Both the position numbers and the translations under genes were made by a program. This document shows positions 1 through 64,000 of a stretch of 64,000 bases of DNA, piece by piece. The stretch lies in the sequence record MT478991.1; one strand, 5' to 3'. The notes beneath the pieces were generated by a model. It did not search any database and had not been told where the DNA came from. It worked only from the letters and a program-made list of their open reading frames with translations. The DNA is from Escherichia phage vB_EcoM_011D4. Each line of letters opens with the position of its first letter. Position 1 is the first letter of the stretch.

Positions 1-419
1 ACGCAATCCATCAAATCAACAATCTCTGATATCTCATCGGTCATGTCTTCTTCCCCTAAGAGAGCACCATTTACCCATTCGTATTGTTCAGACACATAAT
101 CACAGATTGCATTATATTCTGCTGGGGTTATGTTGTTATGTTTGTAATGTTTGAATACATTATCTCCAAAGTCTTCGGAGTGTACTTCATACATCACATT
201 AATGATTTTCTTGACAAATCCATAATCTTGTGTCTCACGCTCAAGGAAGCGGATAACCTTCACATAATCATCAAAGTTAATCTGATCGCTGATCATCTCA
301 GTGATCATGTAACCATTAATCCCCTCAATGTCATATGTTTCGATGTAATTATCCATACGTTCCATCATTGATTCGCGTGATTCTTCTGAAAGACGAAAAT
401 CCTGTAATTTCTTGAACAT
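1..419 (-). CDS. hypothetical protein, N-terminal part only (gene runs off window start); weak Alt/Mod-like motif
   Basis: ATG at 417-419 preceded by GGAGGCTTA RBS; open frame to position 1; not in ORF track because no stop in window; motif YEWVNGALLG resembles Alt region YINMNNFL. Confidence 0.45.
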   Translation of the reverse strand, partial: MFKKLQDFRLSEESRESMMERMDNYIETYDIEGINGYMITEMISDQINFDDYVKVIRFLERETQDYGFVKKIINVMYEVHSEDFGDNVFKHYKHNNITPAEYNAICDYVSEQYEWVNGALLGEEDMTDEISEIVDLMDC

Positions 420-435
420 TTTAAGCCTCCCATAT

Positions 436-471
436 AACAGAAAACGGGGCTAGTATAAAACTAGTCCCCGT
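436..471 (-). terminator. rho-independent terminator downstream of alt
   Basis: Hairpin ACGGGGACTAGTTTTATACTAGCCCCGT then TTTTCTGTT (minus strand). Confidence 0.6.
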
Positions 472-497
472 TTGAGTCAACCATTATTTCTTAAAAA

Positions 498-2549
498 TTA
501 CATTTTAAATTTATCTGGCATTGCGTCTACAGATACCAGATCAGCGATAAGCTGACGTAGAGTTGCCTTATCTGCTTTCTTACGTTCGGTTTTAGCTTCG
601 CTAATGAAGCTGGAGAAAGACAGGTCAGAAGCAGGTTTAACAACACCTTCACGGATGAATGCATCACCGTCCGCGATCATCTCGCCAGATTCTTGTAATG
701 CTGCCAGTTCATTTTTGTTCATAATATGTGCCTCAATGTAATAAGTTTCTTGTGAATCCGTCGATGCCGTAGCACGAGTTACCGTATCAAAGGATAACAC
801 AACACCGCGAGGAAGTAAAATCTCGCATTCTTTGTAAGCAAATGCTTTGTTACCTACTGGCAAGACAGGGATGTTTTCCGCGCCAGCAATGGAGAAAGCA
901 ACATTAGCGCCACCTTCACCGCGAGAGCCAGCCATAGAATCAACACCAGCAACGGCACTAGCCACGTTTGCATTCCAGCCGCCAAAAATGTTAGGTGCAA
1001 GGGAAGTGCTCACATAGTTTTTAAAGTAAAACGCTTTTTGCTTACGTGCAGTTTCCCACATTTGCGACCGGAAGTCCATACCACGATACAGAATAGTACC
1101 CGGATCAAGTTTAACTCCATAGTTGGAGAAGGCATTATCCAGTGCATCACACATCTTGACCAATTCTTCTGGATCTGCGATGCCTTCAAACTCTTCCAGC
1201 TTACGGTCGGTTAGGAAGTTGTTCATATTGATGTATGCTGCATCGGCATATTCGCTCAACACAAAACCTTCCGCGCCAGGCAGATCAAGATCAATATCTG
1301 CCATCATTTCACCCATGTTGCTAGCAATTGCTTCAAACATACCGGAAGCAACATTACGTAGGGCATCGGTTTTAATCTGGGTGATATGACTACGCAACAT
1401 TTCAGCTTTTACATCTGCTGGCATAGACTGGTCTACTCGATCCATTGCCAGAGCGGTGATCTTGTTTTCGAATACTTCCTCGCTCATGATTTCTTTTAAG
1501 CGTTTGATTGATGCTGCGATAACTTCCGCAGACAACGGATCATATTGATCCTGAACTTTTACCAGTTCGCTTACTGCGTATTTTGCATCGGCTTCGCTTT
1601 CAAAAATAGTACGCATGAAACCATAGCGAGTGATAATATCACTTGTCCAGTCATTCAGAGAACGGGCGGTTGAACGTTCTAAGGCTTGACGATCAATCAG
1701 AGTATTAAACTGTTTCTTAGGTTCGGCTTCGGTGATATCTTCTTCCGGTTTAAGATTAATTTTTTCTGGATGATTCACATAGTCGCTGTTATAGGTCGCT
1801 TGAGTTTTCAGCATTTCTTCTTTAGTCAAACGAGATTTAGCCGCTACGCGTTGTTCCGCTTCCGCGTTTCGTTCTTCTTCTGACACAAGACTAGCCGCAT
1901 ACGCCTCATCTTTAGTCAGAGATTCACCAGTAGCCTTAGATACCCAGCGATCACCTAAATCACTTTCTACTTTAGTGAACAAGGATTCATCAAGTTTAAT
2001 CCCTTTAATCTTATCAATCGCCATACCGCGACGCTTGACAACAACTAAAGCGATCTTTTTGCTGGTCATTACTTCCTGCTGGAATACTTCAAACTTCGGT
2101 GTACGACGCACCAAACGCTCTATAACGCGCTTAACCAGTTCGGTCTTACCTTTCATGCGGGATACGTTAAAACGGAACATAACAGCGTCTAACTGCGCTT
2201 TACGGGCTGTTTCCATAACCACATCAAAAGCACTTGCCATAACTGCAATCGGGTTATCGCCTAGACCATTTTTAAGCTGTACAATACGACCGCTTTTGTT
2301 CATTTCGCACAGTACAACATGTGCGGTCTTGTCACCCATACGAATGATTTTAGGTGTTTTGTTGGTGAAGTTACAAAGACGGACAATCACATCTTTATCG
2401 CGTGTCTGTACTGCAAAAAGCTGTTTAGGATTCTGCTTAGGCTTTAAGCACTGTACCGGGGCAATACTACCAAAGTTTTCTTCCTCTTCCGTCAACAGCC
2501 ATTTCTCGAAAGATTCAATCATTAGATCGTCGATTTCTAAGTTAAACAT
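498..2549 (-). CDS. alt: ADP-ribosyltransferase Alt (packaged head protein)
   Basis: 683 aa; recalled T4 Alt similarity incl. FYFKNYVSTSLAPNIFG vs T4 FYFRNFVSTSLYPNIFG, LYRG and ExE-type motifs; ATG with GAGGATATAAA RBS. Confidence 0.85.
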   Translation of the reverse strand: MFNLEIDDLMIESFEKWLLTEEEENFGSIAPVQCLKPKQNPKQLFAVQTRDKDVIVRLCNFTNKTPKIIRMGDKTAHVVLCEMNKSGRIVQLKNGLGDNPIAVMASAFDVVMETARKAQLDAVMFRFNVSRMKGKTELVKRVIERLVRRTPKFEVFQQEVMTSKKIALVVVKRRGMAIDKIKGIKLDESLFTKVESDLGDRWVSKATGESLTKDEAYAASLVSEEERNAEAEQRVAAKSRLTKEEMLKTQATYNSDYVNHPEKINLKPEEDITEAEPKKQFNTLIDRQALERSTARSLNDWTSDIITRYGFMRTIFESEADAKYAVSELVKVQDQYDPLSAEVIAASIKRLKEIMSEEVFENKITALAMDRVDQSMPADVKAEMLRSHITQIKTDALRNVASGMFEAIASNMGEMMADIDLDLPGAEGFVLSEYADAAYINMNNFLTDRKLEEFEGIADPEELVKMCDALDNAFSNYGVKLDPGTILYRGMDFRSQMWETARKQKAFYFKNYVSTSLAPNIFGGWNANVASAVAGVDSMAGSRGEGGANVAFSIAGAENIPVLPVGNKAFAYKECEILLPRGVVLSFDTVTRATASTDSQETYYIEAHIMNKNELAALQESGEMIADGDAFIREGVVKPASDLSFSSFISEAKTERKKADKATLRQLIADLVSVDAMPDKFKM

Positions 2550-2588
2550 TTTATATCCTCTAGTTGATAACCTATAAACCTATATTTA

Positions 2589-2610
2589 TGAAAACGGGGC
2601 TTAACGCCCC
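2589..2610 (-). terminator. rho-independent terminator
   Basis: GGGGCGTTAAGCCCC then GTTTTC. Confidence 0.55.
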
Positions 2611-2615
2611 ATTTA

Positions 2616-2828
2616 TTATAATGCACCATCGAGCAATTGCTCTAAGGTGTATCCTGAATAGTCTTTTTCAATCAGGATATATTTTCCTACTCGTTTAATA
2701 CAACCACGCATTTCAACGTATTCTGCGTAGTTGATGGTACGAGTTGTTCCATCTTCCAGTAATGCAGTACCGATTTCGTTAATGCGGTCATAAGTTACGT
2801 CGGTAATGATGATTTCGATGTTAGCCAT
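2616..2828 (-). CDS. hypothetical protein (70 aa)
   Basis: ORF with ATG, RBS AAGGAG, upstream promoter cassette. Confidence 0.55.
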   Translation of the reverse strand: MANIEIIITDVTYDRINEIGTALLEDGTTRTINYAEYVEMRGCIKRVGKYILIEKDYSGYTLEQLLDGAL

Positions 2829-2864
2829 TTGATACTCCTTAGTAGTTCGTTTCGGTATGGGTGT

Positions 2865-2893
2865 ATTATGATATACACCCTCTGTTATGTCAA
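2865..2893 (-). promoter_or_regulatory. early promoter cassette (TTGACA-17-CATAAT) with conserved leader
   Basis: Hexamers read on minus strand; leader ACACCCATACCGAAACGA then AAGGAG RBS. Confidence 0.55.
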
Positions 2894-2899
2894 CAACTT

Positions 2900-3079
2900 T
2901 TAGAACATTTTTGAAATTAATTCTGCTTTGATTTCGCAGAGAACATCTAAAGATTTCTCGTCACCTGCTTTTGCGGCTTCTGCTTGCATTTTTGAAATGG
3001 CTTCAATGTCAGTGCAATTATAAGCCGCTTGAACTTTAGCGATTGCGATGATTGCCGATTCGATGGTTAATTGTTTCAT
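2900..3079 (-). CDS. hypothetical small protein (59 aa), below ORF-track cutoff
   Basis: Hand translation MKQLTIESAIIAIAKVQAAYNCTDIEAISKMQAEAAKAGDEKSLDVLCEIKAELISKMF; RBS AGGAGAATCAAAC-ATG; own promoter cassette. Confidence 0.45.
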   Translation of the reverse strand: MKQLTIESAIIAIAKVQAAYNCTDIEAISKMQAEAAKAGDEKSLDVLCEIKAELISKMF

Positions 3080-3111
3080 GTTTGATTCTCCTTTCGTTTC
3101 GGTATGGGTGT

Positions 3112-3140
3112 ATTATAGGGGATCGATGATCCCCTGTCAA
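3112..3140 (-). promoter_or_regulatory. early promoter cassette; palindromic spacer GGGGATCATCGATCCCC
   Basis: TTGACA-17-TATAAT on minus strand. Confidence 0.55.
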
Positions 3141-3148
3141 CAAATTTT

Positions 3149-3667
3149 TTAGTTATTTTTTAATTGCTCATCTTGCAATAGGGCAATCACATGCTGGCGA
3201 TGTTCTTCCGATTGAGGCACACCGAAAAAGTTTGTTTTGTAGAAATACTCTAATCGGTCTTCTCGTGTGCTCTCTTCCATCATGATCGCGGGTAGTCCGA
3301 GATTTCGGAAACGTCGCTTTTCTGCTGGCGTAAAATCACTGTAATACAACATAGAATCATCATTACAAGCAATGCTAAACTCATCCTTCATAAAGGAGAA
3401 TATTGCGTTTAAACGCTGTTTACCGTCCACGATTTCGATCTCATAGCGAGAGCCATCATCAATCTTAGCCATTGCGATAGCACCAACCGGAAAATCATTA
3501 ATCAGGTTTTCGATAAACATACGTTTGTTTTCGGTGTCCCATACTAAAGGACGCTGATAATCTGGGTTCATGTTGATATAGCCATCTTCTAACCATGCAT
3601 CATAAACAGAGATGACAAAGTTTTTAGTATTGGTATAGTAACGGCGTTTAGGCGTTAAACGGTTCAT
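3149..3667 (-). CDS. DUF262 / ParB-Srx-like domain protein
   Basis: Motifs NPDYQRPLVW and IVDGKQRL typical of DUF262 (GmrSD N-terminal / ParB-like); start moved to ATG at 3667 with AGGAGA RBS; coupled to upstream gene (TAAcATG). Confidence 0.55.
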   Translation of the reverse strand: MNRLTPKRRYYTNTKNFVISVYDAWLEDGYINMNPDYQRPLVWDTENKRMFIENLINDFPVGAIAMAKIDDGSRYEIEIVDGKQRLNAIFSFMKDEFSIACNDDSMLYYSDFTPAEKRRFRNLGLPAIMMEESTREDRLEYFYKTNFFGVPQSEEHRQHVIALLQDEQLKNN

Positions 3668-3668
3668 G

Positions 3669-3998
3669 TTATAGTCTCCTGAATGGATCATCACGTAAAT
3701 CAATATCTTTTAAGAACTCATCCCATGAATGGCGGATGTTGTTCTTAATTCTCCAGATAAGAGCAGGGATTGAACGCTCTCCCATCTGGAAGTATGGATC
3801 ATATGATCCGTATGCCCAATATGCTACTACAATTCCACAATCAGCGCAATAGTATTCTATTTCACTTGCTGGCGACCAAAGTCCATCAATATGATCGGTG
3901 ATCTTGCTTTCGATGTTATGGCTATGACAATCAGGGCAACGGATGCAATGACCTTGTTTATCGTAATTTGACGTTAGCGAATACTTAAACAATCTCAT
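3669..3998 (-). CDS. Cys-rich zinc-ribbon protein (109 aa)
   Basis: CxxC...CxxC pattern (CIRCPDC ... CADCG); start overlaps stop of upstream gene (TAATG). Confidence 0.55.
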   Translation of the reverse strand: MRLFKYSLTSNYDKQGHCIRCPDCHSHNIESKITDHIDGLWSPASEIEYYCADCGIVVAYWAYGSYDPYFQMGERSIPALIWRIKNNIRHSWDEFLKDIDLRDDPFRRL

Positions 3999-4714
3999 TA
4001 TAGATCCTTATTTGCTTCAAATACTGCCTTTGCGAATCCTCGCGGGGTAAGTGACCTTATAGTCTTTGTTTTCGTTCCTTTCCCGCCTAGCTTAGAATGC
4101 TGTTTACTGTACCCTTTATTAATCTGCAACGGTTTCTTTTCTGGCATTATAAAGCCTTGTCCGGTCCATAAGCAAGTCTTTTTCGGGTACATATCACGGG
4201 CGGCAATATACTCAGGAAACGTAGGATGCTTATCATCTTCCGGCAAATAACCGCCATATTCCCACGGATGGAACATGTAATCAGGCTTACGCCACATGCT
4301 AGAGATAACGCTTACAGGATTCTCTATCATGTAGGGAACTCCGAGCCATTCACCCAAATAAGCGGTTATTTTAGCTGCCCGTACATCATGAACTTGAATC
4401 AATGGTCCTTGTTCTCGTTTCTTTCGTTCAAAGTGCGCAGCGCCACTAACAGCTAAATTGGTGCACGGTGGGAATGCAAAGATAATATCCGGTTTCCCCC
4501 ATTCAAGGTCCATTGCTCTTTCCAGCCAGTTCAAATCAATCCAGGTGTTTACATAGGTAATGTTTGGATGTTCAAATCTGGTATTATACTTTTTGTATGT
4601 ACCGTGGTCGGCGTCATCCGCATTAAAGCAGACTACCTTATGACCTGCTTTAGCCCATTCTAGCCCCATTATCCCCGATCCGTCAAAGTTGCAGAATATT
4701 AATTTTTGTTTCAT
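3998..4714 (-). CDS. C5-cytosine methyltransferase-like protein (short, no obvious TRD)
   Basis: FxGxG-type motif I (FCNFDGSGIMGLEWAKAGHKVV), PC motif IV (FAFPPCTNLAVSG), ENV-like motif VI (YMIENPVSV); only 238 aa. Confidence 0.5.
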   Translation of the reverse strand: MKQKLIFCNFDGSGIMGLEWAKAGHKVVCFNADDADHGTYKKYNTRFEHPNITYVNTWIDLNWLERAMDLEWGKPDIIFAFPPCTNLAVSGAAHFERKKREQGPLIQVHDVRAAKITAYLGEWLGVPYMIENPVSVISSMWRKPDYMFHPWEYGGYLPEDDKHPTFPEYIAARDMYPKKTCLWTGQGFIMPEKKPLQINKGYSKQHSKLGGKGTKTKTIRSLTPRGFAKAVFEANKDL

Positions 4715-4956
4715 ATACGACCCTTTAACCCAGCACAGATTTTAGTCGGTTCTTTACCGTGCCACATTAAGTAAATTCCGTTAATGCGTCCTTGTTTTGT
4801 ATATGATTCTTTTCTGATCTTCTTATAGTGTCGTGCTTCCTCCGCCGATTGTTTAGAATGTCGGTCATAAAGGAAGAGGAACAAAGGCCAACCATTAGCG
4901 ACCTTAATGCAGTTATTCAAAAATTCCTTATTTCGTTTAATTAATTTTCTTTTCAC
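4711..4956 (-). CDS. hypothetical basic protein (81 aa)
   Basis: GTG start overlapping upstream stop (GTGA); overlaps downstream start by 4 nt. Confidence 0.45.
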   Translation of the reverse strand: MKRKLIKRNKEFLNNCIKVANGWPLFLFLYDRHSKQSAEEARHYKKIRKESYTKQGRINGIYLMWHGKEPTKICAGLKGRI

Positions 4957-5204
4957 GCTGCCCCCATTGGTTTGATAGTAACCGAATCTAAAAGACCTTT
5001 GTTAGCCAGTTCGCGGCAAGTTTTCAGATCCGCAACTTCCCAGCCAGCCGCAATCAGGTTATCAATGAGGCTGTTAGCAACTTCTTCGCTCATGAAAGAG
5101 CACTGTTTGCCGATGGTGTAGCGCACACGCTGTAATTTCAGTTTACGGAAGCCTTTAACGTTCAGGTCTTTAGCGATTTTCTTTGCGGTTTCGATGTTAG
5201 CCAT
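4953..5204 (-). CDS. hypothetical protein (83 aa)
   Basis: ATG with AGGAGAATCAAACA leader; first gene after promoter cassette at 5245-5273. Confidence 0.55.
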   Translation of the reverse strand: MANIETAKKIAKDLNVKGFRKLKLQRVRYTIGKQCSFMSEEVANSLIDNLIAAGWEVADLKTCRELANKGLLDSVTIKPMGAA

Positions 5205-5244
5205 TGTTTGATTCTCCTAAGTGGTATCTCGTCTTGATGGTTGT

Positions 5245-5273
5245 ATTGTAGGGGAGTTATCCTCCCCTGTCAA
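5245..5273 (-). promoter_or_regulatory. early promoter cassette; palindromic spacer GGGGAGGATAACTCCCC
   Basis: TTGACA-17-TACAAT. Confidence 0.5.
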
Positions 5274-5287
5274 CACTTTTTATAAAA

Positions 5288-5455
5288 TTATTTGTTAATT
5301 TCTGGTGCGTTGCTAGGATAGTAACCTTCTTTAACTCCGAGGTATTTCGCAACCATCCCTACAATCTTCTGTGCTACTACAATGTCAAATTTCAGATAAT
5401 CTTCACCGTAGGTTTCAATGATATATGCTTCACATGCTGCTTTAGTCTCGAACAT
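5288..5455 (-). CDS. hypothetical small protein (55 aa), paralog of 8544-8711
   Basis: Hand translation MFETKAACEAYIIETYGEDYLKFDIVVAQKIVGMVAKYLGVKEGYYPSNAPEINK; about 85 percent nt identity with 8544-8711 by eye. Confidence 0.5.
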   Translation of the reverse strand: MFETKAACEAYIIETYGEDYLKFDIVVAQKIVGMVAKYLGVKEGYYPSNAPEINK

Positions 5456-5488
5456 TTTGATTCTCCTATTTCGTTTCGGTATGTGTGC

Positions 5489-5517
5489 ATTATAGGGGAT
5501 CTCCCGATCCCCGTCAA
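5489..5517 (-). promoter_or_regulatory. early promoter cassette; near-palindromic spacer GGGATCGGGAGATCCCC
   Basis: TTGACG-17-TATAAT. Confidence 0.5.
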
Positions 5518-5530
5518 CAACTTTTTTAAA

Positions 5531-5812
5531 TTATTCGTGATTAGTTTCGATGTTGTGCATTTTGCACCAGTTCAGCCAATCGCCAAGATCTTGATAGTTG
5601 ATGCTTTTATCTGCTGCCATCGTTTTTGTCTTGATACCCATATGTGCGTTATGAGTAAGCATTTTTACAGTGAACTCGATTTTATCGCCTTTAGCTTTAA
5701 CATCAACCAGTTTGGTCCACTGGCTACCAGCGCCGCGAATGTTCATACCAACGATGTTTCCGATGTATGCTTCTTTGTTTTTCAGGATTTCGGTTGCTTT
5801 GATGAATTTCAT
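5531..5812 (-). CDS. hypothetical protein (93 aa)
   Basis: ATG, RBS GGAGAATCAAAA, promoter cassette upstream. Confidence 0.55.
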   Translation of the reverse strand: MKFIKATEILKNKEAYIGNIVGMNIRGAGSQWTKLVDVKAKGDKIEFTVKMLTHNAHMGIKTKTMAADKSINYQDLGDWLNWCKMHNIETNHE

Positions 5813-5844
5813 TTTTGATTCTCCAGTTCGTTTCGGTATGGGTG

Positions 5845-5873
5845 TATTATGCTATGTTCTTACTTTGGTGTCA
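5845..5873 (-). promoter_or_regulatory. early promoter cassette
   Basis: TTGACA-17-CATAAT plus conserved leader. Confidence 0.55.
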
Positions 5874-5881
5874 ACAACTTT

Positions 5882-6151
5882 TTAGATATTTTCAGAAATA
5901 AATTTTAAAACTTGACGTAAATGTTTCTCATCTTTGATAGTCGCCGGAAGTTCTTCTTTTACTTCCTGTGCAAGATAGATATTTCCGTTCCAAGTGAAAG
6001 ATCCGTCTTCGTTTACGAGATAGCTGAACATCCACTCGCAATCATTTTCGATTTCATATACACACAGAAGGGTGTAATCGTTAAAGCTATTGATTTCAAG
6101 GTCGAAGCCGTGACGTTTTGCAAAGTTGGTAGTGGTTTTAGTCAGTGCCAT
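5882..6151 (-). CDS. hypothetical protein (89 aa)
   Basis: ATG, RBS AGGAGAATCAAACA, promoter cassette upstream. Confidence 0.55.
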   Translation of the reverse strand: MALTKTTTNFAKRHGFDLEINSFNDYTLLCVYEIENDCEWMFSYLVNEDGSFTWNGNIYLAQEVKEELPATIKDEKHLRQVLKFISENI

Positions 6152-6191
6152 TGTTTGATTCTCCTAAGTGGTATCTCGTTTCGATGGGTGT

Positions 6192-6220
6192 ATTATGCTA
6201 TAGGCGTGTTCTGGTGTCAA
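6192..6220 (-). promoter_or_regulatory. early promoter cassette
   Basis: TTGACA-17-CATAAT plus conserved leader. Confidence 0.55.
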
Positions 6221-6244
6221 TTCTTTTTTTAAAAAATTTTATGC

Positions 6245-6271
6245 AATAAAAAAGCCGACGCTAAGGTCGGC
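6245..6271 (-). terminator. rho-independent terminator
   Basis: GCCGACCTTAGCGTCGGC then TTTTTTATT. Confidence 0.6.
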
Positions 6272-6279
6272 TAATAAAA

Positions 6280-6591
6280 TCATTTAGACAAATAATCATT
6301 CTGTGCAATCCGGTCGGCGTATGCTGGTGTTACGTCAATCGCAATCACTTTAACGCGTGCTTTCTTGCGACCTGGGTTTTCTCGTAACCAGTGCTCATGA
6401 CCGTGCACATTTTTATACTTTGATGCTTCTTCGAAGGTACGGATCGGACCTGGGTAATCAGCGTAAAGGATCTCTAGATCTTCGGTGATGTAAAAATATA
6501 CATCGTAATTGCTGTTCTCTAGCTTAAGCAGAGACTTTCGGAACATTGGGAGATTTTCGCGGGTAAATTCAAAGATATTATCTTTCATAGT
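6280..6591 (-). CDS. hypothetical protein, paralog family A (HxHW...IAIDV motif)
   Basis: Start moved to ATG at 6591 (RBS GAGGATAATACT); track start 6735 would overlap upstream gene and a terminator. Confidence 0.55.
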   Translation of the reverse strand, partial: TMKDNIFEFTRENLPMFRKSLLKLENSNYDVYFYITEDLEILYADYPGPIRTFEEASKYKNVHGHEHWLRENPGRKKARVKVIAIDVTPAYADRIAQNDYLSK

Positions 6592-6610
6592 ATTATCCTC
6601 AATAGTTGGA

Positions 6611-6632
6611 TGAAAAGGGGGCTTAACGCCCC
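6611..6632 (-). terminator. rho-independent terminator
   Basis: GGGGCGTTAAGCCCCC then TTTTCAT. Confidence 0.55.
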
Positions 6633-6637
6633 ATATA

Positions 6638-6925
6638 TTAAAACAGTCCTTCCTGTACACCGTAATAGAGTTCGTCGCTGATAATTTCATTAATGCGACG
6701 GTGTGCATATTCCTGATTTGCGAAGTTGTCAGCAAGTTCTACTTTAGTTTCTCCGTCATGAGTCCATTTAGTGATAACTTTACCATCTGCAAATTTGAAG
6801 TTGAACTCTTTAGCTACCGCATCGCGTACCAGACGTGCAAACTTATTGTTGCGGATTGCATTGTCGGTTTCGTGTGCAGCGTGAGCGAATTTGTTAACTT
6901 TCAGAGTGATAGTAATGTATGCCAT
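6638..6925 (-). CDS. hypothetical protein, paralog family B
   Basis: 95 aa; weak similarity to 9912-10223 (AKEFN region); promoter cassette upstream; terminator downstream. Confidence 0.55.
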   Translation of the reverse strand: MAYITITLKVNKFAHAAHETDNAIRNNKFARLVRDAVAKEFNFKFADGKVITKWTHDGETKVELADNFANQEYAHRRINEIISDELYYGVQEGLF

Positions 6926-6971
6926 AATTTGATTCTCCTAGTTAGAAAGTGTATCTCGTTTCGATGGGTGT

Positions 6972-7000
6972 ATTATGCTATACACCCGACCTCATGTCAA
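6972..7000 (-). promoter_or_regulatory. early promoter cassette
   Basis: TTGACA-17-CATAAT plus conserved leader. Confidence 0.55.
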
Positions 7001-7006
7001 CACTTT

Positions 7007-7285
7007 TTATAAAATAATTTTTTGATATTTTTCTATGATGTTTGTGTAGGTCACATCAACCGCTAGCACCGTTGCTTCGAATCCACCGTCTAGCCAATGG
7101 CTATGATCTCTTTCATCAAAGAAGCCGAGGCCAATACGAAGACCATCCTTAAACTCTGCGCGTACATTTAGATCATCATCGATAAACAGATAAAACCATG
7201 AATTTTTACTAGGATTGATGATACAACCTTTCAGATTAGGGAGAATATCACGACTAAGAATAAACTTATCACCTACTTTGAACAT
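7007..7285 (-). CDS. hypothetical protein, paralog family A
   Basis: Start moved to ATG at 7285 (RBS GAGGAAAATATT); motif HSHWLDGGFEATVLAVDV. Confidence 0.5.
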   Translation of the reverse strand: MFKVGDKFILSRDILPNLKGCIINPSKNSWFYLFIDDDLNVRAEFKDGLRIGLGFFDERDHSHWLDGGFEATVLAVDVTYTNIIEKYQKIIL

Positions 7286-7299
7286 AATATTTTCCTCAC

Positions 7300-7608
7300 T
7301 TATAAAGTTTGACCGTTGTTTTTCGCGTAATGCTGAATGCGTGCTTGATCTGCTTCCGCTGGTGATAGATTCCATGCGATCACTACAACTTCTGACGCAT
7401 CATGATCATTATCACTTACCCAATGATTGTGATTCATACAGTTATTTGCTATCGCGTGAGAAAATGATTTCATCACTGGAGACGTATAATCATAGTAACG
7501 GATTTTCAGATTTTCATCAACGTACAAATAGATCGTATAAGGTTTATATTCAGTAACCAGTAACAGACAGTTACGCAATTCTGGGAAAATCTTTTTAGTT
7601 AATTTCAT
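7300..7608 (-). CDS. hypothetical protein, paralog family A
   Basis: Motif NHNHW...VVVIAWNL; RBS GGAGAACTAGAAT. Confidence 0.5.
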   Translation of the reverse strand: MKLTKKIFPELRNCLLLVTEYKPYTIYLYVDENLKIRYYDYTSPVMKSFSHAIANNCMNHNHWVSDNDHDASEVVVIAWNLSPAEADQARIQHYAKNNGQTL

Positions 7609-7810
7609 ATTCTAGTTCTCCGTAATACACAGTAATCCATTTTTCTTCATACTTTGTATCTTTCCAGCACACAATCCCGTTTACTGTGCAATCTTTGGAA
7701 TTGACGAATGATTCATATTGTTCTGCATCTTCCATCATTGCATGAGCGGTCTTTTCATCGAATATATCGCAGATCGCTTTATATGCTCGATAATCTTTAA
7801 ATTTGCTCAT
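7595..7810 (-). CDS. hypothetical protein, paralog family C
   Basis: MSKFKDYRAYK... similar to product of 7813-8022. Confidence 0.45.
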   Translation of the reverse strand: MSKFKDYRAYKAICDIFDEKTAHAMMEDAEQYESFVNSKDCTVNGIVCWKDTKYEEKWITVYYGELEYEIN

Positions 7811-7812
7811 AA

Positions 7813-8022
7813 TTAACACCAATCAAGAGTTTTTGAGAAAACCTCTATCCATTGTTGAGTATATGCGGTTTCTTTCCATGACACAATACCAGTCGAATAA
7901 TGGTTTTTGTTTCCAGAAAAGGACGGGCATTTTGATGCATCTTCCATCATCTTTTCGGCGAACTCTGGTGCGTATACTCGCAAAATCTGTTGATATGCTT
8001 TGTATTCTTTAAATTTGCTCAT
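7813..8022 (-). CDS. hypothetical protein, paralog family C
   Basis: MSKFKEYKAYQ...; tandem to 7595-7810. Confidence 0.45.
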   Translation of the reverse strand: MSKFKEYKAYQQILRVYAPEFAEKMMEDASKCPSFSGNKNHYSTGIVSWKETAYTQQWIEVFSKTLDWC

Positions 8023-8287
8023 AATCATTCACTACCTTATCAGCTTCTTTTGTTGTTTTTACATCAACTGCGATAACTCGTAAAGGTTCGTCATGGTTCC
8101 ACCAGTGGTCATGAATATCGGCTTGTGATTTATCACCAAAGGAATCACGAATATCATTTTTACATTTATAGCTAATGTGACCGTCATAGTCAACATAAAG
8201 GTAATTATCGAAAATCGGCGTTTTTAAGATCATACCGAAAAATCTTTCTTTGTGTGTCTTATCCAGCGTTGCAGTAATTCGCATCAT
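8009..8287 (-). CDS. hypothetical protein, paralog family A
   Basis: Motif HDHWWNHDEPLRVIAVDV. Confidence 0.5.
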   Translation of the reverse strand: MMRITATLDKTHKERFFGMILKTPIFDNYLYVDYDGHISYKCKNDIRDSFGDKSQADIHDHWWNHDEPLRVIAVDVKTTKEADKVVNDYEQI

Positions 8288-8299
8288 AATATATTCCTC

Positions 8300-8479
8300 T
8301 TAGAAAGGGATGGTCATTTCTTGAGCTTGTACATTCTCGTTAGGATTAAACTTCATCCAACCGATATTGTCTACCAGCATATGCACATTTTTATCATATC
8401 CTACGTGGGTAGTCAATACTGTATGTGCTTTACCTTCAATGATGAGTTCCATGTACTTCTGAACTTCGATAGCTTTCAT
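8300..8479 (-). CDS. hypothetical small protein (59 aa), below ORF-track cutoff
   Basis: Hand translation MKAIEVQKYMELIIEGKAHTVLTTHVGYDKNVHMLVDNIGWMKFNPNENVQAQEMTIPF; RBS GGAGAATCAAA; promoter cassette upstream. Confidence 0.45.
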   Translation of the reverse strand: MKAIEVQKYMELIIEGKAHTVLTTHVGYDKNVHMLVDNIGWMKFNPNENVQAQEMTIPF

Positions 8480-8511
8480 TTTGATTCTCCGTTTGTTGTC
8501 TTTATGGGAGT

Positions 8512-8540
8512 ATCTTACTACTCCCTTTAATCATTGTCAA
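8512..8540 (-). promoter_or_regulatory. early promoter cassette; hairpin GGGAGTAGTAAGATACTCCC across -10
   Basis: TTGACA-17-TAAGAT. Confidence 0.5.
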
Positions 8541-8543
8541 CTA

Positions 8544-8711
8544 TTATTTGTTAATTTCTGGTGCGTTGCTTGGATAGTAACCTTCTTTAACACCCAGATA
8601 TTTTGCAACCATTCCGGTGATCTTCTGTGCTACTACGATATCGAATTTCAGGTAGTCTTCACCGTGGTTTGCTACAATGTATGCTTCGCATTCTGCTTTA
8701 GTCTGGAACAT
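8544..8711 (-). CDS. hypothetical small protein (55 aa), paralog of 5288-5455
   Basis: MFQTKAECEAYIVANHGEDYLKFDIVVAQKITGMVAKYLGVKEGYYPSNAPEINK; start moved to ATG at 8711. Confidence 0.5.
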   Translation of the reverse strand: MFQTKAECEAYIVANHGEDYLKFDIVVAQKITGMVAKYLGVKEGYYPSNAPEINK

Positions 8712-8745
8712 TTTTGATTCTCCTATATCTCGTTGGTATGTGTGC

Positions 8746-8774
8746 ATTATAGGGGATCACAGATCCCCTGTCAA
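8746..8774 (-). promoter_or_regulatory. early promoter cassette; palindromic spacer GGGGATCTGTGATCCCC
   Basis: TTGACA-17-TATAAT. Confidence 0.55.
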
Positions 8775-8779
8775 CAACT

Positions 8780-9073
8780 TTATAATGCTTTATATGCGTA
8801 TTTCATAAATTTGTCTGCCACTTCATTGGCATGTTCAGATTCTACGCCTGATTCGAGAACAATAGCTAGGTCGGTTTCGTCATTCCCGCCGTACCAATGA
8901 TTTGATGTTCGATTTTTTTCAATTGGAAATTGGTCACTTTTATCTGTGCGACAAAATACATCTAAATGCTCGTCTATGTAAAAGATCCAATCCTCATAAA
9001 GAATAACGGTATTAGCCAGATTTTTATTGCCTTCAACGAAAGGTTCAGCTACAAATAGCTTAGTTTGTTCCAT
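8780..9073 (-). CDS. hypothetical protein, paralog family A-like
   Basis: Start moved to ATG at 9073 (RBS GAGGAAATTACT); motif NHWYGGNDETDLAIVLE. Confidence 0.5.
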   Translation of the reverse strand: MEQTKLFVAEPFVEGNKNLANTVILYEDWIFYIDEHLDVFCRTDKSDQFPIEKNRTSNHWYGGNDETDLAIVLESGVESEHANEVADKFMKYAYKAL

Positions 9074-9089
9074 AGTAATTTCCTCAAAA

Positions 9090-9281
9090 TTATACAGCTT
9101 CGTAAACTTCCCAATGTCCAACACCAGCACGCTTAACGAAAAGGTTTTCTTTGATGTTATTCATAAACGTCTGGATGGATTTAATGCGGTTGGAAGGTTT
9201 CCAGTCTTCGTTAGCATTGCGGCGATACATTATAACATTACCAGATCGCTTATATTCAGCAACCATTTTAAGACCACACAT
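9090..9281 (-). CDS. hypothetical protein (63 aa)
   Basis: ATG with GAGGATAATATT RBS; hairpin TGGGAGGGTAATACTCTCCCA just upstream. Confidence 0.45.
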   Translation of the reverse strand: MCGLKMVAEYKRSGNVIMYRRNANEDWKPSNRIKSIQTFMNNIKENLFVKRAGVGHWEVYEAV

Positions 9282-9337
9282 AATATTATCCTCAATTTGT
9301 GGGAGAGTATTACCCTCCCAATTATTGTTATACTACA

Positions 9338-9640
9338 TTACGCAAAATGGCGTGTCAATGCTTCTTTTGCTGTTCCGCTAAGATTCTCGATCTCTCCTGG
9401 CATAACATCAACCGCCAGAACTTCTACAACATCCTCTGATCCTAACCAGTGAGTATGACCTTTGTAGAACTTGATATCCCATTTAACGCTATCGCTAGCC
9501 CACCACACATCACCGTCGATAAAGTTGATGTAAAGCACACTACGCCACATTGAATTAATTACTTTCAATACTGCGCCTTTCATCTCTTCCACGGTATGGT
9601 CTTCCATTTTGAAGACCTCACCTACCTGAACTTTTGCCAT
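9338..9640 (-). CDS. hypothetical protein, paralog family A
   Basis: Motif HTHWLGSEDVVEVLAVDV; RBS GAGGTGACTAA. Confidence 0.5.
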   Translation of the reverse strand: MAKVQVGEVFKMEDHTVEEMKGAVLKVINSMWRSVLYINFIDGDVWWASDSVKWDIKFYKGHTHWLGSEDVVEVLAVDVMPGEIENLSGTAKEALTRHFA

Positions 9641-9657
9641 TTAGTCACCTCTCTTTA

Positions 9658-9837
9658 TTACATAACAATCACGCCAGCCGTTGAAAGTTGATGTTTCAAC
9701 TGAGCATTTTCTGCTACCGTCAAATCAATGATTTCTTGTGACGCTGCAATCATATAGCCATTGGTGATATTGTTTTGCATCAGTTCAATGGTTTCTTCGT
9801 TGTAGCGGATTTTAGCGATGATTTCGTTGAAGTTCAT
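9658..9837 (-). CDS. hypothetical small protein (59 aa), below ORF-track cutoff
   Basis: Hand translation MNFNEIIAKIRYNEETIELMQNNITNGYMIAASQEIIDLTVAENAQLKHQLSTAGVIVM; promoter cassette upstream. Confidence 0.45.
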   Translation of the reverse strand: MNFNEIIAKIRYNEETIELMQNNITNGYMIAASQEIIDLTVAENAQLKHQLSTAGVIVM

Positions 9838-9871
9838 AATTGATTCTCCTAGTTCGTTTCGGTATGTGTGT

Positions 9872-9901
9872 ATTATAGGGGAGTTTAACCTCCCCTGTCA
9901 A
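9872..9901 (-). promoter_or_regulatory. early promoter cassette; palindromic spacer GGGGAGGTTAAACTCCCC
   Basis: TTGACA-18-TATAAT. Confidence 0.5.
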
Positions 9902-9911
9902 CAACTTTTTT

Positions 9912-10223
9912 TTAAAGTTTTTCCATGATAACGGTCATAATTACATCTTCTGCGCGAGCGGTCAGATTATCAGCGTCAGCATGTGGGCGGTTGGTTGTTA
10001 CAGAGATAACACCGTTGCGCACTGGTTTGATATTGATATCAAGATGATCCGCGAAACGTTCGCCAGTTACAGAATGAATTTTGGTGTTAAATTCTTTTGC
10101 CAGTGCCTTGCGAACTTCACGAATCAGGATAGCGTTTTTCAGTTGGTTCTCTGCGCTCATGGTCTTCTGGGTGTTCATGGTTCCGTCGAAGTCAATCATT
10201 GGCAGCGTTACGATGTATTTCAT
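9912..10223 (-). CDS. hypothetical protein, paralog family B
   Basis: 103 aa; ATG with GGAGAATAAAAA RBS; promoter cassette upstream. Confidence 0.55.
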   Translation of the reverse strand: MKYIVTLPMIDFDGTMNTQKTMSAENQLKNAILIREVRKALAKEFNTKIHSVTGERFADHLDINIKPVRNGVISVTTNRPHADADNLTARAEDVIMTVIMEKL

Positions 10224-10268
10224 TTTTTATTCTCCGTTTAAGAAAGTGTGTTTCGTTTTGATGTGTGT

Positions 10269-10297
10269 AGTATAGGGGATCGGTGATCCCCTGTCAA
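10269..10297 (-). promoter_or_regulatory. early promoter cassette; palindromic spacer GGGGATCACCGATCCCC
   Basis: TTGACA-17-TATACT. Confidence 0.5.
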
Positions 10298-10310
10298 CAA
10301 CTTTTTTGAA

Positions 10311-10655
10311 TTATTTTTTCATGAGCTTAATTGCTTCTTCCATAGCCAACACATTTCGATAGTTAGGGTATCGTGTTAGATCGTCATACATTCGCTTAAG
10401 GGTGGAAACTTCCTCAAACTCTGGGTTTTCTAGATACAGTTGAACAAATTGTTTCTCTACCATCTCTGCTTTTAGCTTGTCTGCTTGTTCCTGTTCATAT
10501 GATTTAGTTGGACCCAACACCAACAAAATGATAAAGGTGATCAACGGGCTAATGATCAATGATAGGATAACATAACCGATAACGCTACGGTTTAAACGGC
10601 TTGCATACATGCCTACCAGGAAAACAAAAAGGATATAGATAAACAGAAAGAACAT
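10311..10655 (-). CDS. small membrane protein (2 predicted TM helices)
   Basis: Hydrophobic N-terminal 50 aa then charged C-terminus. Confidence 0.5.
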   Translation of the reverse strand: MFFLFIYILFVFLVGMYASRLNRSVIGYVILSLIISPLITFIILLVLGPTKSYEQEQADKLKAEMVEKQFVQLYLENPEFEEVSTLKRMYDDLTRYPNYRNVLAMEEAIKLMKK

Positions 10656-10662
10656 ATAATGG

Positions 10663-11136
10663 CTACTCCTTATTTTCGCGCTCGTACTTTTCGAAATAAA
10701 ATTCTACTGGCTGGTCATGAATTGACAGCAAGCCAAAGCGTTTAGCCGCTCGCAATCCCATATTGCGCTGAATGTACTTCTGGAAGTTCTCGCGTATACA
10801 CTTACGCCAGTATTCTAAGCCCATACAACTTTTATAAAGATTGCATTGCACACACGCCGGATTCATGTTATCAAGTATATCATGTTCCGGTTTATGCATT
10901 CCTACAACCTTATACTTCCACGATCCATCATCATTACGGGCAATTCGTCCATTTTCATCATAGACTACCTTTGAGCGTCGCAATACTGGTTTGATGTGGT
11001 CTGCGTGCCAGCGATCCCCTAGTTCCTCGCCACAATAGGCACAACGTCCACCATATTTCATTTTCAGGATCTGGCGTTGCTCTTTCTTTGACAATTTTTT
11101 AGGTTTAGGGGCTTTCGCCCCTTCATTATCACACAT
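10663..11136 (-). CDS. HNH endonuclease (free-standing, homing-endonuclease-like)
   Basis: CAYCGEELGDRWHADHIKP ... NPACVQCN motif; start overlaps ligase 3 prime end by 8 nt. Confidence 0.7.
   Translation of the reverse strand: MCDNEGAKAPKPKKLSKKEQRQILKMKYGGRCAYCGEELGDRWHADHIKPVLRRSKVVYDENGRIARNDDGSWKYKVVGMHKPEHDILDNMNPACVQCNLYKSCMGLEYWRKCIRENFQKYIQRNMGLRAAKRFGLLSIHDQPVEFYFEKYERENKE
11107..11120 (-). repeat. GGGGCGAAAGCCCC hairpin at ligase / HNH junction
   Basis: Lies in first codons of HNH ORF and last codons of ligase. Confidence 0.45.
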
Positions 11137-12625
11137 CGAATACCTCTTTTACTGTATTTGCAGTGGTCTTGTCGTAGCGAATACGTTTGATGATTGGGAG
11201 AAATAAAGAGAACTCCGGTTCATCTTCTTTACGTGATTTGCTGCGGATATACCCGTTGCATGTCATCTCAATGACTTTTCCAATCAGGTTATGACGGTCA
11301 GCCCATAACATTTCTCGGTCGAGTTCATTTCGACGATCGAACGGAATTACACGTTCAATACCAACATCATCTTTTTCGGTTGTGGTGTCTGTCAATCCCG
11401 ATCCGGTGTTAGTCGTCATTCGTCCGCACGCACTACGGACAGTAAAACCGCCTACCTTATTGGGGTCTTTACTATGCGGATATACATCAACAATTTCCGC
11501 GTCGAAGTCAATCACTTCTTTAAATTTAACCTGATCTTTACTACGGCGATCTTCAAATACACCATGTAAATTTTTAAGGATAATACCTTCTAAGCCCATG
11601 TTTACATAACGATGATATACTTCGCGAGCTTCATCGATATTGTTAACTACAGTGTTTTCGATGATCTGAACACGAGGATCGTTAAGTTCTTCAACAATCT
11701 GTTTTAGTTCTTCGAATCGATCTTTATATTGCTTCGTTGCCTTCTCGTTTCCATAATACACATCACGGTCGATAACATCCCAGACAGTGTAAACAATACA
11801 TTGGGCTTCTTCTTTTGGAATAGTTCCTTTAAGTGATTTGTTGAGGATACCATTTCCGGTCTGACGATCTGCAACAACGGATTGTTTCACTGCTTCCGCT
11901 ACTGGCGTTAATGGCATTTCCTCTTCTTCAAATATCCATGACAGAGTACCATCATAAACGCTTTCAACGAAGTTCTGCGCTGGTGTTTGCGAAAGGGTAG
12001 GCATATATACCAATTCGCCATCTAGAACAATTCCACGGCCTCGTAGACGCTCTAAAACCGCAAACAAATCATCAAGTCCTTGATAGGTATTACCTGAGCG
12101 GGTATAGATTGCTAATGTTTCCCCGTCAATATCAGCCATACCACGAGCGCCATCGCTTTTAAGTTGTGCATACGCCGGATACTTGATATTAGCAATAGTC
12201 TTATCAGAACATGACGATGCAAGGTGGCACGGCTGCTGGGGGATCAGTTTCTTCCATACCTTGTTTGCAGTGGTAGCTGAACAGCCGCATTCCAGATCAC
12301 GATTCAGGACCATCATTGCAACTTTAGCATCATCCTCTGACAAGCAAGTCAGAGTATCGGTAACTAGCTGTATTGCTGCATTACCAGTTACTTGACGCGT
12401 GGCAAGTTTATTTTTAAAGACCTGTAATGCACCGGATAAAGACAATACAGACGAATAGCGAGATGGTTTATCGTATTTCTTTACGCCAAACGTAACCTGT
12501 TTGCAATATGCCAGATAAAAGCATTCTTTCAGCGTTTCATTGCTTGCAGATTCTTTCAGGATCTTTTCTTTCAGCGATGTTTTGTCGGTTGCTGCAAGCT
12601 GATTAATGATATTAAGAATTGACAT
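11129..12625 (-). CDS. 30: ATP-dependent DNA ligase
   Basis: About 498 aa; recalled T4 gp30 similarity (LKADGAR, VLDGELVY, EGIILKN, C-terminal IRLREDKT-like); start moved to ATG at 12625 after GAGGTGAAA. Confidence 0.85.
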   Translation of the reverse strand: MSILNIINQLAATDKTSLKEKILKESASNETLKECFYLAYCKQVTFGVKKYDKPSRYSSVLSLSGALQVFKNKLATRQVTGNAAIQLVTDTLTCLSEDDAKVAMMVLNRDLECGCSATTANKVWKKLIPQQPCHLASSCSDKTIANIKYPAYAQLKSDGARGMADIDGETLAIYTRSGNTYQGLDDLFAVLERLRGRGIVLDGELVYMPTLSQTPAQNFVESVYDGTLSWIFEEEEMPLTPVAEAVKQSVVADRQTGNGILNKSLKGTIPKEEAQCIVYTVWDVIDRDVYYGNEKATKQYKDRFEELKQIVEELNDPRVQIIENTVVNNIDEAREVYHRYVNMGLEGIILKNLHGVFEDRRSKDQVKFKEVIDFDAEIVDVYPHSKDPNKVGGFTVRSACGRMTTNTGSGLTDTTTEKDDVGIERVIPFDRRNELDREMLWADRHNLIGKVIEMTCNGYIRSKSRKEDEPEFSLFLPIIKRIRYDKTTANTVKEVFDV

Positions 12626-13091
12626 TTTCACCTCGTTTTGTTAAACGTTCACGAATATCATTGAGGATACTACAAAATTCCGATTCAGTCAATATAGTCT
12701 TTAACGGATCAGTTCCACCTATACTATGACGTAATTTCTTATTTCCGGTAGAGAGTAATGCTTTACAAAATTCTGGGTTATTCTGTGCCATCGTAACAAA
12801 TGCCAGATGTACCAGTCTGTAATAATGCTCACTCATTCGATGAATCGGGCGACCCTGAAAATATAACATGTGATTCTCAATCTTTTCAGTTCTTCCGGTT
12901 CTTTTTGCTTTGCCGCCGTGCATCAAAAAGATTTCTCTTTGTCTCTGAGGGTTCTTAAATCTTAGCCCCTGTAAAAATCCTTCTGTGCTGTTAATATCGC
13001 AACCAAATAGACGGAATGGTCTTTTATTGAAATTACTCAATTCACCCGATGGATAAGGTCCACCCGCATAGATATCAATTTCAGAAGTCAT
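12612..13091 (-). CDS. NADAR/YbiA-like domain protein (putative ADP-ribose-processing hydrolase)
   Basis: SEHYY and LSNFNKRPF motifs resembling NADAR (DUF1768) signatures; 159 aa. Confidence 0.45.
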   Translation of the reverse strand: MTSEIDIYAGGPYPSGELSNFNKRPFRLFGCDINSTEGFLQGLRFKNPQRQREIFLMHGGKAKRTGRTEKIENHMLYFQGRPIHRMSEHYYRLVHLAFVTMAQNNPEFCKALLSTGNKKLRHSIGGTDPLKTILTESEFCSILNDIRERLTKRGENVNS

Positions 13092-13245
13092 TGAAACTAA
13101 TCTCGCTAATCAGAGAGAACGGATCATAATCGTCATTAGGAATATCGATAGTAATCGAATGAGGATTTACCCATACACCAAACTGGTCTTCTTCGGTGAA
13201 TACTTCGGTATGGATTTCGTGGATGTTTACATTCATAGTTTTCAT
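13081..13245 (-). CDS. hypothetical small protein (54 aa), below ORF-track cutoff
   Basis: Hand translation MKTMNVNIHEIHTEVFTEEDQFGVWVNPHSITIDIPNDDYDPFSLISEISFNDF; stop overlaps start of 12612-13091. Confidence 0.4.
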   Translation of the reverse strand: MKTMNVNIHEIHTEVFTEEDQFGVWVNPHSITIDIPNDDYDPFSLISEISFNDF

Positions 13246-13289
13246 AATAAAATTCCTTAATAATCAATAACTTACAAAATCATATAGCC

Positions 13290-13316
13290 AAAATATAGGC
13301 GGGATTATTTCCCGCC
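13290..13316 (-). terminator. rho-independent terminator downstream of gene 31
   Basis: GGCGGGAAATAATCCCGCC then TATATTTTGG. Confidence 0.5.
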
Positions 13317-13327
13317 GTTTAAAATCA

Positions 13328-13651
13328 TTAACCGTAAACTACCACAATATTCTGTTTGTGCGTTACAGTCCATTTCAGGTCGATCTCTTCTTCCTTCTTA
13401 ACGCCGTTAATAACGTCTGGATGAGGAACTTTATTCATCTTGCCATGTGGCAGTAGAACAGTTTTACCCAGCAATTCTTTATCTACCGTTTCACCAATAT
13501 CAATAATCTTACCTACCAGCGGAATCTCACCCATAGTGCGCTTTTGCTCAATAATGATCCCCATAGAGCTTTTTACTTCGGTCCCTGCGCTTTCTGCTTT
13601 AGCTTCGATAATTACATAATCACCAAGTGCTTTAGGAGTTTTAACGGTCAT
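13328..13651 (-). CDS. 31: co-chaperonin GroES-like gp31
   Basis: 107 aa; position between cd and ligase; resembles T4 gp31 (GEYVIL-like N-terminus, NVPHP loop). Confidence 0.7.
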   Translation of the reverse strand: MTVKTPKALGDYVIIEAKAESAGTEVKSSMGIIIEQKRTMGEIPLVGKIIDIGETVDKELLGKTVLLPHGKMNKVPHPDVINGVKKEEEIDLKWTVTHKQNIVVVYG

Positions 13652-13692
13652 AATTTTATTACCTCTTCAAATCAATACAGTTTAATGATGAA

Positions 13693-14013
13693 TTATTTAT
13701 AAATTTCGACGATCTGCTCTGGAGTCAGCCCGTCTACATTAATCAGACTATCAAGCCCAAAACTACGGAAACCTTCAACTGCAATTTCATATACTGGCAA
13801 AGATGTTTCTGATTCTTTACGCGGTTTTTCAACATTCGGAACTAACCACTTTTCGTATGTTTCAAACGGCATCAGTGCCGGATCTCGCGTGGCGATCATC
13901 TCACGGACAGTACCATCTTTCTTAGTAAACTGCAAAGAGTGAGTACCGACCGAAAACATTTTCTTTAGTGCTTCACGAAGTGCGATATTATCAACTTGTT
14001 CAGTCATTATCAA
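13693..14013 (-). CDS. hypothetical protein (106 aa)
   Basis: ORF coupled to cd (overlap). Confidence 0.5.
   Translation of the reverse strand: MIMTEQVDNIALREALKKMFSVGTHSLQFTKKDGTVREMIATRDPALMPFETYEKWLVPNVEKPRKESETSLPVYEIAVEGFRSFGLDSLINVDGLTPEQIVEIYK
13694..13701 (-). promoter_or_regulatory. candidate late promoter TATAAATA upstream of gene 31
   Basis: Exact TATAAATA on minus strand about 40 nt upstream of gp31 ATG. Confidence 0.4.
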
Positions 14014-14506
14014 TACCCTTCAAATCAGTCAATAATGCTTTTGGAATACGCGTGATCGTAATATCTGCATTATTCAGAATATCAGCCCAATCACGCCCAC
14101 CATTTCGATCATATGTGTCGCAATAGTATAAATGTTTAATTCCACTGTTTGCAATTGCTTTAGCGCAATCTGGACACGGTGAAGCAGTACACCACATACT
14201 AGCGCCTTCAATCGATACACCGCTACGGGCAGCAAACAAAATAGCATTTAATTCAGCATGGATCTCGTTTTTCTGTGACCATGCACTATGCTCTGGTCGT
14301 TTTTCTGGGATCATTTTGCCGTCATCATCCAGCCAACCGTTTTTATGTGCATGACAGCTACAATTTACTTGCCCTGCTGGAGTTCCGTTAAATCCAGTAG
14401 AAATGATTCGCCCGTCTTTTTCGATCAGTGCGCCTACCTTCCACGAAACACATTTAGAGTTCTTTGCGATCAGATAGGCGATCTGCATGTAAGTTTGTGA
14501 CAACAT
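14000..14506 (-). CDS. cd: dCMP deaminase
   Basis: Zinc-binding deaminase motifs HAELNAI and PCPDC; ATG with GAGGATTATATT RBS. Confidence 0.85.
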   Translation of the reverse strand: MLSQTYMQIAYLIAKNSKCVSWKVGALIEKDGRIISTGFNGTPAGQVNCSCHAHKNGWLDDDGKMIPEKRPEHSAWSQKNEIHAELNAILFAARSGVSIEGASMWCTASPCPDCAKAIANSGIKHLYYCDTYDRNGGRDWADILNNADITITRIPKALLTDLKGIDND

Positions 14507-14527
14507 AATATAATCCTCACATATTAA

Positions 14528-14731
14528 TTAACCGTATACGCGAAAGTATTCTACTGATCCGTCGCTATACTGTTTTACATTGAATGTATTCACACCATGA
14601 TTATTTCTCATGATGACATATAAACTACGACGTTCATCGCTAAACGGCATAACTGGCGCGGGTTCAATATCAACACTAAAACCACGTTTAGCAAGTGCTT
14701 CGCCTAATTGCTTGATTTTATCGGTAAACAT
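14528..14731 (-). CDS. hypothetical protein (67 aa)
   Basis: ORF between pseT and cd. Confidence 0.5.
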   Translation of the reverse strand: MFTDKIKQLGEALAKRGFSVDIEPAPVMPFSDERRSLYVIMRNNHGVNTFNVKQYSDGSVEYFRVYG

Positions 14732-15609
14732 TAAAAGTCTCCGTAGTTAACCTGAAAACATTCTACACCAATTGAGCGGTACATGTCAACCACTTGATCA
14801 CGATCATCTACTGCCAACACAACATGATAACGCGGTGCAATTTCAGTGAAGAAAATCTCTTTCTTCACTTCATGATCAGGACGACGATCATTAGTTTCAC
14901 GTTGAAAGTGATCACTCGGTTCAATACCCTGTTCACGCAACCATTGCAGAGTATCTTCTTCGCAAACATCCTCACGCCCTGAGCATGTAATGATACGATA
15001 GCCATTATCACGATACAGTTTAAGCATTTCGATCACTTGCGGACGTGGTTTATCTTCTTTGACCTTTGTCCAGTCAAACGGATGACGACCGCCCTTATCC
15101 GCTAATGTTCCATCAATATCAAAGATCACTGCCTTCGGCAGCATGGTATTCGGTTTGTATACTTCTTGACCCATATATTCCTGCATCAGATAAAATTGGT
15201 TACGCAAATGAGAAAGTGGAATTGCTTTCTCACCGCGATAGAAATTACGTTTCTTTAGTGTCTCAAATGATTCATTGAACACTTGTTCAGTATACACCGC
15301 GTTAAATTCTTTTGCAAGTTCTTTGTAGAATACACGATGTTTTTCTTTCAGGTTGGTATCAGAGATAATGATACTCAATCCGCGTGATAGAGTCTCGCGA
15401 GCAATCATTCTCTGAATAGACTCTACCAGCTTTTCCTTTTCCTTAGTATATTTGTATTTCAAAGGTGAGTCAACACCAAACAACATAAGACGAAGATCAT
15501 CACGATTCACATTACGATAATTACTAAACCGTTTACACGTTTCCATAGCCCATGTAGTTTTACCGGACCCAGAACAACCAACGGTTAAAATCACTTCACA
15601 TTTCGGCAT
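14731..15609 (-). CDS. pseT: polynucleotide 5 prime-kinase / 3 prime-phosphatase
   Basis: P-loop GCSGSGKTT; HAD phosphatase motif DIDGTLA; T4 Pnk-like C-terminus VECFQV..GDF. Confidence 0.88.
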   Translation of the reverse strand: MPKCEVILTVGCSGSGKTTWAMETCKRFSNYRNVNRDDLRLMLFGVDSPLKYKYTKEKEKLVESIQRMIARETLSRGLSIIISDTNLKEKHRVFYKELAKEFNAVYTEQVFNESFETLKKRNFYRGEKAIPLSHLRNQFYLMQEYMGQEVYKPNTMLPKAVIFDIDGTLADKGGRHPFDWTKVKEDKPRPQVIEMLKLYRDNGYRIITCSGREDVCEEDTLQWLREQGIEPSDHFQRETNDRRPDHEVKKEIFFTEIAPRYHVVLAVDDRDQVVDMYRSIGVECFQVNYGDF

Positions 15610-16061
15610 TATTTCTCCTTCGGTTTACACCGTTCCTCATTGAGTTCTTTGCGATAATAACACATGATCAACTTACTTTCAAGTGTATATCTCTTAATAT
15701 CAGCCAACCAGACTCTAAATTTTTGGGAGTCCTCCCACGACATAGAAACTCTAGGCTTACCGTCTATTGTATCCACTTTCAGGTTAACGTCAACTTTTTC
15801 TATTGGTGTTGGTAGTGGAGGATGTAATTTCGGTTCCTGTGAATAATGGTCCATTGTACACGAAGAAAGCGCAAATACAATAGGTACAGCAAAAACATGG
15901 ATTATGGCGGTCTGGAAATTCTTATGTGCTTTCTTAAACATCCAATGTATTACGAAAATTGAAAACACCATCAGGATAATAATGCTTGCACCTATCCCCA
16001 GATAATCAACCAGATTAAAATTGCTTATCTGCTCTTGCGTAGGCAACATTTCTATGCTCAT
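15609..16061 (-). CDS. membrane-anchored protein, possible lipoprotein
   Basis: TM segment then LSSC lipobox-like motif. Confidence 0.45.
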   Translation of the reverse strand: MSIEMLPTQEQISNFNLVDYLGIGASIIILMVFSIFVIHWMFKKAHKNFQTAIIHVFAVPIVFALSSCTMDHYSQEPKLHPPLPTPIEKVDVNLKVDTIDGKPRVSMSWEDSQKFRVWLADIKRYTLESKLIMCYYRKELNEERCKPKEK

Positions 16062-16381
16062 TTAGTAGCCTCCTTTAATTCTTCGGTAAACTCCTTAAAT
16101 GAGTCATTAAGCTGTTTCTCTACCAACTTGGGTTTTTGTGCTACTACATAGCCTCGTGTAGCGTCTTTCATTGCTTTGTTTTGTTCTTCGGCAAACTTAG
16201 TTCTTATTCCGTACATCTCCTTTTGTAGTGAGTCTACAATCTTCATCTTCTCATCGGTCTTTTTCTTATACTCTGTAAATTCCTGATTCAGTCGATCTAC
16301 CTCCTTTTTATTTTCCCACCACATATTGCCACCTACCCCCAACAACACAGATATGATAACAATGTATATCAGCTTTGACAT
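16058..16381 (-). CDS. membrane-anchored coiled-coil protein
   Basis: Start moved to ATG at 16381 (RBS GGGGGTAAT) downstream of terminator hairpin; TM then KE-rich helix. Confidence 0.5.
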   Translation of the reverse strand: MSKLIYIVIISVLLGVGGNMWWENKKEVDRLNQEFTEYKKKTDEKMKIVDSLQKEMYGIRTKFAEEQNKAMKDATRGYVVAQKPKLVEKQLNDSFKEFTEELKEATK

Positions 16382-16393
16382 ATTACCCCCAAC

Positions 16394-16420
16394 GACAAAA
16401 GGCGGGGAACTAGCCCCGCT
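16394..16420 (-). terminator. rho-independent terminator downstream of rnlA
   Basis: GCGGGGCTAGTTCCCCGCC then TTTTGT. Confidence 0.55.
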
Positions 16421-16425
16421 TATTA

Positions 16426-17595
16426 TTACCAATCAATCTTATCAGCCGGAATCAGTTTCTTATAATTCCGTAGATAGTAAGTTTTCATTGAATCCAGAAT
16501 ACGGTCATAATCAAGACCATCAAATGCAATCATCAGACACATGAAAATATATGCTTGTGCATCACCATGTTTACGTGATTCGATAGTCGCATTTGATGCA
16601 TATGTCTTTCTGTCTTCTCCCGCGTGTGCGTTATAAAATTCTGTTGCTGTCGTGAAGGCATTGCGAAGAATAGACCTGAATGCTTCCTCGAATAGCTCGA
16701 TTCGTTCCAGTGCTTCCGGTTCGCCTTCATATGCAGCACGCAAATCATCGGTTTCGCTTTCTACGACATAGTAGATCAGGTTATTAGGAAACATCGATGT
16801 GTTTTTAATGTTATGCACACCAATATACCATTCACTCTTCACCTTGAACATTTGACCGTCTTTAGTGCGTGCAACAATTCCTTCGATACCTTCTGCGGTC
16901 CGAACTTCATCAAGAATATTGCTAAACCGCGCTGAATCAACTTGTAACGCATTTACCAGATGAGGACGTAGGATTGCATCAGCGAATAGTATTTGATGCG
17001 GTACATACTCTCCTGTGACGTTATGGCGTACATTCAGAAGTGTTAGCGACGGTTCAGAATATTCTACAACAATTCGGTTGCTTGGTGCTGTATATTCAAA
17101 GTTGAAAGTATAATCAGACCCAATATCAGAGATCTTAGCGCGTAGATCTGCATACTTCTCTGAATACAGAAGACCGTTTGCTCTCTCTGCCTGGCTTGAG
17201 TACAAGGCCGCTTTAGACTTCAACTGAACATAGCCGTTATCAATGTATGTGCTTACTAGACTACCGTCCATTTTGTCCATGACCATTTCCACATCTTCCG
17301 GCTTAAAGCGAGCGCGATCATTCTCACCCAAATTAAAAAACTTCTCCATAGGACGAGATGCGATGCGGACCGGACGACCTTTATCGTCAATTTCAAACAT
17401 GATCCCGCGACACTCTAACGCATCTGGTTTATTCCACATTTCCGGTTTGCTCAAGTACAGATAACTAAAAATGCGCATACGGGTTTGCATCGCCGTAATT
17501 TCATCTTTGTAATAGAACGTATCAGATCCGTCACATAGTGCCATAAGATTTTTGAACAATGCTAAAACTTTTTTGTTGTTTTCTTTTGTTGACAT
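16426..17595 (-). CDS. rnlA: RNA ligase 1
   Basis: PDALECRGIMFE, VRIASRPMEKFFNL, EGIVA.. conserved with recalled T4 Rnl1. Confidence 0.88.
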   Translation of the reverse strand: MSTKENNKKVLALFKNLMALCDGSDTFYYKDEITAMQTRMRIFSYLYLSKPEMWNKPDALECRGIMFEIDDKGRPVRIASRPMEKFFNLGENDRARFKPEDVEMVMDKMDGSLVSTYIDNGYVQLKSKAALYSSQAERANGLLYSEKYADLRAKISDIGSDYTFNFEYTAPSNRIVVEYSEPSLTLLNVRHNVTGEYVPHQILFADAILRPHLVNALQVDSARFSNILDEVRTAEGIEGIVARTKDGQMFKVKSEWYIGVHNIKNTSMFPNNLIYYVVESETDDLRAAYEGEPEALERIELFEEAFRSILRNAFTTATEFYNAHAGEDRKTYASNATIESRKHGDAQAYIFMCLMIAFDGLDYDRILDSMKTYYLRNYKKLIPADKIDW

Positions 17596-17992
17596 AATTT
17601 GTGTTCCATTCTGGTTTAAATTTGGTGATCAAAACAGGTTCTTCGATATCGGCAGTGCTTATAATATCCTTACCCGTTGGATTCTCGATGTACAACTCAA
17701 AGCACTGGCGGTAATAGAATGTTACTGTCTTACCTTCCTCTAGCGCCTTATGAATATTCTTACTCTTTCGAGTATCCGCCGTTGGTGTTTGTCTGTTAAT
17801 GCTCGTCCGGTAATAATTGATCCGCTTTCTGAGATTAACAGTCTGACCAATGTATACCAGTTCACCATCAACCGCAATAGCGTAAAGAACATTTAAACGG
17901 TTCTTCTGAGGCGGTAAAATCACATCACCATCTTTACACTCTAAACATGAATATTTAACGAATCCATAGTTTTCTATTAGCTCATTAATCAT
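17531..17992 (-). CDS. denA: endonuclease II (GIY-YIG)
   Basis: VLYAIAVDGELVYIGQTVNLRKRINYYRT matches recalled T4 DenA; overlaps rnlA start by 65 nt. Confidence 0.8.
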   Translation of the reverse strand: MINELIENYGFVKYSCLECKDGDVILPPQKNRLNVLYAIAVDGELVYIGQTVNLRKRINYYRTSINRQTPTADTRKSKNIHKALEEGKTVTFYYRQCFELYIENPTGKDIISTADIEEPVLITKFKPEWNTNYVNKRKQQKSFSIVQKSYGTM

Positions 17993-18009
17993 TATCCTTT
18001 CCTCACGTC

Positions 18010-18035
18010 ACAACAAAGGCGGGATTTCTCCCGCC
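18010..18035 (-). terminator. rho-independent terminator
   Basis: GGCGGGAGAAATCCCGCC then TTTGTTG. Confidence 0.5.
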
Positions 18036-18042
18036 CACCTTA

Positions 18043-18441
18043 TTAACTTTCCAGAATATCGCGAGCTTCGTTACGCTCCTTGATGATTTTCAGGATAAAT
18101 TCCAGTTTTTCTTTGTTCAGTGTCCCGTTTTCCATTGCCTCTTTGACGGTGAACACTCCGCCACCTTGCCCGTATACAGTGACAGTGATTTCACCTAACA
18201 TCGTGGTATGAAAACCGCCAATTTTCGGTGATTCGAAAGAAACAATTACCTCGCGAACAGTATTACCGTCGTTGATTTCTGAGAGGGTAATGTCGTTTTT
18301 GTAGGCGGTTGCTTTAACCATACGGATCAGCATAGTCTGATCTGGGGAGATGGTCATTTTGTCCATTGCATGTTGCAATGCAGCGTAACCGAAAACTTTA
18401 ACGAAGTCCAGAACATCTTTGCGAGTTTGAAATTTAATCAT
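18043..18441 (-). CDS. hypothetical protein (132 aa)
   Basis: ATG, RBS AAGGAG; promoter cassette upstream; terminator hairpin downstream. Confidence 0.55.
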   Translation of the reverse strand: MIKFQTRKDVLDFVKVFGYAALQHAMDKMTISPDQTMLIRMVKATAYKNDITLSEINDGNTVREVIVSFESPKIGGFHTTMLGEITVTVYGQGGGVFTVKEAMENGTLNKEKLEFILKIIKERNEARDILES

Positions 18442-18474
18442 CTTGATACTCCTTAGTTGTTTTGGTATGGGAGT

Positions 18475-18503
18475 ATCTTACTACTCCCGTGATATACTGT
18501 CAA
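18475..18503 (-). promoter_or_regulatory. early promoter cassette; hairpin across -10
   Basis: TTGACA-17-TAAGAT. Confidence 0.5.
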
Positions 18504-18511
18504 CTGCTTTT

Positions 18512-18661
18512 TTATGCAACCGCAAACATCAACATTTGAACATTCTTGGCTGTATGGCTTTCAAAGTTCTGACATTCTTTGATAATGTCCTCTACTTTCT
18601 CGCCGGAGATCTCCGCGTAAGTTTCGATTGCCATTTTCAGTACCGCGTCAAAGTTGTTCAT
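18512..18661 (-). CDS. hypothetical small protein (49 aa), below ORF-track cutoff
   Basis: Hand translation MNNFDAVLKMAIETYAEISGEKVEDIIKECQNFESHTAKNVQMLMFAVA; promoter cassette upstream. Confidence 0.4.
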   Translation of the reverse strand: MNNFDAVLKMAIETYAEISGEKVEDIIKECQNFESHTAKNVQMLMFAVA

Positions 18662-18699
18662 TTGATTCTCCTTAAAGTGTATTTCGTTTCGATGGGGGT

Positions 18700-18728
18700 A
18701 TATTACTACCCCCGTTTCATGCTGTCAA
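18700..18728 (-). promoter_or_regulatory. early promoter cassette; hairpin GGGGGTAGTAATATACCCCC across -10
   Basis: TTGACA-17-TAATAT. Confidence 0.5.
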
Positions 18729-18947
18729 CTACTTTTTAATGACAAGTTCAAATTTTGCTACTTTGCGTCCGCGTTTATTGAAAGCCACCCACGGACGGTT
18801 TTCAATGTAGAACAACTCTTCACCTATAATGAATACTGGCTGATTGTAAAGGCGACCCATCAGGTCACGCTGGCGAATGGTAGTAGATTCGTATACTTCG
18901 CCTACTACAAAGTGTTTGCTGATAGAGTCGGTGCAAGTAAATTTCAT
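18729..18947 (-). CDS. hypothetical protein (72 aa)
   Basis: Start moved to ATG at 18947 (RBS AGGAGAATCAAA); promoter cassette upstream. Confidence 0.5.
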   Translation of the reverse strand: MKFTCTDSISKHFVVGEVYESTTIRQRDLMGRLYNQPVFIIGEELFYIENRPWVAFNKRGRKVAKFELVIKK

Positions 18948-18980
18948 TTTGATTCTCCTTTGTTTCGTTTCGATGGGAGT

Positions 18981-19009
18981 ATTATGCAATACTCCCTAAT
19001 GTGTGTCAA
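18981..19009 (-). promoter_or_regulatory. early promoter cassette; hairpin across -10
   Basis: TTGACA-17-CATAAT. Confidence 0.5.
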
Positions 19010-19180
19010 CTGCCTTTTTGAAAGTTTTCTGCTTTTCTTAGGTGAAATTTCGAGGAATAAAAATTAAAGTCTTCCTCTTTCACGATACTAATTGACGTTG
19101 CAAGGTTTTCGTCCCAATGGTTGATGATATAGAGATTTCCTTCCGCTCTAAAATACCAACGTTGTTCTTTCATGTTCACC

Positions 19181-19348
19181 TCTTAGCTAAACCAGATTTT
19201 ACCATCGTTAGATACTTCGCAGATCAGGCGATTGCGCCATGTGCAGAAGTAAACACGTCCGAATTTACCTTCACCTGCATCGTGCTCGAAAGTAACGCCT
19301 TTGTTTTTCTTAGCCATGTTGCAAGCCTGACGATAAGTTAAAGTTTTC
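19181..19348 (-). CDS. hypothetical small protein (55 aa), below ORF-track cutoff
   Basis: Hand translation MKTLTYRQACNMAKKNKGVTFEHDAGEGKFGRVYFCTWRNRLICEVSNDGKIWFS; promoter cassette upstream. Confidence 0.4.
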
Positions 19349-19381
19349 ATTTGATTCTCCTTAAAGTGTGTTTCGATGTGC

Positions 19382-19411
19382 GTATTATGCTATGACAAGA
19401 TCCGATTGTCA
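19382..19411 (-). promoter_or_regulatory. early promoter cassette
   Basis: TTGACA-17-CATAAT. Confidence 0.5.
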
Positions 19412-19459
19412 ACAGCCAATAACAAAAAAGTCGCCACTATGGGCGACTTTGAACAAACA

Positions 19460-19936
19460 TTAATCATGACCGTGATTTGCAATATCCGCTCGCGTCTTAT
19501 CTTTGTGATTTCCTACGTCAAAGACACGATAACCATTTTCACGCAAAACTTTAATCACTTCTGGGTTATCCTCAAAGACTCCGACAACTTCATCTTTATC
19601 AAAGGATTTAATTACCTCTAATTTGATGTGATAGTCTTTACGGGAATCGGTACGGCCTCTCATAAAGATTTTATCAAAACACACCCCGTTAGAAATTAAC
19701 CAATCAATTGTTTCCATGTAAGCATGTGAACTTCGTCCGGTGAGGATGTAAATCAAATGCCCGTTGTCGGAAAGAGCATTAATAACACGAATTACATCGT
19801 AAATGGGGGAATCTCCCCCACATGCCTTGTTATATTCGACCCATGACTCGACTTTATCAAGATTTTCGGTTGGCATCTTTGCTAGTCGATGTGTTGGATC
19901 TGTGATCGTAAAATCTAAATCGACAAAATATATCAT
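19460..19936 (-). CDS. HAD-superfamily phosphatase, paralog of the PseT 3 prime-phosphatase domain
   Basis: DLDFT, YILTGRS, FEDNPE motifs parallel DIDGT, ITCSGRE, VDDRDQ of the pseT product in this window. Confidence 0.55.
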   Translation of the reverse strand: MIYFVDLDFTITDPTHRLAKMPTENLDKVESWVEYNKACGGDSPIYDVIRVINALSDNGHLIYILTGRSSHAYMETIDWLISNGVCFDKIFMRGRTDSRKDYHIKLEVIKSFDKDEVVGVFEDNPEVIKVLRENGYRVFDVGNHKDKTRADIANHGHD

Positions 19937-21093
19937 AGATATTTCCCGAATCGGTTGTAGTCATTGTCTGTTAAATCGGTATTAACCTGAGATACCAGAT
20001 ACATAATCTCTACTTCCTGCGCTGCATTCTGTACTTCGTCAGAGTTCAACCATTTACGCATCCACGGTAACGGATGACGACGAACACTAAACGGGCTTTT
20101 CAGTCCGGCAGCACGCATACGGGAATCTGCCAGGTATTCTACATAGGTTTTCAGAATTTCCGGTGACAGGTTAGGAATTGCCCCCATTGCGAATAGGTGG
20201 TCTACCCATTCTTTTTCTTGCTCGACAACATCCAGAAAGATTTTCGTTGCTTCGCCTTCAAGTTCTTCCGCAATCTGTTTCCACTCATCACCATCAACCC
20301 CCGTTTGCCATTGACGAATAATGTATTGTGTGCCTTTTAAGTGAAGTTGTTCATCACGCGCAATAAATTTCATGATCTTCGCGTTACCTTCCAGTAAACC
20401 ACGTTCGGCAAAGCTGAAAGTACATGCAAATGACACATAAAAACGAATTGCTTCCAGTGCATTTACGCAGTGTGCACACAGATAAATCGAAGCCATCAGA
20501 TCTCGTTTTGTGTCTTCAAAAAATCTTCTTGCATCATCTAATGCTGTCTGATCGTCTCGTTCTTCCCAATAGCGGAGTTCTTCTTTTGCATTCTCATACT
20601 TACGAATCCAATAAAGAACATCATCATAATATTGCCCGATAGATTCCGCTCGCTTCATGATAGCAGGGTTATCGATGATCTGGTCGAACTCACTAGCCGG
20701 ATCAATGAAACAGTTACGCATAATGTGTGTATAGCTTCGGCTATGAATCGTTTCGCTGAATGTCCATGTTTGCAACCATGTATCGAGAGTTGGATCAGAT
20801 ACAATTGGACCAAATGCTGCGGACGGTGCGCGACCTTGAATAGAATCAAGTAATGTCTGATACTTCAAGTTTTCAGTAAAGAAACGCTTTTCAACGTCAC
20901 CCATATTAAGATATTGAATGCGGTCGGTTGCAAGTGAAATTTCTTCGGGGCGCCAGAAAAATGACAATTGCTTTTCGATCAGTTCTTCAAATACTTGATG
21001 ACGCTGAATATCATAGCGAGCGATACCCAACCCACTACCCAGAAACATTGGTTCGTTCATAATATCAACATGTTCGCGGTTAAATACGCTCAT
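19933..21093 (-). CDS. nrdB: ribonucleotide reductase small (beta) subunit
   Basis: 386 aa; di-iron ligand regions (EAIRFYVSF, RDEQLH); synteny next to nrdA. Confidence 0.88.
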   Translation of the reverse strand: MSVFNREHVDIMNEPMFLGSGLGIARYDIQRHQVFEELIEKQLSFFWRPEEISLATDRIQYLNMGDVEKRFFTENLKYQTLLDSIQGRAPSAAFGPIVSDPTLDTWLQTWTFSETIHSRSYTHIMRNCFIDPASEFDQIIDNPAIMKRAESIGQYYDDVLYWIRKYENAKEELRYWEERDDQTALDDARRFFEDTKRDLMASIYLCAHCVNALEAIRFYVSFACTFSFAERGLLEGNAKIMKFIARDEQLHLKGTQYIIRQWQTGVDGDEWKQIAEELEGEATKIFLDVVEQEKEWVDHLFAMGAIPNLSPEILKTYVEYLADSRMRAAGLKSPFSVRRHPLPWMRKWLNSDEVQNAAQEVEIMYLVSQVNTDLTDNDYNRFGKYL

Positions 21094-21108
21094 TAATTCA
21101 CCTCACTA

Positions 21109-21276
21109 TCACTTTTTAACACAAAAGAACTTAGTATTTCTGTTAACTTCGCTATCCTGCTGCAATTCCTGCACAGCTTCAAAACAATTTTGATGTGATG
21201 AAAACTCTACGCTGGTAACAGTTCCTTTATTATATGATCCTACGCTAACGGAAAGCAATAACCATAATGTAGCCAT
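21109..21276 (-). CDS. small hydrophobic-N-terminus protein (55 aa), paralog E1
   Basis: Hand translation MATLWLLLSVSVGSYNKGTVTSVEFSSHQNCFEAVQELQQDSEVNRNTKFFCVKK; TAATG coupling to upstream gene. Confidence 0.4.
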   Translation of the reverse strand: MATLWLLLSVSVGSYNKGTVTSVEFSSHQNCFEAVQELQQDSEVNRNTKFFCVKK

Positions 21277-21449
21277 TAGTTCACCTTTTGTTTTTCAACG
21301 CAATATAGATTCATAAAGCGTTTATTGTCTTCACGGATAATCTCGCGAGCTTTAACGCAATCCTGCTTTGTGGAAAATTCAATGCTTGACATATTTCCGT
21401 AATTATACATTGAATTGCTTATTGCAATCAATAACCATACAGTAGCCAT
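21276..21449 (-). CDS. small hydrophobic-N-terminus protein (57 aa), paralog E2
   Basis: Hand translation MATVWLLIAISNSMYNYGNMSSIEFSTKQDCVKAREIIREDNKRFMNLYCVEKQKVN; TAATG coupling. Confidence 0.4.
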   Translation of the reverse strand: MATVWLLIAISNSMYNYGNMSSIEFSTKQDCVKAREIIREDNKRFMNLYCVEKQKVN

Positions 21450-21616
21450 TATCCGACAACCTCAAAACATTTATCATCAGGAAGAATAGCCCATTCTACG
21501 CCGTATTCATCCTTAACGTAGTAGCAAGTCCCATCATGTCGAGCATCATATTCATCACCGACAACAAAGCTATCAGCTAGTTCAAAATCTACAGCAACAC
21601 ATTTTAATTTGGTCAT
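21449..21616 (-). CDS. hypothetical small protein (55 aa)
   Basis: Start moved to ATG at 21616 (RBS GAGGATTTTATT); promoter with palindromic spacer upstream. Confidence 0.45.
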   Translation of the reverse strand: MTKLKCVAVDFELADSFVVGDEYDARHDGTCYYVKDEYGVEWAILPDDKCFEVVG

Positions 21617-21647
21617 AATAAAATCCTCACTTGTTTTTGATGGTTGT

Positions 21648-21676
21648 ATTATAGCGGGGATTTCTCCCCGCGTCAA
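21648..21676 (-). promoter_or_regulatory. early promoter cassette; palindromic spacer CGGGGAGAAATCCCCGC
   Basis: TTGACG-17-TATAAT. Confidence 0.5.
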
Positions 21677-21684
21677 CACTTATT

Positions 21685-23928
21685 TTACAGCTTGCAAGAT
21701 GAGCACTCGCTAGCGTCTTCCGTACCATCAGCACCATCACGCACGTTAGCGTAATACAGGGTTTTCAGACCGTAATATTGAGCAAACAGCATATCATCTA
21801 ACACATCAGCAATATCGACTTTACCAGTCTTATAAGTGCTTGGATCATAGGATGTATTGGAACTAATCGCCTGATCTACAAACTTCTGCATGATCGCTGC
21901 CAGTGTCAGATAGGGCTTGTTACCTTTCTTGATCAGTGTCCAAAGCAGGTCAATAACATCAGCATTATTCTCTACGTTCGGAATAACCTGATTAAATTGC
22001 CCTTCTTTCGATCCTTTAACCGATACAATCCCGCGAGGCGGTTCAATACCATTTGTGCTGTTAGACACCTGAGAGGACGACTCACAAGGCATCAGCGCCG
22101 ACAGTGTACTGTTACGAATGCCATATTTTTTCAGGTCTTCGCGCAGTTCTTCCCAATCCATCTCATACACCGGATCAACCAGTTCATCTACTGTCTTTTT
22201 GTACCAGTCGATAGGAAGTTCACCGCGACCATAGCGTGTTTCGTGCATCAGTTCGCAAGCACCCTTCTCTTTAGCCAGTCGCACACTAGCCTTAATCAGA
22301 GCATATTGCAAGCGTTCAAACGTTTTATGCGTAAACTCGTTAGCGTCTTCATATGTGAAGAAATTATCTGCTAGATATGATGCAAAGTTAGTAACACCAA
22401 CACCCAGAGAGCGACGTTTTTTGGCTGTCAGAGCTTGTTCTACAGGATAATCCTGATAATCTAACAGGTTGTCAAGTGCACGCACCATAACCATAGCAAT
22501 GCGTTCTACTTCTTCCATATTTTCGATATCGAAATTACCTAAAACATATGCTGCCAAAGTACATAGGCTAATTTCTGAATCATCCCGACCCATCGGTTTA
22601 GTAGGCAGTGCAATTTCACAACACAGGTTAGATTGTTTAATCGGTGCTACATTACGAATAAACGCCCCATGATTGTTCATGTTGTCTGTGAACGTTGGGT
22701 AGATTCGACCAGTGTTAAAACGTTCAATTGCCACCGCTAAAAACAGGTCTTCGGCTTTAACACGAGTTTTACGAACACTCGGATCTTTTTCCAGTTTTTC
22801 GTAAAGCTGGCGGAAACCTTCCTCATCTCGGAAGTACAGATCCCACAACAAGCCACCCGCAACATCTGGACTAAACAGAGTAATGTAATCCCGTTTAAGG
22901 AATCGCTCTACCATCAGGTTATTAATCTGTACGCCGTAATCAAGATGACGAATGCGGTTATCTTCCACCCCCTTATTGTTCTTCAACACAATCAGACTTT
23001 CAAACTCTAAATGCCACATTGGGTAATAGAGAGTCGCCGCCCCGCCACGAATACCGCCTTGTGAGCATGACTTAACGGCAGTCTGAAAATGTTTCCAGAA
23101 TGGGATAACGCCAGTATGACGAACTTCACCATGCCCGATCTTAGATCCTTCCGCGCGAATCATACCAGCATTGATACCGATACCAGCACGCTTACTAATA
23201 TACTTGATGATTGCATTTGCTGTTTCGTTGATGCCCTGCAATGAGTCATCACTTTCAATAACCACACACGAACTAAATTGTCGTGTCGGGGTACGCACAC
23301 CCGCCATAATCGGAGTAGGCAGAGAGATTTGCTTATTCGCAACAGCATTATAAAAATCAATCACATGTTCAAGTCGATTTTCTGTCTCTTCTTGATGCAA
23401 GCACATACCGATCAGCATATACGCAAATTGCGGTGTTTCAATGATTTTCTTAGTGCTGCGATCCTGAACAAGATATTTCTCTTTTAACTGCATCGCACCA
23501 GCGTAGGTCATTTTAAAATCAAGTTTATGATCGATGAATTTCTCCAGATATTCCACTTCTTCGCGGGAATACTTTTGCAGAATTTCGCGATCATATTTTC
23601 CGGTTGCAATATTACGCTCAATATGGCTATAAAAATCAATCGGTTGGAATTGACCGTATACTGATTTACGAAGCGCGAACATTGCAAGGTTACTTGCTAC
23701 ATATTGATAATCAGGTGTTTCTACAGTAATGTTATCTGCGGCGACCTTAATCAATACTTTCTGGATATCATTGGTAGACATACCTTCTGTCAGAAGTGGT
23801 TCAACCATATCAAACAATTCATATGGATCAACGTTATGACCTTCGGCTGCCGCTTCCAGAATTTTCATTACTTTTTCTTTTTCAAACGGAACAGTCAGAC
23901 CGGAAGACTTAACAACATTTTTAATCAT
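21685..23928 (-). CDS. nrdA: ribonucleotide reductase large (alpha) subunit
   Basis: 747 aa; ATP-cone N-terminus; catalytic-site regions (NLCCEI, PCESS); synteny. Confidence 0.9.
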   Translation of the reverse strand: MIKNVVKSSGLTVPFEKEKVMKILEAAAEGHNVDPYELFDMVEPLLTEGMSTNDIQKVLIKVAADNITVETPDYQYVASNLAMFALRKSVYGQFQPIDFYSHIERNIATGKYDREILQKYSREEVEYLEKFIDHKLDFKMTYAGAMQLKEKYLVQDRSTKKIIETPQFAYMLIGMCLHQEETENRLEHVIDFYNAVANKQISLPTPIMAGVRTPTRQFSSCVVIESDDSLQGINETANAIIKYISKRAGIGINAGMIRAEGSKIGHGEVRHTGVIPFWKHFQTAVKSCSQGGIRGGAATLYYPMWHLEFESLIVLKNNKGVEDNRIRHLDYGVQINNLMVERFLKRDYITLFSPDVAGGLLWDLYFRDEEGFRQLYEKLEKDPSVRKTRVKAEDLFLAVAIERFNTGRIYPTFTDNMNNHGAFIRNVAPIKQSNLCCEIALPTKPMGRDDSEISLCTLAAYVLGNFDIENMEEVERIAMVMVRALDNLLDYQDYPVEQALTAKKRRSLGVGVTNFASYLADNFFTYEDANEFTHKTFERLQYALIKASVRLAKEKGACELMHETRYGRGELPIDWYKKTVDELVDPVYEMDWEELREDLKKYGIRNSTLSALMPCESSSQVSNSTNGIEPPRGIVSVKGSKEGQFNQVIPNVENNADVIDLLWTLIKKGNKPYLTLAAIMQKFVDQAISSNTSYDPSTYKTGKVDIADVLDDMLFAQYYGLKTLYYANVRDGADGTEDASECSSCKL

Positions 23929-23956
23929 ATTACCTCACTTCATATTTTAGCAGGAA

Positions 23957-23997
23957 CAAGTTTATCCTCCATATTGGGGGCTTTCGCCCCCCTTTGT
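23957..23997 (-). repeat. direct repeat with GGGGGCGAAAGCCCCC hairpin, left flank of methyltransferase pseudogene
   Basis: About 35-bp match to the copy at 24757-24797. Confidence 0.5.
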
Positions 23998-24754
23998 TAC
24001 AAGTCTAACGTATTTTGATGTATTCTGTCAACGGCAATTTGATAATATTTTTCGTCTTTCTCTATGCCGACAAAATTTCGATTTAAGTTTCGACACGCAA
24101 CACCAGTTGTTCCACTTCCCATAGTAAAATCCAGAACAGTTTCCCCCTCGTTGGTGTAAGTTTTTATCAGATATTCCATTAACTCTACTGGTTTCTGTGT
24201 TGGGTGCAATCCTCTTTCTTTACATCGACCGGAATAACTTACAATAGATTCTGGGCATTTGGTATCGTATGTTTTATTATTATAGCTTTGGTTTGTGACT
24301 AAAGGGATCGCCCCACTTTCATTTTTGTTGCTTCCTTTTTTAATTGGCTTGTCTCTTTTCGTCATTTGCGGATAATAAAGTGGCATTTTCCAGTTCTTGA
24401 AAATATGATAACATCTTCATGAATTTTTAACGGTTGTCGTTTTGCTTGAACAAAATTTGCCGCAAATTTTTTATCCCACACCCAAGAATAACAGAATCCG
24501 TTCATATTACTATGAATTAATGCCGTTGTGAATGGTTGAGACGCGGTCATGACAATGGCATTTTTAGGTTTAATTATTCTATTAATCGCCGCCCACATTT
24601 CAGTAAATGGTATAACACTATCCCATTTACACGCTGTTGTTCCATATGGAGGATCACAAAGAATTAAATCTACGCTTTCCGTTTCAATTTCTTTCATCAG
24701 TTCCAGACAATCCCCGTTCATCAACCAGATTTTGTCAGTTCTAACGTCATTCAT
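23997..24754 (-). pseudogene. beta-class DNA methyltransferase (N6A or N4C) split by a +1 frameshift
   Basis: ORF 24362-24754 has DPPY motif IV; ORF 23997-24386 has HPTQKP and DFTMGSGTT (motif I); the two overlap by 25 nt in different frames. Confidence 0.55.
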
Positions 24755-24756
24755 GA

Positions 24757-24797
24757 TATACTATTCCTCATAAATGGGGGCTTTCGCCCCCTTTGTT
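24757..24797 (-). repeat. direct repeat with GGGGGCGAAAGCCCCC hairpin, right flank of methyltransferase pseudogene
   Basis: About 35-bp match to the copy at 23957-23997. Confidence 0.5.
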
Positions 24798-26029
24798 TAT
24801 ACTGCCATTTGAGCGGTGATCGCTGGATGGCTTTGATAGTTGTGGATTTTAAAGTCTTTCGGAGTCTTTGTCAATACCTCATCTAAAGATTTAAATTCCG
24901 GCAACTCAATTGTTGGTTTATCAAACGGAACACGGCTTAACTGTTCCATAACTTGATCAAAATGGTTTTTGTAAATGTGAGTATCTCCACCAGAGAAAAT
25001 CAGTTCTCCTACCTCAAGATCACACATTTTCGCTATGATGTGAGTTAACAGCGCATAGCTGGCAACATTAAAGGGCAAGCCCAAAAAGCTGTCTACGCTT
25101 CGCTGAAACCACATACAAGATAGTTTACCTTCATTGACGTAGAATTGCACGAAAGGATGACATACACCTAATACAGCATTATGTGTTCCTTGTACGTTCC
25201 ATGCGTCAATGATAATACGTCTATTATACGGATCATTCTTGATTAAGTCAATCACGTTTTGTAACTGGTCTTCCCAAATCTTCGGGCGATAGACATATTC
25301 TTCATCGTCTTTAGTGCTTGATGTGTCTACGTCCATACTAACAAAGATCGTGGTATCCGGTGCTATAATATCCCCACCCAGATAATCACTATCAAGCAGA
25401 TAACCGAAATAACCATCATCTACCCATTCCTGGAATCCCCACAAGCAATATGCATCATTAACAAAATTAGATTGGGTCTTCCAGTGATCTGCTACTAAGA
25501 ATTGATTATATTCAGAATCAAACTCTTCATAACGCATACCACGCCAGATAGCACATAAACGGTCTTCTGTTTCATTGGTTGGCGTAAAGTCTTCTACCCA
25601 CGGGTGTTTAAATGTATGTGTATATTTGCTATTAACGCGCTTAATTTTGATTTCACCATGTGGATGAATCGGTTTGCGTCGCCACGCCATACCATACATA
25701 TTGCCGACATTATAACCATTGAATCGCAAAGGATTCTTTTCTTTCATATCAAGACAGTTACCGCGCCAAATGTCAAAGGCTTCTTCGTCAAACTTACCGC
25801 GTGTAATTTCCTGTAAGCGACGGCGGTCAAGTGATCCTTCCATAAACCATAGCAACTCGCCAATTACAGAGGCTGTAGCCATCTTTTTAGTAGTCAGTAA
25901 GGGGAAACCCTTGCTTAAATCAATTCGCATCTCTGCACCGAATTTAGAGAGCGTACCGACCCCCGTGCGGTCTTCACGAGGCCAGCCATTATCAAGAACA
26001 TCACGCAACAGTTTCAAATATTCTTTCAT
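24797..26029 (-). CDS. td: thymidylate synthase with a large internal insertion
   Basis: N-terminal EDRTGVGT, catalytic core LGVCHPFVQFY, C-terminal HPAI..AV; 410 aa vs about 286 aa recalled for T4 Td; no intron (continuous frame). Confidence 0.85.
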   Translation of the reverse strand: MKEYLKLLRDVLDNGWPREDRTGVGTLSKFGAEMRIDLSKGFPLLTTKKMATASVIGELLWFMEGSLDRRRLQEITRGKFDEEAFDIWRGNCLDMKEKNPLRFNGYNVGNMYGMAWRRKPIHPHGEIKIKRVNSKYTHTFKHPWVEDFTPTNETEDRLCAIWRGMRYEEFDSEYNQFLVADHWKTQSNFVNDAYCLWGFQEWVDDGYFGYLLDSDYLGGDIIAPDTTIFVSMDVDTSSTKDDEEYVYRPKIWEDQLQNVIDLIKNDPYNRRIIIDAWNVQGTHNAVLGVCHPFVQFYVNEGKLSCMWFQRSVDSFLGLPFNVASYALLTHIIAKMCDLEVGELIFSGGDTHIYKNHFDQVMEQLSRVPFDKPTIELPEFKSLDEVLTKTPKDFKIHNYQSHPAITAQMAV

Positions 26030-26270
26030 CCCACTTCACCTTTTTCTTGTTCATTGCTTTCTTACGCAGTTTTGCTACTGTCTCATCAATATCGATAAAG
26101 ACAACACCCGGATCGAATACAGTAACAGGTCTTGAAATATCGCTATTTTCCTGTACCGGAAGCCATGATGCTTCCGCTTCAACATAGGCATATTGTAAGC
26201 CGTAATAATCTACGGCTACTGCGTAGTTTTCACTGGTAGCCGACCATAGTTGAATAATGGTGATTTTCAT
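26001..26270 (-). CDS. hypothetical protein (89 aa)
   Basis: Start moved to ATG at 26270; overlaps td start by 29 nt. Confidence 0.45.
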   Translation of the reverse strand: MKITIIQLWSATSENYAVAVDYYGLQYAYVEAEASWLPVQENSDISRPVTVFDPGVVFIDIDETVAKLRKKAMNKKKVKWDERIFETVA

Positions 26271-26362
26271 TATTGTTCCCTTCCGCAATGTAAACACCGA
26301 CCACCAGCAAACATCAAAGATTCACCACAATGTTTGCACTCATAATCTGTCAGAATTTTCAT
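26270..26362 (-). CDS. micro zinc-ribbon peptide (30 aa)
   Basis: Hand translation MKILTDYECKHCGESLMFAGGRCLHCGREQ; start 1 nt after frd stop; TAATG with next gene. Confidence 0.3.
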   Translation of the reverse strand: MKILTDYECKHCGESLMFAGGRCLHCGREQ

Positions 26363-26363
26363 G

Positions 26364-26945
26364 TTACGCCTTCTTACGTTCTAAAATTTGTTCGCTGATC
26401 AGGTAATCATCAAGGAAGTAATTATGTTCTTCTTTTGTTACAAAGTCAAAATATAATTCCTGAATCATTTCCTTAGAGATACCAACATCATATTCAAACG
26501 GATCGTTGATTCCTGAACGTTGAACATACGTTAACACAATACGGTCCGCAAAGTCAACTGCTTTTTCAATCAGGGAAGGTCCACCGATAACGCTTACCAT
26601 ACCTTGCAATTTCTCTATGACTTCCAATAAATCCTTCAAACCACCATCATTAGTAATCGCGGTATACACATCAGGCTGTTCGCCGTTTTTTGCTTTCGGT
26701 GCTGGCTTACTGGTATCGGTACTAACAACCACATTCACACGACCTTCCAGTGCTTTAGGAAGACTTTCAAAGGTATTACGTCCCATTACTACCGCCGCAA
26801 GATCAACATCTCCCATAGTGCGCATTTTAAAGTTTTCCATATCTTTTTTGATTGGACGACCCCACGGTAAGCCGCCTTTAAAACCAAACGCCCAATTTTC
26901 ATCCGACATTTTAGTGTCACCAATCGCAAATACACATTGAATCAT
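26364..26945 (-). CDS. frd: dihydrofolate reductase
   Basis: VIGGPSL glycine motif, LPWGRP-like motif; start moved to ATG at 26945 with AGGAGATTATATT RBS. Confidence 0.8.
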   Translation of the reverse strand: MIQCVFAIGDTKMSDENWAFGFKGGLPWGRPIKKDMENFKMRTMGDVDLAAVVMGRNTFESLPKALEGRVNVVVSTDTSKPAPKAKNGEQPDVYTAITNDGGLKDLLEVIEKLQGMVSVIGGPSLIEKAVDFADRIVLTYVQRSGINDPFEYDVGISKEMIQELYFDFVTKEEHNYFLDDYLISEQILERKKA

Positions 26946-26959
26946 AATATAATCTCCTG

Positions 26960-27289
26960 TCAAATCAGTTTAAAGAAGTTTTCGTTTACATTTTCTTCGG
27001 TGATTGCTGTCTTAAATTCTTGACCGTTATCCGGTGTGATGAAATAACGGTCAGAATAATCACGAAAACGTTTTAAGTGAGATACCCCAACATTAACACC
27101 ATTTTCCCAAAAACGAAAGGTAATCATTTTTGGTTCATATCGATAGTCGCTGGTTAACACAGTACCATCACCGCGACGGGCTTCATAAACCGTAATACAT
27201 TCACGATTAGCGGCTTTAAGGCATTCTTCAATAGTGCCACACGAGATAATACTTACTTTTTCATCTACGATTTGCTCTACAGTCCACAT
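26960..27289 (-). CDS. hypothetical protein (109 aa)
   Basis: ATG, RBS GAGAGGATTATATT; promoter cassette upstream. Confidence 0.55.
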   Translation of the reverse strand: MWTVEQIVDEKVSIISCGTIEECLKAANRECITVYEARRGDGTVLTSDYRYEPKMITFRFWENGVNVGVSHLKRFRDYSDRYFITPDNGQEFKTAITEENVNENFFKLI

Positions 27290-27320
27290 AATATAATCCT
27301 CTCTTCGTTTCGATGTTTGT

Positions 27321-27348
27321 ATTATACATCATCTGTATTCGGTGTCAA
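27321..27348 (-). promoter_or_regulatory. early promoter cassette
   Basis: TTGACA-16-TATAAT. Confidence 0.5.
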
Positions 27349-27674
27349 CCTTTTTGTTCCATGAAAAGCGGTGCTGTTTCTTCTTTCAGTTTAATAACTA
27401 GCGCGGAAACTTCATCAAGAAAATCTTTTTCCATATGAGCAAGCATTGATTTAGAATCTTTGATGACTTTCAAAGAATATTCACTTAGATCTCCTTTTCC
27501 TAACAATAATGCAGGATACACACTATGTGGGATCTCGATTTCATGATATTCGCTCATAGTATAATATTTGTGAATTTTTAAATCTATATTTCTTCGTTGT
27601 ACGTCTACCTCAGCAATGACATACAGAAGTTCGATTTTATCACTTTTCTGGGAAAGGGTAGCATTCAAAAACAT
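27345..27674 (-). CDS. hypothetical protein (109 aa)
   Basis: ATG, RBS GGAGGATTAACA; promoter cassette upstream. Confidence 0.55.
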   Translation of the reverse strand: MFLNATLSQKSDKIELLYVIAEVDVQRRNIDLKIHKYYTMSEYHEIEIPHSVYPALLLGKGDLSEYSLKVIKDSKSMLAHMEKDFLDEVSALVIKLKEETAPLFMEQKG

Positions 27675-27703
27675 TGTTAATCCTCCGTTGTTTCGATGAG
27701 CGC

Positions 27704-27731
27704 ATTATACATTACCACATCAGCATGTCAA
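27704..27731 (-). promoter_or_regulatory. early promoter cassette
   Basis: TTGACA-16-TATAAT. Confidence 0.5.
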
Positions 27732-27758
27732 CACCTTTTTCATAAAATTTTAGGCAAT

Positions 27759-27790
27759 AAAAAAGCCTCCCCGAAGGGAGGCTGTAAAAT
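27759..27790 (-). terminator. rho-independent terminator downstream of gene 32
   Basis: GCCTCCCTTCGGGGAGGC then TTTTTTATT. Confidence 0.65.
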
Positions 27791-27793
27791 TCA

Positions 27794-28735
27794 TTAGAGA
27801 TTCAGAAGAGAATCAAGGTCATCCAGATCCGAAGCGGAGGAAGTACCGCCACCCAGGTCCAGAGATGCCATCAGGTCATCAGCGGAAGAACTCGACGCGG
27901 TGATAGCTGAGGTAGTACCAGCGTCGAATGCATTCATCTGAGCATCGAAATCATCAAGCTGGCTGTTAATCGCTGCCGCAGCACTGGAAGCCGCAGCACC
28001 AGCTACCATAGACACGCCCATAGTTTTCTTAAATTTGGTTTCCAGTTCATCAAACGGTTTAAACTGGCTAGGTGCTACAATCTCACCCAGATCAACCATG
28101 TTTTCCATCAGATATTTCTGATATGCTTCGTCTTCAATTTTCGGAAGCTGTGATTGCTGCATGAAACGAGAATCATCATAGTTCTGGTGTTTATCAACCT
28201 TCTTAGCTTTCAGGAGGAAGTTAGCGCCAGAGAACACACAAGTTACATCGACCGGAACTTCGCCCATATCGGTATTCACGTTCACCATTGCAACGATCTT
28301 ATCATAAATTTTCTGACCGAAGCGGAATTTGAATACCTTACCTTCGTTTTCTGGTGCTTGAGGATCTTTCAGTACCAGAATATTTGCGTAGTAAGACGCT
28401 TTACGTTTAATCAGTTGCCATTCGGTTTTATCGGTATTGTACAGATCTTTTTCGTTAATATATTTGCACACCGGGCAAGAATCAAAATCACCGTGGGTGC
28501 TGGAGCAGTTTTCCCAATACCATTTTCCATTAACTTTGAAGGAATGGTTTACCAGTTTCACAATCGGCAGACCGTCTTCTGTCTTAGACGGCAGGAAGCG
28601 AATCAGGGCTTCACCGTTACCCGCTGCATCAGTCTTAATCTTCCACTCTTTCGGATCTTCTTTGGAAAAACCGTTGCCACCTTTCAGTGCGGCCAGTTGA
28701 GCTTGCAGTTTGGAGCTATCTTGACGTTTAAACAT
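27794..28735 (-). CDS. 32: single-stranded DNA-binding protein gp32
   Basis: Strong similarity to recalled T4 gp32 (FLPSK, CSSTHGD.DSCPVC zinc site, [15 protein letters not shown], acidic C-terminus); start at ATG 28735 (track start is GTG). Confidence 0.9.
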
Positions 28736-28771
28736 ATTCACTATTCCTTCTTTTGATTAATTTACTAGACT

Positions 28772-28799
28772 ATTATACAGATTTAAATTTACTTGTCAA
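28772..28799 (-). promoter_or_regulatory. sigma70-like promoter for gene 32, inside HNH gene 3 prime end
   Basis: TTGACA-16-TATAAT about 36 nt upstream of gp32 ATG. Confidence 0.5.
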
Positions 28800-29382
28800 A
28801 TACTTTATTAATTATATCTAACAACTTTGGTTTTCTATTTTCAAATTCTAACATTTCTTCGGGAGAAATATCAACTACTTCTGTTTTATGAAAGAAATCA
28901 GGATCTATTGCATCGGCAACAAAATTTCTAGCTAACGCAGCGGCCTTTTCGTAATCATAAAGACCTAGATACAAAAGTTTCCCTCTATCAACCTGAATAC
29001 ATGCTTTATATTTACCATCTCGTTTATAAAAACTTACTCCGATATACTCAGACGTCTTACCTTTTTGCTTTCCAACATTTCTTGAGTTTTGTTGGTCAGT
29101 CGCATCTCTCAAGTTTTCAATCCGATTATCGGTTATAACTCGGTTTACATGGTCAACACATTTTGGCATATATCCATGATGCATGAAGAAAATTATTCTA
29201 TGCTCTTTGTGCAATCGACCATCAAACTTAACTACTCTATATCCAATTCTTGGATTTACATAGCCCGCTCTAGATCCGACTTTATGCTTTCGGTTTGTCG
29301 ATATCTTGCGAATCAGCTTACCGTTATCATATTTAAAGAGTTCATGACAACGAGCATACAATTCAGGATCATATGTTTTCAC
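28789..29382 (-). CDS. HNH homing endonuclease with AP2 DNA-binding domain
   Basis: HNH_3-type motif (HHGYMPKCVDHVNRVITDNRIENL) followed by AP2-like YIGVSFYKRDGKYKA; apparent GTG start overlapping gp59 3 prime end. Confidence 0.7.
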   Translation of the reverse strand: MKTYDPELYARCHELFKYDNGKLIRKISTNRKHKVGSRAGYVNPRIGYRVVKFDGRLHKEHRIIFFMHHGYMPKCVDHVNRVITDNRIENLRDATDQQNSRNVGKQKGKTSEYIGVSFYKRDGKYKACIQVDRGKLLYLGLYDYEKAAALARNFVADAIDPDFFHKTEVVDISPEEMLEFENRKPKLLDIINKVFDK

Positions 29383-30046
29383 CTTTTAACCTCGATATTT
29401 CTTTACACTCTTTAACTACTTTAACAAATAATGTTCTTGCTTTTGCGGCGTCAATAACAAGTAGTTTCTTGTACGCCTTCATTTTAACACTATAAGTTTG
29501 CCAAATCAAGTCTTTGGCTACCTTGTCGTGTTCGTCGATTATATTTAGAAAGCTATCTAACAACATAAACGACTCAAACGATATAATCCGATTTTGCAGT
29601 AGTTTAAAGATACCGCTAGTTTCGGTTGCGGGATTGTATGTAATTAGCTCTTTAAGAGTAACCCCGCGTTTCTCTGAGAAGTATACAAGACTTTTAATGT
29701 CATCGTCAAATCGTGTTGCAGCATCAGTGATCTTACCGATATACTCCATGTAAAATCCGTATGCGTCAACATCAGTGATTTCACCTACCCATGCATCGGT
29801 ATTGGCTACCAGATTGCTTAGGAATAGGAAGTATAATTCTCTTAGATTGTACTTTTCCGCTAATTTCGCGAAATAATACTTATCTCTGCGTTTATTGAAT
29901 GCGGCATCAGACAACCGCATCCTCCAATTGTATTTTACGCAATCATAACGCCCGTTCATGTGAGCTTTCATCATGCAATATAACATATACACAGATTTAG
30001 CATTAATTCGCATATCTGGATCTGGAGGAAGACGGTTTCTGATCAT
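29369..30046 (-). CDS. 59: helicase loader gp59
   Basis: KSVYMLYCMMKAHMNGRYDCVKYNWRMRLSDAAFNKRRDKYYF closely matches recalled T4 gp59 N-terminus. Confidence 0.85.
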   Translation of the reverse strand: MIRNRLPPDPDMRINAKSVYMLYCMMKAHMNGRYDCVKYNWRMRLSDAAFNKRRDKYYFAKLAEKYNLRELYFLFLSNLVANTDAWVGEITDVDAYGFYMEYIGKITDAATRFDDDIKSLVYFSEKRGVTLKELITYNPATETSGIFKLLQNRIISFESFMLLDSFLNIIDEHDKVAKDLIWQTYSVKMKAYKKLLVIDAAKARTLFVKVVKECKEISRLKGENI

Positions 30047-30055
30047 ACATACCCC

Positions 30056-30310
30056 TTAAATATCGAGAGTGTTGGTCGGTTCGTCGATCACTCCCTTCCT
30101 GAGCGTTCTATTTACTATACATTCTTGTGTGATCTTGTCAATAATGGACACCGGAATATATTTCTGATAGTGACCATATTCGATAGAGTTTTCCTCTACA
30201 AACTGCGTTGTCGCTTCAAGATAAGTCAATCCCTCTTCAACAACCAGTTTTTCGATTGCAAGACCGTTTGCTGTTTTGTTCGCGGCTTTTACCGCATGTT
30301 CATTAAGCAT
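30056..30310 (-). CDS. hypothetical protein; positional candidate for late-transcription co-activator gp33
   Basis: Synteny only (T4 order 59-33-dsbA-rnh); no motif recognised. Confidence 0.35.
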   Translation of the reverse strand: MLNEHAVKAANKTANGLAIEKLVVEEGLTYLEATTQFVEENSIEYGHYQKYIPVSIIDKITQECIVNRTLRKGVIDEPTNTLDI

Positions 30311-30578
30311 TGAACACCCGATCATAGAGTTCTACTGCTTCGTCGCGTTCTGCTTCGAAGGTTTCGCGCTGTTGCTGGTGATACAGTTTAAACAGAATGC
30401 CCCACATTTTACCATCGACGCCTAATTCTTCTTTAGCACGCTGTTTGATCTCTTTGATCTTATCGCCGTATGCTTCTTGAATGGTTTTCTGATCGCTGGC
30501 TTCTTTAATCAGTTGTGCCAGGGTATTTCCGTGTACATTTTCATCGAATACTACTTTTTCTTTTTTCTGTTCAGTCAT
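30303..30578 (-). CDS. hypothetical protein; positional candidate for DsbA (dsDNA-binding)
   Basis: Synteny and size (91 aa) only. Confidence 0.35.
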   Translation of the reverse strand: MTEQKKEKVVFDENVHGNTLAQLIKEASDQKTIQEAYGDKIKEIKQRAKEELGVDGKMWGILFKLYHQQQRETFEAERDEAVELYDRVFNA

Positions 30579-30583
30579 AATAT

Positions 30584-31180
30584 TTAACCCTCTTTCGTCA
30601 TTAATTGAAAACCACGTTCAGCTTTTGAAATTTCGCTAGGACTTAAATCGTCACCAACATATTCTAGCATCATTTCTCGGATAATGTCAAGTGCTTTTTC
30701 ATCACCTGATTTTAACTCGAACTCAAGTTCATAGTGAGCATCTCCCATTACTTCGCCGACTTTGCAATAATAGAAAGTGTCTTTGCACATTTCCACTATA
30801 GCACCCTCAAGGTCAATTGTCAATGACTTGCGGTATGTCATTACTTGCAATAAAGGAACGATAAGGTCGGAGTTTACGCCTAGACTATCAACATAATGAT
30901 AGAAATCATCCATTGTTGAAAAAGTAATTTCTTCTCGGTTGAAGAGTCCAGATTCACTATCACCTATTTTGACCATGATCAATGATCTATTAACGTCAAG
31001 TCGAGCATAAATTCCTTTTCGACGCAGTGCATGATCTTCGGTATCATAATAAAATTCGTGTTTTAGAGTGTTAGCACGATCTACTAGATTGTACCCGTCA
31101 TACATTGCTACCCACAAATCACAGATTGTTTCGACGCCAATTTGTGAGTGTGCATAGTATTTTAATTCAAGTTCTTTCAT
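30584..31180 (-). CDS. CYTH-domain (triphosphate tunnel metalloenzyme) protein
   Basis: N-terminal ELELKY and C-terminal HYELEFELK acidic beta-strand motifs typical of CYTH/CyaB-like proteins. Confidence 0.45.
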   Translation of the reverse strand: MKELELKYYAHSQIGVETICDLWVAMYDGYNLVDRANTLKHEFYYDTEDHALRRKGIYARLDVNRSLIMVKIGDSESGLFNREEITFSTMDDFYHYVDSLGVNSDLIVPLLQVMTYRKSLTIDLEGAIVEMCKDTFYYCKVGEVMGDAHYELEFELKSGDEKALDIIREMMLEYVGDDLSPSEISKAERGFQLMTKEG

Positions 31181-31190
31181 ATGTCAACCC

Positions 31191-32138
31191 TTAGAACTCA
31201 CCAATTTTCTGCAACATTTTAACTAACGCATTTGTTACAAAATAGTTATAAATTTTACCGCGTGGTGCTGGTTTAGATTTTTCCCATGCTAACAAAATTT
31301 CATACTCAATGTTATCAGGAATAAATTCAAAATCAATAAGTTCGCGGTTTTCGTCAAAGCGTCGTGCTTCTTCCTCTGTCATCAAAGACTTTGGATCTTC
31401 GGCATCGAAAATTTGCTCTAACCATTTGGTTGCAATTGGTTTAGCTCGTTCACCTTCCAGTCGTGAGATAATGAAATCACTACGGCACTTGATAGAAGCT
31501 ACACCGTCTTTTGCGTCGCCCTTAACACATTTTACCATAAGGTCTTTGTAAGGGCTACCATATTTGCATTTCTTCCATGCTTTCTGTACTGGCGCCCACT
31601 GTTTCACGTTTTTGTATTTGTGCAACTGTGTGTAGTCACCATCACCGGAGTTGATCAGCACCTGGCGACCTTCTACAGAAAACTTTTTAGTTAACACAGC
31701 GATTATATCATCTGCTTCAACTTTGTCAACCTTAATAACGTGATAAGGCATGTTCTCTTTAAACTCTTCGGTGATCTTATTGATCGCAGCAAAGATCATC
31801 TCCCAATCACGCGGATCTGCGTCTCGTTTTTCCTTACGGTTGCGTTTATAGTAAGATGCGATATCACGTCGCCAGTAACCTTTGCTTGAATCAAAGGCAA
31901 GTACCGTAATTGGGTATTGCTCTTTGAATTTTGTCATATTATAACGCATGGTGTCAAGGATAAGATGACGGATCATGCCTTCATTAATAGGATCTTCCGG
32001 TTTAAAGGTATGCGAGATAGTAGCAATCATAAGCTGCGACATATCAATCAAATGCACACCTTCCGGCAGTTTATCTTCTGGATCATCGAAGAAATCATTA
32101 AGTGTAGCGGTAGTTTTTGTAAACGGGTTATACGTCAT
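31191..32138 (-). CDS. rnh: RNase H / FEN-type 5 prime-3 prime exonuclease
   Basis: HVIKVDKVEADDIIAVL, SGDGDYTQLHKY.NVKQW, PRGKIYNYF match recalled T4 RNase H. Confidence 0.85.
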   Translation of the reverse strand: MTYNPFTKTTATLNDFFDDPEDKLPEGVHLIDMSQLMIATISHTFKPEDPINEGMIRHLILDTMRYNMTKFKEQYPITVLAFDSSKGYWRRDIASYYKRNRKEKRDADPRDWEMIFAAINKITEEFKENMPYHVIKVDKVEADDIIAVLTKKFSVEGRQVLINSGDGDYTQLHKYKNVKQWAPVQKAWKKCKYGSPYKDLMVKCVKGDAKDGVASIKCRSDFIISRLEGERAKPIATKWLEQIFDAEDPKSLMTEEEARRFDENRELIDFEFIPDNIEYEILLAWEKSKPAPRGKIYNYFVTNALVKMLQKIGEF

Positions 32139-32364
32139 AATTAAGTTCTCTCCACTCTCACAACAACATATTCGCCAAACGAGTTAGATACTTCACGATC
32201 ATACCCGTATTTCTCCATAACTCGCAGAATTGCATTGTTTAATTCGGCACGGAAATAATTATAATCCTTATCAGGGATTCTGTCAACTACCCATTTTGCA
32301 CCTTCTGACAAATCAACTTTAACCATAATATATCATCCTCTTTTGTTTCTATCAAGCCTCATTT

Positions 32365-32372
32365 TATAAATA
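32365..32372 (+). promoter_or_regulatory. T4-type late promoter TATAAATA for gene 34
   Basis: Exact TATAAATA about 30 nt upstream of ATG. Confidence 0.6.
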
Positions 32373-32400
32373 TGAACATACTATAAAAGGAGACCCAATA

Positions 32401-35400
32401 ATGGCAGATTTTTCTCAACATTTCAAGGCCACATTTGGCTTTGACGCTGGTAATGAAAAGGTCGTCAATGTAGCATTGGCTGATAAGAATGTCAACACCG
32501 ATGCGGTCAACGTTGAATTTTTCAATTACCATAATGGTATTACTCAGTATGACACAACTCGCGGTTATGATCAATACGGAACTACAATCTATCAAAACCG
32601 TCCATATTATGCAAAAGAAGATATCACAAAGCCAGCAGGTGATTTTGACCCGACTAAATGGCAAGCACTGCGCACGGACCCACGTTGGGATTATGTTGCA
32701 GCAACTTCCGGTGATACTCCTTTACAGTCTGGTGATTATATCGCAGCAGATGGTCAATTTGCAAACTTGACTTTCTCTATGCCAACTAAACCAGCAGAGG
32801 GAGACACTATAACAGTAAAAGATATCGGTGGCAAGTGTGGTGTTAACGAATTATCGTTCTTGAGTTCAGGACATGAGTTTTACCATAACGGTAATGTGTA
32901 TAACCGAAAATGGTATTGCACTACCCCGTATGCAATGAACTATTTCATCTTTGTTCGTAATCGTTGGCATGTTTATCAGACAGGAACAGAGCCACGCGGT
33001 GTGTATGCACAGCCAGCGATTGATGCTATTCAAATGCAGAATGGTGATCAGGTATTTCGTCGTAGTTCGTTGGGTAATATTACCTTAGTGCTTCCTAAGT
33101 TTGCCAACAATGGCGACATGATCCAGACTACAGACCTTGACGGATTAACCGCAACCAACCACGTTACGGTTAAAGTTCATGAGCACGCAGAAGAACAATC
33201 AATTGGCACGTCCGGTCTAAAAGAGATTATCGGTAAGCGTAGCGGTCATGGTGTATTCATCTTTGACAAGACGGAAAACTTATGGCGTTTGTGGGATGGT
33301 GATCAGTCTGTTCGTCTTAAACCGATCATCGATGACACTCGCTTGCAACCTAATAGCTATGTTGCCGTATTTGGTGATCGTGATGTTACTCTGACGCTGC
33401 CGACCAATGTCGAGCCGGGTGATCGTATTCAAGTTTCTATGCAGTATATGCACGGAAACCAGAATTGCCGTATTATCACCGCCACAGAGGATACAAAAAT
33501 CCTTATGCAGAAAAACATGGTTCAGTTTCCTAAGCGTAGCGAGTACCCATTCAATGGGACCGATACATGGACGGGAGTATCTGAATTGTCTTTCAACGCT
33601 GCAAATGATTATGTACCTTATCTGGAGTTCTCTTATTCAGAAGGTGATGATGGTAAGAAATACTGGTTGGTGGCACATGCTCACCCGATTGTAGAACGAG
33701 TAGATCCGACTCGTAAAGATCGTGTTGGTGTAATTGCACTGGCTACCCAGGATGAAACAAACAAAAACCATGAAGATAATCCTAGCGACGAAGTTGCGGT
33801 GACTCCAAAGGTTCTGGCTAATAAAACAGCCAACGAAACTCGACGCGGTATTGCTCGCATTGCAACTCAAGCGGAAACGCATCAAGATACTGGTTCCAGC
33901 TTCCTGGATGATGTTATCGTTACGCCTAAAAAGTTAAATAATTGTGTTGCTACCGAAGCCCGTCGTGGTGTGATGGAAATTGCAACCCAGCACGAAACCA
34001 ATGAAGGTTTAGACGATACCCGCGCTATTACTCCTAAGAAATTAGAAGAACGTCGCGCTTCCGAAGATCTCGCTGGTATTGCTGAAATTGTTCAGGCTGG
34101 CGGTAGTGCTGCCGCTCGACGTGGCGAAGCTGGTACAGGGATCTATAACATCAACGACCATGCTAAAATTGTTACGCCACAAAACATCAACGAAGTCAAG
34201 GCGACCGAAACTTCCCGTGGTGTTGGCTATCTGGCAACTGACGCGGAAGTGCAAGGGGCTACAGAATCAACCCCGCAAGATGCTTTACTAATCACGACTC
34301 GCACGCTAACGAAACGTACTGCTACCGAATCGCGCACTGGTATCGCTGAAATTGCAACTCAGGAAGAAACAAACTTAGGTCAAAGTGATAACCATATCAT
34401 CACGCCTAAAAAGCTGCATACTCGCCGCGCAACGGAAACTTTACATGGTTTAGCAGAAATTGCAACTCAACCGGAGTTTGACGCAGGTCTTGACGATGCT
34501 CGCATTTCTACCCCATTGAAGATTAAAACCTTCTTTGAGAATGCACAGCGTTTGAAAGTAGATCCGACTCAGGGGCTTAACCTTACTGGTGATTTGTGGC
34601 AAGGTATCATGATTCGCGGTCTGGACGCAACCGAAGACACAAAAGGTGTCGCTAAAGTTGCTACTACTCAGCTTACGGATGCTGGTCAAGATGATACTAC
34701 AATCATCACGCCTAAAAAGCTGCAAGGCAAAAAGGCCACCGAAGGTAAAGAAGGTATTATCCGAGTTGGTACTCAAGCCGAAACCGTGGCTGGTACACTG
34801 GCTAATGTAGCAATTTCTCCGAAGAACTTCAAATATGTTGTTCAGACAGAGGATACATGGAAAGCAACCGAAGCGCGTCGTGGTTTCTTGAAAGTTGCCA
34901 CTCAGGAAAACTGTTTTGTTGGTGATAATCTGCAAGGTTCTACTCAAGAACTAGGAAACTACCAGCATGACGGAATTGCTGTTACTCCGAAAGGATTAAA
35001 CTACGCACTTGCTAATTTCTTACCTAAGATGGCAACCGCTCAGAATAGTTTGAAATTGGGTAACGTAGAGGCCGCTAAATGGGCGCGTAGAGACATTGAC
35101 CAGACCATAGAGAGCAATTACACGTTTAATAAAAACGTTAACGTGAAGGGCGATTTAGGGTGCTTAAAATCTGGTTCCTTTGAAACTCTGTCTGTGACTA
35201 AGAACTCGACCGATGGTCCGAGTAATGGTCATCTGGTGTTGGGTGAGCGTGGAGTTGACGGTCACACCGGAATTACTCTGCATGGCACAACCGCATCGGA
35301 AGGCATGAAAAACTCGTGGTCTATTATCGTTGGTGGTACTGGAACAGCGCAAGTTGTTGATAGTGATGCTATCGCTTTCGGTAAAATCAATGATGGTGGA

Positions 35401-36141
35401 GTCGTCGAGCATTACGCCTTTGCTATGGAACACAATGGCGACGCGACAGCATATAGAGACTTTATTGCAGGTCGTAACCTGTATGCGAAACAAGGCGGTT
35501 TATACATTGTTGATCAGTCTAATCCGGCAATGACTCGTTCCCCAGATGGTATGCTGAATATCGGTCACGGTGGAAGTGTTAACATCAAGGCAGGTTATCA
35601 AACGTTAACTACAGAGATCGCCGGACAGAAATATCAGATCGTACACGCAGGAAACGCTGACGAAGTTCTTAACCGTCAGTTTGTTAAGAATGCTGGCGAT
35701 ACAATGGTCGGTAAGCTGACTATGGATAATGCGCCTATTGTTTCTGTTAAGCATGAAGCTAGCGCGGCAACCGCTCCAGCAATCGGTAACATCGGTTTCT
35801 GGAATATGCGAGTTACTACCCAGAACATCAAAGAAACTTATCCAGAGAAGAAAAACGGTACTCTGATGCAATGGGGTACTGACGCGGACGGGCTTACCCA
35901 GCTTTGGTCCCCTGATGGTACTCATAAACATTATATCCGTTCCGGTACTGGTGGTCAATGGACTGCATGGGGTGAAATTTACACCAAACAGAATAAGCCT
36001 ACCGCTCAGGAAATCGGGGCAGTAGTTGCAGAAGGTGGTTTAATGAACTCTATGACGGTTCGTGATTGGATCAAAGTTGGTAATGTTAAAATCATCGCCA
36101 ATAATCTGACTCGTACCGTAGACTTTATCTGGGAAGACTAA
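32401..36141 (+). CDS. 34: long tail fibre proximal subunit gp34
   Basis: 1246 aa; late promoter TATAAATA at about 32365; AAAGGAGA RBS; internal ITPKKL/IAEIATQ repeats. Confidence 0.8.
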   Translation: MADFSQHFKATFGFDAGNEKVVNVALADKNVNTDAVNVEFFNYHNGITQYDTTRGYDQYGTTIYQNRPYYAKEDITKPAGDFDPTKWQALRTDPRWDYVAATSGDTPLQSGDYIAADGQFANLTFSMPTKPAEGDTITVKDIGGKCGVNELSFLSSGHEFYHNGNVYNRKWYCTTPYAMNYFIFVRNRWHVYQTGTEPRGVYAQPAIDAIQMQNGDQVFRRSSLGNITLVLPKFANNGDMIQTTDLDGLTATNHVTVKVHEHAEEQSIGTSGLKEIIGKRSGHGVFIFDKTENLWRLWDGDQSVRLKPIIDDTRLQPNSYVAVFGDRDVTLTLPTNVEPGDRIQVSMQYMHGNQNCRIITATEDTKILMQKNMVQFPKRSEYPFNGTDTWTGVSELSFNAANDYVPYLEFSYSEGDDGKKYWLVAHAHPIVERVDPTRKDRVGVIALATQDETNKNHEDNPSDEVAVTPKVLANKTANETRRGIARIATQAETHQDTGSSFLDDVIVTPKKLNNCVATEARRGVMEIATQHETNEGLDDTRAITPKKLEERRASEDLAGIAEIVQAGGSAAARRGEAGTGIYNINDHAKIVTPQNINEVKATETSRGVGYLATDAEVQGATESTPQDALLITTRTLTKRTATESRTGIAEIATQEETNLGQSDNHIITPKKLHTRRATETLHGLAEIATQPEFDAGLDDARISTPLKIKTFFENAQRLKVDPTQGLNLTGDLWQGIMIRGLDATEDTKGVAKVATTQLTDAGQDDTTIITPKKLQGKKATEGKEGIIRVGTQAETVAGTLANVAISPKNFKYVVQTEDTWKATEARRGFLKVATQENCFVGDNLQGSTQELGNYQHDGIAVTPKGLNYALANFLPKMATAQNSLKLGNVEAAKWARRDIDQTIESNYTFNKNVNVKGDLGCLKSGSFETLSVTKNSTDGPSNGHLVLGERGVDGHTGITLHGTTASEGMKNSWSIIVGGTGTAQVVDSDAIAFGKINDGGVVEHYAFAMEHNGDATAYRDFIAGRNLYAKQGGLYIVDQSNPAMTRSPDGMLNIGHGGSVNIKAGYQTLTTEIAGQKYQIVHAGNADEVLNRQFVKNAGDTMVGKLTMDNAPIVSVKHEASAATAPAIGNIGFWNMRVTTQNIKETYPEKKNGTLMQWGTDADGLTQLWSPDGTHKHYIRSGTGGQWTAWGEIYTKQNKPTAQEIGAVVAEGGLMNSMTVRDWIKVGNVKIIANNLTRTVDFIWED
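33780..35000 (+). repeat. about 10 tandem degenerate 35-40 codon repeats inside gene 34
   Basis: Recurring peptide unit ATE.R.GIAEIATQ.E ... ITPKKL in gp34 translation. Confidence 0.6.
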
Positions 36142-36146
36142 TTAAA

Positions 36147-36162
36147 GGGGGCGAAAGCCCCC
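36147..36162 (+). repeat. GGGGGCGAAAGCCCCC hairpin between genes 34 and 35
   Basis: Same hairpin as at 23976, 24776 and 11107 (coding-strand sense in each case). Confidence 0.5.
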
Positions 36163-36174
36163 TATGGGGTTATT

Positions 36175-37314
36175 ATGACACAAGATATAGAATTACGCAA
36201 CACTGGAATTAGGTTTGCGCATTTCGACGAAGACTCTGCGACATTTACCAGCATTTCAGAAAATAACTCTGTGATGTATAAGCTGGAAGTGCGCGGATCT
36301 AATGCGGATTCTACCAAACCAGCAAGAATTAGATTTAATGGAGTGGAGATCGTTGGCACTGGCTATGAAAATGGCCTAAATTTTAAAGTTCTTACTCCAA
36401 CTGGACAACTACACGAAGAAAAGGTATTCTATGGTCGCGGTGCTGTTTTGGCAATGCGTGATTATCTTTCTTTGCTGAAAGGTGATTATATCATTGCGAT
36501 GGCAACTCATGGAGAATTGTTTGCAGATCCGATAAGTGATGTTGTATTTTCTAAGCTGGGATCGGTATCATTCCCGAATCACATTTTGTTACAGCAAATG
36601 CCTCGTGTATCATATGCAGCAATTTATTCTACGAAAATGGGTAAAATTGTTTGTGAGGGTATGCAAGCGACCCACGGGGAAGGACAAGATTCATCTATAC
36701 AAATTGAGAAAGTCTATGATACTATAGATGATCTTGCTATAACAGGAACACCACAACGATTTTTAGATTATCCGGTTGAGTATGTTAGCGAAGATGCCGA
36801 ACATTTCGAGCTAATACAATGGCCTCACGATGAGATCAGCGCACCACTTGAAGATTTTAACATAAAGGCAGGTGACAAACTATCAATATCCTTTGAATTG
36901 TTCCGTGATAGTGCCGCAGCCGCAGCCAACGTAACAGCGCGTTTCTATCACAACTACTTCACCGATGGACAATATAAAACTGGTGTTCGATACAATGCCA
37001 GCAAAAAAGACCAATGGGAAAAGTTTGAAGCAGTCTATACAGTACCGGAAGGTGTCGATGGTGTAGTAACTGGTTGTATCAGATATCCAACCAACTCAAA
37101 TGAAGGTATTGTTAAAATTAGAAACATACTAATAACGCCGATCAGTGGAGTCGTTAAAACTACTGGTCCTACTTCATTTGGTGTTAATGGTGTTAGAACA
37201 ACTCATATTCAGGATAACGGTGATTTTACTAACCCTGTAATGAGTCTTCTTAAACTACCCAGAGATAATAAACACATCACATCCAACAACTTTAAAGAGT
37301 TCGATGTTGATTAA
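36175..37314 (+). CDS. 35: long tail fibre hinge protein gp35
   Basis: 379 aa; synteny between 34 and 36; followed by rho-independent terminator. Confidence 0.6.
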   Translation: MTQDIELRNTGIRFAHFDEDSATFTSISENNSVMYKLEVRGSNADSTKPARIRFNGVEIVGTGYENGLNFKVLTPTGQLHEEKVFYGRGAVLAMRDYLSLLKGDYIIAMATHGELFADPISDVVFSKLGSVSFPNHILLQQMPRVSYAAIYSTKMGKIVCEGMQATHGEGQDSSIQIEKVYDTIDDLAITGTPQRFLDYPVEYVSEDAEHFELIQWPHDEISAPLEDFNIKAGDKLSISFELFRDSAAAAANVTARFYHNYFTDGQYKTGVRYNASKKDQWEKFEAVYTVPEGVDGVVTGCIRYPTNSNEGIVKIRNILITPISGVVKTTGPTSFGVNGVRTTHIQDNGDFTNPVMSLLKLPRDNKHITSNNFKEFDVD

Positions 37315-37324
37315 CATTTTTTAC

Positions 37325-37356
37325 AAGCCGATCCATGTGGTCGGCTTTATTTTTAT
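37325..37356 (+). terminator. rho-independent terminator downstream of gene 35
   Basis: GCCGATCCATGTGGTCGGC then TTTATTTTTAT. Confidence 0.6.
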
Positions 37357-37475
37357 ACAGTTGGTTAAAATGTAACCAAAACGAAGAAAGATCTTTAGAA
37401 TAATAGAAAATTTGTTTCGGTTAAAAAATAGTCAGTGCCTACGGCACGTCGCGAAGCGATATTTTGTTAACATTC

Positions 37476-37483
37476 TATAAATA
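37476..37483 (+). promoter_or_regulatory. T4-type late promoter TATAAATA for gene 36
   Basis: Exact TATAAATA about 35 nt upstream of ATG. Confidence 0.6.
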
Positions 37484-37516
37484 ATCGGAACTATAACTAA
37501 TTTTTGAGGTTACTTT

Positions 37517-39007
37517 ATGGCAGATTTGAAATATGGATCTACTGTAGGTGGATCTCCCATTTGGACGCAAGGAAACTTGACGATCCAGCCAGCGGGGGAT
37601 CAGCTTTTCTACAAAGGTCATAAAATCTATACCGCTTTTGATAGACCTTCGGCTACCGATTTTGATGCTGTTAGTGCATCCGAAGGTGGCACATTTCAAA
37701 AGCAAGTTCATTTCGAGGAAGGTTTAAGCGTAGGTAGCGCATCGGCTGGAGAAACCAAAAAGAATGGTATCTTTAAAGGCCAGAGTGATGCCGCTAATTT
37801 TGACGGCGTAAGCTGGGGTTTGCATTCATGGAAGTCAATCGGCTTTGTTAATGCCCGTGATGGCGTTATTATGGCGTATATTGACACCACAACGGGCGAA
37901 TTTAAGTCTAAAGGGACTATCGAAGGGACAACCATTAAAGACACAGGTCAACGCGTCTATAGCCCTGTTAATAAACCAACGAATAATGATTTAGATTTGG
38001 TGTCTCGTCGCGGTGATACTCTCACAGGAACATATAATTTAAACACTGTCACTGTTAAACTATCGGTTGATTCGAAATTAATTGCAAGGGAACGTGATTT
38101 AATTAATTTTGATGCGACTAAGATCTATTATGGTAACGTTCTTGATACGTTGGTATTCCGAAGTAAAGATGAGCCTACCATTTTTGTTAATGGCAGAGAA
38201 GGTCGTTTTTATCACACCAACAATAAACCAACTAAAGCCGATGTTGGGCTAGGCAATGTCACCAATGATGCACAGGTTAAACGTGCTGGTGATATTATGG
38301 AAGGTAACTTGCAAGCGCCTAGAATGTTGGCGACAAACGATCCTGCTGGTCCTAATGAATTGGTTCGTTTGAGCTACTTTGAGAGAAAATCAATGGTAGC
38401 AAATCCAACCATCATTGGAAACGTTGATTGGAACACTCTTATTAATCGCGGTATCTATCGTGTGGAAAATGCTGGGTCGGGTACTAATAAACCGTCTGAT
38501 AGTTATTATAACGGCGTTTTGATGGTATATCGCCCAGAAGATGCGGTCGGTACTCGTCGAATTGTTCAGGTGTATTATCCTGAATCTATTGATCATCCGA
38601 TGTGCTGGCGTTCGTGTTCTAATGAATCATGGACTGCATGGAACTATGTAGATCACCGTAAATTAGCCGATATTCGCTATGTTAACGTAACTGGCGATAC
38701 CATGACAGGACCGTTAACTGTTCCGGCTGCAAACGGTGTTAGAACAGCTAAAACTAACTATAACGGGGATAACTGTTATGCGGCGTTAAGCGGTGCTGAT
38801 GGTACTGCTATGATTCACCGTATTAGTGATATTAAAGGGACCGAAAAGCTGGGGATCACCCACGACTCAAAGGTCGTGTTTTTCCGTTCTAGAAACAATA
38901 CTCAAACCGTGGACCGCTATCAGCTTTATCATGAAGGCAATAAACCTACTCCGGCTGATGTTGGCGCAGTTCCACTTAATGCGGTGATTGATTTTGGTAC
39001 TTTCTAA
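37517..39007 (+). CDS. 36: long tail fibre distal connector gp36
   Basis: 496 aa; late promoter TATAAATA at about 37476; shares NKPT..ADVG motifs with gp37 N-terminus. Confidence 0.6.
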   Translation: MADLKYGSTVGGSPIWTQGNLTIQPAGDQLFYKGHKIYTAFDRPSATDFDAVSASEGGTFQKQVHFEEGLSVGSASAGETKKNGIFKGQSDAANFDGVSWGLHSWKSIGFVNARDGVIMAYIDTTTGEFKSKGTIEGTTIKDTGQRVYSPVNKPTNNDLDLVSRRGDTLTGTYNLNTVTVKLSVDSKLIARERDLINFDATKIYYGNVLDTLVFRSKDEPTIFVNGREGRFYHTNNKPTKADVGLGNVTNDAQVKRAGDIMEGNLQAPRMLATNDPAGPNELVRLSYFERKSMVANPTIIGNVDWNTLINRGIYRVENAGSGTNKPSDSYYNGVLMVYRPEDAVGTRRIVQVYYPESIDHPMCWRSCSNESWTAWNYVDHRKLADIRYVNVTGDTMTGPLTVPAANGVRTAKTNYNGDNCYAALSGADGTAMIHRISDIKGTEKLGITHDSKVVFFRSRNNTQTVDRYQLYHEGNKPTPADVGAVPLNAVIDFGTF

Positions 39008-39010
39008 TTT

Positions 39011-39038
39011 TAGCGGGGAGACAATCCCCGCTTTTCTA
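39011..39038 (+). terminator. rho-independent terminator between genes 36 and 37
   Basis: GCGGGGAGACAATCCCCGC then TTTTCT. Confidence 0.55.
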
Positions 39039-39077
39039 AATAATATTATTCTAATAACCGTTTAAGGATTTTATAAA

Positions 39078-41996
39078 ATGGCAGATTTAAGCAGAATCCA
39101 ATTTAAACGTACTAGCACTAAAGGCCGTCGACCTGATGCTGGTACGATGAATCCGGGGGAATTGGCAATCAACCTTGCGGATCAATATCTTCTTACTAAA
39201 AATGATTCCGGTGCTATTATCAATTTAAGTTGTCCTCCGGTTTATGACCGCGATGTTACAATGGCAGGTAAGGTTAAAGGTAATAATTATATCTTAAGTA
39301 AAACCGCTAACTATTTGGAAGACCAGACAGCGCGAGATCTTAACTACTTTGGTGCTTTCCGTACCAATGGTCTTGATGGTCTTCTCGAACTCACGCTAAA
39401 CGTTCCTCATTCTTCTGGTGTTCAGCATGGTCGAGGATTTACTTTCCAGTATGGACACACTGGATCGCGTGTAGAAACTTATGGCTATAATAAAGAAGGT
39501 CAAAAAGCATTTAGCTATAAAATGTATCATGAAGGTGATAAACCAACTCCAGGAGAATTGAACGTTTATAGCAAACAAGAAGTTGACCGTATGTTTGTTA
39601 AGAACGTTAAACTTTCTACAGGTTCTGGTGATATCGTTGAAGGCTATTTTAAATTAGCAACTGCAATGATTCCACAAAACGGTCTTAGCGTATTTTTCCG
39701 TATTCATGGTGGTAACGGATATAACGTTACTGCATACGACCAAGTTGATATTGTAGAAATTGTTATTCGCAGTGGAAATGGTCGCCCTAAAGGTGTTAAC
39801 GTTATTGCATATCGCCGAAATACAAACAAATCATTTGATGTTTTGGCTGTTAATACTTCTGGTGATAACTATGATATCTATGTGAAATATCAGCGTTACA
39901 CTGATAACGTTATTGTTGAATTTGGTAAAAGTGTTGGTGTTAATCTGGTAGTTCATGACGTTCCAGATTTTGTTGCTGAACGTCCTGCTGGCGATAATGT
40001 TATTGGCGGTCGTGCTGTAACTCTTTTTAACACAGAAAATAAGCGTGGTGTGTTGAGTTTTGACGATAACACACAAAACAGCTATGATATTGTTCATATG
40101 AGTAATGATAAAGGTACTGGTCGGAAATATATTCGTAAATTCCGTAGTAACTATAATGAAATGATCTGGCACGAGACGGTTCAAGGTAATACATATCGAT
40201 TGGCAACCGGAACGACTGATGCATCGGAAGTTTTTAGAATTACTAGCCGCACCATGTTTACTGGTAAAGGTGTATTTGATGCCGGACAAAACGTTCTTAG
40301 ATTAGAGCGTCCTAGTAACCAATCAAACTATATTGAATGGCAAGATCGCCGAAATGGTGCTGATGTTCGTCAAGGTTGGATCGGTTTTGGTGGTGCTGAA
40401 ACAAATGACTTCCAATGGTATAGCGATCACGCAAAAAACTCATTCATGTTGGATGCTAACGGTCAATGCTCTATTATTACTGGTGCGACCAAAATTGTAT
40501 ATACCAACGGACAATATTATTCCGCTAACTCTGATGCATATCGTATGATCTATGGCAATTATGGTGCATTCTGGCGTAATGACGGGACTAAAGTTTATCT
40601 TCTGTCTACGGCTGAAAATGACCGTTTTGGTGGCTGGAACGGAAACCGACCATTCATTTACGATCTTACTTCCGGTAACGTTCAATTAGGCGGTGATGGT
40701 AACGAAGATGCATTAACGTTAGAATGTGCTTCTCGTGCCGCTCGCTTTAGTAATGACGTTTACATTAAGAAAGGGCTTTTGACTTTCGACGCTGGGCGCG
40801 CTGGATCTCGCGATTATATTCGATTTAATCATTGGGGTGATAGTAATAATGCCCGTGATAACGTTTTGTACATAGAAGATAGTCAAGGCCGACATTTTAG
40901 CACAGAACGTGCGATGGGTACTGGTGCTCTTAAAGCATACTTCTTAGGCGATCTTGAAGTCGGTGGTAAGTTTACTTGGGGTAAAAATACAGCTACATCT
41001 AGCTTTAATATTCGTGCATGGGGTAATGATTCCCGTAAACAAGTATTAGAATGCGCGGATGAAAGTGGTTGGCATTGGTATACCCAACGTCCAGGCGGTC
41101 CGGGAACAAATGAGATTATATTCAATGTTAACGGGAAAGTTCAATCTCAGGGTTTTGAGACTTCCGGTAATATTAAGATAACTGGACCAGACATTGAGTT
41201 TCGTCGCACTGGCAATAAGCACATCTGGTTTAGAGATCCTGACGGCTTAGAATTGGGTTTGATTTATTGTGACGACAACGGCGTTATTCGTTTCCGTGGT
41301 CAAAAACAAACTCAAGATTGGATATTTGGCAATAAGACGATCCAATTAGGAACTAGTGCTACTGTTAGTGGATCTGGTAACGGTTTGATTCGCGGACAAG
41401 TTCAAGGTGGTGCTTGGACACAATGGAGAGATCGTGCTGCTGGCTTATTGGTTGATTGTCAGAATACCGAAAACTCTGCACATAACGTGTGGAAAGCGAC
41501 ACATTGGGGCAAATTCCACATTGCAGCTATGGGTATTCACGTTTCAGGTGGAAATATAGCAAACGCATTGGCGCGTCTACATGTTAATGATGCAACTTTT
41601 GACCATAGTGCGAGCGGTGACTTCCAGGCAAGCCGTAATGGTAGCTTTAACGATGTTTATATTCGTTCTGATGCTCGCCTTAAAATCAATAAGGAAGAGT
41701 ATAAGGAGAATGCCACCGATAAAGTTAATCGCTTGACTGTGTACACCTACGATAAGGTTAAGTCTTTGACGGACCGCACTGTTATCGCTCATGAAGTTGG
41801 TATTATTGCTCAGGATCTTGAAAAAGAATTGCCGGAAGCAGTAACAACTTCTAAGATCGGCGATCCTGATAAGCCAGAAGAGATCTTAACAATTTCTAAC
41901 TCTGCTGTCAACGCTCTTTTAATTAAGGCGTTTCAGGAAATGAGCGAAGAACTTAAAGCCGTTAAAGCTGAACTAGCGGAACTTAAAAAGAATTAA
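39078..41996 (+). CDS. 37: long tail fibre distal subunit gp37 with C-terminal intramolecular chaperone
   Basis: 972 aa; N-terminal gp37-like region; C-terminal 110 aa resemble self-cleaving chaperone domain (peptidase S74-like) with coiled-coil tail. Confidence 0.7.
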   Translation: MADLSRIQFKRTSTKGRRPDAGTMNPGELAINLADQYLLTKNDSGAIINLSCPPVYDRDVTMAGKVKGNNYILSKTANYLEDQTARDLNYFGAFRTNGLDGLLELTLNVPHSSGVQHGRGFTFQYGHTGSRVETYGYNKEGQKAFSYKMYHEGDKPTPGELNVYSKQEVDRMFVKNVKLSTGSGDIVEGYFKLATAMIPQNGLSVFFRIHGGNGYNVTAYDQVDIVEIVIRSGNGRPKGVNVIAYRRNTNKSFDVLAVNTSGDNYDIYVKYQRYTDNVIVEFGKSVGVNLVVHDVPDFVAERPAGDNVIGGRAVTLFNTENKRGVLSFDDNTQNSYDIVHMSNDKGTGRKYIRKFRSNYNEMIWHETVQGNTYRLATGTTDASEVFRITSRTMFTGKGVFDAGQNVLRLERPSNQSNYIEWQDRRNGADVRQGWIGFGGAETNDFQWYSDHAKNSFMLDANGQCSIITGATKIVYTNGQYYSANSDAYRMIYGNYGAFWRNDGTKVYLLSTAENDRFGGWNGNRPFIYDLTSGNVQLGGDGNEDALTLECASRAARFSNDVYIKKGLLTFDAGRAGSRDYIRFNHWGDSNNARDNVLYIEDSQGRHFSTERAMGTGALKAYFLGDLEVGGKFTWGKNTATSSFNIRAWGNDSRKQVLECADESGWHWYTQRPGGPGTNEIIFNVNGKVQSQGFETSGNIKITGPDIEFRRTGNKHIWFRDPDGLELGLIYCDDNGVIRFRGQKQTQDWIFGNKTIQLGTSATVSGSGNGLIRGQVQGGAWTQWRDRAAGLLVDCQNTENSAHNVWKATHWGKFHIAAMGIHVSGGNIANALARLHVNDATFDHSASGDFQASRNGSFNDVYIRSDARLKINKEEYKENATDKVNRLTVYTYDKVKSLTDRTVIAHEVGIIAQDLEKELPEAVTTSKIGDPDKPEEILTISNSAVNALLIKAFQEMSEELKAVKAELAELKKN

Positions 41997-42036
41997 GGAA
42001 ACTCCCAGGGAAGGGAACTACTAAGGAGAAACGGCT

Positions 42037-42276
42037 ATGGTCTATAATATCGTCATTGGTGCTTTGTCTAATTTCGGAATGAAATTATTGTCAAAGTTAA
42101 TTAGTGAAAAGATGCTCACTAAAATTTTCTTCTATTGCGCTCGTCGTCTTGCGGCTTATACCAATACGCCAATTGATGATCGTTTTGTGGAAGAACTTTA
42201 TAAGGAGTTTAATAAAGATCAGTCAGAAGATAGCAACGAGCAAAATAAAAATAGTGATAGTCAACTACCTAAATAA
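42037..42276 (+). CDS. small protein with hydrophobic N-terminus (79 aa), in the position of gene 38
   Basis: RBS AAGGAGAAACGGCT; no similarity to recalled T4 gp38. Confidence 0.45.
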   Translation: MVYNIVIGALSNFGMKLLSKLISEKMLTKIFFYCARRLAAYTNTPIDDRFVEELYKEFNKDQSEDSNEQNKNSDSQLPK

Positions 42277-42309
42277 GAGTACACTGTCATAGTTATCTTA
42301 GGGCATTAT

Positions 42310-42966
42310 ATGCAAGTTTCTGAAAAAGGGAAAGACTTTGCTATCTCAAATGTCCTGCGCGCTATTTTCACAACTAAAAGCACGGAGTTGCTCGTACTTC
42401 GTGTTTTTGCTGCCGTCGTGTTGTCCATATTAGCATTTGTCGTTTATAGTAAAAACGAGTTATTTGCGCTTTATAAAGAGACTCGTTATGAGACTTATGC
42501 TCACGTTCTCCAGGTAGAGAAAGACCGCAATTTTGATAATGCAGCACAGGAGCAGTTACAGATAGTTCATGTGTCGGCTGATGCCGATTTTTCTGCTGTT
42601 TTTAGTTTTCGTCCGAAAAACCTAAACTATTTTGTTGATTTGGTGGCATATGAAGGAAAGCTACCGCATACAATCGATGAAAAAAATTTAGGCGGATTCC
42701 CTATCAATAAAACGAGTGAAGAATATCGTAGACATCTTTTAGGTAAATCCTATTTTACCGATAAAGATTTCCAGTATATTCCATCAAGAGAAAAGAAATT
42801 AGAGAGTATCGATATAGGGGTTATGTATTCTTGTCCTATATTCAATCTCGATAATGTCTATTCTGGTAGTATCTCCATTGCATGGAAGAATAAACCGGAT
42901 ATTGACATTGAGAATTTAGATACTCTTTGCAATCAATCTGCCAGAATCCTCGGAAGGATTAGATAA
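42310..42966 (+). CDS. t: holin T
   Basis: 218 aa; LQIVHVSADADFSAVFSFRPKNLNYFVDLVAYEGKLP and ICNQSARILGR closely match recalled T4 holin. Confidence 0.88.
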   Translation: MQVSEKGKDFAISNVLRAIFTTKSTELLVLRVFAAVVLSILAFVVYSKNELFALYKETRYETYAHVLQVEKDRNFDNAAQEQLQIVHVSADADFSAVFSFRPKNLNYFVDLVAYEGKLPHTIDEKNLGGFPINKTSEEYRRHLLGKSYFTDKDFQYIPSREKKLESIDIGVMYSCPIFNLDNVYSGSISIAWKNKPDIDIENLDTLCNQSARILGRIR

Positions 42967-42970
42967 CTTA

Positions 42971-43006
42971 AAGGGGAAGCCTTTCGGCCTCCCCTTCTTT
43001 TTTATT
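42971..43006 (+). terminator. terminator between convergent holin t and minus-strand operon
   Basis: AGGGGAAGCC-TTTC-GGCCTCCCCT (one mismatch) then CTTTTTTATT. Confidence 0.55.
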
Positions 43007-43250
43007 GACGCATAGACGCGCCTGAATCGCATTTTGACGCTGTATGATGAAAACATGTAGCGTACCAGTCATCGGCTTGTTTGTCTTCGTCAGAAAACGC
43101 GTAATTTCGTTGTATGCCGTTTTCTACTTTGACCAGTGCAATAGCTGTTTCTGGAAGATCAATCAATCGGACAAAATCACCATCTTCCCACTCTACACGA
43201 GCAATATCATAGCCCATCTCAAAGTATACAATCGCTTGTTCTAATTTCAT
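43002..43250 (-). CDS. small protein resembling the DUF2829 / Tad2-like phage family
   Basis: N-terminal pattern MKLEQAIVYFEMGYDIARVEW resembles MxFxEAL..GxKVRRxxW family; low confidence. Confidence 0.35.
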   Translation of the reverse strand: MKLEQAIVYFEMGYDIARVEWEDGDFVRLIDLPETAIALVKVENGIQRNYAFSDEDKQADDWYATCFHHTASKCDSGASMRQ

Positions 43251-43576
43251 TCTGGAAACTTCCCGTAAACATTCTCTGCCAACTTACGTGCATCTTTTAC
43301 AATATCTTTCATGTAATGACTATAATTTTTAGCTAGATCAATGATACAATCAACAAAGAAGTAATAGCGTCGCAGTGCTACCAGCTCAACATCTTCAAGA
43401 TGACCATTTTCTCCAATCGATGAAATATATTTAAATTCCTTTCGGATCGCGTCCATCGCTACATTAACTTCTTTTATAATATCTTTAGTATTATATGCAC
43501 CTCGACTAATCAAAATTTTGGTTATGTCTTCTGCTTTTTCGTGAAAGTTGTCAATTTCAAACTCGATCATAATCAC
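43247..43576 (-). CDS. hypothetical protein, paralog family F
   Basis: C-terminus ARKLAENVYGKFPE similar to ARIMTENIFGKF of 43685-44017. Confidence 0.5.
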   Translation of the reverse strand: MIMIEFEIDNFHEKAEDITKILISRGAYNTKDIIKEVNVAMDAIRKEFKYISSIGENGHLEDVELVALRRYYFFVDCIIDLAKNYSHYMKDIVKDARKLAENVYGKFPE

Positions 43577-43684
43577 CTCTCATAATTTCACGCTGTTGTT
43601 TCAACATTTTTTCGTGGTTTGCTAATTCTATACCTTGTAATAGCATAACCAGTGCAATTTTCAATGATTCATCATCTTTCATAA

Positions 43685-44017
43685 TCAAAATTTACCGAAA
43701 ATATTCTCTGTCATAATTCTTGCTTCGTCGATTATTTTCGTCATGTTCATGGTGTAGTTATGATCATTTAGTGCTTTAATAACAACGAGCAAGGAATCTA
43801 AAAACACTCGATACCGGGTATATTCTACGCTATTTGTGAATACCGATGTTTTCTCGACTTTATCGATCAGATAGCCTAAAACCGATAGCGCCTCGTTTAC
43901 TTCCCTTGTTACTTTATCGGCGCTAAACAACACCGGATAAAGACGCGGTGTGATTAACCGCGCTGCCTCTTTCAATTCGGTTGCTTTCCATGATTCATAT
44001 TTGTCATAATTAAACAT
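43685..44017 (-). CDS. hypothetical protein, paralog family F
   Basis: See 43247-43576. Confidence 0.5.
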   Translation of the reverse strand: MFNYDKYESWKATELKEAARLITPRLYPVLFSADKVTREVNEALSVLGYLIDKVEKTSVFTNSVEYTRYRVFLDSLLVVIKALNDHNYTMNMTKIIDEARIMTENIFGKF

Positions 44018-44029
44018 TGTATAATGTCC

Positions 44030-44362
44030 TTACAGATGAAAACCTGTTACAATCACCGCATCGATCATACCGCTAGGAATAAACGGTTCACCCTCTTTTA
44101 TTTCAACTTTGAATTGATGCCATTTCGCTAATACTTCTTCCGGTACACCCAGCGATTCGGCGTCTGCTTTAGTTTCATCCATAATCCAACTAGGCTGCAT
44201 GAGAGCATAGTTTACATAGTCCATTTCTGGGGTCATGTCATCAATGTTAATATATTTGCAGTTGACGCGTTTCAGAATTTCAAATTCTTTATTGTCAACC
44301 TGTACCATGTATAATTCAGTAGTTTCTGGAATCAGTTCCCACACAATCAGTACATTTTTCAT
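44030..44362 (-). CDS. hypothetical protein (110 aa)
   Basis: ORF in minus-strand operon. Confidence 0.5.
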   Translation of the reverse strand: MKNVLIVWELIPETTELYMVQVDNKEFEILKRVNCKYINIDDMTPEMDYVNYALMQPSWIMDETKADAESLGVPEEVLAKWHQFKVEIKEGEPFIPSGMIDAVIVTGFHL

Positions 44363-44370
44363 AGTTCACC

Positions 44371-44739
44371 TCACTTAACAAAGATTTTCTTTAATGCTTT
44401 CAGGATCGTTGCTTCCGGCGCTTCTTCCGGTGGAGGAAGCAATTCTACCACTTCCTCTTCCAACTCGATATAGTCTACCAGATATTCTACATAGAATGCA
44501 AGTGCTTCCATGAAATTAAATGCTACATCCGATTCACCACAAGCGCCCACATGCATTGTATAAACATCACTGCGATCAAGTTTGTGGATGCTTCCCAGAT
44601 AGTTTCGGTTATACCAGACTTCCCACACTTTCAACTTTCCGGTTTTTGTTGATGTTTTATAATCGGTTTCGTAATGATGCAATTGACGTTGCAAATCATT
44701 GATAATAACACATTTTTCGTAATTGTTTTGAATTTCCAT
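44371..44739 (-). CDS. hypothetical protein with acidic C-terminus (122 aa)
   Basis: ORF; acidic tail EEEVVELLPPPEEAPE. Confidence 0.5.
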   Translation of the reverse strand: MEIQNNYEKCVIINDLQRQLHHYETDYKTSTKTGKLKVWEVWYNRNYLGSIHKLDRSDVYTMHVGACGESDVAFNFMEALAFYVEYLVDYIELEEEVVELLPPPEEAPEATILKALKKIFVK

Positions 44740-44749
44740 GATGTAATCC

Positions 44750-44941
44750 TCACTTATCGTTAAGAAGTTCTAAAACTTTCTGTCGTACTTTGTCAATATT
44801 AGTTGATTCAAAAACTGTACGGTATCCCCAGCTTTGACCGTATGATCGCGAGCAATCCCCATATCCCCATTGTTCAACCTGATAGTATTCAAGGAATGGA
44901 TGTTGCCGAACTATGATACCATCGCGATTAAAAATTACCAT
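44750..44941 (-). CDS. hypothetical protein (63 aa)
   Basis: ORF. Confidence 0.45.
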   Translation of the reverse strand: MVIFNRDGIIVRQHPFLEYYQVEQWGYGDCSRSYGQSWGYRTVFESTNIDKVRQKVLELLNDK

Positions 44942-44964
44942 AATATAATCCTCACGTCAACAAC

Positions 44965-45252
44965 TTATTTTCGGTTGTGGTCACGATATGTTTTAAAATA
45001 TCCCTCGTACCACGGTAAAACATCTGGATTTTTACCACTATACAGACCTTTAACCATCATGTCAATAAGACCGTCCGGTGTTTGATAATTACCAGCTTTT
45101 ATAAGCTCTCTGATTAAAATTTCCCTGTATATGTCTTTCGGATCTTCGTAATCAACTTGTATCGTGGTTGTTGTCTCGCTTAATTTGGTTTCTGGAGTAT
45201 CTTGCATCGCCTTCCACCAATCTTTTGTAATCTTCATGTTATTGAATTGCAT
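44965..45252 (-). CDS. hypothetical protein (95 aa)
   Basis: ORF. Confidence 0.45.
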   Translation of the reverse strand: MQFNNMKITKDWWKAMQDTPETKLSETTTTIQVDYEDPKDIYREILIRELIKAGNYQTPDGLIDMMVKGLYSGKNPDVLPWYEGYFKTYRDHNRK

Positions 45253-45263
45253 AATTTAACCTC

Positions 45264-46022
45264 TTACTTGCAAACGTATTGATCTACATCAATTGCGCCA
45301 CCGAATGTAGGATGACGTTTTTCAAATCGAATAGTTCCGTCGTTTGGTTCGAAAACGGAGTATTCATATAGATCTTTCTTGCCAACATTCTTATAAAACC
45401 CGCCTTTAGTCATAACGGTTTCTTGTACGTTTGCTTTGTGTACGTTGTATTCATCAATGTATACAAAATCAACCATCTTCCCATTTTTAATGGTTACTTT
45501 AAGATCTCCTGGTTGATTTCCATATTTGGCATACAGTGGCGCTTCTTTAATTTTTGTGGAAATTCCATCTTTCATACTCCACTCATAACGAACGGTGCAT
45601 TGATAGGTAAAAGTTTCGACCTTCGGTTCTTCCACCACTTTTTCTTCCTGTTTCGGTTGTTCTTCGTCAACCTTCACAGAAGTCTCTGAATCGCTTTCTG
45701 ACGCGGTTTCTTCTTTAGGTAATACATTCATCAAGTTTTGGATTTGAGCGTTGTATACAGCCTCCAGTGGCTGAATCTGCCCGATATTGATCATTGTATC
45801 ACGAATAGTTTTATTCCAGTTGCGTTGCTCTTGTTTAAGAGACGGATCAATCTTAACAGCCTTAACATATACTTCATGAAGTTTCGAATCCAGCGCGGAG
45901 ATAGACTCGTTAGCACAAATAAACTTCTCTGATTTGGTAGTCGCTTTAGCGCAATCAAAGGACGCAGCGTTAGCACCGAAAGCAGTAGCAGAAAGAACGA
46001 TAGCAGCGATAATGTTTTTCAT
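45264..46022 (-). CDS. secreted protein with DUF1311 / LprI-like (lysozyme-inhibitor-like) N-terminal domain
   Basis: Signal peptide MKNIIAAIVLSATAFGANA; SFDCAKATTKSEKFICANESISALDSKLHEVY..QRNW matches DUF1311 pattern; promoter cassette upstream. Confidence 0.5.
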   Translation of the reverse strand: MKNIIAAIVLSATAFGANAASFDCAKATTKSEKFICANESISALDSKLHEVYVKAVKIDPSLKQEQRNWNKTIRDTMINIGQIQPLEAVYNAQIQNLMNVLPKEETASESDSETSVKVDEEQPKQEEKVVEEPKVETFTYQCTVRYEWSMKDGISTKIKEAPLYAKYGNQPGDLKVTIKNGKMVDFVYIDEYNVHKANVQETVMTKGGFYKNVGKKDLYEYSVFEPNDGTIRFEKRHPTFGGAIDVDQYVCK

Positions 46023-46055
46023 AATATATTCCTCAATGTTTTTCTTGATGGGAGT

Positions 46056-46084
46056 ATCTTACTACTCCCTTAATCCGGTGTCAA
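46056..46084 (-). promoter_or_regulatory. early promoter cassette; hairpin across -10
   Basis: TTGACA-17-TAAGAT. Confidence 0.5.
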
Positions 46085-46091
46085 CTACTTT

Positions 46092-46304
46092 TTAATTTTT
46101 ACCCGCTCGTGCATTAATACGCATTTTCTGCATAGCCATGATCTGGTTTACTGCTTCTTCTTTACGTTCTTGCGTGATAACGTGACCAGATTCCGCAAAC
46201 TCTCCAGAGACCTCTTCCACGATCTCGCGAACTTGAGAACGTCCAAAGATGCGGTTTCCTTCGTAGCTCATAAACTCTGTTACTACTTGCTCGATAGATT
46301 TCAT
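46092..46304 (-). CDS. hypothetical protein (70 aa)
   Basis: ATG; promoter cassette upstream. Confidence 0.5.
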   Translation of the reverse strand: MKSIEQVVTEFMSYEGNRIFGRSQVREIVEEVSGEFAESGHVITQERKEEAVNQIMAMQKMRINARAGKN

Positions 46305-46333
46305 GTGATTCTCCTTTCGTTTGGTATGGGAGT

Positions 46334-46362
46334 ATCTTACTACTCCCGTTTCTTTACGTCAA
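46334..46362 (-). promoter_or_regulatory. early promoter cassette; hairpin across -10
   Basis: TTGACG-17-TAAGAT. Confidence 0.5.
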
Positions 46363-46369
46363 CTGGTTT

Positions 46370-46612
46370 TTAGAAATTTTTCGCTTCTTCTTCGGTCATC
46401 ATAACCGCGCATTCGTGCATAACTTTGAAAACCGGATCAATCATGTCGAATGCTTCGCGAGACAGTTTACGAGAAGCGATTTTGATTGCTTCAACGTCTT
46501 CTACTACAGGAACAAAAACAGTTTTCAGTTCATCGAGCACGGCAGCTTCTTTTTCATTCAGGAAGATTCCAGCGTCGTACAGTGCAACTTCGATAACATT
46601 AACTTTAACCAT
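46370..46612 (-). CDS. hypothetical protein (80 aa)
   Basis: Start moved to ATG at 46612 (RBS GGAGGAAATAAAA); promoter cassette upstream. Confidence 0.5.
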   Translation of the reverse strand: MVKVNVIEVALYDAGIFLNEKEAAVLDELKTVFVPVVEDVEAIKIASRKLSREAFDMIDPVFKVMHECAVMMTEEEAKNF

Positions 46613-46646
46613 TTTTATTTCCTCCAGTTCGTTTCGGTATGGGAGT

Positions 46647-46675
46647 ATAATACTACCGATGACCTTTGGCGTCAA
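46647..46675 (-). promoter_or_regulatory. early promoter cassette
   Basis: TTGACG-17-TATTAT. Confidence 0.5.
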
Positions 46676-46871
46676 CTGCTTTTTTATTATTTTCGTGAAA
46701 ATTTTTCGTTGCCTCTAGGTTCTTTTCGACCTTCATCCATTCCGCGTATTCTTGCGCGGCTACTTTCGGATTTAGTCCGTCTTCGTACATTGCATCGAGT
46801 AATTCTTCGTCGGTGGGCTTATACCCTAGATAAGCCTCCACCTGATTTTTCCAAATTTTATACCAGTTCAT
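46653..46871 (-). CDS. hypothetical protein (72 aa)
   Basis: Start moved to internal ATG (MNWYKIW). Confidence 0.4.
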   Translation of the reverse strand: MNWYKIWKNQVEAYLGYKPTDEELLDAMYEDGLNPKVAAQEYAEWMKVEKNLEATKNFHENNKKAVDAKGHR

Positions 46872-46875
46872 ATTA

Positions 46876-47148
46876 TCACCAATCAAGAGCGCGTGTCTCT
46901 GCGTCTTCCCATGCTTGATCCATTACAGCCTTAAAAACATACTCTAGAGTATCATCTTTAGAGAATCCGAAGACTTTAGACGGAATATCTTCGATTGCTA
47001 CTCCCGCAACTTCTGCATTACGCGCTTGGCAATAATGCAACTCTAAGTTATCGAGATAGCGACCGCCTAATTTCTCCATATCATCCCAGCATTTCCAGTA
47101 ACCTACTTTATCTGCAATTGCTAACACTTTGCTGTTTTTGTTGCTCAT
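46876..47148 (-). CDS. hypothetical protein (90 aa)
   Basis: Start moved to ATG at 47148 (RBS AGGAGAATCAAAG); promoter cassette upstream. Confidence 0.5.
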   Translation of the reverse strand: MSNKNSKVLAIADKVGYWKCWDDMEKLGGRYLDNLELHYCQARNAEVAGVAIEDIPSKVFGFSKDDTLEYVFKAVMDQAWEDAETRALDW

Positions 47149-47179
47149 CTTTGATTCTCCTTTTGTTTGGGATGGGTGT

Positions 47180-47208
47180 ATTATGCAATGATGGATTTGT
47201 GAAGTCAA
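47180..47208 (-). promoter_or_regulatory. early promoter cassette
   Basis: TTGACT-17-CATAAT. Confidence 0.5.
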
Positions 47209-47219
47209 CAACTTTTTAA

Positions 47220-47246
47220 AATAAAAAGCCGACCACAAGGATCGGC
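47220..47246 (-). terminator. rho-independent terminator
   Basis: GCCGATCCTTGTGGTCGGC then TTTTTAT. Confidence 0.55.
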
Positions 47247-47257
47247 TTAATAATCAG

Positions 47258-47653
47258 TTACTTACTAAATTTCTTTTTGGCTTCGTCTACTGCATGAGAT
47301 GCCAGTACCGCTGCCGCATGTGCACTTTTATCTGTGTTGCAGAGAACACCCAGATAAACATCACGCCAAAGTTTAATCATCTCGTAGATCATATCAATAT
47401 CATTTTCTTGTTTGTTGGCGATGCTATTCGTTGTTATCTGGTAAGGTAACGGCTTAATCTGTACTGGTTCCGCCATCGGGCTAATCGGTTTCGGATCAGT
47501 CATAATAGGTGCTGTTGTGTGTGGTGTTTTCCATACGCCATTATTCCACGGTTTAATCGTTGTATCGTAAAGTTTATAAGGATTTTTGTCTGGGTCAACC
47601 ATCCATGCATGATGAGTACCCAAACCATTTGAAGTGATGCGTCGTTCAGTCAT
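47258..47653 (-). CDS. hypothetical protein (131 aa)
   Basis: ORF; terminator hairpin downstream. Confidence 0.5.
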   Translation of the reverse strand: MTERRITSNGLGTHHAWMVDPDKNPYKLYDTTIKPWNNGVWKTPHTTAPIMTDPKPISPMAEPVQIKPLPYQITTNSIANKQENDIDMIYEMIKLWRDVYLGVLCNTDKSAHAAAVLASHAVDEAKKKFSK

Positions 47654-47656
47654 AAT

Positions 47657-47860
47657 TTATTTCCTCTCTGATAATTCTTTCATCAAGCTGTCGATCTTTG
47701 CTCTGTGTTCTGGCGTGTTTGTCATCTCTGCTAATTTGCTCAGAGATTCACTGGTGATCCGGTTGGATTCTTCCAGTGTTTCAACGACAATTGGCACAAT
47801 CTTTTTATTGTTGTACAGAAATGCAATATAACCGCCTTCTGGATATTCTTTCATAATCAA
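47657..47860 (-). CDS. hypothetical protein (67 aa)
   Basis: Start overlaps gp52 stop (ATGA). Confidence 0.45.
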   Translation of the reverse strand: MIMKEYPEGGYIAFLYNNKKIVPIVVETLEESNRITSESLSKLAEMTNTPEHRAKIDSLMKELSERK

Positions 47861-49203
47861 CCCTTCTTAAGTTCTTTAAGATCTTTCTTATATTCCTTCA
47901 TTGCGGTCGTCTTTGTCCAATACTCATATTCACTATGATGTTTATCGGCATCTTTGACCAGTCGATCATACTCTTCTTGAGTAACGCTATACAATGGCAT
48001 AGAAACGAGTTTATCGGCGTATGGACGCAGTTTTTCATGTCCATTGATAGATTGCATTACCTCGGCCTTTTTCTTGCCCTGTAGCTCGATTTCGCCCTTA
48101 ATTACAAGGTCGATAAATTCGGCTTTAGCCATTGCATAATTGTATGCTTCCAGCGTTTCCGCTTGCATCAATTCAATGCGTTTATCGACATACCCTAATC
48201 GGATTTCGACGAATCGACGGATCAGATCGCTCGCTTTCTCGAATACTTCAACTAAGCCACGTTCATTAACTACCACGATATTCTGGGCTACTAACTGCGT
48301 TAGTTTAAAATCCTTCATGATTTGCTCATGTCGAGCGTATTCATCTTCGCTTTTGAAATAATCGCGTTTCAGTGTTACTTCAAATCTGAATCCGTCCTTA
48401 GAGCAACGGTCATTATACGATACAATCAGATCTTTTTCTTCCAGCGCATCCAGTACCGCTACATATTCTTCACGGTCGAACTTATAAGGAACTTCTGATA
48501 TTGTCAGTTTAGTCTTGCCGTTTAGTTCATATGTACCCTCAAGAATCACACCATCGCGATCATCTCGCGGGATAACTTTACCCGTGAATTTTGGGAATTG
48601 AACACTAGGTTCTTTATCCAGTTTTCCGGCAAGTGCTAGCTCTGTGCATTCAATGAGGCTTTCCAGTGAATGCGGTAAAATGTCGGTTTTATACCCTGTA
48701 GCAATACCACTAATACCATTTGCCAATACCATTGGCACAACTGGCAAGTAGAACGCTGGCGGGATGTGTTCCAGGTCTTCGTGCTTAGGTGCGCAATTCA
48801 TATCTTTATAGATTTTAAAGAAGTTTTCATGCACACGAGCAAAAATATAACGTGCTGCACCTGCTTTCTGGACTAAACGCGATCCGAAGTTACCTTGACC
48901 GTCAAGCAGTGGAGTATTATTGCTCCATGTATTCGCCATGAGTGATCCGGCTTCTACGGCATTAGTTTCCCCGTGGTGATACCCCAACTCAGCGACACCA
49001 GATCCAATATCTGCCATCTTACGGAATTTCTTACGGTCGCCTTTACTCTTTTGCAAAGCACATTCCATAACAAAGCGTTGCACTGGTTTAAGACCATCAA
49101 CTAATTGAGGAATCCCGCGTTCCTCGGCAGAATAGATCGCATATTCCTTAGCTTCATTATGTACAATGCTTTCAAGGCTGCGGTAAGTAACTGATTTATT
49201 CAT
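47857..49203 (-). CDS. 52: DNA topoisomerase II medium subunit (GyrA-like)
   Basis: KPVQRFV, LLDGQGNFGS, AARYIFARV active-site Tyr region; start moved to ATG at 49203 after GAGGTGAAG. Confidence 0.85.
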   Translation of the reverse strand: MNKSVTYRSLESIVHNEAKEYAIYSAEERGIPQLVDGLKPVQRFVMECALQKSKGDRKKFRKMADIGSGVAELGYHHGETNAVEAGSLMANTWSNNTPLLDGQGNFGSRLVQKAGAARYIFARVHENFFKIYKDMNCAPKHEDLEHIPPAFYLPVVPMVLANGISGIATGYKTDILPHSLESLIECTELALAGKLDKEPSVQFPKFTGKVIPRDDRDGVILEGTYELNGKTKLTISEVPYKFDREEYVAVLDALEEKDLIVSYNDRCSKDGFRFEVTLKRDYFKSEDEYARHEQIMKDFKLTQLVAQNIVVVNERGLVEVFEKASDLIRRFVEIRLGYVDKRIELMQAETLEAYNYAMAKAEFIDLVIKGEIELQGKKKAEVMQSINGHEKLRPYADKLVSMPLYSVTQEEYDRLVKDADKHHSEYEYWTKTTAMKEYKKDLKELKKG

Positions 49204-49210
49204 CTTCACC

Positions 49211-49573
49211 TCATACACGCTTACAAATCACATTCTTTACTTTATCAGATTTATCAGCCCAATCCAATAGCCATTTTAACGGAAGGATTGAAACAATAAA
49301 CGGGGCAGCAATCAAAGCAAACATGATACACCGGATAATCAGGAAAGCGCAAGTAACAAAGCTAGCGATAGCGATCCCGACAAAACAAAATACCATAGAA
49401 AACAGAGTAATGATATAGAAAGGCCAGAATACCCACTCCCGCATCTTAACGCCTTTGTATTCTCTGAATTGCTTAAAATCTACAAACAACTCTCGGATAG
49501 ACGCGTACAGGACCGAAAAATCATCTTTCATTGCTCTGAATGAGCAATCTTCTATTTTAGAATGACCTAGCAT
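49211..49573 (-). CDS. multi-pass membrane protein (120 aa)
   Basis: Three hydrophobic segments. Confidence 0.5.
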   Translation of the reverse strand: MLGHSKIEDCSFRAMKDDFSVLYASIRELFVDFKQFREYKGVKMREWVFWPFYIITLFSMVFCFVGIAIASFVTCAFLIIRCIMFALIAAPFIVSILPLKWLLDWADKSDKVKNVICKRV

Positions 49574-49575
49574 TA

Positions 49576-49869
49576 TTAACCGCCTTTCATCATTGATACT
49601 GGAATTGTTTTCTGATTTGTGTATAATTGTCCTACTTCAATTTTTTCTTGAATCACCACGACGTTACAATATCCACTGTCTTTAAGTTTTCTGATAATGA
49701 CTCGCTTTTGTTCGTCGGTGATAGGATTGACTGTTCTCACCAATTCACCGCAAATAATAGCACCATCTTTACAATTACCAGTAACTTTCATGCTACGACC
49801 GTGAACAACAACCACATCACCGCAAATCACATTTTCGTCGTCGTATTTGGTAATAACCGTGACCGTCAT
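49576..49869 (-). CDS. hypothetical protein (97 aa)
   Basis: ORF; RBS AGAGGGAATACATT. Confidence 0.5.
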   Translation of the reverse strand: MTVTVITKYDDENVICGDVVVVHGRSMKVTGNCKDGAIICGELVRTVNPITDEQKRVIIRKLKDSGYCNVVVIQEKIEVGQLYTNQKTIPVSMMKGG

Positions 49870-49885
49870 AATGTATTCCCTCTAA

Positions 49886-49907
49886 GAAAGGCCGCTTTGC
49901 GCGGCCT
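49886..49907 (-). terminator. hairpin, probable terminator
   Basis: AGGCCGCGCAAAGCGGCCT then TTCTTAG. Confidence 0.4.
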
Positions 49908-49914
49908 ATGTTGA

Positions 49915-50241
49915 TTATTGTTCTACAGTATAACCGTTGTTTTCAAGCCATGCAATAACAATCTTCTCACCAATTTCATCGAGCATTTCATCAGATCCAT
50001 ATTCTTTGATGAAAATCGATGGATCATTATTGCTTACTACGTGCTGAATCACAACATGTTCAGGAATTGCGTCTAGCAGTTCGCTATGATCATACTCATT
50101 AACGATATCTTCAACACTAACATTATTAACCAAATCAACATCATCCATAGTCACAGTAACGCGACCGGACGGACGCAATGAATATTGGCTACTTTCAACT
50201 TCAACATGTGCACTTTCGCAAGTAACTTTCATATCAACCAT
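49915..50241 (-). CDS. acidic hypothetical protein (108 aa)
   Basis: ORF; terminator hairpin downstream. Confidence 0.5.
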   Translation of the reverse strand: MVDMKVTCESAHVEVESSQYSLRPSGRVTVTMDDVDLVNNVSVEDIVNEYDHSELLDAIPEHVVIQHVVSNNDPSIFIKEYGSDEMLDEIGEKIVIAWLENNGYTVEQ

Positions 50242-50255
50242 AATTAATTCCTCTG

Positions 50256-51257
50256 TTAGTAATGGCTAAAACCTTCGGTTACATCTTCAACCACATAGTA
50301 ACGATGACAGCGCATTTTGGCATTCGCATAATCTTTCGGAATACTTACAACGTGACGAGGATCAACTTTGCATTTAATGATTCGGCCTCGTCCACCGCCA
50401 TAGTGTGGAATATAGTGTTTCGCTGCAACGTGGAGGCCATTAGAGCAAGTGCGATCATCATCTGGGTCAACGTCTTTACGCTTCATTTTAACCGTGCGCC
50501 CTGGGCTATTATCAAACGTATGAGTAAAGAAATCTTTATAATCAACATCAACACGTTTCCATGCATAGAAACAACCATCTTCCCCGATCTCAATGTCGTT
50601 GTGTTCTAAGAAGTCAAACAGACGATCTACCGCCTTACGGCTAGGGTTTTTCTTGCACTTCTCAAAGAAGTTCAGATAGTGCGTATATGGCTTATTCTCT
50701 TTAATAGACTCAACAACTCGACGAGTCAGATTATTATCAAGAACAATATTATGATAATACACAATACCATTTTCGATACGGAAAGCGCCGTGATAATATA
50801 CTTCAACCGCTTTCTTAATGTCAATCAGCGTAATTGCTTTAATAAAATCATTCTGCTTAACTGCTTCCAGTGCTTCCTTAAAGTTAACATGTGATGGATC
50901 AGCAGTATAAACAATGTCACCGCATGTAATAGTAATAAACTTAGTTGAGGCTATGGCTACGATTTTTGAGGTAGTAGTCACGGGCTTTTTTGCGCGTTCA
51001 CCACCTTTTCCTTTACTTGTTTTACGGCGTGCTTTACGTTTTTCTAGTGCCTTGCGACCTTCCGCTACTGCGTCTTTCTGAATCAGTAATACACGGGAGG
51101 CAGTACGACGAGATACCCCAAATGCTGCCGCAAGTGCTTCGCGGGTAGTAAACTTACCTTCGCCCCACTGTTTAGCCAGTTTGATTTGTTTTTCAGAATC
51201 CAGGCATTGAACGTTACGGTCAGAGACGGTGATTTTTGCTTTAGTCATAGTATTCAT
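50256..51257 (-). CDS. rIIB: rIIB protein
   Basis: PSRKAVDRLFDFLEHNDIEIGEDGCFYAWK, TFDNSPGRTVKM, HPRHVVSIPKDYANAKMR, YVVEDVTE match recalled T4 rIIB. Confidence 0.85.
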   Translation of the reverse strand: MNTMTKAKITVSDRNVQCLDSEKQIKLAKQWGEGKFTTREALAAAFGVSRRTASRVLLIQKDAVAEGRKALEKRKARRKTSKGKGGERAKKPVTTTSKIVAIASTKFITITCGDIVYTADPSHVNFKEALEAVKQNDFIKAITLIDIKKAVEVYYHGAFRIENGIVYYHNIVLDNNLTRRVVESIKENKPYTHYLNFFEKCKKNPSRKAVDRLFDFLEHNDIEIGEDGCFYAWKRVDVDYKDFFTHTFDNSPGRTVKMKRKDVDPDDDRTCSNGLHVAAKHYIPHYGGGRGRIIKCKVDPRHVVSIPKDYANAKMRCHRYYVVEDVTEGFSHY

Positions 51258-51310
51258 TCCTCTATTAGTTGGGCGACTATCGCCGCCCGATTCACATCAT
51301 TATAACAGAA

Positions 51311-51442
51311 TTATTTTGCTTCGACAACCTTGCGGATTGTGCGGTCTGATACATTATAGATTCGTGCCAGTTCGCCTTTAGTCAAGCCGCGAGCGTATTG
51401 TTTACGGATGGTTTCTTTCTGGATAGCGGTCAGTTTAGTCAT
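51311..51442 (-). CDS. mini helix-turn-helix protein (43 aa) resembling the rIIB N-terminus
   Basis: Hand translation MTKLTAIQKETIRKQYARGLTKGELARIYNVSDRTIRKVVEAK; RBS AAGAGGTGA. Confidence 0.4.
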   Translation of the reverse strand: MTKLTAIQKETIRKQYARGLTKGELARIYNVSDRTIRKVVEAK

Positions 51443-51453
51443 AATATCACCTC

Positions 51454-53562
51454 TTAAAATTTAACATTCTTAACCAGTTTCATAAAGTCTTGTGCGCGTT
51501 TGTCGTTATGCAGAATACGATACCAGTTATCTACAATATCATACAGTAACGGGCTATTCTCTTTAAACTTCGCACAAACTGCTTTAATTCGTTCGTTTGC
51601 TGCCGTGAATTTTTCATCACAGATCTTTTTAGTTTCTTCGTCCATAATCCAACGAGTACGAAGGAGTAACTTGGAAACCTCTTTATTATAATGACGACCG
51701 TACAGTCTGTCAATAAATTCTGGAACACAGCGTTCTAGTTCATCGTCATGAAACAACATAGTGATCACACCCAGATATTCGCCATACCCCAGATGATTGG
51801 TCTTAACCTTCTTAGCCAGACCAGCCAGCTTACCGCGAACAAATTCTAGCGCACATTCCAATTGTTCGTCAACGAGATATTTTTGTGTCTCGTTTCGAGT
51901 AATAATATACTTTGTTACCCCGAAGTAGTCAAGCGCCGTGTGTAATGTATCTTCATTATAGATCGATTGACGGCTACGGCTTTCGAATGCATCACCCACA
52001 CGGAACATATGCAAACCTGATAACTCGCGAATCTCTGCCGCTTTCATGTGATGGCTGGTTTTATGCCAACTGTCACCAATCTTTTCCATGATATACACGT
52101 TAGGCAGCTTGGGAGTAGCTTCACGTTGTGTACGCTCGGTCTTCTCCGGCTTAACTGCTTTAGCACGCAGATCATCGGCCTCTGATACCTTAATCACGGT
52201 CATTTCAGAATCATCATAATACTGTTTGATGTACTCGAAAGTCTCCATATGTTTTTCGTTGTTCTGACGGAACACCAGTACCTTTTTATTGATTCCGTAT
52301 TCCTGGACCATGCCGTTAAGAGTCAGTGCACGCAGTTTCGGTTTATCGGTATCATCAATAAGACACGTAATATCTTCTTTATGCATCCATACAAAATGCG
52401 TAATGTTGTATTGACTGCTAACGAAAGCAGGGCGCAATTTACTGATTGTGTGACGAGTACGATACAGAGTATACACCTGACCTTCTACGTCATTTGGCGA
52501 ATCTTTACCCGCATTCACAAACTTATTATAGATTGCTACCGGATCATCCCACTGCCCGATCTTACCCATCTTGCTAATAATATTGCGTTGAGTCGATGAA
52601 TACTCGCTCATAAATTGCGCAAGTTTACGCTCTGTTTTAATGTTGGCGATCTTCTCTTTAACCTTTTCCAACATCATTTCATTGATTTCTGCAATGCGTT
52701 TTTCGATGTTCGCTTTAGTATCAATTGACAAGTGAACTTCTTCACGCGATGGCATCAGGTCCAGATCACCCAACTCAAAATTAATGTAAATGGTCTGGTG
52801 CTGGCGGTTTACAGCTTCTAACCACGTTCCGCGAACATATTCATACGGGATCGGATACTGGATCTTACCCATGATTGCATATACTACATAGGAATCGTTA
52901 TCACGACCATTGCAAACATAATAATTATCAAAGCTAGGGAAATAATTAATTTCGATTGCATTGATATTAGGTTTGTGTTCCCCAAAATGACGAAGTACAA
53001 ATTGTGCTTCTCGATGCCATGTCTGAATGTCTTTTTCTTTCACCGGAATAGTGATTTTCAGACCATTGTCTTCATAGGTCGGTTCGTCGAAAATCTGCAC
53101 CATTTTCGGCATAGAGTTTTGCACAAATGCCGTAAAGCCATAAGCGCGACCATTGTAATAGTTTACGATTGTAAAGGTGTCAGTGTAGCTATAAGCAGAT
53201 TTCGCACCTAAACCAAAAGATCCGATATAATCATTAGTCTGGTCTTTTGTTGATTCAAAGTAAACCGTAAACAGTTGTTCTAATTCTTTCTTAGACGGAA
53301 TACCAGTACCATAATCACGCACAGAAAAATACGGTTCGATTGCAGTCGGTAAATGAATATCAAACGGACGATCTAAGGTTCCGGCTTCTTTGTGAGTGTC
53401 GGTAGCATTGCACGAATACTCACGGACGCAAGCACGTTCACAATATTGATAGGTATTCTTAGAAAGCACCATAAAAGCCTTGCTACTTGCTTTCAGTGAA
53501 AAATCAACCGCACCGCTCAAGTCACTGCCAAATACTTCTTCATTATCAATATGCATTTTCAT
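51454..53562 (-). CDS. rIIA: rIIA protein (GHKL ATPase-like)
   Basis: 702 aa; DYGTGIP, GSFGLGAKSAYSYTDTFTI match recalled T4 rIIA ATPase region. Confidence 0.85.
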   Translation of the reverse strand: MKMHIDNEEVFGSDLSGAVDFSLKASSKAFMVLSKNTYQYCERACVREYSCNATDTHKEAGTLDRPFDIHLPTAIEPYFSVRDYGTGIPSKKELEQLFTVYFESTKDQTNDYIGSFGLGAKSAYSYTDTFTIVNYYNGRAYGFTAFVQNSMPKMVQIFDEPTYEDNGLKITIPVKEKDIQTWHREAQFVLRHFGEHKPNINAIEINYFPSFDNYYVCNGRDNDSYVVYAIMGKIQYPIPYEYVRGTWLEAVNRQHQTIYINFELGDLDLMPSREEVHLSIDTKANIEKRIAEINEMMLEKVKEKIANIKTERKLAQFMSEYSSTQRNIISKMGKIGQWDDPVAIYNKFVNAGKDSPNDVEGQVYTLYRTRHTISKLRPAFVSSQYNITHFVWMHKEDITCLIDDTDKPKLRALTLNGMVQEYGINKKVLVFRQNNEKHMETFEYIKQYYDDSEMTVIKVSEADDLRAKAVKPEKTERTQREATPKLPNVYIMEKIGDSWHKTSHHMKAAEIRELSGLHMFRVGDAFESRSRQSIYNEDTLHTALDYFGVTKYIITRNETQKYLVDEQLECALEFVRGKLAGLAKKVKTNHLGYGEYLGVITMLFHDDELERCVPEFIDRLYGRHYNKEVSKLLLRTRWIMDEETKKICDEKFTAANERIKAVCAKFKENSPLLYDIVDNWYRILHNDKRAQDFMKLVKNVKF

Positions 53563-53576
53563 AATATAATACTCAC

Positions 53577-53834
53577 TTAATTAAAATCTTCTTTGTCCAT
53601 CTCTGCGTAGATTACATCCCACGCCCATAAATCAATAAACGCATTATATGTCACGGTGCAATCGTTGTCAATCACTTCTTTCGCATATTTCTTGATGTTT
53701 TCGTAGGAAACTTGCGGATCAATTTTGTGTTTACGAAGATGCGCATATTCATACCTCAAACACTCCATAAACAGGTCCATCGATTTCTTTTCTCGATGAC
53801 ACTTGGCGATCAGAAAATCAAAACTTCGACTCAT
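53577..53834 (-). CDS. hypothetical protein (85 aa)
   Basis: ORF. Confidence 0.5.
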   Translation of the reverse strand: MSRSFDFLIAKCHREKKSMDLFMECLRYEYAHLRKHKIDPQVSYENIKKYAKEVIDNDCTVTYNAFIDLWAWDVIYAEMDKEDFN

Positions 53835-53844
53835 TTTCTACTCC

Positions 53845-54039
53845 TTATACATTTTCAATCACCCATTGCAGATGGGCTTCTGCGTCAACCAGTTCAGCGC
53901 GGCTTTTCTCTAAGCACTTGCTGTATTCTTTACGTTCCCAATCAGCAATTTCGTTTTTCAAGACTTCTTCATAGTAAGCAATTACGCCTTTCAGATCGGA
54001 AACTCTACGGCTTGCCAGTTCGATGTAATGGTTACGCAT
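53845..54039 (-). CDS. hypothetical protein (64 aa)
   Basis: ORF. Confidence 0.45.
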   Translation of the reverse strand: MRNHYIELASRRVSDLKGVIAYYEEVLKNEIADWERKEYSKCLEKSRAELVDAEAHLQWVIENV

Positions 54040-54226
54040 TTTGATTCTCCTTTGTTACTAGATAACGAATTTGGTCTTGCATTGCGATCAGTTCCCAGCG
54101 TGCTACTTTCATCATGGAAACTGACTCTTTGAACATAATATTAGCTTTTTCCTTCTCCCCTGTCAAGTAGATTTCTGCAATTTTTTCACAAAATTTTTGA
54201 GTTTCTTCATTCTTAAACGGTTTCAT
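54032..54226 (-). CDS. hypothetical protein (64 aa)
   Basis: Start moved to ATG (track start is TTG); promoter cassette upstream. Confidence 0.45.
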   Translation of the reverse strand: MKPFKNEETQKFCEKIAEIYLTGEKEKANIMFKESVSMMKVARWELIAMQDQIRYLVTKENQNA

Positions 54227-54256
54227 ATAAGTCAACCTTTTGTTTTCGATGGGGAC

Positions 54257-54285
54257 ATTATGATATATCCCCTATCTGGTGTCAA
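54257..54285 (-). promoter_or_regulatory. early promoter cassette
   Basis: TTGACA-17-CATAAT. Confidence 0.5.
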
Positions 54286-54293
54286 CAACTTTT

Positions 54294-54593
54294 TTAATCT
54301 TTTTTCAGTGCGTCCATTACTCGCTCTGCGATCAGTTCTCGTAAGCACTGATAACCATGATATTTGATGGCAATGTCACGCAGATCATTAACCAGTTCTC
54401 GCACTTCATGGTCTTTCAGATCGTCTCTGTATTTCGATTTAACCGTGTCTTTAGGTGGATTGCGGATAACCTGAAAACCTTGTTCTGCAATCACTGCGGC
54501 TTCTCGCTGGCGTTCATGTTGTACGGTGTTTTTGATCAGGTCCGCTTCCATGAACTTTGCCATGCTCATCATCATGTTATTCTTTTTGCTCAT
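54294..54593 (-). CDS. hypothetical protein (99 aa)
   Basis: Start moved to ATG at 54593; hairpin-containing promoter upstream. Confidence 0.5.
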   Translation of the reverse strand: MSKKNNMMMSMAKFMEADLIKNTVQHERQREAAVIAEQGFQVIRNPPKDTVKSKYRDDLKDHEVRELVNDLRDIAIKYHGYQCLRELIAERVMDALKKD

Positions 54594-54627
54594 TATTAAA
54601 TCCTCATAAAAGAAAAGGGAGACTCCC

Positions 54628-54655
54628 ATTATAGAGAATCTCCCTTTTATGTCAA
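54628..54655 (-). promoter_or_regulatory. early promoter overlapping a 10-bp-stem hairpin that could also terminate gene 39 transcripts
   Basis: TTGACA-16-TATAAT; AAAAGGGAGA ... TCTCCCTTTT inverted repeat then T-run. Confidence 0.45.
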
Positions 54656-54658
54656 GTG

Positions 54659-56482
54659 TTATGATTGCATCCAAATTTTGCGCTGATCTGCATCTTCACT
54701 ATAGAGCAAATCGAATAGCTCTTTATAGTTTTCCGGCAACGTGATGATTTCCATTACAGGATCGTTGATCACGCGATGATAATCTGATTCTGTAAGCGAT
54801 GCTAACCCTTTGATATATCGAATGCTATAACCTTTGATATTATCTCGGTCGTTCTCAAAATCTTCTAGGTCATAATACCATCGAACATCATTACCTTTCT
54901 TTTGTTCCGCAATGATAATAGGTGTTTTGATAAACCGGATTCGTCCATCTTCGAACAATTCAGGCCAACGAGCAAAGAAAGAAATCAGACTAGGTTTAAT
55001 AGACCCGATCCCGTCAGTATCAGCGTCTGTCATAATCGCAATATTTTTGTATTGCATAACTTCCAGCGCATCAACACCAAATTGCAAACCAGTGATCGCC
55101 ATGATGTTAAAAATTTCGGCGTTCTTAACGATCTTTGCCTCTGGTTGTTCCCACGTTGTAAGAGTTTTACCTCGCAACGGGAAACCGCCATGTAAATCTT
55201 GATCACGTACAGAGATCAGATAGTTGATCGCGGAATCACCTTCCGTCAAAAACAGGGTAGTTTCTGCGTCAGTTCCAATAAGGTTAGCTTTAACGTGTTT
55301 TGCTACCTTAGCCCGTTTTGCTGCCTTTGCTGCCTTAGTCGCTGCCGCTTTATCTGCTGCCTCTTTGCGTGCCAGGACTACAGCAATAATAGGCATGATA
55401 ATGTTTTCTTTCTTCGCAATGACTTTAGCCAGCTTTTTAAAATCAAGATCAATATGACGCTTGATATCACCAGTTGGATTAGTCAATCGTTCTTTTGTCT
55501 GTGAATCAAAACGGAGGTTTGGCAATTCACGAACAATAAGAATACAGGTCAATCCAGACTTAACCGCAGCTTTAGTAACATCAACCTTATATTCTTTCTT
55601 GATTCGTTTTACAATCTCTTCACAAAGATCATCTGTCACGTAGTCTACGTGTGTTCCCCCGTTTTTGGTAAACAGACCATTAGCAAATGATACTGATTTA
55701 AAACCTTCACCTTCAACCGCAGGAACTAGGGCAAGTGAAAAGTTTTTATCTTCAATGACAAACGGATCATCATTGTATAGTTTAGCATAATCCTTGAACT
55801 TACTAACAATACGTTTACCATTAAACTTAAACGTGATCTTAGGAAATATTACGCTCAATGATTGCAGACGATCATGAACAATATCTAAAACAGAGTTGTC
55901 CATCATATAACCTTCGAAGTGGTCGAAGTCTGGGCAAAATGTAACCTTTGTTCCCTTCAATTTTGATGGTTTCGATGACCATGTGATATTTTCAGCACCG
56001 TTTGTACATTGAACGGTCATTTCTGTTTCGCCGTCACAGGTCACACCAGTAAACCAATCGCTAAAGAAATTTGACAACGACGACCCCACACCGTTCATCC
56101 CTTGCGTTAGTCGATTTGTATCATCAAAGTTAGACCCTGCTTTTGTTCGTGTCCATGCGGCTACAGGTTGCGGAATCTGCGTGCCCTCTGGGGTAGTAAC
56201 CATATGTTGAGGAATACCGCGACCATTGTCTGTTACCGTAACAATATTGTTTTGGATATCGACGCTAATCACATTGGCAAATTCAAAGTTAGTGCGGATC
56301 GCCTCGTCTACAGAGTTGTCGATGATCTCATCAATGATTTTAACCAGTCCTGGAACATATGAAATTTTTGTCCATTTACCGAACAGGAAACGTTGATGTT
56401 CTTCGTAAGTTGTTGATCCTATATACATTCCTGCACGCTTAAGGACATGTTCACGATCAGATAAAATGCGAAACTCACTCAT
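54659..56482 (-). CDS. 39: DNA topoisomerase II large subunit (GyrB-like), single ORF covering T4 39 plus 60
   Basis: 607 aa; GHKL ATPase and Toprim regions; C-terminal part in-frame with no bypass element. Confidence 0.85.
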   Translation of the reverse strand: MSEFRILSDREHVLKRAGMYIGSTTYEEHQRFLFGKWTKISYVPGLVKIIDEIIDNSVDEAIRTNFEFANVISVDIQNNIVTVTDNGRGIPQHMVTTPEGTQIPQPVAAWTRTKAGSNFDDTNRLTQGMNGVGSSLSNFFSDWFTGVTCDGETEMTVQCTNGAENITWSSKPSKLKGTKVTFCPDFDHFEGYMMDNSVLDIVHDRLQSLSVIFPKITFKFNGKRIVSKFKDYAKLYNDDPFVIEDKNFSLALVPAVEGEGFKSVSFANGLFTKNGGTHVDYVTDDLCEEIVKRIKKEYKVDVTKAAVKSGLTCILIVRELPNLRFDSQTKERLTNPTGDIKRHIDLDFKKLAKVIAKKENIIMPIIAVVLARKEAADKAAATKAAKAAKRAKVAKHVKANLIGTDAETTLFLTEGDSAINYLISVRDQDLHGGFPLRGKTLTTWEQPEAKIVKNAEIFNIMAITGLQFGVDALEVMQYKNIAIMTDADTDGIGSIKPSLISFFARWPELFEDGRIRFIKTPIIIAEQKKGNDVRWYYDLEDFENDRDNIKGYSIRYIKGLASLTESDYHRVINDPVMEIITLPENYKELFDLLYSEDADQRKIWMQS

Positions 56483-56585
56483 TATTAAACCTCTTCATAA
56501 CATAACCATAACTTACTGCAACCGCCACAAAGACGGCTGCAACAATCATATTAAAAATTGAGTGATTGTCAAGTATATGACTCAT
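56475..56585 (-). CDS. hydrophobic micro-protein (36 aa)
   Basis: Hand translation MSHILDNHSIFNMIVAAVFVAVAVSYGYVMKRFNNE; ATGA coupling to upstream gene; overlaps gp39 start. Confidence 0.3.
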   Translation of the reverse strand: MSHILDNHSIFNMIVAAVFVAVAVSYGYVMKRFNNE

Positions 56586-56755
56586 GATACGCGCACATTT
56601 TTATCATAGTACCCGCCATTAATCCCGCGCGGGGCAGTCAATCCCTGTTTGCATTCTTTACCACATTCAGGGCATTCTGCCTTTTCACGCTCGGAAATTT
56701 TGCGGATTTTCTGAAATTGACCGTGTTCTTCACAAGAATAATCGTATAATGGCAT
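56582..56755 (-). CDS. FmdB-family zinc-ribbon protein (57 aa)
   Basis: MPLYDYSCEEHGQFQ...CPECGK pattern; start moved to ATG at 56755 (RBS AAGGGGATAAT). Confidence 0.45.
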   Translation of the reverse strand: MPLYDYSCEEHGQFQKIRKISEREKAECPECGKECKQGLTAPRGINGGYYDKNVRVS

Positions 56756-56756
56756 A

Positions 56757-57425
56757 TTATCCCCTTTGTTTCTTAACTGAATTTGGATCTGGATTTTCTG
56801 GTAGGTCTTCCAGACCCATAGCATAACGTTGTGCATAGATTAGCATAAGAATATCGCGAGCGCAATCATGAATTGCATCATGTGCGATAAAACCATCTAG
56901 CGTACCCATTGGTAACGGACACTCACACATCCCGCGATGCATCAATGTACGCTCAATGGCGGTGCGAACATCTCGGATATTCCAGAATCGCACAGGTTCA
57001 AGGCTGAACGTCTCTCGTGTATTGTGTGCACGGCGGATCATATCAACTAGCAACGGAATATCAAACGCATTACCGCGTGACCACATTACTGATTTAACCG
57101 GATCTACTCCTACGGCTTCACAGAATGCGTTAAAACGAGCTAAACCTTCTTTAGTTGATACTTCCGTACCATTTGTGATTAATTGCTTTCTCATGCCTTC
57201 TGAGGCGGTATTCTTCCACCATTCAACCACACCATGATCAAACACCCTTACACCTTTCTGGGAAGGAATATCAAATTTTACCAGAAAGGAATTGTCAACC
57301 AGTTCTTTAAATGTAGGTGGATTGTGCGGATCTTCTTTAAATCCGATTGCCGCCATATTGATCACCGCCCCATCAGGCGGATAACCTAAACTTTCAAAGT
57401 CAATCATTAAATCCACTGGAAGCAT
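56757..57425 (-). CDS. dexA: exonuclease A
   Basis: DFESLG, FDHGVVEWWKN, FDIPLLVDMIR, CPLPMGTLDGFIAHDAIHDCA, RYAMGLEDLP match recalled T4 DexA; start moved to ATG at 57425. Confidence 0.85.
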   Translation of the reverse strand: MLPVDLMIDFESLGYPPDGAVINMAAIGFKEDPHNPPTFKELVDNSFLVKFDIPSQKGVRVFDHGVVEWWKNTASEGMRKQLITNGTEVSTKEGLARFNAFCEAVGVDPVKSVMWSRGNAFDIPLLVDMIRRAHNTRETFSLEPVRFWNIRDVRTAIERTLMHRGMCECPLPMGTLDGFIAHDAIHDCARDILMLIYAQRYAMGLEDLPENPDPNSVKKQRG

Positions 57426-57426
57426 T

Positions 57427-57669
57427 TTAAATATCCTCCGCGATGTGCCGGAATAACTCCAGATCATTTTTATCAAGAATGAAACCGCTACAATCAATAA
57501 TTCCTTTACCGTAATTATCGGTTAACAGTCGGTCCGTTGCCATGTATTCGCGTACTTTGTTGTTAAAATTCATTACATGTTGTGCATAGTCACAATGAAT
57601 CTTTTGACGGTTCCACGCGACAATTGATTGTAGATGTATTACATTAGCCATATCATTAATAACAACCAT
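57427..57669 (-). CDS. hypothetical protein (80 aa)
   Basis: ORF downstream of dexA. Confidence 0.45.
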   Translation of the reverse strand: MVVINDMANVIHLQSIVAWNRQKIHCDYAQHVMNFNNKVREYMATDRLLTDNYGKGIIDCSGFILDKNDLELFRHIAEDI

Positions 57670-57683
57670 ATCAAAAACCTCGC

Positions 57684-57848
57684 TTAGTGGAATGTTCTGG
57701 CATTTTTATTGATACATTCAGCTTGGTAGTCACGAGATTTTTTTGACGAATTAAGAGCTACAGCCAAAAAATCCTGTAACTGCTCGTTTGTCATTTTTGG
57801 CTTACGACGCGTATCTAAACTCTTCGTTCTTCTAACTTCATTAGCCAT
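57684..57848 (-). CDS. hypothetical small protein (54 aa), below ORF-track cutoff
   Basis: Hand translation MANEVRRTKSLDTRRKPKMTNEQLQDFLAVALNSSKKSRDYQAECINKNARTFH. Confidence 0.4.
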   Translation of the reverse strand: MANEVRRTKSLDTRRKPKMTNEQLQDFLAVALNSSKKSRDYQAECINKNARTFH

Positions 57849-57849
57849 A

Positions 57850-58017
57850 TCAAAAACCTCGCTTAGTGAAATGCTCGATCATTTTATTGATACATGCAGC
57901 TTCACTATCGCCGGACACGTTCCAGCCGTATAGACCCCATCTAAAGCACATGGTAACAGTTCCATTGTGACGGCTTACCGTCACATCATTAAATTCTGGG
58001 ATACTTCGCATAATCAT
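57850..58017 (-). CDS. hypothetical small protein (55 aa), below ORF-track cutoff
   Basis: Hand translation MIMRSIPEFNDVTVSRHNGTVTMCFRWGLYGWNVSGDSEAACINKMIEHFTKRGF; RBS GAGGAAATTATT. Confidence 0.4.
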   Translation of the reverse strand: MIMRSIPEFNDVTVSRHNGTVTMCFRWGLYGWNVSGDSEAACINKMIEHFTKRGF

Positions 58018-58027
58018 AATAATTTCC

Positions 58028-59419
58028 TCAAATATAGTCTACTCGATACCGCGCACGGGTAACACCCACATATAATAACTGCATTGCCAATTCAAAGTCA
58101 ACATTGTCTGTACACATACAAGGAGTATACAGGAACACGCGGTCTACGCTGATCCCTTGTGACTTATGAATGGTGCAAGCTGGTAATGCTTTTACATTCA
58201 AGAACATACGTTTCATCGTCCAGAAGGAATCCCAATCTGGTTTAAATTTTGGATTCTCTTTCTTCATTTCGCGATATTGTCCGGCGACCGTATTCAGATA
58301 GATAGAGAAAATGTTCTTCTGACGTTGTTCTGTCAGAATGTTGATTTCTACTAAATCCGGTTTATCTGTAGTGATTCCGACTGCATCTAAACCGACTTTC
58401 TGATTTAGGATTTCTTTGTCTTCGTCATCATCGACGCTTTCCACTTTCAGAGTATAGCCTAAAACTGGTTGCGGATCTACCCCCGTGCAACGTAATGTAA
58501 ATTCACGCGGTATAACCTCTTTAACCCGGATCATCTCACCATTGTTAAAAATAACATTGGGAATTTTCTTCCCGCGTTCATCTCGCAGATATTCGATCAA
58601 CGGTTCCTGAGTAACCAGAATTTCATCTACAATCACTGGTTCATCGGTGTTATAAACGCGCTTGCGCACAATTTCATTGAGTTTTTCGACGCTCTTGTTA
58701 GTGTAAGCCAGAATACGGTTTTCTAGAAGGTCTTCCGGCGTTTTAACGGTTTCGAAATAATGCTTCATAAACTCCGGCAGAGTTGAGCTATGGAATACAC
58801 CCTCGTTACCGCACTGCTTTTCGAATACCCATTTACCGTTACGGACAGCGGTCGCCACATCAATGATCGGTGCATTAGATCGTTTAATTTCTGTCAACTC
58901 CACGTTTTGAAAATTTTCATCCGTGAAGAAAGGAGAAATTGACGTTGCACCGCTCGGATCAACTGGTCGTAACTGGTGCGGATCGCCAACTGCAATAACA
59001 ACAATTCGACCGTTGATACTCTTCATGAGAATATCAAATAGTTTCTTATCGACCATACTCGCTTCATCAACAATGATGATCTGAACATCATCTAGCTTAG
59101 GAGTATCTTTTTGCTCAAATACTTGAGTATCTTCATAGTTGGTCGGGTTTAGTCGCAGTAGTGCATGTAAAGTAAATGCTTGACGACCTACCGCTTTACT
59201 CAAAACTTTTTTAGCCTGGTGGGTAGGCGTTGCCAAAACCACACCAGTTACACCACGGCGGACCATTTCCTGAACAATGAATTTCATCATTGCGGTTTTA
59301 CCAGTACCCGCCGCACCACGGACAGTTGTATGCTTCTTTTGTTCAATGCGTTTCATTAGAACATCAAAAGCATGTTTTTGCCCGTCTGTTAACATATCGA
59401 AAGTTAATACTCTGCTCAT
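58028..59419 (-). CDS. dda: Dda DNA helicase (SF1B)
   Basis: GAAGTGKT Walker A, PTHQAKK, VDEASM, RSNAPIIDVATAVRNGKW, LYVGVTR match recalled T4 Dda. Confidence 0.88.
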   Translation of the reverse strand: MSRVLTFDMLTDGQKHAFDVLMKRIEQKKHTTVRGAAGTGKTAMMKFIVQEMVRRGVTGVVLATPTHQAKKVLSKAVGRQAFTLHALLRLNPTNYEDTQVFEQKDTPKLDDVQIIIVDEASMVDKKLFDILMKSINGRIVVIAVGDPHQLRPVDPSGATSISPFFTDENFQNVELTEIKRSNAPIIDVATAVRNGKWVFEKQCGNEGVFHSSTLPEFMKHYFETVKTPEDLLENRILAYTNKSVEKLNEIVRKRVYNTDEPVIVDEILVTQEPLIEYLRDERGKKIPNVIFNNGEMIRVKEVIPREFTLRCTGVDPQPVLGYTLKVESVDDDEDKEILNQKVGLDAVGITTDKPDLVEINILTEQRQKNIFSIYLNTVAGQYREMKKENPKFKPDWDSFWTMKRMFLNVKALPACTIHKSQGISVDRVFLYTPCMCTDNVDFELAMQLLYVGVTRARYRVDYI

Positions 59420-59733
59420 TATCCTAAAATCCTCACCTTGCGAACACAGATAGTATTGAGTTCTCGCCGTACCCGTTCTTTTTCATATTCAGGAATTTTA
59501 TATTCGATACCATCCCGAACAATTTCAGAAGACCGGATTATGCCAAATTTTCGTTTAGGTACAACCTTGTATTTCGGTTCACCCGCCAATAGACTCTCAC
59601 AATAATCTATCTGATCACACATTGACGCTAACGCAGCATCATGTGTTTCGCAAGTTAGGACGCGACCCTTCGCGTCCACTGAGTATTGAAAGAATCCGTC
59701 TTTATCACGATAACATACAGCAAATACATGCAT
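59419..59733 (-). CDS. hypothetical protein (104 aa)
   Basis: ORF coupled to dda. Confidence 0.5.
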   Translation of the reverse strand: MHVFAVCYRDKDGFFQYSVDAKGRVLTCETHDAALASMCDQIDYCESLLAGEPKYKVVPKRKFGIIRSSEIVRDGIEYKIPEYEKERVRRELNTICVRKVRILG

Positions 59734-60488
59734 TATAAACCTACCTTCGCTTTCATCAATTCAATCCACGACGCATCAATCGGAAGCCCGTATTTCACGC
59801 GTTCTTTTTGTGCTGGCGTTAAGTTCTCATACTTAGAAAGAGATTCAATCAAAACGCTGGTATATTTTAGCACGATTTCGGTATTGTTTGCAATAGCCTT
59901 AAGTTTTTCCTCTTTCTTGTTGATTTCGCTAAGGGCTTGCTTGAGATCTGCAATTTTCTGATAACGTTCTTCCATACGGAAGAGAGTATTTTTAATCGCT
60001 CGCTCGGCTGCCTCTGCTTTCTCCGGTTCGTTGTGCTTTTTATGGCGCTCGATTGCTAATTTCTTTTCTTCGATTGCCATTTCCTGATTTTTGATGCGAT
60101 TCTCGTTAAGTTCGATCCACTCGATGTACTTCGCACGTAGGGCAATTTCATCATCAGAAAGTTTACCGTTAGTTCCTAGTTCCTGGATCTCTTTAAGAGA
60201 TTCGATAGTGTGATTGCCACGGAAAGAATTGTATTTCAGTTTAACCGGAATTACATTGCCATCAACATATCCCAGATTGCAATCAATGCGCTCTAAGGAG
60301 AGTCCGTCATCACCTTCACCGAAAGCCTCACCTGAATATGCGCAATGAGTCTGACGGTAAATGTTACGCACAGTGACTAAGCTCATAGAGAAGTCTTTGT
60401 TGCGACGTGAAGCGCCAGCCATGATAGAGTTCAGACGGAAAACAACCAGCGCCAATTCTTCGTTAGATTTAAAAGCAAACAGTTTCAT
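59733..60488 (-). CDS. hypothetical protein with coiled-coil C-terminal half (251 aa)
   Basis: Promoter cassette upstream; KE-rich helical C-terminus. Confidence 0.5.
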   Translation of the reverse strand: MKLFAFKSNEELALVVFRLNSIMAGASRRNKDFSMSLVTVRNIYRQTHCAYSGEAFGEGDDGLSLERIDCNLGYVDGNVIPVKLKYNSFRGNHTIESLKEIQELGTNGKLSDDEIALRAKYIEWIELNENRIKNQEMAIEEKKLAIERHKKHNEPEKAEAAERAIKNTLFRMEERYQKIADLKQALSEINKKEEKLKAIANNTEIVLKYTSVLIESLSKYENLTPAQKERVKYGLPIDASWIELMKAKVGL

Positions 60489-60517
60489 AATTGATTCTCC
60501 TTAGTTGGTATGTGTGT

Positions 60518-60546
60518 ATTATTGTCTATCTGGTTTGTGCTGTCAA
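60518..60546 (-). promoter_or_regulatory. early promoter cassette
   Basis: TTGACA-17-AATAAT. Confidence 0.45.
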
Positions 60547-60549
60547 CAC

Positions 60550-61053
60550 TTAAATTAAAGAAAATTTGTAAATCTCTATCAGATCGCCATTACACGCGTA
60601 AACTTCCTCGATCTCGTCAAGGATCATGGTCGTCCCTGTCTTGTATATGCACTCGCGCTCATCTGCCAACATAGCATACAAAGACAGTCGAGTAGTCGGA
60701 TTGTCATACTCTTTAGACACCACTCGGTCAATAGCATGTTCGTAATAATTCATGCAAGGCTTGGTAGGTTTTATTGCAATAATCTTTCCTGTTGCATAAA
60801 CATCGGTTGCAAAGTCCTCTGCTGTTGATTGCAGTGGCGTAAAGCTCATAGGACGCTCTACAACGAAAGAATCACCCACAATTAAGGTATCCAGCTTACG
60901 GCCTTCTCTTTTGCTCACACCGCGATACAAGGCTTCATGATGCACTAACCGCTCAGTCTTTTCGATCAATCCATTAAGGGTCGACATATCGATATTTTCT
61001 TTGGAGTTCATAACTTCATCAATGATGTTAAGTTCTTCTGGTGTAAATTGCAT
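60550..61053 (-). CDS. possible Mod-like ADP-ribosyltransferase
   Basis: R (ALYRG), S-x-T (PMSFT) and acidic ERE elements in ART-like order; position between dda and 56 as T4 modA/modB. Confidence 0.4.
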   Translation of the reverse strand: MQFTPEELNIIDEVMNSKENIDMSTLNGLIEKTERLVHHEALYRGVSKREGRKLDTLIVGDSFVVERPMSFTPLQSTAEDFATDVYATGKIIAIKPTKPCMNYYEHAIDRVVSKEYDNPTTRLSLYAMLADERECIYKTGTTMILDEIEEVYACNGDLIEIYKFSLI

Positions 61054-61062
61054 AATAAAAAA

Positions 61063-61086
61063 GCCTCCAATCTTTCGACGGGAGGC
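61063..61086 (-). promoter_or_regulatory. leader hairpin pairing the GGAGG Shine-Dalgarno upstream of 60550-61053
   Basis: GCCTCC-N12-GGAGGC followed by TTTTTTATT and ATG. Confidence 0.45.
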
Positions 61087-61115
61087 ATAATAAAACCATT
61101 ATAGAGTAGTGTCAA
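61087..61115 (-). promoter_or_regulatory. early promoter cassette
   Basis: TTGACA-17-TATTAT. Confidence 0.45.
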
Positions 61116-61122
61116 CTAATTT

Positions 61123-61641
61123 TTAGTAGCCGCGTTCTTGACGGGCGAAATTTTCAGCATTTTTCAGGTAGTACAGAATAAAGAGTTCTTGAGCGTCAAT
61201 ACCAAGCGGGATCATCTTTGACAGAATGAAGTGGACCGCGTCCACAAATTCAAATTTCACTTCAAGCTGATCTTCTGGTGACAGTTCAGAGAATTTACGC
61301 GCTCGCGCTTCCCCGTGGTTCTTTTTCCACATTTTCCAGATTGCACTTGCATCTTTACCATTGGACATTCCACCCAGCGATGTGTAAAGCTCTCGTGTTT
61401 CGTCTGCGATAGCGTCATCCATCCGTTGCATCCAATCCAGCATTTCACCGCAAGTCTCTAGCTTAGTTGGATTTGGGACCCAATCAAATTTTTCGGATAG
61501 TGCAACCTGCAAACCAGTTTGCATTTCTAGCATCACCTGAAACGGATCTTTACCTTCTGCAATCGCGTGATGATATGCGGCAATAGCCGCGTTAATATCT
61601 TTTTCGTTAACCAGACCAGCACAAGAATTAAATTCTGACAT
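61123..61641 (-). CDS. 56: dCTP pyrophosphatase (dCTPase)
   Basis: C-terminal region SPEDQLEVKFEFVDAVHFIL..LYYLKNAENFARQERGY matches recalled T4 gp56; start at ATG 61641. Confidence 0.85.
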   Translation of the reverse strand: MSEFNSCAGLVNEKDINAAIAAYHHAIAEGKDPFQVMLEMQTGLQVALSEKFDWVPNPTKLETCGEMLDWMQRMDDAIADETRELYTSLGGMSNGKDASAIWKMWKKNHGEARARKFSELSPEDQLEVKFEFVDAVHFILSKMIPLGIDAQELFILYYLKNAENFARQERGY

Positions 61642-61655
61642 ATTCACCTCATTAA

Positions 61656-62684
61656 TTAAAATTTACAATATTTCATAAACCGCATTTTAGCCATCAGACC
61701 TTGTACGGTGTTCTCTTTGATATATTCCATGATCTGATCGCGGGTAGCACCCTCATCCTGAATCATGGCGTTAACGTCTTTAGAATGCCACGGGCAACGA
61801 TCCCATAATACAATCTTTTCCCCTGCATTGATAAACTTTTCCAGTCGGTGCATTGTATCGGCTGACCGTGGTTCGGCGTCAAGTACAAACACTCGCTGAT
61901 CAGGGAAAGGAATTTCATCTAATCCCAAAGTACCGCCAGTAATTGCACACCCGTTATCAATAAACAGGGAATCTATCGGACCCTCTAAGAAGTACACTGG
62001 CTTGCTCGGATCAGCACGTTCAAGACCATAGACCTTACTCGCTAACTCATGAGTTTTAATCGTCATATATTTGGTCTTTCCGTAATCCTTTCTCAATGCT
62101 CGCCCCTGAATGGATTCTATCTTGTTTTCGCGGTTAAAGATAGGAATCACTAAACGCGGTTCAGGTTGTGGATTCTTGAAGGTATCAGCTTTAATGTGAT
62201 TTGCTACCTTTTGCCATTCTCTCGTGAAATACAGAAGATCCCATTTATCGTGGGGAATGCAACGATCACTGACATACTTTATTATAGGATGATTAGCCGG
62301 AAGAGTATCTAATCTCTCGCAGAAAGGCAATGTTTGCACTTTCTTAATCTCCGGCTTTTCTACCTTTTTCAGTGGCTTGAACGTGGTGTTCTTGTGATCG
62401 CCTTGTTCCTTCCGTCGTTCCATAAGCCATTCCCTGAATAGGTCCGGCTTATATTGTTTAAGAAATTCACCTAACGGCTGATTGTAGTTACAGTTGAAAC
62501 AACCACAACGCAAACTATCCTTATAGGTATAGATACGGAATCGCGCTTGAGTATGATTTTTCTTTGAGTCACCGCAGATCGGACAACTACAGACCAGCGT
62601 AAATGAGCTAGTATGCAACCGTTTAAAATTTCGTTCGCCATATATGGCTTTTTCCGCTATTTCATAATCTGCGTAGTAAATCAT
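61656..62684 (-). CDS. 61: DNA primase
   Basis: 342 aa; CPICGDSK zinc motif, PRLVIPI, LEGPIDSLFIDNGCAITGG, KDVNAMI, EGATRDQIMEYIKENTVQGLMAKMR match recalled T4 gp61. Confidence 0.9.
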   Translation of the reverse strand: MIYYADYEIAEKAIYGERNFKRLHTSSFTLVCSCPICGDSKKNHTQARFRIYTYKDSLRCGCFNCNYNQPLGEFLKQYKPDLFREWLMERRKEQGDHKNTTFKPLKKVEKPEIKKVQTLPFCERLDTLPANHPIIKYVSDRCIPHDKWDLLYFTREWQKVANHIKADTFKNPQPEPRLVIPIFNRENKIESIQGRALRKDYGKTKYMTIKTHELASKVYGLERADPSKPVYFLEGPIDSLFIDNGCAITGGTLGLDEIPFPDQRVFVLDAEPRSADTMHRLEKFINAGEKIVLWDRCPWHSKDVNAMIQDEGATRDQIMEYIKENTVQGLMAKMRFMKYCKF

Positions 62685-62693
62685 ATTAACCTC

Positions 62694-62897
62694 TTATAGC
62701 TCAAATTTCATGAAAGTTCCTACACTTTCATTTTCATTCTCTCCGTTTTCATCTAAGCCAAATTTGTAGACACTACCATCTGGCGATGTGTAAGAGAATA
62801 CACGAAAACGGCCTACCGGGTCAAGTTCTGTAAATTCATATTCTTTTCCGGCTTCAAAAAGTGCATATGTGCTTTTAAGACATTTCATCGTAATCAT
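62694..62897 (-). CDS. hypothetical protein (67 aa)
   Basis: ORF coupled to gene 61. Confidence 0.45.
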   Translation of the reverse strand: MITMKCLKSTYALFEAGKEYEFTELDPVGRFRVFSYTSPDGSVYKFGLDENGENENESVGTFMKFEL

Positions 62898-63049
62898 TTA
62901 AGCGCCACCGACAACAGAATGAGAACTACACCAACATACATTGTGATCTCGGATAACTTTTCTGTTTTTGTTTTGTGTCCAGATAATCCGAAAACAACAA
63001 CACCGACAATAGCGGACAGCAAGCCAACGATAAACATGATGATACTAAG
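62894..63049 (-). CDS. small membrane protein (about 51 aa, 2 TM), probable GTG start
   Basis: Hand translation (V)LSIIMFIVGLLSAIVGVVVFGLSGHKTKTEKLSEITMYVGVVLILLSVALK; AAGGAG RBS before GTG. Confidence 0.35.
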   Translation of the reverse strand, partial: LSIIMFIVGLLSAIVGVVVFGLSGHKTKTEKLSEITMYVGVVLILLSVALK

Positions 63050-63221
63050 CACCGTCTTTCTCCTTTTTGCGTTTTTCTTTACCCGCTACACTAGGTCCAC
63101 GATTGGTAATAGATCCGCTCGTTTCACCTGCTGCGATCTTCTCAGGATTGCCGCCAGCATCGCCAGCGGTCATATCTTCTTTGAGTTTATTTTCTTCAAC
63201 AAACTGTTTAAAGCCAATCAT
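63045..63221 (-). CDS. hypothetical small protein (58 aa), below ORF-track cutoff
   Basis: Hand translation MIGFKQFVEENKLKEDMTAGDAGGNPEKIAAGETSGSITNRGPSVAGKEKRKKEKDGA; ATGA coupling to upstream gene. Confidence 0.4.
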   Translation of the reverse strand: MIGFKQFVEENKLKEDMTAGDAGGNPEKIAAGETSGSITNRGPSVAGKEKRKKEKDGA

Positions 63222-63595
63222 AGAATAATCTCTTTCAGTAAGTCAACAATCTGGTCTTTCGTCAGTTTATCCTGATTCTCTACAATCTTGATAACACAAG
63301 CGTTAACATCTTTTCGAGTCACGCGGGAGATCGTTTTAATCCGGTTAAATGGTTCGTAGAAATACACTGCTTCATTATAGAGAGCGGATACTTTACGACG
63401 CATTTGATCTTTATCTGACAAGAAAACAATTGCTGTTTTATGACCTTCTACACCCGCCACGTTATATAGTTCAGCAACACCCCAGCGACCGTTAGGTTCA
63501 ATCATTCCGGCGTGTTTACCGTCGATAAAAATAAGAATATCTCCGTTGAATGCGGTTTTGAATGCTACATCTTCCGGCGTAATCATATTTTTCAT
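63218..63595 (-). CDS. hypothetical protein (125 aa)
   Basis: ORF. Confidence 0.5.
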   Translation of the reverse strand: MKNMITPEDVAFKTAFNGDILIFIDGKHAGMIEPNGRWGVAELYNVAGVEGHKTAIVFLSDKDQMRRKVSALYNEAVYFYEPFNRIKTISRVTRKDVNACVIKIVENQDKLTKDQIVDLLKEIIL

Positions 63596-63625
63596 AATAT
63601 AGTCTCCTTAGAGTTTCATTATAGA

Positions 63626-64000
63626 TCAATCGAATGTAGAAAGCAACTGTTTTGTTTCTTTCAGTTGTCGTTCAAGATTTTTGCGTTTCTCTTTAAGTTG
63701 CATTTTAGCATTATTTCGCTCTCTTGTAACCTCTTTATCAATGCTCTTATTCCAGTTATCAATATCAGAATAAGTTGGCATACCCAATTCTAGACCTAAT
63801 GCGGTTGGATGCAGGGTAACAGTCCATAAACCGCTAATCTTCTTAAATAGGTCGGGGTGTAGTGTACTACCTACATCTTCCGGTGTCAACTCTTTTTCTT
63901 CTTTCAGTGGTGGGGTCTCGTCATATGGTTCCAGTGCATTTACTTTAATATCAGATACCTCATCAAAGAATCCGCGTACATCCGCAGGAAATACACAAGC
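63626..64000 (-). CDS. C-terminal part of a protein whose start lies beyond the window end
   Basis: Frame is open from 64000 to stop at 63626 by hand translation; track start at 63889 is a TTG. Confidence 0.4.
   Translation of the reverse strand, partial: ACVFPADVRGFFDEVSDIKVNALEPYDETPPLKEEKELTPEDVGSTLHPDLFKKISGLWTVTLHPTALGLELGMPTYSDIDNWNKSIDKEVTRERNNAKMQLKEKRKNLERQLKETKQLLSTFD

Follow-up and report, generated by a model that had tools for sequence, protein, structure and literature searches.

Promoter-early stem-loop (PeSL) elements were defined and tested in the ORF185-212 locus of phi1 and RB49 (Arbiol 2010, Genome Biol Evol 2:140, PMC2839356). They consist of an A-rich tract containing the stop codon of the preceding gene, TTGACA-N17-TATAAT, a GN-loop-CN hairpin at a variable position, a Shine-Dalgarno sequence, and ATG, and are found upstream of ORFans in hyperplastic regions, in association with indels. 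The PeSL206/205 reporter gave ~13,000 Miller units, the drop in lacZ expression caused by the SLS of PeSL211/210 was similar to that caused by rrnB T1, and mini-circles were detected (PMC2839356). The RB49 early-promoter consensus agrees with 5′-end mapping (PMC1524935). The PeSLs/PmSLs of the T4/PST and KVP40/nt-1 pairs (Comeau et al. 2014, PMC4122927) are likewise composites of promoter and stem-loop that lie in hyperplastic regions with ORF swaps. However, their promoter consensus (TTTACW...TAYWAT; TTGYVH...TAWWAT) and stem types (A3-4G3/C3T3-4; AGNA/TCNT) differ from those of the family analyzed here, of which they are analogues, not sequence relatives.

Identity and copy number of the cassettes

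The window, that is, the whole stretch of 64,000 nucleotides of Escherichia phage vB_EcoM_011D4 (MT478991.1), is of a Krischvirus (RB49/phi1-like), 94–98% identical to ELT4, JEP8, GEC-3S, phi1, and RB49, and RB49 is collinear with it over all 64 kb. Positions 2828-10310 correspond to the phi1/RB49 ORF185-212 hyperplastic region and carry 11 units on the minus strand (Table 1), confirming all of the "at least 11" copies in 7.4 kb counted in a preliminary description. The cassettes whose -35 elements start at 10297, 8774, and 5517 align, with few-base differences, as orthologues of RB49 PeSL211/210, PeSL206/205, and PeSL192/191, respectively, and the GenBank record of GEC-3S already has 11 promoters annotated at homologous positions. 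The repeated units are PeSL promoter/stem-loop cassettes of RB49/phi1-like T4-type coliphages, an already known system in a new instance, and the earlier identification with the PeSLs of RB49-type phages had named the right one. Genus, locus, and sequences are all shared with the RB49/phi1 PeSLs (PMC2839356), and the architecture, placement, and indel association match. Moreover, the published ORF192 and ORF211 polymorphisms are reproduced, the window being without ORF192 like phi1 and with ORF211 like RB49. The window differs in nothing essential; it is a different isolate. Not found in PMC2839356 or PMC4122927 are the hairpin end always at or before the predicted -1, two independent class B stem registers sharing one conserved 3′ arm, compensated stem changes among nine genomes, and a RegB/S1-like ribosome-binding block.

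A search of the window at E<1e-3 with an nhmmer profile of these 11 units gave 25 copies, all on the minus strand, with E values from 7e-19 to 4e-4. Fourteen lie outside 2828-10310, at 18503, 18728, 19009, 19412, 21676, 27348, 27731, 46084, 46362, 46675, 47208, 54285, 60546, and 63889 (the last marginal). The other places listed earlier do hold cassettes, except that the promoter-plus-hairpin units at 54655 and 61115 (54.2–54.7 and 60.5–61.1 kb) fall outside the sequence family. The matches cover profile positions 2–82, from the A-tract to the ATG, rather than the ribosome-binding region alone. The units are not due to chance: the 47-nt consensus with ≤3 mismatches occurs five times, versus none in 100 shuffles; the minus strand has 35 sigma70 matches of ≥11/12 and the plus strand none, versus ~1.2 per strand in resampled sequence; GGAGAATCA occurs 16 times, always on the minus strand and in 15 cases inside cassettes; and an independent repeat search returned direct-repeat families of 70–77 nt.

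Table 1. PeSL cassettes and PeSL-like units in the window, with hairpin class and predicted gene driven.
Unit	Coordinates	Strand	-35 start	Class and hairpin or terminator	Predicted gene driven; remarks	Support
C1	10221..10310	-	10297	class A, GGGGATC-ACC-GATCCCC in -35/-10 spacer, -12 kcal/mol	ORF210 homologue 9912..10223; RB49 PeSL211/210 orthologue	nhmmer E=8e-16
C2	9835..9913	-	9901	class A, GGGGAG-GTTAAA-CTCCCC, 18-nt spacer	9658..9837	nhmmer E=5e-18
C3	8709..8785	-	8774	class A, GGGGATC-TGT-GATCCCC	ORF205 homologue, start 8711; PeSL206/205 orthologue	nhmmer E=6e-18
C4	8479..8552	-	8540	class B, GGGAGTA-GTAAGA-TACTCCC overlapping -10 TAAGAT	8300..8479	nhmmer E=5e-10
C5	6927..7014	-	7000	class B, GGGTGTAT-AGCATA-ATACACCC	6638..6925	nhmmer E=8e-17
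C6	6150..6272	-	6220	class C, no internal hairpin; canonical terminator AGCCGAC..GTCGGCT+T-run 6253-6272 just upstream of A-tract	5882..6151	nhmmer E=8e-14, terminator scan
C7	5810..5886	-	5874	no hairpin	5531..5812	nhmmer E=2e-15
C8	5455..5530	-	5517	class A, GGGGATC-GGGA-GATCCCC	5288..5455; orthologue of RB49 PeSL192/191, phi1 193/191	nhmmer E=1e-18
C9	5203..5287	-	5273	class A, GGGGAG-GATAA-CTCCCC	4953..5204	nhmmer E=5e-16
C10	3077..3151	-	3140	class A, GGGGATC-ATC-GATCCCC	2900..3079; perfect match to family consensus	nhmmer E=7e-19
C11	2828..2907	-	2893	class B, GGGTGTAT-ATCATA-ATACACCC	2616..2828	nhmmer E=1e-16
Cassette	18442..18514	-		class B, GGGAGTA/TACTCCC		nhmmer E=2e-11
Cassette	18661..18740	-		class B, GGGGGTA/TACCCCC	leader variant covaries with arm	nhmmer E=6e-12
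Cassette	18947..19022	-		class B, GGGAGTATT/AATACTCCC	breakpoint of gene replacement vs RB49	nhmmer E=5e-11
Cassette	19350..19450	-		class C, canonical terminator AAAGTCGCC..GGCGACTTT+T-run upstream	breakpoint of same RB49 replacement as 18947..19022	nhmmer E=4e-7
Cassette	21629..21687	-		class A, GCGGGGA-GAAA-TCCCCGC		nhmmer E=2e-6
Cassette	27304..27354	-		no hairpin	breakpoint of replacement vs RB49 (ORF239 region)	nhmmer E=4e-4
Cassette	27673..27785	-		class C, terminator AGCCTCCC-TTCG-GGGAGGCT+T-run upstream	other breakpoint of ORF239-region replacement	nhmmer E=8e-7
Cassette	46043..46095	-		class B, GGGAGTA/TACTCCC	breakpoint vs RB49	nhmmer E=2e-7
Cassette	46306..46376	-		class B, GGGAGTA/TACTCCC	breakpoint vs RB49	nhmmer E=1e-7
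Cassette	46621..46687	-		degenerate class B, GGTAGTA/TACTCCC, one mismatch		nhmmer E=1e-9
Cassette	47146..47250	-		class C, terminator AAGCCGATC..GGTCGGCTT+T-run upstream		nhmmer E=8e-10
Cassette	54244..54297	-		class B, GGGGATAT-ATCATA-ATGTCCCC, one U-G pair		nhmmer E=7e-8
Cassette	60486..60551	-		no hairpin	-10 AATAAT	nhmmer E=2e-7
Marginal member	63851..63897	-			promoter part only, no ribosome-binding region; apparently inside coding region	nhmmer E=4e-4
PeSL-like by architecture only	54590..54660	-		hairpin AAAGGGAGA..TCTCCCTTT around -10, T-run	TTGACA-17-TATAAT; outside sequence family	
PeSL-like by architecture only	61030..61125	-		hairpin GCCTCC..GGAGGC+T-run downstream of -10	promoter precedes hairpin	nhmmer E=1.4
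PeSL-like by architecture only	415..485	-		hairpin ACGGGG..CCCCGT around -10, T-run	downstream of alt; TTGACT-17-TATACT	

Unit architecture and the shared leader

Read along the minus strand, the predicted unit would begin with the stop codon of the upstream gene inside an A-rich UP-like tract (AAAAAGTTG), continue with a consensus sigma70 -35 element TTGACA, a 17-nt spacer, a -10 element TATAAT or CATAAT, a C-rich discriminator ACACCC, and a CAT start motif, and end with an unstructured A/C-rich leader of 23–40 nt, the ribosome-binding block GGAGAAUCAA, and the ATG of a small accessory gene. The unit as first described had the promoter, ribosome-binding site, and ATG, all of which are present, but omitted the G/C-rich stem-loop that is defining for a PeSL. 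All units would be fired by the host RNA polymerase right after infection, as judged from the consensus and from the reporter assays on RB49/phi1 orthologues.

The CAT motif, with its A 7 nt past the -10, is present in all 24 copies having a ribosome-binding region, and ACACCC is therefore probably upstream of the start site and untranscribed. The predicted leaders fold at -0.033 kcal/mol per nt, compared with -0.130 for the background, and the 20 nt past the -10 show a mean pairwise identity of 59% without gaps. Given these positions of ACACCC and CAT, the predicted shared leader is made of two blocks, AU(AC)CGAAACGA and GGAGAAUCAA, with a variable linker between them, rather than of 35 near-identical nt; the earlier proposal that the first 35 nt of many early mRNAs are almost identical does not hold, and ACACCC, the beginning of the leader as first described, most likely lies upstream of the start. 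Among orthologues, the mean pairwise difference was 0.000 in the -35, 0.018 in the RBS-ATG segment, 0.028 in the leader, and 0.086 in the spacer, versus 0.046 at codon position 3.

Such likeness might also arise by independent convergence on the strongest sigma70 promoter and ribosome-binding site, in which case the units would share no ancestor and play no part in recombination; conservation is indeed highest at the functional positions (-35, -10, CAT start, and GGAG). However, the likeness extends to positions without a known consensus need (the GTTG that precedes the -35, the ACACCC of the discriminator, and the blocks AUACCGAAACGA and ACACUUU in the leader), and all these shared features are missing from 38 other promoter-like sites on the same strand. 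Moreover, leader sub-types are common to cassettes with different 5′ halves, a mosaic pattern, and actual crossovers are visible in chimeric orthologues. Convergence is already contradicted by the mosaic alignments, repeat families, and chimeric cassettes, and we regard it as extremely improbable.

The ribosome-binding block may in addition be a site of post-transcriptional control. In T4, the RegB/S1 site is GGAGRAYARAA, 11 nt and single-stranded (optimum GGAGAAUAAAA), and cleavage of early mRNAs falls within their Shine-Dalgarno sequences (Durand et al. 2006, PMC1702504; PMC3014915), and the RegB of RB49 is active, though diverged (PMC1702504, PMC3014915). The cassette sequence GGAGAAUCAAA matches this consensus at 10 of 11 positions and, like the T4 sites (PMC1702504), lies where translation of early genes is initiated and consists of GGAG and then an unstructured, A-rich stretch, position 7 being a pyrimidine. 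The block is unstructured and nearly exclusive to cassettes (15/16 GGAGAATCA occurrences), operon-internal genes having mostly GAGGAWAAUAYUAUG. On the other hand, position 8 is C, where A is strongly preferred in T4 sites; a strong Shine-Dalgarno sequence with an A-rich spacer would be expected from selection for translation alone; and RegB is unmentioned in either PeSL paper (PMC2839356, PMC4122927). We therefore suggest only tentatively, as a possibility somewhat short of an even chance, that leader and block are kept mainly as a target of the RegB endoribonuclease acting with ribosomal protein S1, with putative joint inactivation of all cassette-driven early mRNAs minutes after infection. 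This reading would supplement the PeSL explanation rather than supplant it.

Position and pairing of the hairpin

The hairpin lies in the -35/-10 spacer in seven of the 25 copies (class A) and overlaps the -10 in nine (class B, across the -10 and discriminator); an internal hairpin is missing from four copies with an ordinary terminator just upstream (class C), and five have neither. Sixteen of the 25 promoter cores fold at ≤-8 kcal/mol; the same holds for 4% of the background segments and for two among the 38 other promoter-like sites. Over nine genomes, 31 distinct hairpin variants keep their pairing while the loops are free to vary, the percentage paired being inflated because these hairpins were picked for pairing. 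In class B, compensated changes occur at two pairs (UA/GC/AU and GC/AU/GU), with a covariation score reached by 0 of 500 shuffles; the C5 orthologues in GEC-3S and phi1, for example, have the compensated stem GGGGATAT/ATATCCCC.

No cassette hairpin extends past the predicted -1; each lies entirely 5′ of the start of its own cassette and is therefore absent from that cassette's transcript. Presumably, the hairpin forms only in read-through RNA from the upstream unit, where it would act as a terminator/attenuator or 3′-end structure insulating neighbouring units, for class B by analogy; terminator activity in the literature has been shown for one class A stem-loop only (PMC2839356). For the window cassettes, we infer start sites and termination or take them by analogy from the reporter assays on RB49/phi1 orthologues.

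Alternatively, the hairpin might be mainly a palindromic site or cruciform for a phage-encoded protein (a recombinase, a nuclease such as that of the neighbouring HNH ORF212, or a repressor), which would actively drive cassette excision/insertion or shut the promoter off. Arbiol et al. speculate that a recombination protein binds the GGGG...CCCC motif (PMC2839356); a protein bound to the hairpin, which is part of the promoter core, would obstruct RNA polymerase; two GATC sites are present in each of four class A stems out of seven; and the class A and B hairpins, missing the U-run of intrinsic terminators, were not picked up by a canonical terminator scan. Nevertheless, it is the pairing that is conserved and not the stem sequence (GGGGATC, GGGGAG, GCGGGGA, GGGTGTAT, GGGAGTA, GGGGGTA, and GGGGATAT), and the stem register relative to -35/-10 varies, which is hard to square with one sequence-specific binder. 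Six variants contain G-T or T-G combinations, for which pairing is possible on the sense strand only. Furthermore, in chimeric cassettes, the crossovers map to the shared -10/discriminator/leader block and not to the hairpin; a hairpin-less cassette (27348) is also at a breakpoint; and a recombinase was not identified in RB49/phi1 (PMC2839356). We thus judge a DNA-level target improbable and prefer the hairpin of read-through RNA.

Gene gain, loss, and recombination at cassettes

Comparison with eight relatives gave 17 structural differences, 10 of them with a breakpoint at a cassette (2.4 expected) and eight with both breakpoints at cassettes (0.63 expected). In ECD7, JK32, and Brandy, a single chimeric cassette occupies the exact place of two cassettes and a gene in the window, and PeSL206/205 of phi1 is itself a chimera of two cassette types; at the upstream edge of C8, an extra ORF192 (~530 bp) is inserted in RB49 and G2494. 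These breakpoints and chimeras bear out the earlier suggestion of modular gain and loss. When indels are restricted to gene junctions, the breakpoint enrichment in the 8-kb region (2.4–10.7 kb) is not significant, because 11 of its 25 junctions carry a cassette. The remaining seven differences are away from cassettes, and several of them fall between short direct repeats of other kinds; cassettes thus serve as the recombination substrate most often but not exclusively.

With ~25 copies of a 50–90-bp sequence in one orientation, crossovers between copies would follow: the phage's own homologous recombination would cross over between cassettes, so that the genes in between are deleted, inserted, or exchanged and a single chimeric cassette remains. 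The crossovers in the chimeric cassettes are ordinary homologous exchanges within shared sequence. Collectively, the PeSL cassettes very probably combine early promoters, insulation by a read-through hairpin, and homology patches for accessory-gene exchange. Morons of lambdoid phages and integron gene cassettes, an analogy drawn by the PeSL authors themselves (PMC2839356), are likewise single accessory genes travelling with their own expression signals. However, lambdoid morons have no flanking conserved repeat mediating exchange, and integrons work through attC sites with a dedicated integrase, whereas for the window cassettes no recombinase is known or needed.

The paralogue families, cited earlier in favour of duplication by cassettes, are a weak argument, since no cassette lies between tandem paralogues and, of the seven paralogue pairs, just one (5288-5455 and 8544-8711) represents duplication of a cassette together with its gene; in that pair, the unit 5287-5528 is duplicated at 8543-8781.

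Minus-strand early-promoter cassettes in the window

Eleven intergenic units on the minus strand of 2800–10400 were found to run from an A-tract through GTTG-TTGACA, 17 nt, TATAAT or CATAAT, ACACCCAT... and GGAGAATCAA to ATG. A profile HMM derived from these units (2828–10310) and searched against the 64-kb window gave 25 matches (E = 7e-19 to 4e-4; hereafter cassettes, each designated by the start of its -35 element), all on the minus strand, and two promoter-plus-hairpin units (54.66 and 61.1 kb) have the cassette architecture but lack the family sequence. The places of repeated units listed in a preliminary description, made from the sequence alone, are thus accurate. The -35 element is TTGAC(A/G/T) in all 25 copies, the spacer is 17 nt in 22 of them, 16 nt in two and 18 nt in one, and the -10 element is TATAAT, CATAAT or a near variant. 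Ahead of the -35 element lies an A-rich tract (consensus AAAAAGTTG; information content, 1.0–1.6 bits at positions -9 to -5 and -1), in which TAA stop codons are present, and a Shine-Dalgarno sequence and start codon form the 3' end in 24/25 cassettes (exception, 63889). The similarity is not restricted to the ribosome-binding site, as the matches extend from the A-tract to the ATG.

Four results exclude a chance origin of this family. With up to three mismatches, the 47-nt consensus occurs five times, versus none in 100 shuffles; the minus strand has 35 sigma70 sites matched at 11 or more of 12 positions and the plus strand 0 (about 1.2 expected); GGAGAATCA occurs 16 times, always on the minus strand and 15 times within cassettes; and a repeat search recovered direct-repeat families of 70–77 nt. 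The cassette clusters (2.8–10.3, 18.4–19.4, 27.3–27.7 and 46.0–47.2 kb) lie between core genes (alt, gene 30, nrd, td, 32, tail fibres), and the ORFs downstream of cassettes are hypothetical in the annotation of relatives, the majority having no Pfam match.

Positions of cassettes, hairpin classes and other features in the window
Feature	Position	Strand	Identified by
Cassettes outside 2.8–10.3 kb (n = 14)	18.4–19.4 kb (4), 21.7 kb (1), 27.3–27.7 kb (2), 46.0–47.2 kb (4), 54.3, 60.5, 63.9 kb	-	profile HMM
Class A, hairpin in spacer, e.g. GGGGATC-ACC-GATCCCC	10297, 9901, 8774, 5517, 5273, 3140, 21676	-	hairpin search
Class B, hairpin over -10 and discriminator, e.g. GGGTGTAT-AGCATA-ATACACCC	54285, 46362, 46084, 19009, 18728, 18503, 8540, 7000, 2893	-	hairpin search
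Class C, no internal hairpin; canonical terminator and T-run just upstream of A-tract	6220, 19412, 27731, 47208	-	hairpin search
No hairpin (46675, a degenerate one)	5874, 27348, 46675, 60546, 63889	-	hairpin search
Class A stems with two GATC sites	10269–10297, 8746–8774, 5489–5517, 3112–3140	-	stem sequence
Paralogues of about 100 aa	6280..6708, 7007..7375, 7300..7608, 9338..9640 and others	-	HW...(V/I)AVDV motif
Tandem pair	7595..7810/7813..8028	-	paralogy
Split N6/N4 DNA methyltransferase	23997–24754 (overlapping ORFs 24362..24754 and 23997..24386)	-	PF01555
Putative free-standing homing endonuclease ORF	28789–29382	-	HNH_3 and AP2 domains
Operon behind cassette 5273	3149–3703, 3998–4714	-	GmrSD_N (DUF262) domain; annotation of relatives
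34-nt terminator-like repeat ATGAAAAGGGGGCTTAACGCCCC...	2588–2621, 6610–6643		91% identity of copies
Divergent patch of about 520 bp, tail-fibre gene region	39964–40488	+	comparison with RB49
Extra segment of about 120 bp	57724–57845		comparison with RB49

Correspondence with published PeSLs

PeSLs (promoter-early stem-loops) were defined in RB49 and phi1, largely in the same locus as those of the window (Arbiol et al. 2010, PMC2839356), as a sigma70-consensus early promoter with an AT-rich upstream tract holding an upstream stop codon, a stem-loop, often GGGG...CCCC, at any of five possible positions relative to the promoter, and a downstream Shine-Dalgarno sequence and start codon; 52 were counted in phi1 and 51 in RB49 (PMC2839356). 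The concept has been widened to further T4-type phage pairs (Comeau et al. 2014, PMC4122927). The present region, which lies between alt and gene 30, is the equivalent of phi1/RB49 ORF185–ORF212. About 60 Krischvirus genomes, among them ELT4, JEP8, GEC-3S, phi1 and RB49, match it from end to end at 94–98% identity, and the entire window is collinear with RB49. Cassettes 10297, 8774 and 5517 align with RB49 PeSL211/210, PeSL206/205 and PeSL192/191 with few-base differences, mainly in the hairpin loops; the phi1 193/191 element is alignable with a window cassette with few substitutions, and in the GenBank record of GEC-3S eleven promoters, along with their -35 and -10 signals, are already annotated at homologous positions. 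The cassettes thus share with the RB49/phi1 elements the promoter, A-rich tract, stem-loop, SD/ATG, hyperplastic location, orthology and association with indels. Judged by this orthology, they are PeSLs, a further instance of an element already described, as the preliminary description had correctly identified, and its interpretation is supported. They leave the PeSL concept unchanged.

Most of an 84-nt cassette query was found in 58 records of the phage collection, where the family is confined to Krischvirus; Rfam, scanned with the whole window at its gathering thresholds, returned no matching family. The sole match outside Krischvirus in that collection is a single, weak one of 47 nt (85% identity, E = 1e-4) between the -35/palindromic spacer/-10 core of cassette 3140, the promoter core only, and the approximately 340-kb Salmonella jumbo phages 7t3, SE_PL and PHA46.

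Hairpins of the cassettes

Among the 25 family copies, the hairpin lies in the spacer in seven (class A), over the -10 element in nine (class B) and upstream of the AT tract in four (class C), and is missing from five; a hairpin downstream of the -10 element was seen in one unit, outside the sequence family. The preliminary description of the unit lacked the stem-loop. Promoter cores fold at -8 kcal/mol or lower in 16/25 cassettes, compared with 4% of random 32-nt minus-strand segments and 2/38 other promoter-like sites. 'ACACCC' and 'ACTCCC', which had been taken as two leader variants, belong to the class B stem, of which they form the 3' arm, and differ because this arm covaries with the 5' arm (GGGTGT/ACACCC, GGGAGT/ACTCCC, GGGGGT/ACCCCC, GGGGAT/ATCCCC and GGGGAT/GTCCCC).

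Across 31 distinct hairpin variants from the window and eight relatives, the stems stay paired and the loops are free to vary. When all hairpins of class B, or all those of class A, were aligned jointly with MAFFT, the result was out of register because the stems are in different registers and the loops of different length; the formal pair count was therefore limited to nine class B1 variants, and the other variants were tabulated by script. In these nine, both partners have changed in two pairs (UA/GC/AU and GC/AU/GU); pairing holds in 98.6% of cells, a percentage inflated by the choice of sequences for pairing, and the covariation score was reached by none of 500 shuffles. Class B stems occur in two registers (8 bp from +13 and 7 bp from +15) on the same 3' arm, from which the 5' arm appears to have arisen at least twice against one conserved -10/discriminator arm. 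Six variants contain G-T or T-G pairs, which can pair on the sense strand only and lend mild support to a structure at the RNA level. The hairpins seem to be under selection as structures of the sense strand that lie wholly upstream of the start site.

In a terminator reporter, the stem-loop of PeSL211/210, the orthologue of cassette 10297, lowers lacZ expression about as much as rrnB T1 (PMC2839356). Two other readings of the hairpins were weighed. The class A and B hairpins are followed by UAUAAU and AU(A)CC, respectively, with no U-run, and a canonical terminator scan of the minus (transcribed) strand reported only the upstream hairpins of class C, leaving those of classes A and B unreported, on which ground ordinary intrinsic terminators were rejected for the latter. 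A sequence-specific operator, as the palindrome might be read, is unlikely because stem sequences and registers differ. Each of four of the seven class A stems carries two GATC (Dam) sites inside the promoter spacer (GGGGATC...GATCCCC).

Start site and leader

In all 24 cassettes having a ribosome-binding region, a CAT is found with its A exactly 7 nt past the -10 element. This position agrees with the reports that RB49 early promoters favour C at positions -3 to -1 and that their consensus is consistent with 5'-end mapping (PMC1524935); a literature search found no Krischvirus transcriptome paper. If transcription starts at this A, 'ACACCC' would be an untranscribed discriminator and both hairpin classes would end at or before -1. 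No cassette's own transcript would then contain its hairpin, whose folding would be confined to RNA reading through from the upstream unit; such a placement is in keeping with the role of insulating terminator or attenuator that the literature proposes. As to promoter activity, PeSL206/205, the orthologue of cassette 8774, drives about 13,000 Miller units in a promoter reporter, and most cloned PeSLs acquired promoter-down mutations (PMC2839356).

The predicted 5' UTRs are 23–40 nt long (median 27), A/C-rich and almost unstructured, with a predicted folding of -0.033 versus -0.130 kcal/mol per nt for the background (p = 4e-13). They consist of two conserved blocks, AU(AC)CGAAACGA and GGAGAAUCAA, joined by a variable linker, so that the first 35 nt of the early mRNAs are not near-identical as had been supposed. 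A degenerate leader pattern, CCCATMSRAAACGA, gave only two matches, no better than chance, being too rigid because a 2-nt indel separates the leader sub-types; the profile search was used instead. Constraint was measured as the mean pairwise difference among orthologues in nine genomes, which was 0.000 for the -35 element, 0.018 from the ribosome-binding site to ATG, 0.028 for the leader, 0.031 for the -10 element, 0.046 for codon position 3 and 0.086 for the spacer. Constraint on the leader is moderate, and the spacer is the fastest-changing segment, yet its changes keep the pairing.

Ribosome-binding block and RegB/S1

The block GGAGAAUCAAA is found almost only in cassettes; operon-internal genes mostly have GAGGAWAAUAYUAUG instead. 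It agrees at 10 of 11 positions, with C at position 8, with GGAGRAYARAA, the 11-nt single-stranded RegB/S1 cleavage consensus from T4 early mRNAs (PMC1702504), and sits in unstructured leaders. RB49 encodes an active, diverged RegB (PMC3014915), and RegB is unmentioned in both PeSL papers (PMC2839356, PMC4122927). The resemblance suggests that cassette-driven mRNAs may be co-ordinately inactivated, position 8 being off consensus. The PeSL might even be a self-contained early-expression module with its own shut-off signal, GGAGAAUCAAA being an RB49-type RegB/S1 cleavage site, a tentative proposal that we consider somewhat less probable than its contrary. If true, a gene landing behind a PeSL would at once become an immediate-early gene, be translated efficiently thanks to its unstructured leader and have its mRNA inactivated at a set time, and the cassette-driven genes would constitute a coordinately silenced regulon.

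Gain and loss of genes at cassettes

Seventeen separate structural differences, each of 60 bp or more, emerged when the window was compared with RB49 along its full 64 kb and, for its initial 14 kb, with a further seven relatives. At least one breakpoint falls inside a cassette in 10 of them (2.4 expected) and both do so in eight (0.63 expected), neither count being attained in 20,000 random placements. Among the 17 are two known from the literature, the ORF192 insertion (cassette 5517) and the ORF211 polymorphism (cassette 10297), as well as replacements bounded by the cassette pairs 19009/19412, 27348/27731 and 46084–46675. Under a null in which indels occur at gene junctions only, the enrichment is not significant in the 8-kb region (2.4–10.7 kb), because 11/25 junctions there carry a cassette; the mechanistic evidence therefore rests on chimeric cassettes as well as counts.

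These chimeras are the most direct evidence. ECD7 and JK32 have a single cassette where the window has cassette 3140, a gene and cassette 2893; this single cassette is of the 3140 type in its 5' half (end of the upstream gene, -35, class A hairpin and -10) and of the 2893 type in its 3' half (leader, ribosome-binding site and first codons). Brandy and JK32 show a like pattern for cassettes 5517 and 5273, and phi1 PeSL206/205 is also chimeric, from two cassette types. The crossovers lie in the common -10/discriminator/leader block, outside the hairpin. Breakpoints and chimeras together support the modular gain and loss through cassettes put forward in the preliminary description. The remaining 7/17 events are away from cassettes, several of them between other short direct repeats (alignment overlaps, 16–58 bp). 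Arbiol et al. were able to detect circular excision products (PMC2839356). The picture drawn from these comparisons is one of ordinary homologous recombination between any direct repeats, of which cassettes are by far the most abundant, with a dedicated recombinase unneeded. Few concrete mechanisms have been put forward by which large virulent phages would shuffle accessory genes without such a recombinase; PeSLs are among them, and the window adds a natural isolate that directly shows the published polymorphisms (ORF192, ORF211, ORF186 and ORF191) and chimeric cassettes.

The otherwise dissimilar genes behind cassettes 2893 (2828–2843) and 5273 (5189–5204) have their first five or six codons in common (ATGGCTAACATCGAAA, MANIE); cassette homology can therefore reach into the 5' end of a coding sequence.

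Paralogue families had also been thought to fit cassette-mediated duplication. The pair 5288–5455/8544–8711 (87% amino-acid identity) does so, its duplicated unit being exactly one cassette and one gene (5287–5528 versus 8543–8781), but the other six pairs, including the tandem pairs 7595/7813 and 21109/21276, have no cassette in between; with one of seven pairs fitting, the supposed agreement with the paralogue families is upheld in part only. The family of about 100 aa at 6280–9640 (minus strand) has a common C-terminal motif, HW...(V/I)AVDV, and most of its members are translationally coupled within operons, with a second conserved ribosome-binding block, GAGGAWAATAYTATG, and no cassette.

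Other features of the window

The divergent tail-fibre patch and the extra segment (see table) show no cassette association. The PF01555 methyltransferase, either frameshifted or a pseudogene as its split suggests, lies in a segment of about 770 bp missing from RB49, the flanking direct repeat of which contains the stem-loop AACAAAGGGGGGCGAAAGCCCCC. The operon behind cassette 5273 encodes a GmrSD_N (DUF262) protein and, according to relatives, a Dcm/C-5 cytosine methylase, which has no Pfam match at E ≤ 0.01; as a pair, the two, located in the hyperplastic region, may serve in counter-defence or modification. The putative homing endonuclease ORF, also missing from RB49, is inserted between gene 59 and the gene 32 early promoter (-35 at 28799), immediately upstream of the latter. 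The 34-nt repeat occurs downstream of two cassette-driven genes and is annotated as a terminator in GEC-3S and G2494.

Follow-up and report, generated by a model that had tools for sequence, protein, structure and literature searches.

The promoter at 3112 to 3140 (minus strand) has an inverted repeat with two GATC sites between its -35 and -10 elements, and the question that it raises is what such a palindrome does: whether it is read as duplex DNA, methylated, recombined or folded. The window, that is, the whole 64-kb stretch of DNA that was analyzed, is identified by its nucleotide identity as that of an RB49-like Krischvirus coliphage, a 'pseudo-T-even' T4-type phage. A 4-kb piece around the promoter matched RB49, phi1, GEC-3S, JSE, and about 50 other Krischvirus genomes over its full length at 98% identity. 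The minus strand carries most genes in 1 to 32 kb and 43 to 64 kb of the window. The region from 2.5 to 22 kb is the counterpart of RB49 ORF185 to ORF233, a run of small hypothetical ORFs, and about 26 cassette promoters lie within the window with hypothetical ORFs alongside.

Spacer-filling hairpins in seven promoters

Seven minus-strand sigma70 promoters of near-consensus sequence (TTGACA or TTGACG, a spacer of 17 or 18 nt, and a TATAAT-like hexamer, with zero or one mismatch each) showed a G/C-rich hairpin of 7 to 8 bp spanning the whole spacer. Palindromic spacers had been predicted at these seven places, and all of them were recovered on the minus strand. The spacer is 17 nt at six sites and 18 nt at one. 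The first site, S1 (3112 to 3140, TTGACA-GGGGATCATCGATCCCC-TATAAT), has an 8-bp hairpin at 3117 to 3135 with the loop ATC and two GATC sites, and the TAA stop of the upstream ORF lies 8 nt ahead of its -35 element. S2 (5245 to 5273, TTGACA-GGGGAGGATAACTCCCC-TACAAT) has a 7-bp hairpin at 5250 to 5268 with a loop of 5 nt and no GATC. In S3 (5489 to 5517, TTGACG-GGGATCGGGAGATCCCC-TATAAT), the 7-bp hairpin at 5495 to 5512 has the loop GGGA and two GATC sites, and its register is shifted by one base, the last G of the -35 TTGACG being the first stem base. S4 (8746 to 8774, TTGACA-GGGGATCTGTGATCCCC-TATAAT) has its hairpin at 8751 to 8769. S5 (9872 to 9901, TTGACA-GGGGAGGTTAAACTCCCC-TATAAT), with the 18-nt spacer, forms 7 bp at 9877 to 9896 around a loop of 6 nt. 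The hairpin of S6 (10269 to 10297, TTGACA-GGGGATCACCGATCCCC-TATACT) lies at 10274 to 10292. S7 (21648 to 21676, TTGACG-CGGGGAGAAATCCCCGC-TATAAT), downstream of nrdA, has a 7-bp hairpin at 21654 to 21671 with a GAAA loop and no GATC.

The stems are of three types, GGGGATC…GATCCCC at four sites, GGGGAG…CTCCCC at two, and GCGGGGA-GAAA-TCCCCGC at one. The original prediction had described the first type as GGGGATC-N3-GATCCCC at about 3112, 5489, 8746, and 10269, which is exact at three of these sites (3118 to 3134, 8752 to 8768, and 10275 to 10291), but the site at 5489 reads GGGGATC-GGGA-GATCCCC, with a loop of 4 nt. Similarly, GGGGAG-N5/6-CTCCCC was correct for 5245 and 9872 but not for 21648, which has the third stem. 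The three exact copies compare with 0.05 expected, and at least three copies were found in 0 of 100 shuffles of the window. A random 17-mer of the same base composition would form a Watson-Crick stem of 7 bp in any one register with a probability of 0.26^7, or about 8e-5, whereas 7 of the approximately 26 cassette promoters have such a spacer stem. The spacer palindromes are thus highly nonrandom and far above chance.

At five sites, the last A of TTGACA forms an extra pair with the first T of the -10 hexamer, and the spacer is therefore completely taken up by the hairpin. The hairpins extend from position 5 to position 22 to 24, counted from the first base of the -35 element, without exception. 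As RNA, the core hairpins have predicted energies of -12.8 to -15.1 kcal/mol, and the 51-nt windows around them have folding z-scores of -2.1 to -5.8. In S2 and S7, the -35 flank additionally pairs with the -10 flank in an outer helix, giving about -19 kcal/mol as RNA (for S2, with the helix GUGUUG/CAAUAC, an MFE of -19.4). Folded as DNA, either strand of the spacer hairpins has about -7 to -9 kcal/mol.

Identity of the promoters as PeSL cassettes

The promoters sit in a unit of 70 to 77 nt that is repeated many times and accounts for direct-repeat families in the window. One full copy, at 3078 to 3167 (minus strand), consists of an A/T-rich UP region that contains the stop codon of the upstream ORF, the -35 element, the spacer, the -10 element, the leader ACACCCATACCGAAACGAA, the Shine-Dalgarno sequence GGAGAATCAAA, and ATG. 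The A+T content is 65 to 90% in the 20 nt upstream of the seven promoters, the TAA stop of the upstream ORF lies 5 to 14 nt ahead of the -35 element at all seven, and the Shine-Dalgarno sequence and ATG of the next ORF follow no more than about 45 nt past the -10 element.

This architecture is that of the promoter-early stem-loop (PeSL), which was defined on RB49 and phi1 by Arbiol et al. in 2010 (PMC2839356). PeSLs number about 50 per genome, occur mainly in hyperplastic regions upstream of ORFans, and fall into five subclasses, in the commonest of which the stem-loop lies between the -35 and -10 elements or overlaps the -10 element (PMC2839356). The stem-loop of RB49 and phi1 has also been given as 'GN-loop-CN' (Comeau et al. 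2014, PMC4122927), and the GEC-3S record annotates these promoters as features. The seven sites agree with PeSLs in the promoter, the A/T-rich upstream region, the stem-loop position, the Shine-Dalgarno sequence and ATG, the repetition, and the orthology to named PeSLs: S6 is located between the homologues of RB49 ORF210 and ORF211 and corresponds to PeSL211/210, and S4 between those of ORF205 and ORF206 and corresponds to PeSL206/205. By sequence and position, they are identified as PeSL cassettes of the subclass with the stem-loop exactly between -35 and -10. These elements are therefore already known from the literature, and experiments have been done at some of the same loci: two of the seven sites are orthologues of elements tested in 2010. 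PeSL206/205 was a very strong promoter, with approximately 13,000 Miller units, and was the sole wild-type clone obtainable as a promoter fusion (PMC2839356). For PeSL211/210, the sole element examined for terminator activity, the stem-loop in a single construct reportedly lowered lacZ expression to about the same extent as rrnB T1 (PMC2839356). PeSLs are compact promoter/insulator units flanking small accessory genes of T4-type phages and have been proposed in the literature as linkers for modular gene shuffling. A scan of the whole window against Rfam gave no covariance-model match at the gathering score.

The subclass with the hairpin across the -10 element is also present. The GGGAGTA…TACTCCC hairpins that had been predicted over the -10 element were confirmed at 8506 to 8525, 18469 to 18488, and 46050 to 46069. 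A hairpin of this class at 2859 to 2880 (minus strand), GGGTGTAT-ATCATA-ATACACCC, overlaps the -10 element of the promoter at 2865 to 2893 and ends 6 nt past it; its arms recur at 6966 to 6987. With further copies at 18694 to 18713, 18975 to 18996, and 54251 to 54272, at least eight cassettes carry a hairpin of this class, and its 3' end is invariably 6 nt past the -10 element.

Two other minus-strand cassettes, at 440 to 475 and 54610 to 54650, have a longer hairpin with the -10 hexamer in its loop or adjoining it, and a real T run comes after the hairpin (CAAACGGGGACTAG…CTAGCCCCGTTTTC and AAAAGGGAGATTCTC-TATAAT-GGGAGTCTCCCTTTTCTT). In both, a true terminator-like structure overlaps a promoter.

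Conservation of the hairpin and drift of the GATC sites

The intergenic regions of the window were compared with their orthologues in 11 other Krischvirus genomes, using the N terminus of the downstream ORF as the key. A hairpin of -9 to -15 kcal/mol was present in the spacer at all 68 orthologous sites of the 12 genomes, and GGGGATC-N3, GGGGATC-GGGA, GGGGAG-N5/6, and GGGGAT-CACGT stems interchanged at one and the same site. For example, at S5, the window, JSE, TB34, and KFS-EC have GGGGAG-GTTAAA-CTCCCC; GEC-3S, phi1, and ECD7 have GGGGATC-GGGA-GATCCCC; and RB49, FL37, and kvi have GGGGATC-ACC-GATCCCC. S2 has the GGGGAG stem in eleven genomes and GGGGATC-GGGA-GATCCCC in FL38, and at S6, five genomes have GGGGATC-N3-GATCCCC and six have GGGGAT-CACGT-ATCCCC. 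In S1 of RB49 and S3 of phi1, which read GGGGGTC…GATCCCC, an A-to-G change retained the pairing as G·T.

In an alignment of the 16 distinct 17-nt spacers, 93% of the cells were paired. All three inner pairs showed double-sided changes, and the observed covariation score was reached in 0 of 500 shuffles. The outer five pairs were invariant, which is partly a consequence of the way in which the sequences were chosen. Compensatory changes among orthologous sites bear out the expectation that relatives would keep the palindrome by covariation. The orthologue-by-orthologue comparison of stems is absent from the PeSL papers (PMC2839356, PMC4122927), and what is new here is that compensatory and wobble changes uphold the hairpin in all 12 genomes, whereas the GATC content drifts. 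Judged from these alignments, the conserved feature is the hairpin, that is, the pairing, and not the paired GATC or the stem sequence.

The GATC sites behaved differently from the pairing. The spacer held two GATC sites at 42 of the 68 orthologous sites, one at 8, and none at 18; the number (0, 1, or 2) differed among genomes at five of the six well-sampled sites (S1, S2, S3, S5, and S6), and PeSL211/210 of RB49 has a single GATC. In the window, 362 GATC were observed against 344 expected from trinucleotides, which is 1.05 times the Markov expectation; GATC is thus neither enriched nor avoided, and the spacer sites make up 8 of the 362.

These numbers bear on the proposal that Dam methylation of the GATC pairs tunes promoter strength. 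The two spacer sites, 7 bp apart, would make the early promoters methylation-sensitive, either directly or through a reader of hemimethylated DNA such as SeqA. Two GATC sites do occur in four of the seven spacer hairpins of the window and at the majority of the orthologous sites counted above, and the host has Dam. In its most specific form, the GGGGATC-N3/4-GATCCCC promoters would fire on the injected, fully methylated DNA and would be silenced or reader-bound on the replicated, hemi- or unmethylated DNA, which would couple early-promoter shut-off to replication; the RB49 lineage is not known to have MotA-type middle control. However, the GATC number switches between 0, 1, and 2 at five sites among phages that are more than 92% identical, while the pairing is constant (68/68), thereby ruling out Dam as a general explanation. 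The A-to-G changes in RB49 S1 and phi1 S3 cost a GATC and keep the pair, and GATC was not conserved at a regulatory position across the relatives. Independent phage lineages with the same promoter-plus-hairpin design, described below, have no GATC, and the GATC frequency in the window is close to expectation. E. coli DH5alpha is dam+. In this strain, the S4 promoter was very strong (PMC2839356). We therefore consider a methylation switch highly improbable, and the scheme of firing before and silencing after replication deserves even less credence. The Dam idea, left unconsidered in the 2010 paper, in which GATC, Dam, and methylation go unmentioned (PMC2839356), is new relative to the PeSL literature but is not supported by the comparative data. 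A methylation response is conceivable for individual promoters and does not appear to be the conserved, selected property of the element. The paired GATC would be a by-product that arises when one C:G pair is added to the commonest stem, GGGGAT/ATCCCC, rather than a selected feature.

A methyltransferase locus, a second ORF annotated as a methylase in relatives, and one tetranucleotide bias were observed elsewhere in the window. Between td and nrdA, where RB49 has only a 68-bp intergenic region, a DNA methyltransferase with the N6_N4_Mtase domain (PF01555) lies at 23997 to 24754 (minus strand), split in the overlapping ORFs 24362 to 24754 and 23997 to 24386, which may reflect a frameshift or a pseudogene. 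A megablast search of this insert of approximately 730 bp against 50,697 GenBank phage records gave no match except for the first 69 bases of the query. The ORF at 3998 to 4714 (minus strand) is annotated in relatives as 'DNA methyltransferase', 'Dcm', or 'C-5 cytosine methylase' and had no Pfam match at an E value of ≤0.01; the adjoining ORF at 3149 to 3703 has a GmrSD_N (DUF262) domain. GGCC was observed 27 times in the window against 71 expected, a ratio of 0.38 that is the lowest of all 4-bp palindromes and possibly reflects restriction avoidance.

The same alignments also bear on a sequence-specific protein that reads the spacer in duplex DNA. Binding of a dimeric protein to the spacers had been proposed, and the PeSL authors themselves floated protein binding (PMC2839356); such a protein might be a repressor, encoded by the phage or the host, or a recombination factor, and would recognize the GGGG…CCCC palindrome, the outer GGGG/CCCC being almost invariant. 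However, a G/C-rich stem base is expected from stability alone, and the half-sites are not at a fixed spacing, with loops of 3, 4, 5, and 6 nt between them. Their inner bases change by compensation, and their position relative to the promoter also varies: the G run of S7 is moved by two positions, the register of S3 is shifted as well, and the hairpin of the sister subclass lies approximately 10 bp further downstream. In addition, the G·T variants spoil the symmetry of the duplex while the single-strand hairpin survives. With half-sites that vary in sequence, spacing, and position, an operator is very unlikely as a general account of these spacers.

Because the antisense strand of the A/C-rich leader is G/T-rich and folds trivially better, a comparison of sense and antisense folding over the whole segment is confounded, and the strand test was limited to G·T versus A·C within the main stems. 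Across all cassette hairpins, the main stems had six G·T variants on the sense strand, each of which would be an A·C mismatch on the opposite strand, versus one A·C, which was terminal; although the cases are few, this bias is suggestive of selection on the sense-strand hairpin.

An IMG/VR scan for TTGACAGGGG-N9-CCCCTATAAT found the same design in unrelated large phage contigs, with the inner stems GGGGAT-N5-ATCCCC and GGGGGCT-TCC-AGCCCCC and without GATC. Contigs of 174 kb and 357 to 366 kb carry TTGACA-GGGGAT-N5-ATCCCC-TATAAT (L004, 3983 to 4011; L005, 2200 to 2228; L007, 632 to 660; and L013, 1986 to 2014). The leader that follows these promoters, AACTCCATCGACAACTGA…AGGAAAT…ATG, resembles the Krischvirus PeSL leader. 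A megablast search of L004 and L013 against GenBank phages gave no match. From this resemblance, PeSL-like cassettes may extend to unrelated large phages.

Another explanation is that the palindrome has no function of its own and is carried passively by concerted evolution (gene conversion) of the repeated cassette. The cassettes clearly homogenize one another, and some cassette promoters (5846 to 5874 and 60518 to 60546) have neither a hairpin nor an upstream terminator. Nevertheless, pairing is preserved across GGGGATC, GGGGAG, GCGGGGA, and GGGGGCT stems, in the G·T variants, and in two fixed registers, and the same design occurs in the unrelated phage contigs. We accordingly assign passive carriage a very low probability.

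Proposed role of the hairpins in read-through RNA

The reading that we prefer is that the hairpin, formed in read-through RNA, insulates one early cassette from the next and that the embedded promoter restarts transcription, with a probability of roughly 65%. Each element is a near-consensus sigma70 early promoter with the leader, the Shine-Dalgarno sequence, and the next ORF downstream. The +1 position would lie approximately 7 nt past the -10 element. Both hairpin classes are upstream of this position, so the transcript that starts at the promoter would lack them, and they would occur only in read-through RNA from upstream. The hairpins lie 11 to 20 nt past the upstream stop codon, which is the position of a 3'-end hairpin. 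Folding in the read-through RNA would cause attenuation or termination or provide a stable 3' end, and the promoter wrapped around the hairpin would reinitiate transcription; each early ORFan cassette would thereby be insulated within approximately 30 bp. Attenuation or termination followed by a restart is the PeSL authors' own reading, and, together with the lacZ result reported for the S6 orthologue (PMC2839356), it is the best reading of these elements.

The distribution of conventional terminators was compared with that of the hairpins. Four cassette promoters (6220, 19412, 27731, and 47208) have a canonical terminator, a hairpin with a T run, directly upstream on the minus strand (6253 to 6272, 19427 to 19450, approximately 27740 to 27770, and approximately 47215 to 47245, respectively), and none of them has an internal hairpin. 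Conversely, none of the 14 cassette promoters with an internal hairpin has a canonical terminator upstream. With these small counts (0/14 versus 4/17), the mutual exclusivity is only a trend and is unlikely to be statistically significant.

The hairpins are not canonical terminators, since a U tract is absent. The spacer hairpins are followed by UAUAAU or UAUACU and then ACAC. Their tail is UAUAAUAC, the -10 element itself, and the tails of the '-10' subclass are AUACCGAA and AUCGAAAC; the tails ATAATACA and TATAATGC have 2 to 3 T in 8. None of the spacer hairpins was listed by an intrinsic-terminator scan that called a hairpin followed by at least 5 T in 8. A sigma70-dependent pause at the -10 element might take the place of the U tract, but this idea was discarded as pure speculation, for which the geometry is also unfavorable. 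The hairpin could act by terminating transcription, through a pause, through processing, or by protecting a 3' end, and the lower lacZ expression with the PeSL211/210 stem-loop could instead come from RNA processing or stability. No mapping of Krischvirus transcript ends was found in the literature.

Cassette exchange and possible loop inversion

Perfect palindromes fold equally on both DNA strands, and a role at the DNA level is therefore possible in addition to read-through insulation. A hairpin or cruciform in DNA might start recombination or template switching and thus cassette exchange, which is compatible with a role in RNA. Reverse-complement loops were found at orthologous sites, namely, ACC/GGT at S1, S4, and S6 and, at S4, TGT in the window against ACA in SFHK24. 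The two S4 sites are at 8752 to 8768 of the window and at approximately 7750 to 7778 of SFHK24. Such loop pairs suggest a flip-type inversion of the loop between arms of 7 bp, through either template switching or an event of the cruciform type. Orthologous sites have also swapped hairpin types, -10 variants, and leaders. However, DNA hairpins with arms of 7 to 8 bp reach no more than about -7 to -9 kcal/mol, and such arms are short for cruciform extrusion.

The loop flips are an observation absent from the PeSL papers (PMC2839356, PMC4122927). The published work adds that the stem-loops blocked sequencing reactions without betaine and that PeSL-flanked mini-circles were seen by inverse PCR (PMC2839356). 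The mapped mini-circle crossovers, however, lay between the -10 element and the Shine-Dalgarno sequence or ATG, that is, in the conserved leader, with none in the stem, and homology of the 70-nt cassette alone suffices for T4-type recombination according to the authors (PMC2839356). The earlier idea that the palindromes are recombination sites for cassette exchange therefore fits the published PeSL model in its exchange part, but the crossovers are outside the stem-loop, and initiation of exchange by the hairpin itself is unlikely. As published, the homology of whole cassettes would provide the substrate for recombination and gene conversion between them.

A direct repeat of 172 nt with 85% identity was also observed at 5287 to 5458 and 8543 to 8714. 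The small ORFs downstream of S3 (MFETKAACEAY…) and S4 (MFQTKAECEAY…) are paralogues, and a unit of PeSL and ORF was therefore duplicated.

Comparison with known systems

Promoters under Dam control include the IS10 transposase promoter pIN, pap, with its GATC pairs and Lrp, and Mu mom, with OxyR. The likeness of the present promoters to these is a GATC inside the promoter, here as a pair. In the IS10, pap, and mom systems, GATC is conserved and overlaps a hexamer or the binding site of a regulator, whereas here it lies in the spacer and is not conserved between orthologues. We know of no reader protein for the spacer GATC pairs of these cassettes. An engineered E. coli promoter made by Horwitz and Loeb in 1988 is reported to be controlled by supercoil-induced cruciform extrusion of its palindromic spacer. 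It resembles the present sites in the inverted repeat that fills the -35/-10 spacer, but theirs was artificial, and very strong promoter activity was measured for the native S4 orthologue.

The PeSL authors compared the cassettes with integron gene cassettes and their attC hairpin sites, which are alike in having small promoter-associated ORF cassettes, hairpin-capable repeats, and excision of circles (PMC2839356). Here, in contrast, no integrase or site-specific recombinase was identified, the crossovers are in the homologous leader, and the palindromes are short and perfect, whereas attC folds are imperfect. With intrinsic terminators, the elements share a G/C-rich hairpin of 7 to 8 bp located 11 to 20 nt past a stop codon, and the S6 orthologue reportedly lowers downstream expression like rrnB T1; unlike intrinsic terminators, they lack a U-rich tail. 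The closest match is the PeSL of RB49 and phi1, with which the seven sites share the genus, the loci, the architecture of a promoter plus G(n)-loop-C(n), and the hyperplastic ORFan setting, and from which they differ in nothing essential.

Follow-up and report, generated by a model that had tools for sequence, protein, structure and literature searches.

Five genes lie packed end to end on the minus strand of a 64,000-nucleotide stretch of Escherichia phage vB_EcoM_011D4 (record MT478991.1; hereafter, the window). The question that they raise is whether they form one multi-protein system built around a DNA methyltransferase, as an earlier note on this DNA had proposed, or a run of unrelated genes behind a common promoter. 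The window is 97 to 99% identical to RB49, JSE, phi1, TB34, and similar phages, and on this sequence identity the source phage is a Krischvirus (RB49-like coliphage). The five open reading frames (ORFs), listed with the flanking elements in Table 1, are homologues of RB49p190, p189.1, p189, p188, and p187 and are already annotated in ca. 56 phage records.

TABLE 1 Features of the five-gene unit and its boundaries in the window
Feature	Position	Strand	Basis
Upstream PeSL cassette, TTGACA-17-TACAAT	5245..5273	-	Promoter scan 11/12
83-aa protein, RB49p190 homologue	4953..5204	-	ORF
81-aa basic protein, GTG start, RB49p189.1 homologue	4711..4956	-	ORF
238-aa predicted Dcm-like C5-cytosine DNA methyltransferase, RB49p189 homologue	3998..4714	-	ORF
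109-aa four-cysteine zinc-ribbon protein, RB49p188 homologue	3669..3998	-	ORF
172-aa DUF262-only protein, RB49p187 homologue	3149..3667	-	ORF
Downstream PeSL cassette, TTGACA-17-TATAAT	3112..3140	-	Promoter scan 12/12 and exact PeSL pattern match

Re-reading of the sequence recovered all five ORFs where the earlier note had put them, together with the junctions GTGA, ATGA, TAATG, and TAAcATG. The 172-aa ORF starts at the ATG at position 3667, with AGGAG 8 nt upstream, in agreement with RB49p187; a longer version starting with TTG at position 3703 was rejected because it is not the annotated start of RB49p187. The location between alt and gene 30 also held true for RB49, where this stretch is a hyperplastic region of ca. 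28 small ORFs. Overlaps of 1 to 4 nt are common among neighbouring RB49 gene pairs, and throughout the genome a stop codon typically overlaps the next start. Therefore, tight packing alone does not point to a functional module. The five genes showed no anomaly in GC content or GC3, a search of Rfam with window positions 1 to 12000 gave no match, and NCBIfam was of no help for any of the five.

The unit is delimited by two PeSL cassettes. In the upstream one, the spacer of a sigma-70-type early promoter folds into a GGGGAG..CUCCCC hairpin with a predicted RNA energy of -19.4 kcal/mol (z, -5.8). The promoter that had been placed at this position is real, both by its scan score and as a member of a repeated cassette, the pattern of which occurs six times in the window versus 0 expected. 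The downstream cassette, with the hairpin GGGGAUC..GAUCCCC (-13.3 kcal/mol; z, -2.8), closes the unit and serves as promoter for the gene that follows. The features by which PeSLs are recognized were all found, namely, a sigma-70-type early promoter, a GC-rich stem-loop in the spacer, and repeats throughout the genome beside small ORFs. PeSLs have been described in RB49 and phi1 (Arbiol et al. 2010, PMC2839356; Comeau et al. 2014, PMC4122927), in which the shuffling of PeSL-bounded ORFan cassettes is a known mode of gene exchange. The present unit resembles those cassettes in having a hairpin-spacer early promoter at each end and in lying within a hyperplastic small-ORF region, but it carries five genes instead of one or two. 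Within it, a single lower-scoring promoter-like site (4686..4657, 10/12) was found, together with two weak hairpin-plus-T sites. Over the scanned region, promoter-like sites were at chance level (8 found versus 9.5 ± 2.8 in shuffled sequences), and terminator-like sites were not clearly above it (6 versus 2.9 ± 1.6). The five genes are presumed to be carried on one mRNA.

Only one of the five genes, the methyltransferase gene, has a well-supported function. Its 238-aa product matched phrog_757 over residues 1 to 237 (E value, 8e-91) and had 7,314 homologues, all of ca. 225 to 260 aa; the family is present in 1,520 phage records, including Drexlerviridae, Dhillonvirus, Webervirus, Vequintavirinae, and others. 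The C5-cytosine methyltransferase motifs reported from a first reading of the sequence were all located, i.e., motif I (F10-x-G12-x-G14, SAM binding), motif IV (P82-P83-C84-T85, with the catalytic Cys), and motif VI (E131-N132-P133, with the catalytic Glu), and each was invariant in 39 homologues, as were many positions of the variable region. A profile search and a structure model had been proposed as checks. The Pfam PF00145 match, at 15.7 bits (E value, 0.01), covered residues 10 to 100 only and missed the gathering threshold of 22 bits. The high-confidence structure model showed a C5-methyltransferase fold, with DNMT3A/B, a C5-carboxymethyltransferase, M.HhaI, and M.HaeIII as the nearest folds. 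A precomputed PF00145 match exists for a few of the homologues. Sequence and profile searches of the PDB found nothing, and the placement came from the fold search. Together, phrog_757, the invariant motifs, and the predicted fold bear out the assignment to the C5-cytosine methyltransferase type. Database records name p189 along the same lines, as DNA methyltransferase (RefSeq), C-5 cytosine DNA methylase, or Dcm-like enzyme.

The protein is ca. 90 to 240 residues shorter than M.HhaI, M.HaeIII, and E. coli Dcm. Unlike the canonical type II C5 methyltransferases, it has no cognate restriction enzyme and scores below the PF00145 cut-off, and the full target-recognition domain is replaced by an insert of only ca. 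75 residues between motifs VIII and IX (R142 to R220). In this respect it is like DNMT3, which also has a compact insert in place of a large target-recognition domain. The replacing region is highly conserved across the family, which suggests a compact, fixed recognition element and an enzyme that reads its target itself.

Aligned from end to end, the 238-aa protein shares 55% identity with the Dcm of phage KarlJaspers (bas06_0055; E value, 6e-92), and phage K42, which is 95% identical to KarlJaspers, carries the same 711-bp Dcm gene. When expressed alone from a plasmid, K42 Dcm increased the 5mC content of msDNA and set off retron Ec86, while the C82A/E128A/K175A/K176A mutant had neither effect (bioRxiv 10.1101/2023.08.16.553469). 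The four mutated residues correspond to C84, E131, K178, and K179 here, in matching local contexts. The two enzymes also share their length class (236 to 238 aa), motif order, and status as early or accessory genes; they differ in that the KarlJaspers/K42 gene belongs to a T1-like siphovirus, while the present one belongs to a T4-like myovirus and lies inside a five-gene PeSL-bounded unit. Since the K42 relative is active alone and its key residues are conserved here, the 238-aa protein is, by analogy, a stand-alone enzyme that would need no partner proteins. For the K42 enzyme itself, specificity for CCWGG had been assumed by analogy with host Dcm rather than mapped. RB49 is propagated on E. 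coli B, and BL21(DE3), a derivative of E. coli B, carries the native Ec86 retron (bioRxiv 10.1101/2023.08.16.553469). Because RB49 grows on E. coli B, the Krischvirus enzyme may be unlike K42 Dcm in its target or its level and may not be a trigger of retron Ec86.

We consider it quite probable that the locus is one early RB49-like transcription unit, bounded by two PeSLs and made up of five accessory genes of independent origin, among them a stand-alone methyltransferase. For the present phage, we infer the activity, target sequence, and biological role of this enzyme. In the canonical chemistry, Cys84 of the PPC motif would attack C6 and Glu131 of the ENP motif would protonate N3, leading to SAM-dependent methylation of cytosine at position 5. 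A short, fairly rare sequence would most likely be methylated in phage DNA during replication, with host DNA methylated incidentally, and progeny DNA would probably be shielded from restriction enzymes that read this sequence. The two small proteins, like the zinc-ribbon and DUF262-only proteins, would act as separate accessories, having only the promoter in common with the methyltransferase.

Published data on Krischvirus DNA bear on how much methylation could be expected. HpaII and NheI both cut RB49 DNA (PMC4041780), and in nucleoside HPLC-MS of TB34, modified bases were below detection (PMC13390438). If CCWGG were the target, its 28 sites in the 64 kb of the window would put methylation at only ca. 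0.2% of cytosines. A site-specific enzyme fits both negative bulk assays, and an inactive enzyme fits them equally well. In the literature, we found neither a mapped target motif for the short Dcm-like family nor Krischvirus methylomes. The Krischvirus phage SAP is reported to contain hmC and glucosyl-hmC, and the 238-aa enzyme was considered as their source; this was rejected since TB34, with zero sequence differences from SAP across the five genes, has canonical cytosines.

Another view is that the Krischvirus protein does not work on phage DNA, either because it is inactive or because it acts on another substrate (e.g., tRNA, as DNMT2 does) or on host DNA only. We consider this unlikely, given that the catalytic and SAM-binding motifs are invariant, that the protein is clearly conserved across ca. 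56 Krischvirus genomes, that one of its family members forms 5mC in DNA, and that the best structural matches are DNA enzymes; the low density of sites accounts for the negative results of the bulk assays.

The last gene of the unit encodes the 172-aa protein, in which the DUF262 signatures reported earlier (NPDYQRPLVW and DGKQRL) are present, the DGKQR motif being invariant. The Pfam search that had been suggested gave GmrSD_N (DUF262) with an E value of 5.9e-20 over residues 28 to 118 only, and PADLOC NsnA matched at 6e-20. The AF2 model (pLDDT, 85.7) contains a single domain of the ParB-N-like nucleotide-binding fold plus helices, and the top Foldseek matches were CTP-binding ParB N-domains, Noc, PadC, and the BrxU N-domain; sequence search of the PDB gave chance-level matches only. 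Neither Pfam nor the model revealed a DUF1524/HNH nuclease domain. Thus, the protein shares the DUF262 ParB-N-like domain and the DGxQR motif with GmrSD/BrxU and DndB/SspE, but it has neither the nuclease domain nor any other, and the GmrSD/DndB-type function that had been suggested for it is not supported. Since the nuclease domain is lacking, it is not a GmrSD enzyme. It falls instead in a large, distinct family made up of compact DUF262-only proteins, with 17,040 representatives at E values of ≤1e-3 in an exhaustive profile search, mostly of ca. 170 or 280 aa. Pfam recognized nothing in the N-terminal extensions of the ca. 280-aa relatives, which were checked for fusions.

The distribution of this protein and of the zinc-ribbon protein was taken from tblastn against phage records (for DUF262, also from the profile search). 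DUF262-only homologues occur in KP27, RB43, and the P22-like phage UPF_BP1 in the absence of the other four genes. They adjoin unrelated genes in KP27 and RB43, and in UPF_BP1 the absence extends to the complete genome. Scanning of viral contigs with the DUF262 protein recovered Krischvirus contigs only, and a word-indexed homologue search gave 7 relatives. The 109-aa protein has a CxxC...CxxC arrangement and a WAYGSYDP motif and matched phrog_2993, a phrog of unknown function (E value, 5e-34), as well as, weakly and under the cut-off, a TFIIB zinc ribbon (E value, 5.6e-4). Its homologues in Nonagvirus JenK1 and Felixounavirus FelixO1 are found in different gene contexts, with no methyltransferase or DUF262 gene. 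Along similar lines, the contig scan with this protein recovered Krischvirus contigs only, and the word-indexed search gave 1 relative.

These distributions bear on the proposal that the methyltransferase, zinc-ribbon, and DUF262 proteins, or all five, make up one modification or anti-restriction machine in which the partners guide the short methyltransferase, itself lacking target recognition. The genes are tightly packed behind a single promoter, and within Krischvirus four of the five are always together (56 records each). ParB-like domains are often fused to phage N6 or N4 methyltransferases, which gives a ParB-fold partner for a methyltransferase some precedent. Against this, homologues of the four neighbours were found within 6 kb of 0 of 78 methyltransferase loci outside Krischvirus, by both phmmer and profile HMMs, and among the matches listed in non-Krischvirus records, DNA-level similarity was restricted to the methyltransferase gene portion. 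Each partner family occurs without the others, the packing is of a kind found throughout the genome, and the conserved region that replaces the target-recognition domain points to self-recognition. Co-presence is uninformative in a genus of genomes that are 97 to 99% identical, although it may leave room for cooperation in that single genus. The genes thus do not co-occur across unrelated genomes as those of a conserved multi-gene system would, and we rate a common machine as very improbable; the four neighbours are unrelated accessory genes rather than parts of a new multi-protein system. The idea that specificity is supplied by the partners is not supported, given the same count of 0 of 78 loci and the activity of the K42 relative alone (bioRxiv 10.1101/2023.08.16.553469). 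Nor is the system undescribed: the genes are RB49p187 to p190, in GenBank since the deposit of the RB49 genome, and RefSeq already calls p189 a DNA methyltransferase. With the family annotated and one member experimentally studied, the locus carries little weight as a new system.

A narrower cooperation, between the methyltransferase and the DUF262-only protein, is likewise very improbable. Here, C5 self-methylation would expose phage DNA to type IV nucleases, and the nuclease-less DUF262 protein would serve as a decoy or poison subunit against GmrSD/BrxU/SspE-type enzymes. The BrxU/GmrSD N-domain fold with its DGxQR motif and missing nuclease is consistent with such a role, as is the setting of the UPF_BP1 homologue, an early-left accessory region where it neighbours the anti-RecBCD gene abc2; the restriction-alleviation gene ral lies at another place in that phage. 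GmrS-only proteins also exist as partner proteins of GmrSD enzymes (PMC12373910). The pairing is nonetheless pure inference and gains no support from co-occurrence, given that DUF262-only proteins are common without the methyltransferase (in the KP27 and RB43 neighbourhoods and in the whole UPF_BP1 genome) and the methyltransferase family is common without DUF262. We see hardly any likelihood that the nuclease-less DUF262 protein, whether by itself or together with the zinc-ribbon protein, serves in counter-defence by poisoning or decoying modification-dependent nucleases of the GmrSD/BrxU/SspE type, in which case its placement behind a Dcm-like methyltransferase in Krischvirus would spare self-methylated DNA from restriction.

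Two candidates for conserved partners were rejected on inspection. The gene that precedes the DUF262 homologue in KP27 and RB43 (107 to 112 aa, with an overlapping start) is not a zinc-ribbon gene by sequence check, and its product has a hydrophobic C terminus and resembles a membrane-anchored protein. A 240-aa ORF of UPF_BP1 was likewise checked and is not a methyltransferase.

The two small proteins at the head of the unit have different distributions. The 81-aa protein matched phrog_7065 (E value, 1.6e-37) and has homologues in T5-like, Karamvirus, Dhakavirus, and Gelderlandvirus-type phages. Within Krischvirus, p189.1 is a variable member of the unit: JSE and one IMG/VR contig lack it, and there p190 directly adjoins the methyltransferase gene. 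The 83-aa protein matched phrog_14908, of unknown function (E value, 5e-59), and tblastn found it in 56 records, all at least 95% identical and all Krischvirus-type; in PADLOC, it weakly matched RT_UG35 in the C-terminal part of that model (E value, 2.6e-5).

On the minus strand of the window (3149 to 5204), we reproduced the five overlapping ORFs that the earlier note had described, with the same junctions (GTGA, ATGA, TAATG, and TAAcATG). About 55 Krischvirus genomes, RB49, phi1, JSE, GEC-3S, TB34, and ELT3 among them, matched the 2.6 kb around this unit at 97 to 99% identity, and the five genes are RB49p190, p189.1, p189, p188, and p187. Annotations already exist: p189 is a "DNA methyltransferase" in RefSeq and a "putative C-5 cytosine DNA methylase" in other records, and p187 is labeled "DUF262 domain protein" in one record. 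The proposed undescribed multiprotein modification or exclusion system is not supported. The unit is an already annotated early operon of unrelated accessory genes, bounded by promoter-early stem-loop (PeSL) cassettes; one of the genes encodes a member of the stand-alone Dcm-like methyltransferases of phages, a family that is known and has been studied experimentally.

Features of the five-gene unit and PeSL copies in the window
Feature	Position	Strand	Details
83-aa ORF (RB49p190 homolog)	5204-4953	minus	
81-aa ORF (RB49p189.1 homolog)	4956-4711	minus	GTG start
238-aa ORF (RB49p189 homolog)	4714-3998	minus	
109-aa ORF (RB49p188 homolog)	3998-3669	minus	
172-aa ORF (RB49p187 homolog)	3667-3149	minus	ATG start, AGGAG 8 nt upstream
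Upstream promoter, TTGACA-17-TACAAT	5273-5245	minus	Score 11/12
Second promoter of the same type, right after the last stop codon of the unit	3140-3112	minus	Score 12/12
Six PeSL copies	3112-3140, 5245-5273, 5489-5517, 8746-8774, 10269-10297, 21648-21676	minus (all)	Pattern search

The 238-aa protein had been correctly recognized as C5-methyltransferase-like. Its match to Pfam PF00145 was subthreshold (E value, 0.01; 15.7 bits, cutoff of 22), and in PHROGs it matched phrog_757 ("DNA methyltransferase") over its full length (E value, 8e-91). Its homologs amounted to 7,314 proteins, nearly all of 225 to 260 aa. By tblastn, the gene was present in 1,520 phage records (T1-like Drexlerviridae, Dhillonvirus, Klebsiella Webervirus, Vequintavirinae, phiKO2, mEp021, and many others), where the annotations of family members include "Dcm-like C5 cytosine methyltransferase." Among 39 aligned members, F10/G12/G14 (motif I), P82-P83-C84-T85 (motif IV), E131-N132-P133 (motif VI), and a long, motif IX-like C-terminal segment (KTK.IRSLTPRGFA) were invariant, as were many positions of the ca. 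75-residue stretch in the place of the target recognition domain. The AlphaFold model of the protein was confident (pLDDT, 90.9; pTM, 0.89), with the DNMT3A/B catalytic domains as best Foldseek matches (E value of about 1e-8). Together, the phrog_757 match, the invariant motifs, the model, and its structural matches indicate that the predicted fold is a real but compact C5-methyltransferase.

Experimental work on this family comes from phage K42, a phage with 95% identity to the BASEL phage KarlJaspers (bioRxiv 10.1101/2023.08.16.553469). Every mutation by which K42 escaped retron Ec86 fell in its 711-bp "dcm" gene, and this gene alone on a plasmid was toxic only to retron-carrying cells and raised 5-methylcytosine (5mC) in the retron msDNA, as measured by LC-MS; Dcm C82A/E128A/K175A/K176A produced neither effect, and the authors also remarked on the likeness to the DNMT3A structure (bioRxiv 10.1101/2023.08.16.553469). 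Thus, one enzyme of this family methylates DNA at cytosine C5 with no need for another phage protein. KarlJaspers has a 711-bp "Dcm-like" gene whose product is 55% identical to the window protein over the full length (E value, 6e-92), and the aaroes gene is 93% identical to the KarlJaspers gene at the DNA level. C82, E128, K175, and K176 of the aaroes enzyme lie within FPPCT, IENP, and KKTC, contexts matched by C84, E131, K178, and K179 of the window protein; the latter has the Cys, Glu, and Lys-Lys residues that were mutated in K42 Dcm. MG1655 is a dcm+ strain. The K42 experiments were done in MG1655, in which msDNA 5mC was still low in the empty-vector control, and the CCWGG target of K42 Dcm was taken over from the host Dcm with indirect support only (bioRxiv 10.1101/2023.08.16.553469). 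Considering this control, the true target may differ from CCWGG.

We then considered whether the five genes form a system, using 80 methyltransferase-encoding loci from viral contigs together with their 6-kb flanks. The five window proteins served as phmmer queries against all ORFs of these loci, and profile HMMs were used in addition for two of them, the DUF262 and zinc-ribbon proteins. Two loci were Krischvirus contigs, with the zinc-ribbon, DUF262, and p190 neighbors present and p189.1 missing in one; in none of the other 78 did either search find a homolog of the other four genes within 6 kb. Along similar lines, DNA-level matches in the non-Krischvirus records listed covered the methyltransferase portion of the unit only. 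Together with the activity of K42 Dcm alone, this argues against the proposal that partner proteins supply the specificity. That four of the genes occur together in every Krischvirus record is uninformative, since those genomes are 97 to 99% identical.

The family of the 109-aa zinc-ribbon protein (p188) was found in 292 phage records; its gene is surrounded by small ORFs in Nonagvirus JenK1, close to RusA and dUTPase, and adjoins frd/td in FelixO1, with neither a methyltransferase nor a DUF262 gene in these two neighborhoods. The DUF262-only family was found in 326 records, including Slopekvirus KP27 and Pseudotevenvirus RB43, where the preceding gene encodes an unrelated protein whose hydrophobic C terminus resembles a membrane anchor. 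In the P22-like phage UPF_BP1, the DUF262-only gene neighbors abc2 in the early-left accessory region, and tblastn detected none of the other four genes in the complete genome. Relatives of p189.1 occur in T5-like phages and in several genera of T4-like phages, while p190 is restricted to Krischvirus. Given these separate patterns, every gene of the unit, the methyltransferase included, has its own distribution.

The DUF262 assignment of the last gene was also right (Pfam GmrSD_N, residues 28 to 118; E value, 5.9e-20). The closest PADLOC model was NsnA, and the structure model (pLDDT, 85.7) resembled the CTP-binding N-terminal domains of ParB, Noc, PadC, and KorB, plus the BrxU N-domain. The N-domain is common to this protein and GmrSD/BrxU; neither Pfam nor the model revealed a second domain, so the protein is not of the GmrSD, SspE, or DndB type. 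An exhaustive profile search yielded 17,040 cluster representatives of DUF262-only relatives at an E value of ≤1e-3 and 5,175 at ≤1e-10. Family members (P0129 to P0276) were mostly stand-alone forms of ca. 170 aa or forms of ca. 280 aa, whose N-terminal extension had no Pfam match, and our literature search found no paper giving the 172-aa protein a function. Residues 12 to 75 of the 83-aa, Krischvirus-only protein weakly matched positions 722 to 785 of the 938-position PADLOC model of the defense-associated reverse transcriptase RT_UG35 (E value, 2.6e-5).

The upstream promoter was present where the earlier note had placed it. Both flanking promoters fit the pattern TTGACAGGGG-N9-CCCCTAYAAT, found six times in the window (0 to 3 mismatches) versus 0 in 100 shuffles, and RNA folding gave stable hairpins in their spacers (-19.4 kcal/mol upstream and -13.3 kcal/mol downstream). 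They belong to the PeSL cassettes reported in RB49 and phi1 and later characterized as composite promoter-terminator motifs (PMC2839356; PMC4122927). The copies in the window are interspersed through the small-ORF run upstream of alt. Early transcription of all five genes would start at the PeSL promoter. Within the unit, the scan picked up a single promoter-like site of lower score plus two weak hairpins, with promoter-like sites at chance level and terminator-like sites not clearly above chance in the scanned region. Stop/start overlaps of 1 to 4 nt are frequent across the whole RB49 alt-gene 30 region; therefore, the tight packing is the usual style of the genome and no module signature. 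The close spacing would permit translational coupling.

In RB49, the unit is part of a hyperplastic region flanked by alt (p184) and gene 30 (p213), with about 28 small ORFs that have no assigned function. In JSE (NC_012740.1, 119618 to 121431) and a metagenomic Krischvirus contig (L006, 5774 to 6004), p189.1 is missing and p190 directly adjoins the methyltransferase gene, which indicates that the unit gains and loses genes internally. At 5456 to 5530 of the window, the p191 and p193 homologs are separated by a PeSL alone, as in ELT3; ORFan192 (RB49p192, 477 bp), located there in RB49, is absent. The RB49 gene was demonstrated to form PeSL mini-circles (PMC2839356).

Over about 3.6 kb aligned, phage SAP differs from TB34 by a tandem duplication of a 79-bp PeSL-plus-leader cassette just downstream of the DUF262 gene (682 to 760 in SAP sequence L003 versus 1681 in TB34 sequence L002; window ~3080 to 3148), annotated with a spurious 38-aa ORF, and elsewhere only by two single-T insertions further upstream. 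SAP DNA was reported to contain hmC/glucosyl-hmC, for which no pathway is known, and TB34 DNA plain cytosine (PMC13390438). Since the alignment showed no difference in the five coding sequences, the unit does not explain this puzzle.

As for its role in Krischvirus, homology and the K42 work suggest that the 238-aa enzyme would, independently of partners, methylate cytosine C5 at a short motif in replicating DNA. RB49 DNA is cleaved by HpaII and NheI (PMC4041780), and modified nucleosides were not detected in TB34 DNA (PMC13390438); these bulk data are compatible with methylation at a short motif or without it. Were the target CCWGG, the 28 sites in the 64-kb window would amount to only about 0.2% of cytosines methylated. 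In Drexlerviridae, the BASEL study found no simple link between such methyltransferases and restriction resistance (PMC8594841). RB49 grows on E. coli B (PMC4041780), and a native Ec86 retron is present in the E. coli B derivative BL21(DE3) (bioRxiv 10.1101/2023.08.16.553469); some difference in behavior between the Krischvirus enzyme and K42 Dcm is therefore possible.

Under a maximal-order Markov model, CCWGG was observed 28 times in the window versus 68.9 expected (O/E, 0.41). GGCC (0.38) and CCSGG (0.34) were also strongly depleted, and GATC (1.05), GGWCC (0.92), and GCWGC (0.95) showed no depletion. The depletion of the first three suggests past selection by restriction enzymes with those specificities.
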